This document shows, piece by piece, positions 1 through 20,509 of a stretch of 20,509 nucleotides of DNA (position 1 is the first letter of the stretch; the number at the start of each line of letters is the position of its first letter). The stretch is from Psammoneis japonica (lineage: Eukaryota). A model generated the notes under the pieces. That model was given only the letters and a program-made list of their open reading frames with translations. It did no database searches and was not told the DNA's origin. Both the position numbers and the translations under genes were made by a program. The stretch lies in NCBI GenBank assembly GCA_008632985.1, contig QPGO01000114.1:248001-268509 (forward strand). Direction: 5' to 3'.

Positions 1-3000
1 ACAAACTCCTCTGCTGGTTTGAACAAGGACTGGTCAGTGTGGTGGGGAAATGGATCACAGCCAAACAACTTGAGCACTGAAAGTTGCACTCAATTGACAA
101 CATTGTGACATGGCATGCCAAAGTCATGGCAATCACCACATCACATCCCAGCATTTGTGCTGCATTGACGTGTGTGACAAGGAGAAGCAAGAAGTGCCCC
201 ACCTCTGCACCAAACTTGATTGCAAAACATTGGGTGCACATTCTGGCTGTCCGACAGCTCAGATGCTGGAATCTTCCCCGCACACCTCACATTTGCAATT
301 TGGGCCTTCAAAACACTGCAAAGCCACAAATGCAGACATGGATCCAATGCCGCACACTCCTTTAAGTCCTCACAGATTTTCATGATTCTCCAGTCTGCAT
401 TCTGGCCAAACTTGTCAATGCATGCCTCAAGAAGTCAAGCACAGAGTTTTTGCATGCTGCAGCCCTCCAGATGATTGGAGCCCAGTTGTTTTGCTAACTC
501 CATTGTTTCAATTGCTCTTGGCGGTGCACTGATTTCCAAGAGCATGGCATCCACCAACATCAAATGAGACATTCATGGCAGCAGGAATGCCTTTTGGAAG
601 CTGGCGGCATGTCAGCTGCATCAAAAAGACCTGTTTCTGTCAAGTCAAGAACCACGACTTTATCGCAGAGCTGGGGTGGAAAGCATGTCTGAACCACCCG
701 CGTTGTCAATCAAATGCATTGGCTGACAATGCCACCCATGGGACTCAAGAGTGCCACACTTGCCACAGTGGATGCATTTGTGCTCATTCAGAGCCAACCT
801 TGTGGATTTCCCATTGTGCCCAAATGGGTCAAAATGAAAAACCCATGCAGCCCCCTTTGCCCAATTAAAAGGGTCAAGAGTCAGAAGTGACACAGCTGAA
901 ATGTTGGGCGGATGCCACTGCTGCTTGCTGTTCTCACATGCACCTGCATTGCTGGAGCTCATGACTGCATTCTTGACTCCTTCCAAGCAATTCAACAGCA
1001 GTGAGCCAGGCTGGGGTTTGCACTGAGACAACTCACACTCTTCTTTTTTGTTGCTTTGCTGATGTCATGTTCAGTGTCTTCATCACAGTCTTCATCATTG
1101 TCGCTAAAACGCGCCTCGTCATCGTCGTCACCTTCCTCCTGTCCTTGTGCCAACCCAGTTCTGGCAATGTCTGCAGCTGCAGCGAGCCTCTCCAGTGCCT
1201 GAATTTGCTTTTCCTCATCTCTCTTCTGTTTGTTGAGACACTCTTGTGCCAGAGCCTCTTGTCTTTCCCTTGCTCTGTCTGCTGGCAGCTCTGCTTCTGC
1301 TGCTTTCTGCTGCTTGGCTTGTTGCTTGCACCAAGCTTCTGCAACTGTCAACACCAGCTGAGCACTCTGCTTTTGAGCCAATTCTTTGTTTTGATCATGC
1401 TTGGCTCCAAAAACAGCTCCTTGTCCTTTGGCGTGCGAGACTGGTCTGCCAGACCCCTTTCCATTGCTGCCACTGCTGGCTCCGCCTGTGGCAATGGTGC
1501 TTCACAATGTGAGTGTGAGAGCAATGGAAAGCATTTGTGAACATCTGGGTTGCTGCAGTGTGATGACTCCTCTTGCTTTGCTTGAGTCAAGTCAATCAAA
1601 AAGCTCTGCCCACGCCAGGTGAAAAAATGCCTTTTGCACCACATGGATCTGTGCGGAGTGTTCCTGATCTTTCATTGTGCTCATTTGTTGGATGAAAAAG
1701 GTTGTTGGTGTGCAACGACCAACTCAGGTCAACACGTTGCCTTTCATTGACATCAACAAGCACCGGCACACAAACCCTGTTTCACCTCTGGAAAAGTCAA
1801 AGCATTTGGGATGTCACAATGGAAAGTGTCTCAAGCCAAGCTCTGGGTGCACACTGAGGGTGCCATCTCCAACAGCTGCTTCTTTGCAAAGATGACAATG
1901 CCCATCATTGCAAACAAAGTTCAACCTCAAATGATGCCAGTGGAGAGGTGCCTTGTGCACCACTGCACTGGCTTGTCAAAGAACCAAATGACATTGCCAA
2001 CAAAATGTTGCGCTGCACCTGTTGGCTCAAAGTTGTGCTGCTCTCAACTCCCAAACCGGGGTCGACAATGGGACACTTGGAAAATCTTAAAATTCATCTT
2101 TGCCCAACAACTTTGCTTCCTTGCATTCTTTCACATTCACGATGTGATGTCTGGCTGCTGTCGCAACTTCAACCTGCATCTTCACTCACTTTCACCCTGT
2201 GTTGTCTCACATGCCCCTTCCTTTTTTCCACTGTCCACCATCCACTGCCCCCCTCATCTTTCCCTCCTCCACACATCTGACAGACCACACCCTCTCAATT
2301 GGTCAGGGAAACTGACGACACAAACCAGCTGCTTGGAGCACCTTGAATCATCAGCCAGCAGACACACGCACAGACGTGCAGACAGGCAGAGCCCATGATC
2401 TTCAAAACTCATGTGTGTTGAGCACATCCACACATCAGTCCCAGCAGCTCTGCTTTTCCACAGCATGTCAAGCCCAGCCGGTGTTTTTTCATCCTCAACT
2501 CCCAGGGTGCTCATCAAAGGAATGCAAGAGTGGCTCAAATTGAAGCAGGGCATTGACCCACAAAACATTCTTGCCCAAACTTCCTTCAGCAAAAGTTGTG
2601 GCAAAGCTGTGAGCACTGGCCTGGGGGCAAAAATGAGAGCCATTGAGAAGGCGGGTGTTGCCATTGTTGTTGCTGGGGAGGGCCAATTTGCTGCGTTTTG
2701 CTGCTGCCATCAACACATCATCTTGAGACAGCATCCAACTGAAAGCTGTCCAGCCTTGAAATGCACTGCAGTGCTTTTTTTAAGGTGCTCTTGCAGCAGC
2801 TTGCTGCTGCGCAGCAGCAGCAGAGCCACCATGCAAAAGCAGGCAAGGATCAAGACTCTTTTGTCTCTTTTTGTCTTTCTTTGGTTGCTCACAAGGCAGC
2901 CACAAACCATGCAGGTGCGCACCATTTTTTGTGTTGGTGTGATGTGTTGATTGTCAATGAGCTCAGTCTTTTGGTGTTTGGCGTGGCACTGCCATCTCAC

Positions 3001-3723
3001 ACTGTTCTTCTGGGGACTGCTCATTCACCCAAAAAAGCTCTTTTTGTTGATGCAACAAGGCTGGTGCAATTTTTGGCAGCTCGTCAATCCAGTGGCTCTG
3101 GGATGTGCCCACACTTGCTTTTGGAGCCATTGTTGCAATGGGCGGCAAGCAGCAAAGGCAAGATCAAACATGGCAAAGTGAGCTGCCACAATTGCCCACA
3201 GATCGCCACACTTTGTTGCTCTCAGTTTGCTGCTGCACAGAGGTTGTTGGCTGTTTTCTGGTCATTGAAACATCTCTCTCTTGCTCTCTTTGTTCTGCTC
3301 TTTTTTTCTCCCTCCTTGCTCTCCCAGCATCAATTTTCCAAGCTGCTGGATGCATTTGGGGGTGTTGCTGCTGTGCAAACCAACCACCTGTGTTGGGCTT
3401 CTTTTGCAATCTTCCTTGTGGCTTGTGGCAACATTGTCAGCTGGTCAGGGTGTGCCTTTGTGTCGTGGAACATGACAAAGACTTTTTTTGCTGGTGGGTG
3501 CTGAGCTGCAGCAGGCAACGACAGCTGCAGTGTGCAACTGTCACACGCACATCTGCGATCACACATCACTCATTTGTGGGTCAATTGCACCACAGTCGTG
3601 GATGCGCGTGAAGGACAGAACGATCATGCAGAGTTGATCGGAAGTCGAAAACTGCAAAAAAGACATTGGCCCTTGGTGTCCATGTGAACAAAATGACATC
3701 AGAGAGAATGCTCGATGCAGTGC

Positions 3724-3725
<2 letters not shown>

Positions 3726-3795
<70 letters not shown>
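3726..3795. repeat. (CA)35 microsatellite
   Basis: Uninterrupted CA run, 70 bp. Confidence 0.98.
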
Positions 3796-3797
<2 letters not shown>

Positions 3798-4218
3798 CAG
3801 AGCGAGAGACAAACAACGACAATCTCGAAAGACATTTGGAAATTGAAATGGCCCCATGCTGGCCCACATGAAACAACAACAGTCATTGCCCAATGGCACA
3901 ATGCAGTTAAAACGCGGAGACATCATTGACGCTGTCAATGTCCGTCGAGTGATTCCGTGGCTCCATGTCAGCCGCCACCGCCAGAAAAAGTTCTGCTCTC
4001 ACATGCATGTGGACCAATGCTTGCACTCTCTTTGCAAACTGGAAAGATGGACAAAGCCTGAATGGCACTGAGAAGAGTTGCGCATGTCATCAGTGCCTCC
4101 CAGATGTCTCTGGCACACAGGACAGGCACAACTTGAGAGAAAGCCAGGCCACCGGAGTGAGCAAGAAAAGTGTGCAGCAGCTGCTGCTCTCTGCTCTGTC
4201 TCTAGAGCAGCGCCACTG

Positions 4219-4244
4219 CTCTCTGCTCTCTAGAGAGCAGAGAG
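4219..4244. repeat. 26-bp perfect palindrome
   Basis: CTCTCTGCTCTC-TA-GAGAGCAGAGAG; a related half-copy lies at ~4187-4210. Confidence 0.9.
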
Positions 4245-4431
4245 AGTGTGTGCACATTCGTTCCATTCATCTCAAGGGGGGGTCATTTGCTGCTTTTTTT
4301 AGCTCGAATTCGACCGAGTGGCTCGTGATTTGCACGATTTTTCTTGAATTTCACCGTGCTTCACCGTGGTGAAAACATCAAGCCACAAGTTAGTGACGGA
4401 GGTGCTGGTCCGTCTGCCAACTCTCATTCAT

Positions 4432-5046
4432 TCATGTTTTTTGTGCACCGCAGGTCACACGTGCATCAAATGTTTGTGGATGGACCACTGTGTTTTGGAG
4501 CCATGCCGACATTGCTGTCATCGTGCTTTGATCGTGGCATGCATGTGTCAGAACTGGTTTCACACCTGGAAGGAGGTGGAAAATCACTTTCCAGAAGACT
4601 TTGGGGTCTTTGTCGAGATCGCGGGTGTCAGCGACGAATGGCCAGCATGGGTTGAATGGCAAAACATCCGATCGACAATTTCATCCCCGCAGTTCATTCG
4701 TCAAGTTGTTGAAAAGGTTCATGCCTTAAAGTTGCACAGGGCCAGGAATGCACGGATGCTGCCCGTCTGGGGTGTTGATCTTCAAGTCGCGAAGGTCCAG
4801 GTTTTGGACAGATGCGTGAACATCTCTTTGGGCAAGAAGATGCATTTTTCATTTTTGAAAAACGGAGAGCTTCATTTGTGTCGCCCAAAATTCTTGTGCA
4901 GACATCACCCTGACATGAAGTTGCAACATGCAGACGGTCTTCGTTGTTGCCACCATAGGGCCCTCTCTAGAGCATACGATGGAGAACCCCTCTGGCCATG
5001 ATCTCGAAGTCGCCCCACCTACATTAGATAACCCCGATAAACACAA
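4432..5046 (-). pseudogene. Degenerate ORF of unknown (probably TE) protein
   Basis: ORFs 4849-5046 and 4432-4662 lie in one minus frame that reads as protein throughout (FWATQMKLSVFQK*KMHLLAQRDVHASVQNLDLRDLKINTPDG...VLPFNPCWPFVADTRDLDKDPKVFWKVIFHLLPGV), broken by two TGA and one TAA. Confidence 0.5.
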
Positions 5047-5439
5047 ATTTTCTAGGAATCAATAGGAATAGAATTAACGATTTAGACAACTCGTTGTACA
5101 CCTACGGTTTTTTACTGCCACGGAGCTTGTTACATGGCTGTTTTGATAAGCAAAACCTGTCAGAAGTAGGACAATGCTGCTGTGCTTCGTAATCTCTGCC
5201 ATCCGCAGTCATCCGGGAAACTGAAAACTCTCATACGAGAGACTTCTTTCCGGCCATTGCAAGTCATGGTCAAGCTTCGTTCAAGCTTCAAGCAACAAGT
5301 ACCAGAACAGCTAGAAGTAGCTAGTCATAAACCTGTGCTACTGTATGTACTCGATAATCTTCATCCCCGCAGGGTAGAATACCAAGGCTCTAATCACGTT
5401 ACACCACCGGCAACTTATTCAACTCAATAAGCGTGGCAT

Positions 5440-6734
5440 CAAAAGCTTCCCTTCTCCGGTACTGGTCGGAAGGCCCAAGTAACGATAGGGGCAGTCCACT
5501 AGCTAGACTAGAGCATTCCCTTCTGCTCTCGTAGGTACGCGATCCGGATCGTTGAGAGTTTGAAACTGATGGTTTGTAAAGTTTTCGAGAACGTCAGCAT
5601 TCAGCGTGACACACGGATACTCACGTTTGAAGGTAGACACGTCCACCGTCGTGAATTTGTACACATCCGGAAAGCTCTTTGTTAGGTTGCACCAAATATC
5701 GTGAGTATCGGAGCTCCAACGGCCTACCAATCTGTTCCGCCAGCACTCGAGCTTGCGTAATCAAGTCGGCGCCAAACTTTGTGACAATGCCTGCCATCTC
5801 AATGGAACGCCATAGCGCGCTCCCTTCCTCATGACGTACCCGTAGAAACTGTTGAGGATACACTTGTGGGCGACTTGAAGCGAGTCGTACAACAAAACCT
5901 TGTCTTCGGCCTCCTTCTTTCTTCGACGATGCTGGGACCGTCATGTCGCCTTGCCAACCTGCTTCTTCCAAGTCTTCGTCATTCTCAAGTACTCGTAGCG
6001 ACGATCACGAAACTGTCGCACCGAATCCACGTAAAAGTCATTGTCTCACATGCAGACCGTGTCAGTGCGGAGCACTTCCTCTGTCACCCTGGTTTTCGTA
6101 CAAGCATTCTGTGCGTAGGTCTTTAGACGGCTGGCAACCAGCCAGCCTGCCCCTTGTCGGCCAACTCATGAAAATGCCGTCAATCGGAAAGAGTCTCGCA
6201 AGAGAGCTGGTCTTTGGTACGGTCGTACTCATTCTTGATGACAGGGTTGTAGTCACCACGCCATACCCAATCCATCTTGCCACTGCAGCCATTCTTGGAT
6301 TGATTAAAGTTACACGAAGCACAGGTAGCGTCGTCCACAATGGCTCCCGGTTGTAGGCGATTCGTCAGAATGATATTTGGATACATGGCACAACGTCCAA
6401 ATGGTAAACATATTCGAATATGGCTTTGCCACCCGATTGGGTCAATCGCTAAACATCTCGAGCTTCTCGACAATCTGACAAGGAATCGGATTGAAAAAAA
6501 GAAAAGAGAATACCGTGAGTACAGTACAAAGCCACAGAACAAACATCAATTATACAAGACCTTACCTCGTCATGGTTGCAAATCTCGGTTTGATCCATAT
6601 CACCCTCCACTTCAATCGCAAAGGTAAGATCCCGATAGGCCTTGTCAATCAAGCCCTGTCAATCAAGCCCTGAAAAGAGCGCTCGGTTGCAAATTAAACT
6701 TGTACTCCATGTCCGAGCGGTAGACACCTGTCTC
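5440..6734 (-). pseudogene. POLE: DNA polymerase epsilon catalytic subunit, internal fragment, frameshifted
   Basis: Colinear motifs across frames: [161 protein letters not shown]. Several frameshifts and stops; intron-like GTAAG...TCAG at ~6565-6475. Confidence 0.93.
6643..6670. repeat. 14-bp tandem duplication inside the POLE pseudogene
   Basis: TGTCAATCAAGCCC x2. Confidence 0.9.
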
Positions 6735-7152
6735 ACGCGCGTAGATCGTCCACGAAAGCTCTGTCACGATGTGCTGTACCTGAGAGAATTTTTGTGGGGC
6801 GAAAAACGATTCGCTCGCCAAAAACACACACAACAACACGATACATCAACAGCACTTCAGACAGCTCTCTTCGGAAAGCAGAGCAGTAACACCTCGACCC
6901 AATACTTCCTTTTTCATTTACATTGTCTTCTTCATTTATGATGGTAAGTAAAGTTCAGTAGCACTGTGGGTAATGGAGAAAATGTACAATTTAGACTTAC
7001 AGCCTCAGTGTTTTTTCCTTTGCGTTTGCCGTCAGGTGTTTCGGCATTGGCGTCTCTCCGGATGCAATTTCCCCGGTAATTATGCGTTCTCAGCATCAGA
7101 CATGTCCTACATGACAACATATCAAAAGGGTCCGGCAGTATCATAACTGTGA

Positions 7153-8316
7153 GTTGATCGCTCCGAATAGGTTTGGTTGCATGTCTAATTTTGGTGATAC
7201 AAAACGGTACGCAATTTTCACGAGCTTGTATTTTTCCTGTTTTTACAGTTTGTGGTTGGGATAGATATCAAAGCAATACTCTCATCTAATCTATTATCTG
7301 TTTATTGTGCCATTACCACAGGAAGTATCTGTTAGTTGATCGCATCTGAATTGGGTTGGCTGCAAGTATTGTTTTGGCGAAGCAAGATAATGGTACGCAG
7401 TTTTTATGCGCTCGTATTAGCTGCTACATGGTTCACGGCTTGGATTGCTACATATCGAACATATACTCTCACGGACTCTATTGTCTATATCTTGTGCCAA
7501 TGTCACAGGAGATATAAATCAATTCGTATCCAATCTGAATTGATTTGCTTGCATCTATTTTTTGGAGAATCAAAACGGTACGCATTTCTTATGAACACGT
7601 ATTCTCCGCATTGTGCAGTTTATGGTTTGGATAGCTACATATCGAATAAACACTCTCATGGACTCTTTTGTCTATTTCTTGTGCCAATGCCACAGGAATT
7701 GTCAATGGACTTAGTTGACGCTTCACGGGCTGTCGTGCATGCATGCGTGATAAAGCACATCGGGGTCCACAGTTTTGTACAGTCATTACGGATGAGCTGG
7801 GTATGAACAGAAAGGCAAGATTCAACTGTGCACCATTGTCTATTACTCTCCTTCATCTATTGTTTTGGTGGTTCAAAGCGGTACGCATTCCTTATGAGCT
7901 AGTATGTTCCGCTTTGTAAGTTTGGTTTCTATGACTGCATATCAAAGCAATGCTCTCATGGACTGTGTTGTCTGTTTCTTGTACCATTACCACAGGAACT
8001 ATCTGTTTCTCGTAACATCACCACAGGAACTGTCTGTCAGTTTATCAAATCCGAATTGATTTGGATGCATCTATTGTTTGGGAGATTTAAGACGGTACAA
8101 TTTATCATACACCCACGTTCTCCGCTTTGTGCAGTTTATGGCTTGGACAGCAACATGTCGAAGAAATATTCTCACGAACTCCATTGTCTACTGCTTGTGC
8201 CTTGGCCATGGGAATGTCAAAAATCCTTTTAGCTTGATGGGCTGTTGTGCGTGCATGCGTGGTGTTGCGTCGGTGTCCGCAGCTTTGTATCAACATTATG
8301 GATGAGCTAGGTATGG
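7153..8316. repeat. Five diverged ~185-bp tandem units plus a twice-repeated ~80-bp spacer
   Basis: Anchor (C/T)GGTAC(G/A) at 7205, 7391, 7576, 7879 and 8093; shared ..TCTCAYGGACT..TTGTCT..TGTGCC...CACAGGA; spacer GGGCTGT...GGATGAGCT.GGTATG at ~7727-7805 and ~8240-8316. Confidence 0.88.
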
Positions 8317-8369
8317 CAATGTGTTGATAGCCAGATCTTGAAGCAATGTTACCAATAAGGAATGCAGTC

Positions 8370-8842
8370 AAATCTATGAACTGTCGGTCCCTTCCATTGT
8401 CTGATGTAGTACAAGGATCAGCTTAGATCCTATCTAGATCTCCCCTTTCGATGGGCGGAACTCGGAACAGTCTACCGGTAGGTTCAGTTCTCATGTTGTG
8501 CTTTCGTGTTGAATGTTCTACTTCTCTGGAATTAACGCTTACCTCGCAAACTCTGGCTGTTCTGTGTGCAAGAAGCAAGAGGTCGGGTGCCTTGCATGTG
8601 CTGATGCGCGTCCGTGGTTTTACACAAGACGAGCTAGAGTACAAGACAAGATTGTTCAAGAACTAGACTTGACCGTAACGATTCTTTCTTGCTTTGGTTT
8701 TGATGAGTATGACATTGTGCTTTCAATGTGACCAGAACAGCAACGCATTCCAATCACGGCTGTCGTAGGTGTGAAAATAGTGGAGTCCGGCAAGCTCACG
8801 GTTCGTAGCCGTAAAGAAGGCGACCTTGCTTTATTCAGCATC
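8370..8842 (+). pseudogene. thrS: Threonyl-tRNA synthetase (bacterial/organellar type) fragment, frameshifted and internally deleted
   Basis: K.MNC..FHCLM.YKDQLRSYLDLPFRWAELGTVYR; intron-like GTAGG...AG at ~8478-8572; RSGALHVLMRVRGFTQDE; LDLTVTILSCFGFDEYDIVLSM*PE joined directly to anticodon-domain QRIPITAVVGVKIVESGKLTVRSRKEGDL. Confidence 0.9.
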
Positions 8843-9803
8843 TATGCTTGTGATTACCTTTAGCAATGGCTTGATAGTCAGAATCCCAGAAGTAACCCAG
8901 TTTTGAGTAATGGCATTGTTGGGTTTCCCTTTTCTCAAACGCAAAACAATAGGCCGGGCACATAGATGCGGCAGAGTCGTCAAGCTTTCTTATTTTATTG
9001 CAACAGAGTCTATTCTACTAGAAATCTGTTTCTTCTAGGCTCTCAAGGCTAGAAGTAGAAGTGGGAATGGAGATCACAGTTTCATTGAAATGCTCCTAGT
9101 GCCACGTAAAGGATCCAACTCGATATGAGCTCCGTCCTTGGTAGCAGAACGTATGGACTTATAATTCCATTCCTCTCCATCAACTTCAGGTGAAAATGGA
9201 GCCTTGTAATAACCATTTCACCTTTTCCTTTGAAGCCCTGTCCAACCAAGTGAATAAATGATGCTCTCAAAGCAATGGTCGATCCCTTTTTCCAGCATGG
9301 AACTCTGTAATAAGCCAACAGCGGATGCGCAGTCTTGGTGGCGATTCAGCACTGAGCAATCTCTTTGCAATGGCATTCGGAATCACTCCAATGCCATTGG
9401 CACAGATCACATGCCAGCAACTGTGACCTTGGCATGTTGTATTGAGTATATGATGTCAGCACAAGTGATTGTGTTGTCGGTTGTGGCAGAATATGAACGC
9501 AAACTTGTCGGTTGTTGTGCGTTGCGTCGCGGTGAATTTGTAATTATTTCGGGTTTCGCCCCACAAAAATTCTCTCAGGTACAGCACATCGTGACAGGCG
9601 GAAGTACCAGCGTGATCCACCTCATCGTTTTGTCGTTCGCGCGCGCGCTGAGTGTGCGAATGCGCGTGTGCGAACGACAACAGACGATTTATGCACCTCT
9701 GCCCAGCGCAGCATGCACACCGCCGCAGCAATGATCTTGCTGCGCTGTTGCCGCTGTGCTATTGAAGCAAGAAATCCCGTTATTCTTAATCATAGCACTC
9801 ATC

Positions 9804-10331
9804 ATGTCTACTTATATGCTTCATCACAGTGCCAATGAACGCCGCAAAGTCATGCTGGAAAAGCTCGGTGGTCGCAAAGTCTTACACGAGGCGATTGACA
9901 AGTTTTACGACAAGCAAATCCACGATGAAACCTTGATGAAGTACTTTGAAGGCGTCGACGTTCAAATTATTAAATGGCATCAATTCAATCTCATGTCGAT
10001 TGCCTTTACAGAAATTCCAGAAAACTTTGACGTAATGCAATTATTGCTTACGAGGCACAAGCGTCTGTTTGATCTCGGATTGTGTGAACGGCATTTTGAT
10101 TTAGTAGCTGAGCACTTTTCAGATACTTTGCACGAAATGAATGTAGACGAAAAGCTCCAAAAGGAAGCTTTGGAGGTTGTAATGCCACTTCGTGATGTTT
10201 TTGAGCAGGGTGCAAAGGAAGCTCAGGAGCGGAAAAAGGAAGAAGCGTTTCGGCGACAAGTCATTCTGGCGGTTCTGGTGGGCGTGGTGGCTGTGGGTGT
10301 TGTACGGTTTGTTCGATCCAAGAAACATTAG
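9804..10331 (+). CDS. Group I truncated (2/2) hemoglobin with C-terminal transmembrane tail anchor, 175 aa
   Basis: Intact ORF from ATG 9804 to TAG. LEKLGG...AIDKFY (B9-B10 FY), L.KYF.GVD, HQ (E helix), RH.RL (proximal His), GL.ERHFD.VAEH. Then a charged linker, hydrophobic VILAVLVGVVAVGVV and basic RFVRSKKH. Confidence 0.9.
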   Translation: MSTYMLHHSANERRKVMLEKLGGRKVLHEAIDKFYDKQIHDETLMKYFEGVDVQIIKWHQFNLMSIAFTEIPENFDVMQLLLTRHKRLFDLGLCERHFDLVAEHFSDTLHEMNVDEKLQKEALEVVMPLRDVFEQGAKEAQERKKEEAFRRQVILAVLVGVVAVGVVRFVRSKKH

Positions 10332-10708
10332 AATAGAATACCGTCGTCGAGTGATCATGAGGCAGAGAATCTCTGATCAATTTGAAATTTTTGGCGAGTT
10401 CGAGATTGTGGAACGCTCCAGAAAGAATAGATAGGAAACTAATCTAAAGGTAGGAGAGACTTGTTTGAAGCTGATAAATCAACAGGTTTCTCTCAGCTCG
10501 TATCCATGCCAAATACACTCTACACTAGGTGGTCTAATGGGGTATGTTAGTGATAGTACCATAAAAGTGTTCTTCTGTATGTGTTGGAAGGTCAAACATA
10601 GGTATAGGCGGAGATTGAAGGTGGGAAAGGTTGAACCATAAGTCCAAGGACTTTCTCTCTAGAGGAATACAAATAATACCTCTTATTCCAACCGGAGACT
10701 GCAATAAA

Positions 10709-11390
10709 GGCAAACCGGAAGCTCCAAATGATTGTCCGAACACAAACAGACTCGTGATCAACGAGACCATGCTTAACCCGTCAAAGGTCAAGCATGGCAA
10801 AGTAGAATGGTTTAAACGGATGAACTATCAAGGAAGATGAGGTTAATAGTCACGTCATTGAAAACGGCTAGCCTCTCCATATCACCCTTGGCGGACTCCT
10901 TGTGCTCGGAAATAACGGCAACGTCATTGACAGCGACAGTGCCGCTTCATACTGTGACTAGTGCAATCGTTTGCAGCTGAATAACGGTGGTGACGAGCTC
11001 GTTCTCGTAGACAGACAAGATGTCGAGGTTGATCGTGTAGCTTGGCATGTGGGGTCTGATGATTTTCCATACCAGAATGATGCAACCAAGGCAGTCCGAG
11101 ATGCGACTCTTGACAACAGCATTGGTACAAACTGGTACAGCGAAGGAACACCTGGAACGAAATTATGTGTGTCCGAATCCTAACATAAGCGAAGATGGAC
11201 CGGTCTCTTTGAGGACAGTGATCATGTGCAATCGTGCTCAAGTTTCAGACACGTTGGGTGAATGGGTGGGGCTCTTCAATCCGGCGCGTCGTGGGCTTTA
11301 CGCATTGACGGAAAGAGCTGGTGTGTGGAGCCACTCCGTATGGTGGTGGTGATTTAGGCGCTCCGGGAGCCAAGAATGACTGCCCTCCCG
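10709..11390 (+). pseudogene. Tandem lamin-tail-domain (LTD) protein remnant
   Basis: GKPEAPNDC; LVINETMLNPSKV..GKVEWF..MN; SHVIENG*PLHITLGGLLVLGNN; LNNGGDELVLVD...VDRVAW; EGTPG; second copy IMCN.AQVSDTLGEWVGLFNP...PYGGGDLGAPGAKNDC. Stops and frameshifts present. Confidence 0.75.
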
Positions 11391-11529
11391 GTCGCTGAAT
11401 GGAACAGGAGAAAAGAGGTAACATCAGAGGCTCTAGGTGATAGCGTCGCTTGTGCTGTAGTAGCAGGAATAAAGGTAAGCACGTGTTAATAAAGATCTTC
11501 AACTCCCATCCTTACCTAAATGATATTGT

Positions 11530-13110
11530 CTAGGATTGGAGGAGCCAACTATCAATCAACTTTCGTGCCAGTACCCCATGTGGTGGAATCAACAACGGCA
11601 ACGTTGGATCATTTTCCATTGCTTTCTTTGCCACTTCGTGTAACATAACCGCTCCAGGACCGATCGATGCCTTGACCACATCGTCAAAATCAAACCAAGC
11701 AAATTCTACCAATTCTTCCTCGTCCATGTTAGTCTCTTGATTCTCATCCACCGTGGCGTGAAAATCAATCATGCAGGAACGGGGAAAAGGCCACGGTTGA
11801 GATCCGATGTACGACACAGAGTCCGTATCAATGCACACGCCGGTTTCCTCAAACACTTCACGACGAATCGCTTGTTCAAACGTTTCTCCGGCTTCGACAA
11901 AACCAGCCAGAGCCGTGTGCATTTTGGGTGGATGGCGTGGTGTCTCGCTAGTAGGGCACGATTCTTGAGTCGATTGGTGACTAGAACAATAATGCTGGGA
12001 TCCTGACGAGGCCAACTCATGACACCGCAGCCCGTACACCTTTGGCATGATCCGCCTTGAAATGTGATGAGCGATGAACCACAACTGGAACAGCGCTTGT
12101 GTGTCTTTTTCCATTGTGACAAGGCGGTTGCATACAACGCAAGCTCGTTGTGTTTCTCGTTCAGGAGCGGTGCTTGTGTTCAAGAGTACGCAAAGCTTCC
12201 TGCTACGTCAAACGATGAATCATCTTGATCATCATCCAGGTCAATACTAAAGACTGCGGAGCCATCGGAAGCGAGTCCAAGAAATGTCTTTTCGCTATTG
12301 TCTGGTACACTTGAAGACCAACAAGAGCTAATTCAGTAGGCGATGCAAACAAGCATTCTCGACCACGGACAATAACATGCTTGGAATCTGCTTGCTCCTC
12401 GAGGTTTTGGATAGCTTCTTCATCTCGTCGAAGATGCGTTGCCCGATCCAGACGCGTACATGACGCAATCATTTCATTGCTTTCACCCACAGCATCACGT
12501 AGAATTCCACTTGCATCGAACGCCAAATTGGCAGCAGCGTCCGGTTACAATCGCATGTTCCCCTGACGATTTGCATGGGTCGGGTGCACCACCGTCTGCG
12601 CCAAACAACCGGACTGACGAGTCGTCGTCTCGCCCAGCAATGGCAATAGCCGCAAAACCCTTGTTGTGTCCTTTGGGTCTAAAGGTGGGACTGGCGGCAC
12701 TTCCTTCGGCAATGGCATAATCGACATTCATTTGTTTACAAAGCGCAAGCCCCGCTTCTGCAGTCCAGTGGAGTTTTGATCGGATGTACCCGTCCGCTTC
12801 AGTTTCATCAGGCATGGCATCGTTCTTGAAACTGACGAGTTTCGAATGAAGAACTTTATCACTTTTTAGAGCAGCGGCAAGGCCTTCCGGGTGTTGTAAG
12901 CGACAGAGCCTCCATAAAATACAGCGGAAGAACATGATGGAGGAAGAAAGGACTCCACCCGCGGAACATTCCACAGTAGTCACGGTCTTTTTCAACTTCT
13001 TGAGACCATTGACCAGTCTCGTGAACGATGGTGAGCGGAAGCTGTGATTGATCACCTTGAGACGACGCAGTATGGAGAAGCAAATGATTTCTAAAAGCCT
13101 GCATTGACAT
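11530..13110 (-). pseudogene. nudC: CinA/PncC-like (NMN deamidase fold) plus NudC-type NADH pyrophosphatase fusion, multiply frameshifted
   Basis: 5' part: VTTVECSAGG, SSAVFYGGSVAYNTRKA, DYAIAEGSAASPTF.P.G..KGFAAIAIAG (CinA C-terminal fold). Then LDRATHLRRDE, zinc ribbon CSSCG...CTGCG..WPRQDPSIIVLV, Nudix box AGFVEAGETFEQAIRREVFEETGV and NudC signature SQPWPFP. Motifs are spread over several frames. Confidence 0.85.
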
Positions 13111-13282
13111 ACAACACTACAACTAATTCGCGACGATGACTAGAGTAGAAGTAGCTACCGGTAGCAGTGCTGTAGAGAGTTTGGGCCGTTGTTGTCGTTT
13201 GTCGTTGCACTCATCGAAACGAACGCGGCAGGTGTCATTCACCTGAAGAGAGAAGGAAGCATGGGAGTTAGTTGTGCGTGGA

Positions 13283-13698
13283 GCACCCCTGTGGTAGGGG
13301 AGAATATGGTGATGTCATGGTTACGTGGCAGTTTATATCTTATTCATTATATTTTTATATAAATGTCCTCACATTTATTTATGCATTTGTACACAAATGC
13401 CAATAGTAACAGGAAAAATCCTGAACACTCCACGCACACCCCTGTGGTAGGGGAGCTGTGTGTGTGTGCGTGGTTGTGCGCGCACGGCTTCGCCGTGCGT
13501 TGAGTTTCAATCTTAATATCCACACGAATGTGTATATTCCATAAGTAAAAATTTATTCAGGATTTTTCCTGTTACTATTGGCATTTGTGTACAAATGCAT
13601 AAATAAATGTGAGGACATTTATATAAAAATATAATGAATAAGATATAAACTGCCACGTAACCATGACATCACCATATTCTCCCCTACCACAGGGGTGC
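13283..13698. mobile_element. Foldback/MITE-like element: 143-bp perfect inverted arms around a 130-bp spacer
   Basis: 13283-13425 is the reverse complement of 13556-13698. The spacer holds a direct copy of the terminal CACCCCTGTGGTAGGGGAG (13437-13455), a short TG run and the hairpin GCACGGC-TTC-GCCGTGC. No TSD. Confidence 0.75.
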
Positions 13699-13972
13699 CC
13701 GGGTTCCTTTGGGCGTGCAGAGAAAAGACCCGAGCGAGTGACAGACCATTTTCATCTAAGAAGCGACCTCGCTCAGCGCGGTTCCGTCCGGCCTTCGTAC
13801 GGGACCTTTCGAAAACCACTTGCACAAAACATCACAAAAATCGCACACCATGACGAGTGCCGCCGACGCGTCGTCGTGTAGCGCTATAACTGTTATGATA
13901 ACAACTACCAAACCTTGCACACACGATCTAACAGTATTCAAGTACATGTTCATGTTTTAGATTTGCTGAAAT

Positions 13973-15184
13973 ATGTCGGTTTCATCGATTGCGCCGCGGT
14001 TGAATAGCGACACTCATGGAAGCACACAAAATGCGGCTCCGGAGTATAACATGACCCAGGAGAGGCAAATTATGCTTGTTGATCCCAAAATCAACCTTTC
14101 AATCGTTCGAGTACTTGGTTTGAAATACAATGGATGCGAGATACCACGTCACATTCTCGGTTATGATGCTAATTGGCAAAACGTTTTTCGGAAGGTCCGA
14201 GATTTCGTCAAAATGGATGCCGCTGAGCAGAAGATCGAGAAGAACCGCTGGGGCAAGTTCCCACGATGGGAAAAAGACATATATGAACGAAGGATTCGCG
14301 TATTGAATGAGCAAAAGGCTGCTATTCATGAAAAGTATGCGCAAGTAACCATCGGAACTGCAAAATTACCGCGATCAGTTTCACCCGTGCCAGAACCGGT
14401 CGCGCAACAAGCATCAGTCGCTACAGACAATGATACCGCCGGAGAACAACAGGTAGAGCCACCTAGCAGTGTATCTGACAAAAGACTGACATCAGCCGGT
14501 TTGTCAGAATCGTCAAAGGTTTTTTTTAGAGGCAAGAGCAGAAAGCGTCGAAGCAGAACTCCAGCGTCGGAGTCTGTGGAACAAACAAGCGCCCCCGCCA
14601 ACGACGGTAGATCGAGTTTCAATCTGAAAGCTACATCACTTTTTTCCCCAGTAGAAGAACGTCTGGCTTTGGTAGAAGATGCAGAAAAGGTAAAAAAATC
14701 TCGAAACACTTTGCATCTGATGGGAACGAATGCAGCTTCTCTCAGCCAACAGGCGGACAGAACTGCGATTGATTCGATTCACGCACTGTTGAAGAAAGCG
14801 GGAACTGCTGCTGATACGACACACTATCCAAATCGGCTTGATAATGAACCGTGTGTGCGTGTTGTGTGCTTGGTTTTGAACGGGATTGAACCTTCCGAGA
14901 CGGATGGCGGGCAACGAAATACAATCGACCTTCCTGCCAAAAAGCCGGAGTTGCTGTTGGTCACGCATTCAGGGGACGATATAAAGCCTGTAATGCAAGC
15001 GTTCAAGGCTGTCACTAGGAGTGAAACAAGAAGCAATGATGCTTTTCACTTTTACCCATTAGTTGCTGGCAAGGATGGTTTGGTTTCATCTGCCGTTGAG
15101 AAATACATTGATGCTTTCAAGAAGAGTCGTAGGAAACCATCCAAAAAGCCTCGAGCGTACCCTGAAGTCATCGAAGAATTATGA
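13973..15184 (+). CDS. Element-encoded hypothetical protein, 403 aa
   Basis: Intact ORF with normal amino-acid composition. Helical N-terminal region, S/P/A/E-rich linker with basic NLS-like KSRKRRSR, globular-looking C-terminus. No family recognised. Confidence 0.8.
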   Translation: MSVSSIAPRLNSDTHGSTQNAAPEYNMTQERQIMLVDPKINLSIVRVLGLKYNGCEIPRHILGYDANWQNVFRKVRDFVKMDAAEQKIEKNRWGKFPRWEKDIYERRIRVLNEQKAAIHEKYAQVTIGTAKLPRSVSPVPEPVAQQASVATDNDTAGEQQVEPPSSVSDKRLTSAGLSESSKVFFRGKSRKRRSRTPASESVEQTSAPANDGRSSFNLKATSLFSPVEERLALVEDAEKVKKSRNTLHLMGTNAASLSQQADRTAIDSIHALLKKAGTAADTTHYPNRLDNEPCVRVVCLVLNGIEPSETDGGQRNTIDLPAKKPELLLVTHSGDDIKPVMQAFKAVTRSETRSNDAFHFYPLVAGKDGLVSSAVEKYIDAFKKSRRKPSKKPRAYPEVIEEL

Positions 15185-15260
15185 GCAGTTGTTGGATGGA
15201 CAGCATGTAGTATTTCAATATCTAAAGTACACTACTAGAATGAATCAATATACTACTACT

Positions 15261-15995
15261 TTAGAAAAATTGATAGCCAGGGGATTGGGATTGAGTAAAT
15301 CCCGTCATGTAGGCAAGGTTTGTCAAAGTTGAGCGATTCGATATCTCCAGCGGATCAAATTTTTTTGTCGGGCAAAGGGTGACGAGGATGGAGTGAAACA
15401 CCTTGAAGATTTTCTCAATCGATGCTTTCATTTCGCTCGTCCAATCTTCCTGCGAGTAAGTGGGAAGAACAGTTGATACAACAGTAATATCGCCATCCTC
15501 TTTGTATTCAGCAAATGTCAATGAGGCGTAATCTTGAATCCTTGATGACGTAACATGGACGTTGCCTCCGAAGAGTTGGTCCGGTGTTTCCTTGTTGCTC
15601 ATGAAATGACGAACCGGATCCATCTTGGCATTCGGAGGAGTGATTGTACCAGTACAGGATTGTTGAATAGGTTTCATACCACCATGTCCTTGCTCAAAAT
15701 GAACAGAATGCATAGTAAAGTCAGTCGTTTCACTGCTGCATACCGAGCAGTACAACGTCGCGTCACAACCTCTCAACGCGACGGAGCGGGCGTAGCAAGA
15801 GACACAAAGAGCACATTTTCCAGCACAACCCAGCTCAATAAAGCTTTCCATACATGTATAGATCTGATTCTCACAAGCTGTACATGACTTAATGGTCGAA
15901 TGAAGCGTATCGAGCTCACAATCGACTGTGACCCTGTTTGACGGAGAAGATTTACCATACACTTTCCGACGCCTTTTTTTTAATGGTTGTGACAT
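15261..15995 (-). CDS. Element-encoded protein with NLS and RING-like Cys8 zinc finger, 244 aa (possibly C-terminally truncated)
   Basis: PLKKRRRK, then CTAC-x15-C-x3-C-x2-C-x2-C-x14-CSVC. Confidence 0.75.
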   Translation of the reverse strand: MSQPLKKRRRKVYGKSSPSNRVTVDCELDTLHSTIKSCTACENQIYTCMESFIELGCAGKCALCVSCYARSVALRGCDATLYCSVCSSETTDFTMHSVHFEQGHGGMKPIQQSCTGTITPPNAKMDPVRHFMSNKETPDQLFGGNVHVTSSRIQDYASLTFAEYKEDGDITVVSTVLPTYSQEDWTSEMKASIEKIFKVFHSILVTLCPTKKFDPLEISNRSTLTNLAYMTGFTQSQSPGYQFF

Positions 15996-16500
15996 TTTGT
16001 GACAATACTGAAGCTACCCCAGTGATCCGAGATGAAAGAGTAACCGAGTCTATTAGTGGTATTGGATAATACTAAACGGTTGTTGAGCTACACGACGACG
16101 CGTCGGCGGCACTCGTCATGGTGTGCGATTTTTGTGATGTTTGTGCAAGTGGTTTTCGAAAGGTCCCGTACGAAGGCCGGACGGAACCGCGCTGAGCGAG
16201 GTCGCTTCTTAGATGAATTTTCAAAAACAGTTTTTGGTTTTTGATCGCCATACATCCGGGTTTTTATCGAATATTTGCCACGTGGAAGCAATTGAGACTA
16301 GGCGAAGAGAGATTAGACTATGAGTCTCTATCTCAACGCACCGTGGAACGAAGGCCAGACCTGCATGACATCACGATTGCGTCAATAACCCGGAAAATTC
16401 CTTTCAACCTGCACAGGGTTTTCGATTGTAGGGAATTCCTCATTCGACCCTGAATTTCCTTAGACAAGGAAAGACAAGGAAACCAGACAGGGAAAAATTA

Positions 16501-18342
16501 ATTGTCGTGATTTGCTGCGCAGTCACAACTGACACAATCATTTCATCAAGCGGTCGACTTGCCCAGAGCCTGCAGCTGCCAACACACTTCAACACACCAC
16601 ATTCAACGAGAAAGGCAGATGCCCTTGGGCACCACAGTCTTTGGGACAAAGAGGCAGCATGATGCTCCCATGTTCTCTTCCAGCATGTTTTCTCCAGTCG
16701 AGCCCACAACAAGCTCAAGTTGGGAGAAGAGTCATTCAACAGACGCACTTTTCAATGAGAAGCTTGTCAAGCTTTCTCTGTGGCTGCCTGCATTGTCCAT
16801 CATTGACGATGGCTGTCAGGACCAGCTGTGCTCCGTGCGACAATGGCGCTCGGCTTTCAGGCTTCTTGTTGCTGACAGTCACGCACCAAAAGCATGCGCA
16901 GCACCGCCACTGATGTCACACTCTGTGTGAGATTCCATGTCAGATCTTGGCACAAAGATTTTTGTTTGTCTTCTTTCTTGTCTTGGGCTGGCCACTTCCT
17001 TGCGATCAAAAACCCCAAACCTGCAACACAAGAAGACACAAAAGTGCAAGAAGACAACCAACCATGATGCAGTGCTGATGGGCCGTGCCTCACCCCCTCA
17101 TGAATGGTGCAACAGATGCTTGCATTGAGCTGCACAAGAGTGTGTCTTGCAAATGACTGTGACATCAGAAGGGCAACAACCAAAGTGAAGTGGTCGCAAA
17201 ATCTTCTGGCAAGTCGCTCCAATTGCCAGCGCCGTTGTTGCACCACAGTTGCTGTCAAACTGTTTCTCGTGCTGTTTGTTGCATTGTTTGTTGCCATCTT
17301 GTGGGAATCAATTGTGGATGGAAATTGAGTCAGGGCCTTGAAATGGCCCTTGCTGCTTGGCTGTTGTTCTTGACAGTCTGGCCAGCAGTCGCCCCACATC
17401 ACAAATTGTTGCGGCAGGGCCCAGCACATCTGTTGCTTGCCTTCATTGCAGCCGTCAATGACCACACAAGAAAAAAGCATGGAATGAACCCAGGTCAGAA
17501 CAGCATGGATTTGAACATTGAATGACCAGGGCAAGCCGCCAGCAAACAAGTTGTGGCCCATCTCGATCTGTTCAGGTCATCCCAGCACTGCAATCTCATC
17601 CATGACTTTCAGCACACTCCACATTTTGTCTGACTCCAGTGCAAACACATCCATTTTGATCACATCAAAACATGATTCAAAAGATGACCCAAACCAAAAT
17701 CTTCCAAGATGTCTGTCAAACACAGAACACAGGCACTCCCTTTGCAAGAGTGTCTGCTCCCGACTTTTGGAGGTTCTCAAATTGCATGAATCATGTGGGC
17801 TTGGACTGTCTTGTCCTCCAACAACAGGCTTTCTGTTGTGACTGAGCTTGGTGTCTCTGAATCTTCTTCCTGGAGTGTGGTCCCTTGCTGCAGACATCCT
17901 CAAGAAAATGCTCAGCATCTGGGGGATCGACTGGTGTGGCCACAACAACTGTGAATGAGTGGGGAGAGACTGCCACCCTTGCAAGGGATCACAGTGTGTC
18001 CAAACTTTTGTGAAGGACAAGGGATGGTGATGGCACCTCGTGCAGCGACAAAGAGTGTGAGACTCGCTTTTGTGGGACAAATGATGGCAACAACAAGAAG
18101 GAAGAGAAATTCCATCCAGTCTTTTTGAGACCAACACTTGCGGGATGATTCTCAAGGGAAACTGGCTTTGCAACAAGCAACATGTCATGTCATGAGGTTT
18201 CGTGCCGGGGGTGGTTTTGATGCCTGACCAGAGAAAGCGCGTGCTGTGGAAACGCCAAGAGCCCAAAAGTTGAAACAGTTTGCAACATGACTCAATCGAC
18301 AGAAGGGCAAGAGTGAACCACAAAGCTGTGGTGGGAGCATTT
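16501..18342. mobile_element. TpA-free decayed repeat or TE relic with a minus-strand ORF remnant (~17250-17800)
   Basis: I found no TA dinucleotide between 16501 and 18342. ORFs 17577-18323 and 16857-17561 share a frame and are separated by one TGA (..KVMDEIAVLG*PEQIEMGHNLFAGGLPWS..). Confidence 0.55.
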
Positions 18343-18600
18343 TACAGCATGATGTCAAGAGCCCGCAAGTCCGCTCAGTTGACAGAGTGGCAAGAACAAA
18401 CTACAAAGCCGTGGCGGGAGCACACCATGGCAACACAAAAAGCCCGAAAATCGAAACAGTTCACAATGCGGCTCAATCGATGGAGCACAGAGTGCAAGAG
18501 CGAAGCATGGTGGGAGCATGTTCTGGTGCCGCCAAGATCCCAAAATCGAGATAGTTCGCAACGTGGCTCATTCGATAGAGCAGCAGGAGCGAACTACAAA
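18254..18600. repeat. Four diverged ~90-bp tandem units
   Basis: Recurring ..CAAGAGCCC.AAA.TYGA.AYAGTT..CAA..GCTCA.TCGA..GCAAGAG.GAA..ACAAAG..GTGGYGGGAGCA. Confidence 0.85.
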
Positions 18601-18771
18601 TGACTTGTCAGTGTCTTTCTTCTTCTTACTAACAAGTTGAACGCACCATGGAGTCTTCGCCAGGTCATTCTCGACCAACACGTTTGGATTTTTTTTGCAA
18701 CAGTACAGTAGGATTATATGTTAAACTTTCTCTAATCTTTTGATCCGTTTCCGTCTTTTCGAGCTTCTTCA

Positions 18772-19191
18772 AAATGCACATTTTGGTAACCTTTCATGTG
18801 TCATCATATAAAATTACAGAACAACACACAAAAGCAAGCACTTAAGCTCTGCCCTTGTTTGTGTCCCAAACTTTGCAAGTCACAATCCTGCAACACTGCC
18901 TGTCATCGGGGCCATCTCGAGCGGCTATCAAGATAGATACCGAGCACGGCGAAAAAAAGGTGGAGTGAGCAAGATGCATATTTTGGTGCACTTTTTATCA
19001 TAACATGTACTTACAGCATAATAATATCATACAAAACAGAAAGCACGACAGCACAGTCCTTCGTTGCCTCCCTGTTGCAATCCCGGAATCCTGCCTATGA
19101 GTGCAGTACTGTAGGGCTATCTCGACCGGCTACAAAGGAGACCGAGCACGGCGAGAAAAAGGCCTCTTGTAAGCAAAATGCACATTTTGGT
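18772..19191. repeat. Diverged ~200-bp tandem duplication
   Basis: AA.ATGCAYATTTTGGT at ~18772, ~18971 and ~19175; GGGCYATCTCGA.CGGCTA...ACCGAGCACGGCGA.AAAAAGG occurs twice. Confidence 0.8.
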
Positions 19192-19995
19192 TAGCTGTAA
19201 ACTACACTATCACTGAACGATACTTACAGGCCCCATATAAACCATGCCACATTTGATTGTTGTGAAATTGTACAGAAACTACAAGGTAATTCACGATGTT
19301 GTCGAAAACGGAAAGCACGAGAAAGACACGACGGTGAGCAATAAGTCGAGTTATATGCATGAGATAACAATCAACACGACTCAACAAACAAACCATATAA
19401 AACATAACATCAGTTTTTGCATTGAGTCATGCTTCTTCATTTCTATCGGTACAAAATCAAAACCATGAAGTAGGCTCTCGTGTAAGTACGAAGTGCGTCT
19501 TGCGTCTTGAGTCGAGCAAAACAGTCCTTACGGTGGCGTTTCTTATTTCGATAGGGTCCACAGCTTGCAAGCGATGTGATAGAAATTATGCCAAAATTCA
19601 GATGCTCGTTCCTGCAAATGTAACAGGCTAAAGAGCTAAGTGTTTGGAAGTTTGAGATAGCGAGAGAAATAGAGACATAACACGCAAAAACGGATTGCAG
19701 CGGCTCACCTTCAATCCATCATCCATCATAAGTCATCCCCTCCCACACTTCATCTTAAAACTCCCACTGCTGTCTCAACACAAACAAACAGCGCGAACAA
19801 AACGCGCAGTTTTTGAAAAGCAGCGACGCCATTTCAAAAACTCTTTTCAAAAACTCTCGCTTTTTTCACCACGACGAAGTGCGGAGAGTCTCGAGGCTCT
19901 TCGCCTCTTGTTATTTCGAGTCTCGCTACGGCACGCGACACGCGACACCGATCTATCGATCAAGTCCCGGCTTGGGAGGTCTGTGATTGGTACGG

Positions 19996-20142
19996 TCTCA
20001 CTTTGGTCTCAGCCATTTCTCAGTTTGTCTCAGTTTCTTCTCAGGTTTTTCTCAGCTGTCTCAGCACTCTCTCAGGGGAATCTTGGCATTGTCTCAGCAG
20101 CTGTCTCAGCCAAAAAATTGCTCTGTCTCAGCGTTGTCTCAG
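19996..20142 (+). repeat. Phased array of TCTCAG hexamers (~11-bp period)
   Basis: Exact TCTCAG at 20007, 20018, 20028, 20039, 20050, 20059, 20070, 20092, 20104, 20126 and 20137; variant TCTCAC at 19996. Confidence 0.9.
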
Positions 20143-20361
20143 AAAATCTGAAAATTAAAATTCCATGAGTGCACCAATTTTGATGCTGGAAGAGAATCCT
20201 GCAATGTCTCAGTTGACGAAAACTGCCGACTGAGACAGGTGACCGAAAATCTTGCAGAAATCCATAAAACAGGATTCCATTTTTTTTTCTTGTATGTGGC
20301 CACGAGCGTTTTGGAGTTTCGTGATCACTTCTCACTTCTTCTCTGCTCTGCTCTCTAAACC

Positions 20362-20509
20362 ATGAGTGCAAACAACCAAAACGCCGTCCCCGCCGATGTG
20401 GTCGTCCCTGGCCCTCCTGACGCTGTGGTCGTCCCTGGCCCTCCTGATGCTGCCCAGCGCGAAGAGTCCGCCAGCATTGCCGGCTTCAGCGCTGCCTTTT
20501 TCGATGCGT
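20362..20509 (+). CDS. 5' end of a putative ORF running off the window (MSANNQNAVPADVVVPGPPDAVVVPGPPDAA...)
   Basis: ATG in AAACCATG context; frame open to the window end; in-frame 27-bp tandem duplication (VVVPGPPDA x2). Confidence 0.45.
   Translation, partial: MSANNQNAVPADVVVPGPPDAVVVPGPPDAAQREESASIAGFSAAFFDA

Follow-up and report, generated by a model that had tools for sequence, protein, structure and literature searches.

The window analysed here, a stretch of 20,509 nucleotides, opens in DNA from which the dinucleotide TA has nearly vanished, raising the question of what process erased it and by what rule a few TA sites were spared.

TpA-depleted domains and their borders

Positions 1-4950 (domain D1) contain 13 TA, against 318 predicted from base composition and 200 predicted via the TA odds ratio of 0.63 in the normal parts of the window (Poisson p = 2e-67). 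The odds ratios in this region are 0.04 for TA, 0.34 for CG, 1.83 for CA and 1.78 for TG, as compared to 0.64, 0.97, 1.24 and 1.19, respectively, in 4951-16499. A second domain (D2) contains 0 TA against about 75 expected, while a third stretch is partly depleted (odds ratios: TA 0.12; CG 0.70). The depleted regions, none of which is assigned to a strand, are:

1..4955: D1, TA-erased domain, delimited by TA counts and odds ratios; continues past the left end of the window
4361..4955: right-hand edge of D1; 2 TA in 595 bases (TTAG at 4391, TTAA at 4727)
16430..18342: D2, second TA-erased domain; zero TA in 16500-18340
19992..20509: third stretch, partly depleted; 4 TA (TTAA, ATAA, GTAT and CTAA); continues past the right end of the window

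The right limit of D1 can be placed between 4727 and 4968, and throughout the 4295 bases of 661-4956 there is no TA whose A precedes a pyrimidine on one strand or the other. The sharp border is reproduced in a k-mer assembly of run X1, in which a contig of depth 65.6 spans 4361-5043 with zero differing letters. Between 16429, the last flank-sensitive site, and 18343 at the borders of D2, the only TA are TTAG at 16461 and TTAA at 16499. Across the window the TA and CG odds ratios covary (Spearman 0.55, p = 9e-8).

Nature of the depleted DNA and its neighbours

Ordinary genes and two repeated elements are located between D1 and D2, while part of D1 itself resembles many other contigs:

9735..13139, no strand assigned: block of ordinary genes used for contrast, TA content normal (odds ratios 0.39-0.88)
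9735-10328, + strand: truncated-globin-like frame (Pfam E-value 5.3e-7)
11533-12207, - strand: NUDIX / NAD+ diphosphatase frame (Pfam E-value 8.8e-17)
12498-13139, - strand: CinA-like frame (Pfam E-value 1.3e-5)
13283-13698 and 13751-16217: repeated elements, unmutated
3889..4350 (approximate), no strand assigned: segment of D1 richest in look-alike contigs (run X1; each listed difference at 4313-4344 represented by 10 to 45 contigs)

The named relatives of the contrast-block genes are diatoms, and these genes, 5-8 kb from depleted DNA, retain normal TA. No Pfam family was found in D1 among 40 open frames and the six whole frames with stops read as X, and the Pfam search recognised no transposon or viral protein family in D1 or D2. 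Many diverged contigs of run X1 map onto D1, and these look-alikes, which number in the hundreds, differ from the window by transitions at 828 of 1123 differing places. Low-copy and high-copy pieces, all equally depleted, form a mosaic in D1; the summed word depth in run X1, which is not equivalent to copy number, amounts to 5086 in 3336-4002 and 3170 in 4003-4669, as compared to 60 in 10006-11339. The region 3889..4350 is taken as a high-copy repeat family, the contigs of which break off at the TTAA at 3908 (loose end at 3911; deletions at 3908-3912). The sharp borders, normal adjoining genes and look-alike contigs on D1 would be in keeping with a confinement of the depletion to foreign or mobile DNA, whereas the lack of a recognisable transposon or viral family in D1 and D2 and the unmutated state of both repeated elements speak against it. 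Being a repeat is therefore not the trigger in itself.

The preliminary description of this DNA had predicted that the loss of TA would turn Tyr codons into His or Cys codons, erase TAA and TAG stops and leave Cys/His-rich frames, which is correct as arithmetic. TAA and TAG together number 25 on both strands of 1-4950 against 464 in 4951-16499, and stop-to-stop frames of at least 70 amino acids occur at 8.1 and 5.0 per kb, respectively. The residues in these frames comprise 7.2% Cys, 5.7% His and 0.0% Tyr in the former region, as compared to 3.8%, 3.9% and 2.4% in the latter.

Direction and strand of the changes

The domains appear to have been altered by transitions at pyrimidine-purine (YR) steps, because CpG is low and CA/TG are doubled while the purine/pyrimidine skeleton is unchanged. 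YR steps make up 24.8% of D1 and 24.2% of D2, against 24.9% and 24.7% in the normal parts, and all purine/pyrimidine-coded 2-mers and 3-mers of the domains agree with those of normal DNA within about 1 point. Judged from composition, TA has been replaced by CA/TG, as A:T>G:C changes alone would do. The depletion is restricted to TpA, with TA odds ratios of 0.04 in D1 and 0.00 in D2, while AA (1.25), AT (0.81) and TT (1.20) show no depletion in comparison with normal DNA. Product counts were made with and without a (CA)n microsatellite in D1, identified from the sequence:

3722..3796, + strand: (CA)n microsatellite, excluded from the product counts

With this microsatellite excluded, both strands are represented equally in D1, with 538 CA and 536 TG. 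In purine-YR-purine contexts, where the domains have lost 171 TA and 98.5 CG, 182 CA but only 58 TG have been gained (shift in CA:TG ratio: Fisher p = 0.005), in an indirect test of direction that is confounded by CpG decay and assumes that lost CG is split evenly between CA and TG. The gain of CA over TG is as would be expected from a conversion of RTAR to RCAR.

Flanking context of the surviving TA sites

The positions and flanks of the 13 surviving TA sites of D1 (363..4728, no strand assigned) were read from the sequence:

363, 866, 2088, 2781, 3908 and 4727: TTAA (n = 6)
495 and 1105: CTAA
4300 and 4391: TTAG
4203 and 4231: CTAG
661: TTAT

The eight TA that the preliminary description had placed in 1-4190 lie exactly at 363, 495, 661, 866, 1105, 2088, 2781 and 3908, and five more follow up to 4950, at 4203, 4231, 4300, 4391 and 4727. 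All eight are in TTA and/or TAA context, as described, and neither TAC nor GTA occurs among the residual TA; the reported absence of ATA holds for the + strand but not for the other, on which the TTAT at 661 reads ATA. The survival of TA was furthermore claimed to depend on context, and in the window counts residual TA indeed departs from the proportions of the background. The context YTAR accounts for 12/13 D1 survivors (6 TTAA, 4 CTAA/TTAG and 2 CTAG) against 96/619 (15.5%) TA in the normal DNA of the window (binomial p = 2.2e-9, with the TA contexts of that normal DNA as null), and for 7/8 survivors in 1-4190 alone (p = 1.5e-5). The flank rule also stands against a null of contexts expected from base composition.

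The better rule is that TAY (= RTA) is hit and YTAR is spared, with both strands additive. Sites at which A is followed by a pyrimidine on neither strand retain 12 survivors against 49.4 expected (0.24; 95% CI 0.13-0.42), those with such a flank on one strand 1 against 174.3 (0.006) and those with it on two strands 0 against 94.6, so that TAY on one or both strands leaves 1 survivor where about 269 are expected. These counts concern n = 13 survivors in one window, and the expectations derive from 13.2 kb of gene-rich sequence elsewhere in it, from which the ancestor of D1 may have differed in tetranucleotide make-up. TTAA is almost intact (6 left against 8.7 expected), while CTAA/TTAG retains 4 of 25.7, CTAG 2 of 14.9, ATAA/TTAT 1 of 53.5, ATAT 0 of 23.7 and GTAA/TTAC 0 of 42.2. 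The earlier proposal that TA in A/T tracts are more resistant is thus too broad, given the losses at ATAA/TTAT and ATAT and the retention of CTAG; similarly, a rule of TTA and/or TAA fails at GTAA/TTAC and gives a survival-model AIC of 56.0, as compared to 24.4 for a rule based on the base after A on each strand, 27.8 for the purine/pyrimidine version of the latter and 64.6 for a uniform rate. Additivity is borne out by a model set on TTAA and CTAG, which gives about 5.5 CTAA/TTAG survivors where 4 are observed. The relative rates fitted from survival are about 0.25 for A after the A, about 1.3 for G, about 4 for T and unbounded for C, the order of T and C depending on one surviving site. At 4320, one of six listed differences in 4313-4344, 10 other contigs read TA, in a GTAG context, and the window reads TG; if polarised as TA>TG, this would be a hit at a supposedly spared TAG and would count against the flank rule.

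Proposed mechanism

A mutational origin together with the flank rule is very likely. A near-saturated, TpA-erasing mutation with a flank rule, acting on old repeat-like DNA, is probably the best explanation overall, while deaminase chemistry as its cause stands at roughly even chances. Positions 1-4955 would accordingly be old, gene-free, repeat-like DNA, mutated nearly to saturation by a process that would turn TpA into TpG or CpA by A:T>G:C transition within the TA step, on both strands, with ordinary CpG decay overlaid on the loss of TpA. The process would read at least one base beyond TA, and the changed base pair would be that of an A followed by a pyrimidine (5'-TAY-3') or, on the other strand, of a T after a purine (5'-RTA-3'), from which the sequence cannot tell whether A or the paired T is the chemically altered base. 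Since a TA step is lost once either strand is hit, only sites that are poor on both strands would persist, namely YTAR and best of all TTAA. That an enzyme rather than drift is responsible, as the preliminary description held, is a reasonable inference.

Alternative explanations

Polymerase eta has a WA hotspot and an A>G bias, and if methylated DNA were patched by a Pol-eta-like polymerase, for instance where 5mC deamination has left T:G mismatches, A>G changes could arise at WA sites. Such error-prone repair would link CpG decay with the loss of TA, which occur in the same domains. WA, however, includes AA, and A>G at both TA and AA is not what is found, AA having odds ratios of 1.25 (D1) and 1.22 (D2) against 1.11 and 1.13 in normal DNA; furthermore, a loss of >99% at TAY that is yet weak at TTAA is sharper than the expected error spectrum of a polymerase. 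We regard repair as unlikely, although it fares best among the alternatives.

Somewhat less likely still is the same TpA mutator without an intrinsic flank preference, YTAR being kept or renewed by selection on TTAA-type sites, by target-site duplications or by recent C>T changes. TTAA is a known transposon target word, and it is at the TTAA at 3908 that the high-copy contigs break off. The bias, however, extends to CTAA, TTAG and CTAG, and the asymmetry of RCAR over RTGR products is not predicted. Were the survivors newly made by C>T, the contexts of CA/TG in the domain would give 22.6% YTAR, while 12/13 are seen (p = 1.9e-7).

The purine/pyrimidine skeleton of D1 and D2, which is the same as that of the adjoining genes, as transitions would leave it, leaves only a slight chance that the composition is native or maintained by selection against TA, as in foreign or satellite-like DNA that never held TA. 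Although no unmutated ancestor of D1 was recovered, low-copy and high-copy pieces of D1 share one depletion, and exactly such a process has been measured experimentally in another alga (10.64898/2026.01.13.699255).

An artefact of base calling or assembly, in which heavily modified bases of silent chromatin are misread as CA/TG, has an equally slight chance. No sequencing platform is recorded, the only public runs with this stretch, which represent one sample of a single study, could be the source data of the assembly itself, and a context-specific miscall could mimic the flank rule. The independent k-mer assembly of run X1 nevertheless matches 4361-5043, border included, and the diverged look-alike contigs differ mostly by transitions, like real old copies.

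ADAR-type editing of retroelement RNA, fixed in DNA via reverse transcription, is the least probable, for although ADARs favour U before the edited A (10.64898/2026.01.13.699255), their listed motif is 5'-UAG (PMC10661471), while TAG is among the spared contexts here (CTAG 2/14.9 and CTAA/TTAG 4/25.7 kept, against 1/about 269 for TAY), the product counts of the two strands match and the depletion extends through the edge at 4361-4955, which is covered by a contig of single-copy-like depth.

Comparison with known systems

In Bigelowiella natans, the giant-virus and virophage DNA integrated in the genome has been reported to undergo a hypermutation restricted to TpA (Mettrop et al., bioRxiv 10.64898/2026.01.13.699255); in mutation-accumulation lines 20/20 de novo mutations in the virophage region were TpA>TpG/CpA and 210/211 in the giant-virus region were A>G or T>C. 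The same preprint describes TpA-poor coding sequences in which reverse transcriptase and DDE endonuclease domains are overrepresented, and names an ADAT2-like candidate, while its main text makes no mention of bases beyond TA. We read the D1 pattern as TpA A:T>G:C hypermutation of the B. natans type in a diatom-like genome, with a flank rule added. Shared with the published system (10.64898/2026.01.13.699255) are A:T>G:C transitions at TpA alone, giving TpG or CpA by strand, and the restriction to certain stretches amid normal DNA, with a long-term footprint of low TpA and high CpA and TpG; the B. natans giant-virus region, however, has a TA odds ratio of 0.45, whereas the process is near saturation here (0.00-0.04). 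Furthermore, B. natans is a chlorarachniophyte, while the host here is diatom-related and belongs to another eukaryotic supergroup, and CpG decay accompanies the loss of TpA here. Such decay, by 5-methylcytosine deamination as in methylated transposons, explains a CG odds ratio as low as 0.34-0.35 and contributes to the CA/TG excess, methylation being presumed in this DNA, but it cannot remove TA, and the loss of TpA is a separate process.

Repeat-induced point mutation (RIP) replaces C with T, converting CpA to TpA and raising TpA. In this DNA the chemistry and footprint are the opposite, TpA being destroyed (0.04) while CpA (1.83) and TpG (1.78) are up, and the two untouched repeated elements give no sign of duplication as a trigger. 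The resemblance to RIP of ascomycete fungi (PMC6714961, PMC7882544) lies in the local, dense, transition-only and dinucleotide-preferring mutation of repeated DNA, with neighbouring genes spared.

The most likely agent would be a DNA adenine deaminase that prefers T-A-pyrimidine, converting the A to hypoxanthine (which is read as G), and that would be directed to silenced, presumably CpG-methylated repeat DNA. In tRNA a conserved U at position 33 precedes the edited A34, and the natural TadA site is U-A-C. A review table lists 5'-ACG at tRNA position 34 for TadA/ADAT2 and 5'-UAG for ADAR1/2 (PMC10661471), while a variant of TadA-8e edits A on DNA in a 'YAC' context (PMC13109818). In D1 the T before A is absolute and a pyrimidine after A strongly favoured, C and T not being rankable from this window, and this preference would fit a TadA/ADAT-like adenine deaminase better than ADAR. 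With TadA/ADAT2 and the derived base editors the footprint would share the A>I chemistry, read as G, and the A then C of the listed motif (PMC10661471); with ADAR hyper-editing of repeat-derived double-stranded RNA it would share A>G and the U preferred before A (10.64898/2026.01.13.699255). Natural TadA/ADAT2, however, acts on tRNA loops, whereas both strands of chromosomal DNA are hit here and the footprint includes TAT and, more weakly, TAG; ADAR, acting on RNA, would mark one strand of a retro-copied element, whereas both strands are equal here. A TadA/ADAT-like agent would target an A with T/U before it and C after it, and would be encoded by a gene with an HxE-PCxxC zinc site, acting on DNA; the Pfam search found no deaminase family among the frames of the window.

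Implications

Domains of this kind mislead gene finders, as their dense, long, Cys/His-rich and Tyr-free open frames are not genes. Only one preprint, from 2026 and concerning an unrelated alga, has described a TpA-removing mutator, and the saturated footprint in a diatom-like genome suggests that the process is widespread among marine protists. The flank rule represents a testable specificity, which speaks against agents of the ADAR or polymerase-eta type and in favour of TadA/ADAT-like deaminases. A natural adenine deaminase of chromosomal DNA would matter both to genome-defence biology and to base-editing technology. We tentatively suggest, at somewhat under even chances, that diatoms possess such an enzyme, which would read 5'-T-A-pyrimidine on either strand of silenced repeats and erase TpA as a genome defence. 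If so, the spectrum of survivors (TTAA, then CTAA/CTAG, with the rest far behind) would be a fingerprint of enzyme specificity by which candidate deaminases could be picked, and diatoms would harbour a RIP-like system of opposite chemistry, either shared with or convergent on that of the chlorarachniophyte.

TA depletion and its by-products

The window (20,509 bases, 47% G+C) contains 637 TA dinucleotides in total, and the list of their positions delimits three TA-poor stretches:

1 to ~4955: 13 TA (domain D1)
16500-18340: 0 TA (the TA-free part of domain D2, 16430-18342)
20000-20509: 4 TA

Base composition predicts 318 TA for positions 1-4950 and the odds ratio of 0.63 found in the normal parts of the window predicts 200, against the 13 present (Poisson p = 2e-67 for the latter prediction), which confirms that the depletion of this stretch is real and far beyond chance. 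The eight TA sites that a preliminary description had placed in 1-4190 are exact (363, 495, 661, 866, 1105, 2088, 2781 and 3908), and their flanks (five TTAA, two CTAA and one TTAT) match the 'TTA and/or TAA' context given there. The same description had explained the abundance of Cys/His-rich open frames as a by-product of TA loss. This is borne out by the frame density, which is 8.1 per kb in D1 versus 5.0 per kb in normal DNA, and by the frame composition, with Cys and His together accounting for 12.9% versus 7.7% of residues and Tyr for 0 versus 2.4%. At the right border of D2, a duplication with a period of ~181 bases (18247-18522; 73% alike) straddles the border, with both copies being TA-poor and hence uninformative as a mutated/unmutated pair, and TA recovers only gradually beyond D2, from 18343 to 18600.

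Type of change

The dinucleotide odds ratios in 1-4950 are 0.04 for TA, 0.34 for CG, 1.83 for CA and 1.78 for TG, versus 0.64, 0.97, 1.24 and 1.19, respectively, in 4951-16499. Pyrimidine-purine steps have a combined share of 24.8% in D1 and 24.2% in D2, versus 24.9% and 24.7% in the two normal parts, and all 2-mers and 3-mers in purine/pyrimidine code agree to within ~1 point between domains and normal parts. The purine/pyrimidine skeleton of both domains is thus ordinary and only the choice of transition partner has shifted, with TA and CG converted to CA and TG. Once the (CA)n microsatellite at 3722-3796 is removed, D1 contains 538 CA and 536 TG, and the products are therefore equal on both strands.

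The CpG loss in the domains is the decay well known from methylated DNA, while the TA loss requires A:T>G:C transitions. Along the window, the odds ratio of TA rises and falls with that of CG (Spearman 0.55, p = 9e-8). This does not make TA loss a simple sequel to CpG loss, as 3501-5000 combines a mild CG deficit (odds ratio 0.48-0.72) with a TA odds ratio that is already down to 0.04-0.13. Surviving CpG in 1-4950 and 16500-18340 is itself uneven by context (both-strand counts, scaled by hand), with 24 of ~32 expected GCGC and 22 of ~33 CCGC/GCGG sites kept, versus 7 of ~33 CCGA/TCGG and 8 of ~33 ACGT sites. CpG decay in the TA-poor domains may have a flank rule of its own.

Flank rule of the surviving TA sites

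All TA-context counts derive from this one window, with expectations borrowed from the neighboring gene-rich DNA. Twelve of the thirteen survivors in D1 are flanked by a 5′ pyrimidine and a 3′ purine (YTAR: six TTAA, four CTAA/TTAG and two CTAG), the remaining one being TTAT, while in the window's normal DNA (13.2 kb) YTAR accounts for 96 of the 619 TA sites (15.5%). The YTAR excess is significant both in D1 (binomial p = 2.2e-9) and in 1-4190 (7/8; p = 1.5e-5). The earlier proposal of a context-dependent mutator is hence supported, in that the survivors are not proportional to background.

Survival of TA by context class, D1 and D2 combined, expectations scaled by length
TTAA: 6 left, 8.7 expected, survival 0.69
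CTAA/TTAG: 4 left, 25.7 expected, survival 0.16
CTAG: 2 left, 14.9 expected, survival 0.13
ATAA/TTAT: 1 left, 53.5 expected, survival 0.02
Other six TA context classes: 0 left, ~216 expected, survival 0

Sorted by the number of strands with a pyrimidine after the A, the survivors number 12 of 49.4 expected where neither strand has one, 1 of 174.3 where one strand does and 0 of 94.6 where both do. A Poisson survival model, in which the per-strand rate is determined by the base 3′ of the A, describes these counts better than the alternatives.

Survival models compared by AIC
Rate by the base after A, per strand: 24.4
Purine/pyrimidine version of the base after A: 27.8
'TTA and/or TAA' rule of the preliminary description: 56.0
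Single uniform rate: 64.6

A single uniform rate thus fares worst, and the suggestion that TA sites in A/T tracts are resistant gives way, along with the 'TTA and/or TAA' rule (AIC 56.0 versus 24.4), to a rule under which YTAR is spared and TA followed by a pyrimidine (TAY, equivalent to RTA on the opposite strand) is hit. The fitted rates by the base after A are 0.25 for A, 1.3 for G, 4.0 for T and unbounded for C, the order of T and C hanging on one site. Were the survivors remade from CA/TG by C>T change, 22.6% of them would be expected in YTAR, this being the share of domain CA/TG in the Y_R frame, and the observed excess has a p-value of 1.9e-7 under this null. The rule that YTAR is spared also fits the left edge of D2, where two TA sites, one TTAG and one TTAA, separate the last flank-sensitive site (16429) from the TA-free stretch. 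At the second position 3′ of the A, the survivors have an A in 13 of their 26 strand readings, compared with 30% in normal DNA, and a T in two of them, compared with 27%. There are hints that junctions of T-runs and A-runs are the most protected TA sites, with numbers too small for a test.

Direction of change

At asymmetric sites the flank rule predicts that RTAR is converted to RCAR rather than RTGR. In purine-YR-purine contexts the domains differ from scaled normal DNA by -171 TA, -98.5 CG, +182 CA and +58 TG, and the CA:TG ratio shifts from 582:487 in normal DNA to 478:306 in the domains (Fisher p = 0.005). If an even split of the lost CG between the two products is assumed, ~133 TA were converted to CA and ~9 to TG. 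This product asymmetry points indirectly to the predicted direction, with CpG decay and any departure of the D1 ancestor from the composition of the genes as confounding factors.

Nature of the DNA in D1 and D2

No RNA families or tRNAs were detected in the window. Among the 124 stop-to-stop frames of at least 70 amino acids compared against Pfam, those in D1 (40 frames) and D2 (10 frames) gave only sub-threshold chance matches, while full-length six-frame translations of each domain, with stops written as X, gave no families. A word-indexed search for proteins homologous to 4348-4998 (+) yielded nothing among 36 candidates.

The reverse strand of D2 (16860-18341) contains a 494-codon reading frame with a single stop, a TGA at 17577-17579, where ~12 TGA are expected at the local frequency of 0.0245 per codon. 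Its codons include 27 each for Cys and His and none for Tyr, and it may be a dead coding sequence. No true relative was found with HMMER for its 254-amino acid part (17580-18341), and Pfam was empty for either part. The one match of the exhaustive HMMER search of 17580-18341 (-) was to repeats of a 2,085-amino acid bacterial Ig-domain protein (E = 2.8e-5) and was taken as chance.

Neither self-BLAST nor a repeat search revealed a further copy of either domain within the window. The contig data derive from the only public sample containing the stretch (three runs of one study, with no RNA run listed). In the first of these runs considered here (X1), 1,284 contig pieces were placed on window positions 1-20000, of which 820 are less than 95% alike. 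The summed word depth, which is not a copy number, is 133-641 over 1-3335, 3170-5086 over 3336-4669 and 60 in the gene block at 10006-11339. These placements show D1 to have many diverged look-alikes in the same genome, densest at ~3889-4350. Transitions account for 828 of the 1,123 places at which the window and the look-alike contigs differ. One X1 contig (depth 65.6) spans 4361-5043 with zero differing letters, so that the sharp border of D1 is reproduced by an independent k-mer assembly, possibly from the assembly's own reads. In a second run (X2) the genes between the domains are covered and no contig falls on 1-4002 or 16676-18676, a gap from which no inference is drawn.

Gene block and unmutated elements between the domains

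By Pfam, the gene block between the domains contains ordinary genes, with frames resembling truncated globin and CinA and one of a NUDIX NAD+ diphosphatase. Among named sequences, the best matches to the NUDIX frame are from a Bacillariaceae MAG (61% identity), Fragilariopsis cylindrus (62% identity, 40% query coverage), a Thalassiosira species (46%) and the pelagophyte Aureococcus (55%). No match exceeds 65%, and the organism is accordingly diatom-like. The metagenome loci around NUDIX relatives (four loci, 33,148 bases) contain no TA-poor stretch, the lowest TA odds ratio per kb window being 0.53, in a sample too small and gene-rich to speak for other species. A 373-base X1 contig placed on 12343-12575 and 13086-13192, in the CinA/NUDIX region (11866-13192), carries 27 differing letters and omits 510 bases, with four other letters between. 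It may represent a diverged second copy or allele, without an intron-like segment.

Two repeated elements with normal TA levels are located in the same part of the window:

13283-13698: MITE-like element, perfect inverted repeat (143 bases) around a spacer of 130 bases
13751-16217: inverted-end element, ends of ~145 bases (13751-13894 and 16075-16217), 94-100% complementary
13970-15181 (+): 404-amino acid frame within the inverted-end element
15264-16013 (-): 250-amino acid frame within the inverted-end element

Neither frame has a Pfam family, Atlas match or homologue. Summed X1 depth reaches a high value of 1725 over 13341-14007, around the MITE-like element, which one contig bridges directly from 13269 to 13724. 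A further X1 contig (depth 69.6) links 13754 to 16237 with nine other letters between, and a form without the inverted-end element is therefore present in the same sample. As contigs of single-copy-like depth span both elements, these are probably recent insertions that are missing from another allele or copy, with 13751-16217 probably representing a DNA transposon that inserted recently and escaped the TA mutator. Repetition alone is not the trigger of TA loss, since both repeated elements retain ordinary TA levels. A tandem array of ~187-base units (66-78% alike) is also found in normal-TA DNA at 7144-8315.

Candidate agents and comparison with known systems

The loss is TA-specific, transition-only, two-stranded and locally confined, and depends strongly on the base after the A, or before the T. 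The altered base may be the A or its paired T, which are not distinguishable from sequence. The simplest agent would be a DNA adenine deaminase that reads T-A-pyrimidine and converts A to hypoxanthine, which is read as G. The co-occurrence with CpG decay suggests targeting to silenced, methylated chromatin.

The flank rule separates the known A>G agents from one another. A polymerase-eta-like agent, with its WA hotspot, would deplete AA as well, and AA is not depleted in D1 (odds ratio 1.25 versus 1.11 in normal DNA). The natural site of TadA is U33-A34-C35. In a published review table, the motif of ADAR1/2 is 5′-UAG and that of TadA/ADAT2 is 5′-ACG (PMC10661471), whereas TAG is a spared context in the window. 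A TadA-8e variant is described as editing DNA in a 'YAC' context (PMC13109818).

Fungal RIP is a functional analogue with a footprint opposite to that of the window. According to a preprint reported in 2026 (10.64898/2026.01.13.699255), every new mutation in a virophage region (20 of 20) and all but one of the 211 in a giant-virus region of Bigelowiella natans mutation-accumulation lines were A>G or T>C, the GC-biased mutations in both regions all fell on TpA, and TpA-poor, CpA+TpG-rich clusters were enriched genome-wide in transposon-like domains. The main text of this preprint (10.64898/2026.01.13.699255) makes no mention of bases beyond TA or of diatoms. It is the only description of the process that we found, the literature retrieved containing none of TpA-erasing mutation in diatoms or of its flank rule. 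We file the present finding, drawn from one window and 13 survivors, as TpA hypermutation of the chlorarachniophyte type, now in a diatom-like genome. The flank specificity that it adds to TpA hypermutation narrows the hunt for the enzyme.

What the first reader, a model, noticed from the sequence alone, without database searches (positions are those of the whole stretch)
13752..16216. Young TIR element with two convergent genes placed symmetrically and no recognisable transposase
Seen: near-identical CpG-rich ~131-bp TIRs, ATTT on both flanks, and two intact ORFs pointing inward whose ATGs (13973 and 15995) are each exactly 221 bp from the nearest end. Both proteins carry NLS-like basic runs. 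Known: MuDR has convergent genes driven by TIR promoters but 9-bp TSDs, and Sola1 makes 4-bp AWWT TSDs. Inference: an unclassified two-gene DNA transposon or a deletion derivative. It retains TA and CG right beside a TA-free block, so it is either recent or evades the mutator; the ORFs could be anti-silencing accessory factors.
Basis: partly seen in the sequence, partly recalled or inferred. Interest (0 to 1): 0.72.

Follow-up and report, generated by a model that had tools for sequence, protein, structure and literature searches.

The report
Gutted copy of unclassified two-gene transposon
This is a young, internally deleted copy of a cut-and-paste jumping gene whose full-length form carries a zinc-finger transposase facing a conserved partner gene of unknown function, a layout shared by relatives in environmental samples and apparently forming an unnamed Academ-like lineage.

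Summary
The anatomy is confirmed: 131/130-bp TIRs, ATTT on both flanks (true TSD: two paralogous empty sites hold one ATTT), and both ATGs 221 bp from the ends. The element is not transposase-free by design. It is a 2,633-bp internal deletion of a 5,098-bp sister copy. ORF2 is the RING-finger N-terminus of a ~1,120-aa transposase fused in frame to its last 14 residues. That transposase has conserved D(N)..D(G)..GxFH..DxxxE residues, a confident RNase H plus helical-insertion model (best match P-element transposase), 444 homologous clusters and weak similarity to DUF6589 (Academ-type by recall). ORF1 is a conserved, selectively constrained partner gene that faces the transposase also in metagenomic relatives; its function is unresolved. 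The lineage has TCAT ends and 4-bp RNNY TSDs, and lacks the helicase or XPG signatures of described Academ. Sola1, MuDR and RAG-like elements do not fit. Mutator evasion is not supported: the sister copy with an intact ORF1 lost 27 of 40 TA in its transposase half. The scan had no look-alike on other DNA, only notes on other Academ-type elements. New variant; interest 0.55.

The parts
13748..13751 (+). Left target-site duplication ATTT
   Evidence: single ATTT at two paralogous empty sites
13752..13882 (+). Left TIR, 131 bp, begins TCATC, CpG-rich
13973..15184 (+). ORF1, 403 aa, intact conserved partner gene of unknown function; helical N-terminal domain (aa ~25-130), disordered linker, alpha/beta C-terminal domain
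14708..15142 (+). C-terminal domain of ORF1 (helix-strand-strand-helix-strand-helix in a low-confidence model), the part shared with metagenomic relatives
15261..15995 (-). ORF2, 244 aa: transposase residues 1-229, one junction codon, and the last 14 native residues; catalytic core deleted
15307..15308 (.). Junction of the 2,633-bp internal deletion relative to the 5,098-bp copy G000:C28:118313-123410
15738..15884 (-). RING-type Cys-rich finger (aa 38-86) at the transposase N-terminus
   Evidence: cysteine columns conserved in homologues; one homologue hits RING_XB3-XBAT31, E 0.0025
16087..16216 (-). Right TIR, 130 bp
16217..16220 (+). Right target-site duplication ATTT
13698..13751 (+). Left piece of the host repeat into which the element inserted; it continues from 16217 to about 19340

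Best explanation
The window holds a recent, non-autonomous internal-deletion derivative of a ~5.1-kb two-gene cut-and-paste DNA transposon. Shown: the parent encodes, from one end, a ~1,120-aa protein with an N-terminal RING-type finger and an RNase H-fold DDE domain carrying a large helical insertion, and from the other end a ~400-aa partner; ends are TCAT...ATGA; insertion duplicates 4 bp (RNNY). Inferred mechanism: the transposase binds both TIRs, excises the element and attacks the target with a 4-nt stagger. Each TIR end most likely promotes one inward-facing gene. ORF1 most likely acts as a nuclear transposition cofactor that binds DNA or the transposase, as MURB and the Harbinger partner proteins do (inferred by analogy, about 55%). 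The window copy lost the catalytic core, probably during gap repair, and can move only in trans. It keeps its TA because it lies just outside a hypermutated zone. The lineage is most likely a third, undescribed Academ-like branch without helicase or XPG (about 65%).
For: Sister copy is 99.87% identical over 1,556 bp and 96.3% over 909 bp, with 2,633 extra bp between. ORF2 continues into the long frames there and matches the N-terminus of an intact 1,099-aa homologue (E 4e-12). Profile search: 444 clusters at E<=0.001. Among 40 long homologues: D1 38, D2 39, H 40, last E 39. Model pLDDT 88, pTM 0.89; best structural match P-element transposase Z 8.8, rmsd 6.1, 353 aligned, tied within 1 Z with integrases and ISCth4; Hermes, RAG1 and BbRAGL lower. 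ESM Atlas features: DUF6589 clusters 0.96 (family on 31-49% of members). DUF6589 hits below cut-off in 6 of 45 homologues. Exact 4-bp TSD in 10 of 13 two-ended elements of this genome and 2 of 3 two-ended metagenome loci. Empty sites. A profile of ORF1 from this genome alone hits a convergent frame in 7 of 15 metagenome loci (E 1e-8 to 9e-3). ORF1 dN/dS 0.19-0.55 in five pairs.
Against: No intact autonomous copy was seen among the loci fetched; the 5.1-kb sister is frameshifted and TA-edited, so current mobility is not shown. No direct Pfam hit for any transposase piece from this genome; the DUF6589 profile found nothing in the genome (no positive control rang). DUF6589 scores are all under the curated cut-off, and the link DUF6589 = Academ is recalled and echoed by scan notes, not tested against Academ references. 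Structural Z scores do not separate superfamilies. ORF1 function has no direct support: no family, no solved homologue, low-confidence model. The structural model is of subfamily C (about 30% identical to the window's family), not of the window's own transposase.
Confidence: 0.8

Rival explanations
1. Same anatomy, but the lineage is a separate superfamily-level group of insertion-domain DDE transposons, only distantly related to Academ.
For: No helicase or XPG signature; DUF6589 similarity is sub-threshold and confined to the last third of the profile; TCAT ends and an N-terminal RING with a separate convergent gene are not in the Academ passages read; all 444 hits could not be inspected, but none of the 45 scanned passes any transposase family cut-off.
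Against: All ten best Atlas hits with a family share DUF6589 or its clan; 4-bp TSD matches AcademX; element length of about 5-5.6 kb matches the Academ mean of 5,565 bp in bivalves.
Confidence: 0.25
2. ORF1 is an anti-silencing or anti-mutator factor (VANC-like) that shields the element from methylation or TA editing.
For: CpG-rich TIRs kept; basic runs; fast divergence with purifying selection; VANDAL precedent (passage). In the C28 copy the ORF1 half is unedited.
Against: The C28 copy has an intact ORF1, yet 27 of 40 TA in its transposase half were converted; editing fades with distance from a TA-poor flank. Host DNA beside the window copy keeps TA as well. Other family copies are decayed.
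Confidence: 0.15
3. The 244-aa ORF2 product is itself functional, for example a dominant-negative or partner-binding regulator, and the open frame is selected.
For: The deletion is in frame and keeps ATG, NLS-like run, RING and native stop. In MuDR the transposase N-terminus binds MURB (passage).
Against: One in three deletions is in frame by chance. Three sister derivatives (C334, C27, C24) have other breakpoints. This junction was seen in one copy only.
Confidence: 0.07
4. Sola1- or MuDR-type element, or two captured single-copy host genes.
For: The window's own TSD fits AWWT; convergent genes behind long TIRs resemble MuDR.
Against: 3 of 12 TSDs are AWWT and none is 9 bp; no MULE or Sola-type family hit; both ORFs are multi-copy (48 and 26 matches) and lie inside TIR elements.
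Confidence: 0.03

Closest known systems
Academ superfamily (AcademX, AcademH; Kojima 2020, not held; known here from passages of PMC10045372 and PMC10799480) and Pfam DUF6589
   Same: DDE transposase with feature-level and weak HMM similarity to DUF6589; 4-bp TSD as in AcademX; about 5-5.6 kb. The motif order DN / DG / GxFH / DxxxE resembles Academ transposases as recalled, not from a call.
   Different: No helicase and no XPG signature; N-terminal RING-type finger; separate convergent partner gene; TCAT termini; host is neither animal nor fungus by gene content and earlier notes.
P-element transposase (PDB 6p5a), with Hermes, RAG1/BbRAGL and ISCth4
   Same: [quoted passage not shown]
   Different: 7% identity, rmsd 6.1; GxFH in place of C/DxxH; 4-bp TSD; no THAP family hit.
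RAG-like transposons (ProtoRAG; passages of PMC7204232)
   Same: Two convergent genes between TIRs; RING-type finger at the transposase N-terminus.
   Different: RAGL has CAC ends and 5-bp TSDs; ORF1 is not a kelch/PHD protein by model; no RAG1 family hit.
MuDR (mudrA/mudrB; passages of PMC12973397)
   Same: Transposase plus accessory gene; convergent layout behind long TIRs (recalled).
   Different: 4-bp rather than 9-bp TSD; no MULE domain; unrelated partner.
TpA hypermutation of Bigelowiella natans (bioRxiv 10.64898/2026.01.13.699255, abstract read)
   Same: TA to CA/TG changes in the sister copy (27 of 34 differences).
   Different: Here it acts on a DNA transposon, and the window copy itself is unedited.

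Membership tests
DDE cut-and-paste TIR transposons | TIRs, TSD and dispersed copies with different flanks | tested here: met
DDE cut-and-paste TIR transposons | RNase H-fold transposase with conserved D, D, E | tested here: met
   In the parent and relatives; deleted from the window copy
Academ | Transposase homologous to Academ references | tested here: inconclusive
   DUF6589 by Atlas features 0.96 and sub-cut-off HMM hits in 6 of 45 homologues; Repbase Academ sequences not available
Academ (AcademX) | 3- or 4-bp TSD | tested here: met
   12 TSDs of 4 bp; criterion from PMC10045372
Academ (AcademX) | XPG-type nuclease encoded | tested here: not met
   No XPG/PIN Pfam hit in 45 homologues or 15 partner proteins; only three scattered acidic columns at 50% after the last E. 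The C-terminal ~300 aa were not modelled.
Academ (AcademH) | RecQ helicase and 9-10-bp TSD | tested here: not met
   No helicase hit; loose Walker-A-like strings in 4 of 40, no DEAH reported; TSD 4 bp
Academ | Terminal nucleotide signature | not testable with these tools
   Defining paper not held
   3 of 12
Sola1 | Sola-type transposase | not testable with these tools
   No Sola profile on hand
MuDR/MULE | 9-bp TSD and MULE transposase domain | tested here: not met
RAG-like/Transib | CAC termini, 5-bp TSD, RAG2-like partner | tested here: not met
Kolobok | TTAA TSD, RR..YY termini | tested here: not met
   0 of 12 TTAA; termini TC..GA
MADS-box fold (for ORF1 C-terminal domain) | SRF-TF sequence signature or MADS dimer fold | tested here: inconclusive
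   Secondary-structure order fits; no PF00319 hit, no MADS chain listed; model confidence 40-60; dimer prediction not available

The most novel reading that the evidence does not exclude
An undescribed superfamily-level lineage of microbial-eukaryote DNA transposons that has converged on the RAG-transposon layout: a RING-bearing DDE transposase facing an obligatory, possibly MADS-like DNA-binding partner, with TCAT ends and 4-bp RNNY TSDs, and whose derivatives can move as units of 40 kb or more with host genes inside.
Probability: 0.2. Interest if true: 0.78.

Novelty: new variant of a known kind. Interest (0 to 1): 0.55.

Why it matters
The copy itself is a crippled derivative, but it opens up a diverse transposon lineage (444 clusters at 50% identity) that Pfam misses, so repeat annotation of such genomes will leave it unclassified. 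Academ is one of the least characterised superfamilies; a branch that has neither helicase nor XPG, yet makes 4-bp TSDs and keeps a different partner, tests the published idea that those enzymes set TSD length. Two-ended metagenomic relatives with long open frames give material for an assay. The unedited window copy is also a near-perfect 'before' reference for the genome's TA-to-CA/TG mutator acting on its sister copy.

Tried and rejected
Word-indexed protein searches found nothing for the transposase piece or the ORF1 alignment; only the full HMM search did. Metagenome scan with one protein found no relative. Pfam: no hit for the genome's own transposase pieces or ORF2. PDB by sequence: nothing for transposase or ORF1. 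Foldseek gave no E<=0.001 for either model. ORF1 fold: best VIA Z 6.8-7.1 to OsmC/Ohr-like domains, at background level; no MADS chain listed; no Atlas hit. A homodimer prediction for the ORF1 C-terminal domain was not available, so no verdict. PF00319 gave one sub-cut-off match in the genome, PF20231 none. No RNA holder was listed. A 12/23-like length difference between ends was not seen: 131 v 130 bp in subfamily A, 151 v 152 in C. The 221/221 symmetry is not lineage-wide (220/236, 218/236, 244/184); the spacers between TIR and ATG are only weakly alike (23 of 500 shuffles reach the score). One dN/dS row (17 codons, wrong frame) was dropped. Whether C221 is the donor of the giant element's cargo or a third copy was left open. 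Literature searches without a description of this lineage: (Academ + transposon + diatom: 0 papers). The AcademH paper, its supplements and Repbase could not be seen and may describe it.

Full report
Observation. The window is G000:C116:248001-268509 in a 91-Mb eukaryotic assembly; earlier scan notes call it a diatom, which I did not test. The element spans 13752-16216 (2,465 bp). Its TIRs are 131 and 130 bp and differ by one indel. ATTT flanks both ends. Two paralogues of the host repeat (C91, C71) read straight through with a single ATTT where the window has the insertion (2 of the 10 loci were examined, those matching from the first flank base), so the 4-bp TSD is real. Both ORFs, both 221-bp distances, the basic runs and the CpG richness are as described. 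The TA-free block starts about 285 bp beyond the right end, not at it.

The window copy is a deletion derivative. A TIR search gave 26 matches. One pair, C28:118313-123410, bounds a 5,098-bp element with an AATT TSD. The window copy equals its first 909 bp and last 1,556 bp; 2,633 bp are missing at window 15307/15308. In C28, ORF2 runs on through two overlapping frames to the same stop, about 1,120 codons with one frameshift. The window's ORF2 is therefore residues 1-229 of that protein, a junction codon, and its last 14 residues. It looks intact only because the deletion is in frame. Three more near-identical derivatives (C334, C27, C24) have other breakpoints.

The long protein is a DDE transposase. 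Pfam had no hit. A profile from 9 genome pieces found 444 clusters at E<=0.001 among 1.84 billion representatives; the best 150 were listed. In the 40 listed hits of 850 aa or more, the columns D(N), D(G), H of GxFH, and the D and E of DxxxE are held by 38, 39, 40, 39 and 39 sequences; median spacings are 232, 32 (D2-H) and 219 (D2-E) residues. A model of the subfamily C core (684 aa, 103 sequences) has pLDDT 88.3 and pTM 0.89. The first two Asp end beta-strands and the Glu sits in a helix after a long helical insertion. The wide structure search ranks P-element transposase first (Z 8.8, rmsd 6.1, 353 aligned), tied within 1 Z with integrases and ISCth4, with Hermes, RAG1 and BbRAGL lower; Foldseek alone gave no significant match. 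The N-terminus carries a RING-type finger: seven Cys columns held by 23-31 of the 28-31 sequences with residues there, plus one Cys/His column; a strict pattern matched 14 of 40 homologues and both local proteins.

Nearest family. ESM Atlas features place the core with DUF6589 clusters (0.96; family on 31-49% of members), and 6 of 45 homologues hit DUF6589 below its cut-off (E 1e-4 to 8e-3). That DUF6589 is the Academ-type transposase is recalled and echoed by scan notes, not tested. PMC10045372 (passages) states that AcademX makes 3-4-bp TSDs and AcademH 9-10-bp TSDs, and links this to a nuclease or a helicase. This lineage has 4-bp TSDs but shows neither enzyme (the last 300 aa were not modelled). 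The defining paper was not held. So it works like Academ; membership is inconclusive, and it is neither AcademX nor AcademH as defined.

A lineage, not a one-off. The genome holds at least four subfamilies with different TIRs, all starting TCAT. Exact 4-bp TSDs flank 9 of 10 two-ended elements and 1 of 3 oversized ones; three copies with a clipped end could not be scored. Of 15 metagenome loci, 3 show both TIRs, all with TCAT ends, and 2 of these have a 4-bp TSD. All 12 TSDs fit RNNY; 3 fit AWWT. Homologues include marine eukaryote transcripts (MMETSP, one cluster of 10); no named host was returned.

ORF1 is a real partner gene. It has 48 matches in the genome and faces the transposase in subfamilies A, B and C. 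A profile from this genome's copies alone hits a convergent frame in 7 of 15 metagenome loci. A profile that includes eight of the metagenome sequences hits 11 of 15, partly by construction. The other 4 contigs end within 370 bp of the transposase match. Profile-profile comparison of local and metagenome C-terminal domains gives 96.6% probability (the two sets came from one alignment). dN/dS for ORF1 is 0.25, 0.55, 0.23, 0.50 and 0.19 in five pairs, against 0.13-0.34 for four transposase pairs (simple NG86; TA editing adds noise). No family or solved relative was found. The model is weak overall (pLDDT 55) with a confident helical domain at aa 25-120 and a low-confidence helix-strand-strand-helix-strand-helix domain at 263-386. 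That order is the MADS/MEF2 order (recalled), and two scan notes report MADS-like partners of Academ-like elements, but my tests were inconclusive. By analogy with MURB, which binds the MURA N-terminus (passages of PMC12973397), a transposition cofactor is the most likely role; this step is inference.

Symmetry. The 221/221 spacing recurs in subfamily B (C42 221/221, C6 221/219, C193 221/232) but not in C (220/236, 218/236) or L182 (244/184). It fits promoters tied to each end, inherited in A and B; transcription starts were not testable.

Age and the mutator. TIR identity and 2 differences in 1,556 bp against C28 show a young family. In the 909-bp transposase half, 27 of 34 differences are TA in the window against CA or TG in C28; TA falls from 40 to 13. 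Editing in C28 fades inward from a TA-poor flank and spares the ORF1 half. This is the signature reported for Bigelowiella (abstract of bioRxiv 10.64898/2026.01.13.699255) and noted many times in this genome. The family is thus not immune, even with an intact ORF1 in cis, and the window copy's TA is best explained by position.

Papers seen: passages of PMC10045372, PMC10799480, PMC4455052, PMC9587614, PMC7204232, PMC12973397, PMC4746887, PMC5751038, PMC10294476 and bioRxiv 10.1101/2021.09.26.461848; abstract and outline of the Bigelowiella preprint; search listings only for the rest. No description of this lineage turned up, but Repbase and the AcademH paper with its supplements could not be seen.

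Verdict. Real, young, non-autonomous derivative (about 95%) of a two-gene DDE transposon lineage that is most likely an undescribed Academ-like branch (about 65%) or a separate group (about 25%). New variant of a known kind; interest 0.55.

Noticed in passing
G000:C15:348678-389573 (L138, L162-L164, L036) and C54:108764-169243 (L035, L165-L169, L139): Giant subfamily B derivatives: 40.9 kb with an AATT TSD, and 60.5 kb without a clear TSD. They share about 40 kb at 96-99% identity ending exactly at the TIRs, with different flanks. Cargo includes an SF1 helicase with R3H domain, a 585-aa unknown ORF and nested retroelement-like DNA. This suggests that a 40-kb unit moved.
   Followed up: partly
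G000:C221:55925-64180 (L193, L203) and C28:363620-379584 (L045, L140): C221 holds a third copy of the cargo genes with no TIR within 1.5 kb (donor or interrupted copy). C28 holds a 16-kb version with only 326 bp of the cargo.
   Followed up: partly
L027:1814-6911 (G000:C28:118313-123410): Gradient of TA editing inside one element: TA o/e about 0.1 over the first 1.5 kb after the TIR, rising to 0.5-0.8 by 2.7-3.6 kb; the window copy is the unedited reference.
   Followed up: partly
window 13283-13698: 416-bp element with perfect 143-bp inverted arms (CACCCCTGTGG ends) and a third 19-bp end motif at 13437-13455; it abuts the end of the host repeat; no obvious TSD.
   Followed up: no
window 13698-13751 and 16217-19340: The host repeat is itself multi-copy; its first 340 bp keep TA while 16503-18400 are TA-free. 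No family hit for its two long frames.
   Followed up: partly
window 6761-9597: 49-bp inverted repeats (CTGTCACGA ends) around an array of about 187-bp degenerate repeats at 7155-8215.
   Followed up: no
window 9804-12935: Host genes in the TA-retaining zone: truncated globin (9804-10331) and a NUDIX hydrolase (11530-12114, minus strand).
   Followed up: no
L175:11211-11981: The 7.0-kb metagenomic relative carries a third open frame of 257 aa upstream of its ORF1 homologue.
   Followed up: no
L147:2005-7085 (G000:C75): Divergent subfamily D: TCAT ends, GATT TSD, transposase found only by profile; its convergent frame is acidic and did not hit the ORF1 profiles.
   Followed up: partly
G000:C357 (several places): Six or more short matches to the same transposase segment on one small contig, suggesting a tandem array derived from the transposase.
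   Followed up: no

What the first reader, a model, noticed from the sequence alone, without database searches (positions are those of the whole stretch)
16501..18342. 1.84 kb with zero TpA: candidate repeat-targeted 'reverse-RIP' hypermutation system
Seen: no TA dinucleotide in 1842 bp, where roughly 1 position in 16 would be TA by chance, whereas flanking DNA has TA every few tens of bases. CpG is also low, TG/CA is in excess, and the ORF-track peptides contain no Tyr. Known: 5mC deamination explains CG->TG/CA, and fungal RIP creates TA rather than removing it, so neither explains TA loss. Inference: a domain-restricted process converts TpA to TpG/CpA (A->G at a symmetric site) in silenced repeats. 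Candidates are adenine modification/deamination at TpA, or error-prone repair of T:G mismatches by a pol eta-like enzyme (known A->G preference at WA/TA). I know of no described genome-defence system with this signature.
Basis: partly seen in the sequence, partly recalled or inferred. Interest (0 to 1): 0.92.

Follow-up and report, generated by a model that had tools for sequence, protein, structure and literature searches.

The report
TA-free hypermutated DNA blocks, probable diatom
Several stretches of this probable diatom genome have had nearly every TA (and most CG) turned into TG or CA, the footprint of a TA-targeted DNA hypermutation process that was first shown experimentally in 2026 in an unrelated alga.

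Summary
Positions 16501-18342 hold 0 TA where 86.5 are expected at the flank rate (P about 3e-39). CpG o/e is 0.35 and TG/CA o/e is 1.7-1.8. It is not unique: 1-5000 and 19991-20509 carry the same signature.

The lost TA+CG nearly equal the gained TG+CA (146 vs 126; 383 vs 362). Degenerate tandem repeats across the right border show TA->CA/TG and CG->TG/CA directly.

Its novelty claim is out of date. A 2026 bioRxiv preprint showed exactly this TpA->TpG/CpA hypermutation in mutation-accumulation lines of Bigelowiella natans, and found 124 TpA-depleted, CpA+TpG-enriched clusters there.

New points here:
- The flanking genes point to a diatom, not a chlorarachniophyte.
- Depletion is saturated.
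- CpG decay accompanies it but has a smaller footprint.
- Surviving TAs are mostly TTAA.
- Adjacent young, apparently multi-copy repeats are untouched, so 'repeat-targeted' is not supported.

The enzyme is unknown; an adenine deaminase acting on DNA is inferred, not shown. No protein or viral homology was found in the blocks.

The parts
16500..18342 (.). Block C: saturated TA-free, CpG-poor, TG/CA-rich domain with a sharp left border
   Evidence: 0 TA, CG o/e 0.35, TG 1.80, CA 1.73. Deficit TA+CG 146 against excess TG+CA 126. No Pfam family at or above its cut-off.
18343..18600 (.). Graded right border of block C: TA still depleted, CpG nearly recovered
   Evidence: 5 TA (o/e 0.39), CG o/e 0.88, TG 1.45, CA 1.46.
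18254..18625 (+). Four degenerate ~95-bp tandem units (U1-U4) straddling the border; they serve as an internal polarisation series
   Evidence: Alignment A1. The outermost unit U4 has GATAG, GATAGAG and CTACA where inner units have CA or TG at the same columns. CG in U4/U2 corresponds to TG or CA in U1/U3. Self-BLAST gives 65.5% identity for 18428-18600 against 18247-18407.
1..3600 (.). Block A core: saturated TA-poor, CpG-poor domain; runs off the left end of the window
   Evidence: 7 TA (o/e 0.03), CG 0.22, TG 1.83, CA 1.86. Not similar to block C by BLASTN. No Pfam family at or above its cut-off.
3601..5000 (.). Block A transition zone: TA depleted, CpG only partly depleted
   Evidence: 9 TA (o/e 0.10), CG 0.64, TG 1.63, CA 1.73. 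Includes a (CA)35 microsatellite at 3726-3795.
19991..20509 (.). Block E: start of a third TA-poor domain; runs off the right end of the window
   Evidence: 5 TA (o/e 0.15), CG 0.71, TG 1.33, CA 1.26. Opens with about 10-bp-spaced TCTCAG repeats.
16860..18341 (-). Possible relic reading frame: 494 codons with one in-frame TGA. Uncertain.
   Evidence: A span this long with at most one stop occurred in 1 of 1,500 TA-free Markov simulations. There is no codon-position periodicity (p=0.28, against 4e-9 for the globin exon). 0 hits at E<=0.001 among 1.84 billion representatives. No Pfam hit. No relative in viral contigs.
8603..9424 (.). Otherwise normal segment where the window's copy looks lightly hit relative to a related contig of run X1
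   Evidence: 15 differences are listed against one 822-nt contig of depth 178.5 (the contig has 16). In 6 the window has TG/CA where the contig has TA, and in 1 it has TG where the contig has CG (my re-reading of adjacent double changes).

Best explanation
These blocks are chromosomal domains of a probable diatom. A DNA-level, TpA-specific transition process (A->G on either strand, giving TpG or CpA) has run to saturation in them, on top of slower CpG->TpG/CpA decay of the kind expected in 5mC-methylated silent DNA. It is the same kind of process as the TpA hypermutation measured in Bigelowiella natans. Shown here: the signature, its domain restriction, its strand symmetry, the direction of change at the border repeats, and a context effect (TTAA spared). 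Inferred: the agent is an adenine deaminase acting on DNA (an ADAT2/TadA-type enzyme is the leading candidate); targeting follows a chromatin or 'foreign DNA' mark rather than sequence repetition; and the process is still active at these loci.
For: Signature: 0 TA in 1,842 bp and 16 TA in 5,000 bp, with TG and CA o/e 1.7-1.9. Mass balance against flank o/e: block C loses 146 TA+CG and gains 126 TG+CA; block A loses 383 and gains 362. Symmetry: TG 196 vs CA 210 in C and 541 vs 577 in A, with no strand clustering beyond that of normal DNA (runs test z -2.36 vs -2.67). Direction: in the border repeats, all three TA sites of the outer unit are CA or TG in inner units, and one site shows both TG and CA derivatives. 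Related contigs: of the 40 listed X1 differences, 10 have the window at TG/CA where the contig has TA or CG, 3 are the reverse, and one adjacent pair is TG against CA. Precedent: in B. natans MA lines, 230 of 231 mutations in the two hypermutable regions were A->G or T->C; the paper states that all of these fall on TpA, and it reports 124 TpA-depleted/CpA+TpG-enriched clusters. Rates: from the preprint's 6e-7 per site and 3.3% TpA I estimate a TA half-life of about 38,000 generations. That would explain complete TA loss alongside incomplete CpG loss. Still active (inference): 6 of 12 surviving TAs are TTAA, against 2.8% of TAs in normal DNA (p=3.7e-7) and 7.0% expected if TAs were regenerated at random from TG/CA (p=7.7e-5). 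The survivors therefore look like refractory sites, not new mutations. Lineage: the flanking globin and NUDIX genes have diatoms as their best named relatives (Synedropsis 67%, Attheya, Cylindrotheca, Bacillariaceae sp.), with no near-identical hit. CpG part: passages of PMC9998398 describe 5mC on diatom TEs and its loss with DNMT5a.
Against: No intact relative of either block was found, so most of the blocks cannot be polarised site by site. The repeat units are short and only about 65% alike. No de novo mutation was observed here. No TE or viral homology was found in the blocks, so a 'foreign DNA' origin is unproven. The only runs holding the stretch come from one sample that may be the assembly's own source, and only contigs were available, with 314 difference rows not shown. 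The genome is not held, so neither a genome-wide pattern nor a candidate deaminase could be examined. Diatom origin rests on two flanking genes at 64-75% best identity. The 11 environmental diatom-like contigs show no such block, though they are short and gene-centred.
Confidence: 0.72

Rival explanations
1. RNA-level editing: an ADAR-like enzyme hyper-edited double-stranded RNA of a retroelement (A->I with a 5' U preference), and the edited copies were reverse-transcribed and integrated.
For: A->G on both strands with a 5' T matches the ADAR neighbour preference mentioned in the preprint's discussion.
Against: No reverse transcriptase, integrase or any other Pfam domain was found in the blocks. 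Depletion is essentially 100% at TA, while AA is not depleted (o/e 1.22-1.24). The right borders are graded in place across local tandem repeats and into DNA with normal CpG, which fits in-situ action rather than pre-integration editing. In B. natans the mutations arise in resident chromosomal DNA during clonal growth. ADARs are regarded as metazoan enzymes (recalled, not tested).
Confidence: 0.07
2. Error-prone repair: pol-eta-type synthesis during repair of T:G mismatches from 5mC deamination introduces A->G at WA motifs.
For: CpG decay and TA loss co-occur in the block cores.
Against: WA includes AA, yet AA is enriched rather than depleted in the blocks (1.22-1.24 vs 1.11). TA depletion extends into zones where CpG is little depleted (3601-5000: TA 0.10, CG 0.64; 18343-18600: TA 0.39, CG 0.88). 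In B. natans the 231 regional mutations included only one that was not A->G/T->C, so no accompanying C->T burst is reported.
Confidence: 0.07
3. Artefact: modified bases (for example 5mC at CpG and a modified A at TpA) in silent chromatin were systematically miscalled during sequencing or polishing, so the TAs exist in the cell.
For: Platform and library of the runs are not on record, and the only holders come from one sample that may be the assembly's source.
Against: Contigs of run X1 cover all 30 bins of the stretch. If they carried TA/CG at the missing sites, about 529 G>A or C>T places would be expected in blocks A and C. The whole 20 kb shows only 94 such places, outnumbered by 165 A>G/T>C. 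Near-quantitative mass balance, graded borders and TTAA sparing are the behaviour of a mutational process. The same signature is backed by Illumina MA data in B. natans.
Confidence: 0.05
4. Native composition: the blocks are foreign or specialised DNA that always avoided TA and CG (for example from a donor with that signature, or under selection), not mutated in place.
For: No ancestor sequence is available for most of the blocks. A TA-poor stretch maintained by selection has been noted in a phage elsewhere in this scan (unrelated genome, unchecked).
Against: The border repeats show TA- and CG-bearing units grading into TG/CA-bearing units of the same family. Some related contigs hold TA or CG where the window has TG/CA. 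Deficit equals excess. Three unrelated blocks (no BLASTN similarity) share the same signature within 20 kb.
Confidence: 0.05

Closest known systems
TpA-targeted hypermutation of integrated viral DNA in Bigelowiella natans (Mettrop et al., bioRxiv 10.64898/2026.01.13.699255, 2026)
   Same: Exclusive TpA->TpG/CpA outcome on both strands. Restriction to discrete domains. [quoted passage not shown] Targets often unannotatable. Not dependent on copy number.
   Different: The host here is most likely a diatom (Stramenopiles), not a chlorarachniophyte (Rhizaria). Depletion here is saturated (0-0.05), whereas the active B. natans NCLDV region is at Rho 0.45. CpG is co-depleted here, and the preprint's main text never mentions CpG. 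TTAA sparing is seen here, and the preprint's main text discusses no extended context. Viral origin is not shown here. Its supplements (mutation and cluster tables) could not be read and may bear on context and CpG.
Repeat-induced point mutation (RIP) of fungi
   Same: Domain-restricted, transition-only, saturating mutagenesis of unwanted DNA that spreads somewhat into flanks.
   Different: RIP is C->T (CpA->TpA in Neurospora), so it creates TpA and AT-rich DNA. Here TpA is destroyed and GC rises slightly (0.49-0.51 vs 0.46). RIP is triggered by duplication, but here apparently multi-copy young repeats are untouched. Diatom DNMT4 is related to fungal RID but its function is unknown (passages).
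CpG decay by 5-methylcytosine deamination in methylated repeats
   Same: Explains the CpG o/e of 0.22-0.35 and part of the TG/CA excess. Diatom TEs carry 5mC.
   Different: It cannot remove TpA. The TA footprint is larger and more complete than the CpG footprint.
tRNA adenosine deaminases ADAT2/3 and TadA, and TadA-derived adenine base editors
   Same: They deaminate an A that follows U/T (wobble A34 after U33; recalled). The preprint cites DNA editing by amphioxus and trypanosome ADAT2 and names a B. natans ADAT2 homologue as its candidate.
   Different: No enzyme was identified or tested here, and no genome is held to search. ADAT2/3 are universal in eukaryotes, so their presence does not discriminate.
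ADAR hyper-editing and APOBEC editing of retroelements in animals
   Same: Deaminase-based hypermutation of selfish elements that leaves clustered transitions.
   Different: ADAR acts on dsRNA, and APOBEC gives C->T/G->A in TC/CC contexts. Neither yields complete, TA-only loss in resident DNA with graded in-situ borders.

Membership tests
B. natans-type TpA hypermutation domains | [quoted passage not shown] | tested here: met
   1-5000: TA o/e 0.05, TG 1.77, CA 1.82. 16501-18342: TA 0, TG 1.80, CA 1.73. Block C itself is only 1.84 kb, or about 2.1 kb with its border. Criterion taken.
B. natans-type TpA hypermutation domains | Changes are TpA->TpG and TpA->CpA only (A->G on either strand) | tested here: met
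   Mass balance, TG roughly equal to CA, and border-repeat polarisation. This is indirect: no de novo events were seen, and CpG->TpG/CpA also contributes to the TG/CA gain.
B. natans-type TpA hypermutation domains | Mutation rate about 1000-fold above the genome baseline, measured in mutation-accumulation lines | not testable with these tools
   Only contigs from one sample were available.
B. natans-type TpA hypermutation domains | Target is integrated viral (NCLDV or virophage) or other foreign DNA | tested here: inconclusive
   No Pfam family at or above its cut-off in 60 block ORFs. 0 HMMER hits for the 494-residue frame. No relative in viral contigs.
B. natans-type TpA hypermutation domains | Host is the chlorarachniophyte B. 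natans | tested here: not met
   The best relatives of the two flanking genes are diatoms at 64-75% identity or less, with no near-identical protein in the collection. This is a feature of the single described case, not of the mechanism.
Fungal RIP | C->T transitions that create TpA and lower GC | tested here: not met
   TpA is absent and GC is 0.49-0.51 against 0.46 in the flanks.
Fungal RIP | Triggered by sequence duplication | tested here: not met
   The palindrome 13283-13698 (arms 100% complementary; X1 summed depth 1565 against a baseline of about 60) has TA o/e 1.03. The TIR element 13751-16217 (summed depth 300-457) has TA 0.60 and CG 1.14. Summed depth is not a copy number, so 'multi-copy' is only probable.
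5mC-driven CpG decay | CpG depleted with matching TpG/CpA gain | tested here: met
   CG o/e 0.22-0.35 in the cores. It accounts for roughly half of the TG/CA gain. The methylation itself was not measured.
ADAR editing of retroelements | Retroelement substrate (RT or LTR) and a looser neighbour preference (A->G also at AA and CA) | tested here: not met
   No RT or integrase domains. AA is not depleted.

The most novel reading that the evidence does not exclude
A TpA-specific DNA adenine-editing defence is not a peculiarity of one chlorarachniophyte. It also operates in diatoms, and so is possibly ancient within the SAR supergroup. It runs to saturation, is still active on these loci, acts independently of cytosine methylation (its footprint is larger than the CpG footprint), ignores copy number, and has an extended specificity that spares TTAA. 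That specificity could be used to identify the enzyme.
Probability: 0.45. Interest if true: 0.85.

Novelty: new member of a known kind. Interest (0 to 1): 0.7.

Why it matters
Until 2026 no cellular system was known that erases TpA from chosen DNA. The only report is a preprint on one rhizarian alga, and the enzyme is unknown. A saturated example in a probable diatom would place the process in one of the most abundant and genetically tractable groups of phytoplankton. It would suggest a wide distribution and give concrete handles for finding the enzyme: TTAA sparing, separability from CpG decay, and indifference to copy number. It also matters for annotation. TA-free DNA has no TAA or TAG stops, so it throws up long spurious ORFs (for example 254 and 239 codons here) and Tyr-free, Cys/His/Trp/Gln-rich 'proteins' that gene callers may report.

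Tried and rejected
- **Whole genome:** not held, so no genome-wide Rho scan or deaminase search was possible.
- **Pfam:** across 14 + 60 + 41 ORFs, only NUDIX, CinA and a truncated globin were found, all in the normal DNA, and nothing in the blocks.
- **Read-through frame:** an exhaustive HMMER search of the 494-residue frame gave 0 hits.
- **Viral contigs:** a scan with the 254-aa ORF found no relative.
- **Protein atlas:** the 404-aa ORF of the TIR element gave no usable hit.
- **Rfam:** 0 matches over the window.
- **Self-BLAST:** blocks A and C are unrelated to each other, so they cannot polarise one another.
- **Strand clustering of TG vs CA:** no different from normal DNA.
- **Environmental contigs:** 11 loci around globin homologues carry no TA-free block. 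I use them only as a null for gap length, not as evidence of absence in those organisms.
- **Sequencing runs:** no RNA holder is listed. Run X2, whose contigs carry GT..AG joints and so look like cDNA, has no cover on 510-4511 or 16518-18518.
- **Earlier scan notes:** nothing for this genome, and only unrelated phage and bacterial items by words.
- **Literature:** searches for the signature in diatoms or other organisms returned only the B. natans preprint. The library lacks most subscription journals.

Full report
**1. Observation**

The window has 637 TA dinucleotides. The longest gap between two of them runs from 16499 to 18343 (1,844 bp); the next longest gaps (1,127, 983 and 693 bp) all lie in 1-4000. 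Region 16501-18342 has 0 TA, CG o/e 0.35, TG 1.80 and CA 1.73. The normal DNA at 5001-16499 has TA 0.64, CG 0.98, TG 1.19 and CA 1.24. At the flank rate 86.5 TAs are expected, giving P(0) of about 3e-39. All six frames lack Tyr and have only TGA stops, which follows automatically from having no TA.

As a null, 11 environmental contigs carrying homologues of the flanking globin gene (about 49 kb, partly redundant) have a largest TA gap of 169 bp.

The finding's block is one of three in the window:
- 1-3600: TA o/e 0.03, CG 0.22
- 3601-5000: TA o/e 0.10, CG 0.64
- 19991-20509: TA o/e 0.15, CG 0.71

**2. What happened to the sequence**

I compared each block with what its own base composition and the flank's o/e values would give. 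Block C lacks 76 TA and 70 CG (146 in all) and has 126 extra TG+CA. Block A lacks 383 and has 362 extra. TG and CA are nearly equal (196 vs 210; 541 vs 577), so both strands were hit equally. TG and CA products are not clustered by strand more than in normal DNA.

Four degenerate ~95-bp tandem units straddle the right border of block C (18254-18625). The three TA sites of the outermost unit (GATAG, GATAGAG, CTACA) appear as CA or TG in the inner units. One of these sites shows both a TG and a CA derivative, as expected from a TA ancestor. CG sites of the outer units likewise appear as TG or CA further in. The units are short and only about 65% alike, so this is a small sample, but it gives the direction of change.

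Contigs of one public run (X1) add limited support. Among the 40 listed differences (314 more were not shown), the window has TG/CA where a related contig has TA or CG at 10 places. The reverse holds at 3, and one adjacent pair is TG against CA (I corrected one search's automatic classes for the adjacent double changes at 801/802 and 8704/8705). Over all 346 places in X1, 259 are transitions.

**3. Two footprints**

TA depletion is more complete and reaches further than CpG depletion. In 3601-5000, TA o/e is 0.10 while CG is 0.64. In 18343-18600, TA is 0.39 while CG is 0.88. The left border of block C is sharp: the last TA is at 16499.

The two processes are therefore separable. CpG decay is what one expects of methylated silent DNA. 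Passages of PMC9998398 describe 5mC on diatom transposable elements, its loss in a DNMT5a knock-out, and a RID-related DNMT4 of unknown function. I did not measure methylation.

**4. Context**

Twelve TAs survive in the cores (1-4000, 16501-18342, 20001-20509). Six are TTAA, three CTAA, and one each TTAT, ATAA and GTAT. TTAA makes up 2.8% of TAs in the normal DNA (binomial p=3.7e-7). It would make up 7.0% of TAs regenerated at random from the blocks' TG/CA sites (p=7.7e-5). So the survivors look like refractory sites rather than new mutations. By inference, newly arising TAs are still being erased.

**5. Not repeat-triggered**

A 416-bp palindrome (13283-13698) has 143-nt arms that are 100% complementary. 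A 2.5-kb element bounded by 94-100% identical inverted repeats lies at 13751-16217. In run X1 their summed depths are 1565 and 300-457, against about 60 where single long perfect contigs lie. Summed depth is not a copy number, so 'multi-copy' is only probable. Both elements keep normal TA (1.03 and 0.60) and normal CG, although the second ends 282 bp from block C. Blocks A and C are not similar to each other.

**6. What the blocks were**

This remains unknown. No Pfam family reaches its cut-off in 60 ORFs of 70 or more codons, and Rfam finds nothing.

The minus strand of block C has a 494-codon frame with one TGA. Such a span occurred in 1 of 1,500 TA-free Markov simulations. However, the frame has no codon-position periodicity (p=0.28), no relative among 1.84 billion representatives, and none in viral contigs. 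I treat a coding relic as possible, not shown. Long ORFs are otherwise expected here, because only TGA can stop translation in TA-free DNA.

**7. Organism**

No genome is held. The flanking truncated-globin ORF has its best hits at 75% identity (unnamed metagenome proteins). Its named relatives are Synedropsis (67%), Attheya, Cylindrotheca and the diatom-bearing dinoflagellate Kryptoperidinium. The NUDIX ORF's best hit is 64%, with Bacillariaceae sp., Aureococcus and Thalassiosira among the named relatives.

No near-identical protein appears, although the collection includes MMETSP and EukProt entries. I therefore read the organism as a diatom whose proteome is not in the collection, and not as B. 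natans. This is an inference from two genes.

**8. Comparison with what is known**

A full-text search found bioRxiv 10.64898/2026.01.13.699255. I read its abstract, the whole Results and the whole Discussion, and ran term searches on it. Its supplements are closed.

In 15 mutation-accumulation lines of B. natans, 231 of 302 nuclear point mutations fell in an integrated giant-virus region and a virophage region. Of these, 230 were A->G or T->C, and the paper states that all of them lie on TpA. The rate was about 6e-7 per site per generation. Eleven of the 15 lines showed the hypermutation. The main target is single-copy. The genome holds 124 clusters of TpA-depleted, CpA+TpG-enriched 1-kb windows. 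The authors propose an ADAT2-like adenine deaminase. The main text never mentions CpG and never mentions extended sequence context.

From their figures I estimate a TA half-life of about 38,000 generations, and about 280,000 generations to clear a block like C (an inference). That is far faster than CpG decay, which fits the complete TA loss and partial CpG loss seen here.

Searches aimed at diatoms or other organisms found no other report, within a library that lacks most subscription journals.

**9. Rivals**

- **Pol-eta-type repair at WA motifs:** it should also deplete AA, but AA is enriched. It should also track CpG decay, which the TA footprint does not.
- **ADAR-type RNA editing followed by reverse transcription:** it lacks a retroelement substrate here and does not explain the graded in-situ borders.
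- **Miscalling artefact:** it would require about 529 G>A or C>T differences in the read-derived contigs, and only 94 such places exist across the whole 20 kb. The run may not be independent of the assembly, however.
- **Native TA-free composition:** it is contradicted by the border repeats and by the mass balance.

**10. Verdict**

I file it as a new member of a known kind: the B. natans-type TpA hypermutation signature, saturated, in a probable diatom. It has three added features: CpG co-decay with a smaller footprint, TTAA sparing, and indifference to nearby young repeats. The enzyme and the targeting signal remain inferred.

Noticed in passing
window 13283-13698: Perfect palindrome with 143-nt arms that are 100% complementary around a 130-nt spacer. 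Very high summed depth in run X1 (1565 against about 60), and normal TA content. Looks like a young foldback or MITE-like element.
   Followed up: partly
window 13751-16217: 2.5-kb element bounded by inverted repeats of about 145 nt (78 nt at 100% plus 68 nt at 94%). It holds ORFs of 404 aa (+) and 250 aa (-) with no Pfam or atlas match. Possibly an undescribed DNA transposon, apparently multi-copy and not hypermutated.
   Followed up: partly
window 7144-8315: Degenerate tandem array with a period of about 187 bp. Contigs of run X2 skip 115-118 nt with GT..AG ends at 7205-7321, 7391-7508 and 7576-7695. This looks like a gene built of repeated ~70-nt exons, each followed by a ~117-nt intron. 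No Pfam match.
   Followed up: no
window 19995-20150: About a dozen copies of TCTCAG at roughly 10-bp spacing, at the start of the third TA-poor block. They resemble the subterminal repeats of some DNA transposons or a cluster of binding sites.
   Followed up: no
window 9181-9847: Segment with intermediate signature (TA o/e 0.47, TG 1.57, CA 1.53, CG 0.98) and high summed depth in X1 (1133). Possibly a repeat caught part-way through TpA hypermutation, without CpG decay.
   Followed up: no
window 6761-6809 and 9549-9597: 49-nt inverted repeats, 96% complementary and 2.7 kb apart, bracketing the repeated-exon gene region.
   Followed up: no
window 11530-13136 (minus strand): NUDIX (NAD+ diphosphatase-like) and CinA-like ORFs lie adjacent on the same strand. 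They may be exons of one NAD-salvage gene or two neighbouring genes.
   Followed up: no
window 3726-3795: Perfect (CA)35 microsatellite inside TA-free block A. X1 summed depth there exceeds 3000.
   Followed up: no

Follow-up and report, generated by a model that had tools for sequence, protein, structure and literature searches.

In Neurospora and other ascomycetes, repeat-induced point mutation (RIP) converts C:G to T:A, mostly at CpA, on both strands of repeated or foreign DNA, and creates TpA; duplicates exceeding a length threshold are mutated together, and the process requires cytosine methyltransferases of the RID/DIM-2 type, as well as a sexual phase. Decay of CpG stems from the deamination of 5-methylcytosine in methylated repeats. 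A-to-I deaminases (ADAR, ADAT2/3, TadA and the base editors derived from TadA) prefer a 5' U or T, and the deaminated A is read as G: the natural target of TadA/ADAT, A34, follows U33, and ADAR, which hyperedits repeat RNA, is a metazoan family.

The closest described system is that of the chlorarachniophyte Bigelowiella natans. According to a preprint, new mutations arising in lines of B. natans occur only at TpA, giving TpG or CpA, in discrete regions, and an ADAT2 homologue is proposed as the agent (Mettrop et al., bioRxiv 10.64898/2026.01.13.699255). The same text indicates integrated viral DNA as the target, with a Rho of 0.45 in an NCLDV region, and an enrichment of TE-type domains among TpA-depleted genes; RIP is named in its discussion, and both ADAT2 and ADAR are considered (10.64898/2026.01.13.699255). 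Cytosine methylation takes part in the control of transposable elements (PMC9998398). The 2026 chlorarachniophyte preprint is so far the only report of a natural, programmed A:T-to-G:C mutator of nuclear DNA; in a full-text literature search, no report of TpA hypermutation in diatoms was found, and the B. natans preprint was the only one retrieved, a SPLASH paper mentioning both diatoms and hypermutation having no bearing on the subject.

The DNA analyzed here, referred to as the window, is a single stretch of 20,509 nucleotides. It most probably belongs to a diatom-like nuclear genome featuring domains of directional TpA to CpA/TpG hypermutation. A tandem array straddles the edge of one domain.

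TA-erased blocks and the tandem array

The domains of the window, the units of the array and the right edge of TA erasure are reported in Table 1. N1, taken as the reference for base composition, contains globin-like, NUDIX and CinA-like ORFs.

Table 1. Position and features of domains, array units and edge within the window
Feature	Position	Strand	Description
B1, TA-erased	1..4955	.	13 TA in 4955 nt, obs/exp 0.04; extends past the window start
N1, normal, gene-bearing	4956..16499	.	TA obs/exp 0.64, CG 0.98
B2, TA-erased	16500..18551	.	2 TA in 2052 nt, obs/exp 0.02; CG 0.40; CA+TG 1.74
U1	18247..18349	+	inside B2; the three TA sites read CA; 2 CG left; a TA survives in the tail, at 18343
U2	18350..18427	+	inside B2; TA kept at 18402; one site reads CA; 4 CG left
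U3	18428..18522	+	last unit inside B2; TA sites read CA, TG, CA (18457, 18481, 18506); 5 CG left
Right edge of TA erasure	18507..18551	.	bounded by 18506, the last site converted, and by 18552, the first TA retained
U4	18523..18600	+	outside B2; 3 TA (18552, 18576, 18595) and 6 CG kept
N2, unmutated flank	18552..19991	.	TA obs/exp 0.64, CG 1.05; non-coding, multi-copy
B3, partly erased	19992..20509	.	4 TA, obs/exp 0.12; CG 0.71; extends past the window end

In the two larger blocks (2 and 5 kb), the observed to expected ratio of CA+TG is 1.74-1.80, against 1.19-1.21 in the normal stretches; G+C is 0.49 in the blocks and 0.44-0.46 outside. B2 would contain about 95 TA if it were as rich in them as the DNA next to it. 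Losses and gains are of similar size: with N1 as the baseline, the TA deficit of B2 is 0.046 per nucleotide and its CG deficit 0.027, 0.073 in all, against a CA+TG excess of 0.067. For B1 the deficits amount to 0.075 and the excess to 0.074 (0.070 when the (CA)35 run is subtracted).

None of the 79 block ORFs (at least 60 aa) and of the 31 flank ORFs (at least 40 aa) reaches the curated Pfam cut-off; a few Pfam matches at E 0.005-0.05 were taken as noise. The Pfam analysis of the 79 ORFs thus gives no transposon protein signal in the blocks, and B2 has no coding signal (no ORF of at least 60 aa at the Pfam cut-off). Because of the missing transposon signal, the "repeat DNA" label of the blocks derives only from summed contig depth and from aligned copies. 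Rfam gives no match within the window, and self-BLAST of the window detects no similarity between B1 and B2. Reading frames in the blocks are open only through the absence of TAA and TAG.

The first-pass annotation had described a tandem repeat across the edge of a "TA-free block". The repeat is real, and consists of four diverged units (18247-18600), crossing the right edge of B2. A four-unit profile, run against the window, finds exactly four matches (E from 6e-27 to 4.5e-16; the next one has E 2.1), and a repeat search reports two 3-copy families, in register. A degenerate 27-letter core has 3 matches in the window, compared to 0 in 100 shuffles, and 0 in the metagenome contigs. TRF (score at least 30) does not report the array, because its units are only 64-77% alike. 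For the same sequences, the alignment used is that produced by MAFFT genafpair; default MAFFT misaligned U2 and U3. In this alignment U2 features an internal gap of 17 columns, with 16-17 bases fewer than in the adjoining units, and the homology of U4 to the other units stops at 18600. As for the block itself, its extreme TA depletion stands, while the description as strictly TA-free does not, as TA occurs at 18343 and 18402.

Contigs from a public run, with word depth 56-73, agree with the window without a single difference over 17120-17678, 18381-19268 and 19242-19808, thus reproducing both the TA-free sequence and its edge, which is crossed by the second of them, 888 nt long. Since 31-letter words are exact at this depth, accurate reads are required; the run is one sample of one study, and may be the source data of the assembly, so that this support is not independent. 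The sequence of one contig is different at 20265, 20270 and 20448, which are all TA/CA or TG/CG places and may hint at an elevated de novo rate.

Other genomic copies are represented by 212 contigs, aligned at 80% likeness or more, with 482 transition and 165 transversion places, 40 of these 647 being listed. Among the places listed, 8 of the 17 to the right of the edge have TA in the window and TG or CA in the copy; inside B2, again among those listed, none of 22 has TA in the copy, and four are CA/TG double differences, for which an ancestral CG is possible as well as TA. The contig of one copy has a deletion of 44 nt at 18691-18736, continues for 255 letters or more to either side of it, and therefore spans the edge: array and N2 belong to one repeated element. 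The stretches 16000-16499 and 18552-19925 are multi-copy and unmutated here, and N2 is mutated in other copies. Repetition alone is therefore no predictor of the target.

Direction of TA loss, CG decay and position of the edge

States of the TA and CG sites were compared across units. The first-pass annotation had stated that all three TA of U4 are CA in U1, and this holds on the genafpair alignment, where 18276, 18300 and 18319 of U1 face 18552, 18576 and 18595; the TG which it had noticed in the third copy is found at 18481, opposite the TA at 18576. Also correct was its count of four out of five CG turned into TG or CA: those at 18547, 18557, 18562 and 18590 read TG, TG, CA and TG in U1, and that at 18573 is kept. 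A sixth CG of U4, at 18530, lies beyond the span then considered, and is kept in U1 too.

In 7 of the 8 cells opposite a U4 TA, exactly one transition is found, with no transversion; the remaining cells of every column with TA, 8 in number, read CA or TG. In the reverse sense, of 24 cells with CA or TG in U4, none reads TA in U1-U3. With U4 as reference, the 16 nucleotide cells of TA sites contain 7 transitions and no transversion (Fisher p 0.004), the 30 of CG sites 10 and none (Fisher p 0.011), and the 161 of the other sites 20 and 15, the sample being limited to 8 TA cells and 15 CG cells; TG or CA stands opposite a U4 CG in 10 of the latter. When the 14 transitions and 5 transversions separating U4 from U1 are placed at random over 77 positions, all 3 TA are hit, once each, in 1.9% of the cases, at least 4 of the 6 CG are hit in 4.6%, and the TA and CG outcomes occur together in 0.05%.

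Four CG columns (7, 35, 40, 74) present CG, TG and CA in different units, and one TA column reads CA, CA, TG, TA: since the states are mixed in this way, conversion is later than duplication. The latter column had been offered as grounds for TA ancestry. At the level of the sequences compared, however, a single CA/TG/TA column is not decisive by itself, because a CA ancestor would get by with two steps as well, if U3 and U4 were sisters, and a CG ancestor could give both CA and TG.

A second array, located in normal DNA (7144-8315, 72-78% identity), served as control. Here 58 of 80 TA are kept and 13 are CA or TG; the transition rate is 0.094 at TA and 0.066 elsewhere (p 0.24), so that no excess of change is seen at TA. 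CpG sites decay in the control array as well, outside the blocks and at a lower rate, while TA sites do not. The conclusion that TA is ancestral, and was lost to CA/TG, in the direction opposite to RIP, is accordingly supported by the 7/8 versus 0/24 asymmetry, by the control repeat, by the mass balance of the blocks and by the direction measured in B. natans.

Both strands are hit, as indicated by the CA:TG ratio of 236:210 in B2 and by the presence, in U3, of both outcomes within 50 nt. Long tracts changed on one strand are not supported by a runs test on CA versus TG (z +0.1 in B1, -2.2 in B2, -2.6 in normal DNA).

The intensity of the process, as previously proposed, depends on position: only 2 TA are left in B2, while TA obs/exp is 0.64 on both sides. 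No TA is present in 16500-18246, and the last 300 nt or so before the edge are leaky. The edge cuts through both a repeated element and an array of homologous units, so that the stop is set by position, not by sequence. The locus therefore shows the direction of the change, its confinement to a domain, an edge localized to about 45 nt and a positional stop.

Loss of TA and loss of CG, which had been described as coupled, share the domain, but coupling is too strong a term. TA loss is saturated up to the sharp edge (obs/exp 0.02-0.07); CG loss is partial, with obs/exp 0.21-0.64 in the blocks and 0.98-1.05 outside, and fades 0.5-1.5 kb ahead of the TA edge. In B1, CG obs/exp rises from 0.21 (1-3500) to 0.64 (3501-4955), so that the loss fades before its own TA edge as it does in B2: in both 18001-18551 and 3501-4955, TA obs/exp is 0.06-0.07 and CG obs/exp 0.63-0.64. 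In the array, the CG count climbs toward the edge (2, 4, 5 and 6 from U1 to U4). As CG also decays outside the blocks, these data separate TA erasure from CpG decay, as two distinct processes sharing a domain.

The TA surviving in B1 and B2 follow a sequence rule: 12 of 15 are YTAR, compared to 15.6% in normal DNA (p 6e-8), 6 of 15 are TTAA, compared to 2.8% (p 2e-6), and none is RTAY. Products expected from hits at TAY outnumber those from hits at TAR in three of four sub-blocks; the preference is absent in sub-block 3796-4955, and is contradicted by array column 79, where CTAC became CCAC in U1 and U3. The specificity revealed by the survivors would appear to be enzyme-like.

Proposed process and alternative explanations

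The above features are most probably explained by discrete kilobase-sized domains of non-coding, multi-copy DNA, in which TpA has been turned into CpA or TpG until TA is nearly gone, the change being from A:T to G:C at TpA on either strand. CpG decays to TpG/CpA within the same domains, at a slower pace and over a narrower space. In this view the array was duplicated before hypermutation acted; U1, U2 and U3 were then converted independently of one another, and U4 was spared, together with the DNA to its right. The agent may be an enzyme with a sequence preference, for which a TadA/ADAT-like DNA adenine deaminase is the likeliest candidate, by analogy with B. natans. Such a candidate would act best at 5'-TAY-3' and poorly at TTAA, and might be directed to silent chromatin, whose limits would set the domain edges. 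CpG decay could represent the ordinary deamination of methylated cytosine in the domain core.

The edge might alternatively be a chimera, where unequal crossing-over or gene conversion joined a mutated copy, on the left, to an unmutated paralogue or allele, corresponding to U4 and N2. Tandem arrays are prone to recombination; the element is multi-copy, the array and the N2 part are both found in other copies, and the genome contains N2 in both mutated and unmutated form. U4, however, is no farther from U1-U3 (72-77% identity) than these are among themselves (64-76%), and a clean joint predicts no gradients, while TA reappears in the leaky zone inside the edge and CG increases stepwise from U1 to U4. 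The CG fading of B1, which likewise precedes a TA edge, also speaks against a chimera, and such an origin is unlikely.

A different chemistry may be envisaged, leaving the domain process and its direction as in the main explanation: T in 5'-RTA-3' would be modified or oxidised (TET/JBP-type, hydroxymethyl- or formyl-uracil) and mispair with G, resulting in T to C without adenine deamination. Formyl-uracil mispairs with G, and some protists modify thymine. Furthermore, a change of TA to CA appears as TA to TG when the opposite strand is read, which makes the attacked base indistinguishable, and the flank rule may be read as TAY or as RTA. Adenine deamination, on the other hand, has a natural TA-reading precedent for ADAT/TadA in U33-A34 of tRNA anticodon loops, and is what the only published case proposes, with ADAT2 as a candidate, although that is itself a proposal. 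The thymine route is accordingly given a low probability.

Should the classical RIP direction apply, CA/TG would be ancestral and the TA of U4 and of its flank would derive from C-to-T changes at CpA. This outcome, which the first-pass annotation had indicated as contrary to its own reading, is seen neither in the array nor in the copies, among the 40 of 647 places listed. Columns 30 and 79, containing only CA or TA, would fit either way if taken alone. Yet under the RIP direction it is the gene-bearing domain of 11.5 kb that would have been mutated, and the TA-free state would be ancestral, while the "TA-rich" DNA matches genes in TA obs/exp (0.64). It also leaves unexplained the CG of U4 opposite TG in U1, since RIP makes no CG, requires a TA intermediate for the TG at 18481, and has no counterpart in the control array. 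Contradicted by array, composition and control repeat, it is rejected as extremely improbable.

Modified DNA causes systematic errors in some long-read base-callers, and false CA/TG could result from base-calling or assembly errors at modified bases, as the contig departing from the window at TA/CA or TG/CG places might suggest; this has a negligible probability, and is rejected on the grounds of the exact contigs, of the indels and transversions which also distinguish the array units, and of the sequence rule obeyed by surviving TA. Equally to be rejected, and hardly credible, is a foreign origin of the blocks, or a selection against TA (for example against TA-targeting transposons or nucleases): the higher G+C and the lack of recognisable genes would agree with it, but both states are found among homologous units of one array and among copies of one family, the excess of CA+TG is equal to what is missing in TA and CG, and the rise in G+C runs as TA to CA/TG predicts.

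Returning to directional hypermutation at TpA, a more general picture may be tentatively drawn, although it is more doubtful than probable. Diatoms would possess a genome defence based on a TAY-selective, nearly TTAA-blind DNA adenine deaminase, aimed at silent chromatin and not at homology, which would erase TpA to saturation, in a heritable way, as far as edges roughly the size of a nucleosome, also where these cut homologous arrays; together with Bigelowiella, this would point to an old, widespread SAR trait. If the same process does operate in diatoms, their repeats, pseudogenes and base composition need to be re-read, a second lineage becomes available for finding the enzyme, and there may exist in nature a DNA adenine deaminase whose sequence preference is defined. 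The locus is a compact natural experiment, where adjoining homologous units reveal direction, two separate processes and a positional stop; the stop, at 18507-18551, is directly comparable with methylation and chromatin maps.

Comparison with known systems

Decay of CpG by methylation resembles the CG part of the pattern, as judged from the sequence: CG is depleted, the products are TG and CA, and the effect is strongest in the domain core. It explains this part only, being partial and graded, and cannot remove TA.

As with A-to-I deaminases, the change amounts to A being read as G, with T on the 5' side of the A. ADAR-type hyperediting followed by retro-copying, which would turn A into G only on the transcribed strand and within the ends of the retro-copied element, was considered, and is contradicted by the CA:TG balance, by the two outcomes within U3 and by the edge inside the element. 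Unlike RNA hyperediting by ADAR, the change has become fixed in the genome, with both strands affected within 50 nt; unlike retro-copied ADAR edits, its limits ignore the ends of the element, and a retro-copy step is neither needed nor indicated.

Like RIP, which affects repeated or foreign DNA, may leak, and inactivates heritably, the process produces transitions at one dinucleotide on both strands. The sense is opposite: TpA is destroyed here, and CpA/TpG are gained in the mutated blocks. Moreover, unlike in RIP, duplicates are not mutated together, as U4 is spared, and so is the multi-copy DNA of 16000-16499 and 18552-19925, while other copies are mutated. The pairing of duplicates is therefore not enough to trigger the process, given the escape of one array unit and of entire multi-copy stretches.

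With B. natans, as described in the preprint, the locus has in common the TpA hit, the TpG or CpA products according to strand, the discrete regions, and a long-term TpA depletion accompanied by CpA+TpG enrichment in clustered windows. The host is a diatom-like stramenopile here, a chlorarachniophyte there. The rate of de novo mutation was measured in B. natans, according to the same text, while the present process is known from sequence alone. The targets may also differ from those that the text reports, being non-coding, multi-copy DNA in which Pfam gives no viral or TE protein signal. A CpG decay is co-located here, and separable, while "CpG" is absent from the preprint text; TTAA and YTAR are spared here, and that text nowhere uses the words "context", "flanking" or "trinucleotide". 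Finally, compared to the Rho of 0.45 given there for the NCLDV region, erasure is here nearly complete (obs/exp 0.02-0.04), and, unlike in the B. natans case as far as its text describes it, ends at sharp edges inside a repeated element.

Composition of the window and its repeats

Dinucleotide counting splits the window into five stretches, listed in the table: B1, B2 and, partly, B3 are TA-erased, while N1 and N2 are normal. Relative to N1, the deficit per nucleotide of B2 is 0.046 for TA and 0.027 for CG, 0.073 in all, and its CA+TG surplus is 0.067; for B1, deficit and surplus are 0.075 and 0.074 (0.070 without the (CA)35 run). Since deficits match surplus, the blocks have the composition that N1-like DNA would reach on conversion of both TA and CG to CA/TG.

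Based on the reading frames matched in N1, the window is nuclear, diatom-like stramenopile DNA, to which the protein collection holds no close relative. The NUDIX frame matches NAD+ diphosphatases at identities of at most 66%, named relatives including a Bacillariaceae MAG, Fragilariopsis cylindrus, a Thalassiosira and Aureococcus. Introns probably interrupt the globin, NUDIX and CinA frames.

Domains, reading frames, repeats and surviving TA sites of the window ("o/e": observed over expected)
Feature	Position	Strand	Details
B1, TA-erased	1-4955		TA n=13, o/e 0.04; CG o/e 0.34; CA+TG o/e 1.80
N1, normal	4956-16499		TA n=543, o/e 0.64; CG o/e 0.98; CA+TG o/e 1.21
B2, TA-erased	16500-18551		TA n=2, o/e 0.02; CG o/e 0.40; CA+TG o/e 1.74
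N2, normal	18552-19991		TA n=73, o/e 0.64; CG o/e 1.05; CA+TG o/e 1.19
B3, partly TA-erased	19992-20509		TA n=4, o/e 0.12; CG o/e 0.71; CA+TG o/e 1.30
Bac_globin-matching ORF (bacterial-like globin)	9735-10328	+	E 5e-7; in unmutated N1
NUDIX/NAD+ diphosphatase-matching ORF	11533-12207	-	E 9e-17; in unmutated N1
CinA-like ORF	12498-13139	-	E 1e-5; in unmutated N1
Four-unit array	18247-18600		head-to-tail; U1-U3 within B2, U4 beyond
Control tandem repeat	7144-8315		TA-rich normal DNA
Perfect 143-nt inverted repeat	13283-13425 / 13556-13698		spacer 130 nt; foldback or MITE-like; unmutated DNA
144-nt segment and inverted copy	13751-13894 / 16075-16217		96.5%; both in unmutated normal DNA
44-nt perfect inverted copy	6761-6804 / 9554-9597		2.7 kb between; normal DNA
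Perfect (CA)35 microsatellite	3726-3795		within TA-erased B1
Surviving TA in B1+B2 (n=15)	363, 495, 661, 866, 1105, 2088, 2781, 3908, 4203, 4231, 4300, 4391, 4727, 18343, 18402

Direction of change

Pairwise identities between the array units are 64-77%, and each pair differs by indels and by 4-5 transversions; given this divergence, the units are old. The first-pass annotation had taken TA as ancestral, one site having resolved to CA in one copy and TG in another, and had reported joint TA and CG changes between U4 and U1. All the bases it cited are correct on rechecking, and random placement of the U4-U1 changes yields the joint observation in 0.05% of trials. The one-column argument is, by itself, suggestive only, but the direction is borne out.

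TA occurs in at least one unit at columns 30 (U1 and U3 CA, U2 gap, U4 TA), 54 (U1 and U2 CA, U3 TG, U4 TA), 79 (U1 and U3 CA, U2 and U4 TA) and 103 (U1 TA, U2 CA, U3 and U4 gap): the non-TA cells, 8 out of 8, are CA or TG. In columns 7, 35, 40 and 74, CG, TG and CA are each present in different units, establishing a CG ancestor, decayed after duplication. With U4 as reference, its TA sites show 7 transitions and no transversions in 16 nucleotide cells, its CG sites 10 and none in 30, its other sites 20 and 15 in 161 (Fisher p = 0.004 for TA, 0.011 for CG). The reverse change was sought at the CA/TG cells of U4, and TA was found in 0 of the 24 corresponding cells of U1-U3.

The control, a tandem repeat of comparable divergence (copies 66-78% identical, offset by about 180-190 and 510-520 nt), retains TA in 58 of 80 aligned cells, with CA/TG in 13. 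Its transition rate is not raised at TA sites (0.094 vs 0.066 at other sites, p 0.24) and is slightly higher at CG sites (0.132, p 0.03). Because the control keeps TA, TA loss is a property of the domain, not general to diverging repeats. CpG decay is general, though roughly threefold faster within the block: of 15 CG cells there, 10 are altered, vs 10 of 45 in the control.

Array asymmetry, control repeat and mass balance all indicate a change from TA to CA/TG, and the reverse reading is absurd, since gene-bearing DNA would then be the mutated part. The direction of repeat-induced point mutation (C:G to T:A, with CA/TG ancestral) is rejected.

The edge of erasure and the other copies

TA loss is all-or-none, and its right limit in B2 falls between 18506 and 18552. 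By dinucleotide count no TA is present within 16500-18246; leakiness is confined to the last 300 nt of B2, where TA is retained at 18343 and 18402. CG loss, in contrast, is graded: CG numbers are 4 in 17501-18000 and 18 in 18001-18500, and rise toward the edge from 2 in U1 to 4, 5 and 6 in U2, U3 and U4. In 18001-18551 and 3501-4955, TA obs/exp is 0.06-0.07 but CG obs/exp is 0.63-0.64. The coupling of the two losses, proposed in the first-pass annotation, thus holds as co-localisation, but they are separable; their differing profiles mean two processes in one domain, the CG one narrower or slower. The dependence of TA-loss intensity on position, also proposed there, is confirmed: the stop is positional, the edge cutting an array of homologous units. 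The main rival, for the edge only, is recombination within the array, joining mutated and unmutated copies; it appears unlikely, as the leaky zone, the CG gradient from U1 to U4 and the ordinary distance of U4 from the other units speak against it.

Contigs from a public run (one sample of one study, possibly the source data of the assembly itself) are identical to the window over 17120-17678, 18381-19268 and 19242-19808, at word depth 56-73. Because the second bridges the right edge, a mis-join at the junction is excluded. Nor does the TA-free text stem from base-calling errors in error-prone reads, given the identical contigs and their depth.

At 80% likeness, 212 contigs represent other copies, with 482 transition and 165 transversion places; the following tallies concern 40 listed of these 647 places. 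Judging by summed depth, not itself a copy number, the stretch 16000-19925 would be present in several copies and the DNA beyond 20077 in one. Among 17 listed places right of the edge, the window has TA and the copy TG/CA at 8 (18808, 18810, 19483, 19530, 19553, 19580, 19637, 20265); the others are TA vs GA (1), CA vs TA (1), TG vs CG (1) and other changes (6). Among 22 listed places in B2, no copy has TA; CA vs TG, differing at both letters, occurs at 4, and TG vs CG at 2. The one contig that covers 19883-20509 differs from the window at 20265 (TA>CA), 20270 (CA>TA) and 20448 (TG>CG), which may be allelic or strain variation from the same processes.

One copy's contig runs through the edge region and extends for 255 letters or more to both sides of a deletion of 44 nt (18691-18736), indicating that array and N2 are parts of one repeated element. 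Its left part is mutated both here and in other copies, resolved independently in each, its right part mutated in other copies and unmutated here. Other copies' contigs break away at the left limit of B2, with loose ends at 16416, 16450, 16460 and 16504, and two repeat elements may thus join there. The right edge coincides with no such junction.

Sequence preference and candidate agent

Of the 15 TA surviving in B1 and B2, 12 are YTAR, vs 15.6% of normal-DNA TA (p 6e-8), 6 are TTAA, vs 2.8% (p 2e-6), and none is RTAY; TTAA density in the blocks is about 65% of normal. TA is thus spared where a purine is 3' of A on both strands or, in other-strand reading, where a pyrimidine precedes T. This suggests that the mutator requires a pyrimidine 3' of A, equivalently a purine 5' of T. 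At strand-asymmetric sites, with CG decay split evenly, TAY-expected products number 19.8 per kb vs 1.9 for TAR, a surplus seen in 3 of 4 sub-blocks and absent in 3796-4955. In the array, ATAG sites (CA four times, TG once) are consistent with the TAY rule; the CTAC site (CA twice) is not. The preference may be taken as a lead, not a result.

The analysis shows the change to be directional, TpA-specific, two-strand, domain-limited, in genomic DNA, post-duplication and position-stopped. The sequence rule and the saturation suggest an enzyme as agent, most likely an ADAT/TadA-type adenine deaminase. ADAT/TadA enzymes read A following U in tRNA. The same data are compatible with a thymine-modifying route at RTA, which is considered improbable. 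The putative deaminase would be directed to its domains by chromatin state, because the edge is positional, multi-copy DNA escapes beside mutated DNA and CpG decay marks the domain cores.

Full-text literature searching found one relevant work, a preprint on TpA hypermutation in Bigelowiella natans (Mettrop et al., bioRxiv 10.64898/2026.01.13.699255). In its text, diatoms are unmentioned and the words "context", "flanking" and "trinucleotide" are absent; an ADAT/TadA-kind adenine deaminase is proposed as agent. The locus adds an internal polarity test for TA loss, an erasure edge running through homologous units, a separation between TA and CG loss and a sparing rule for TTAA and YTAR sites. 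In two regions of the B. natans mutation-accumulation lines, 230 of 231 mutations are A to G or T to C, all 230 on TpA: the direction measured there agrees with that inferred at the array.
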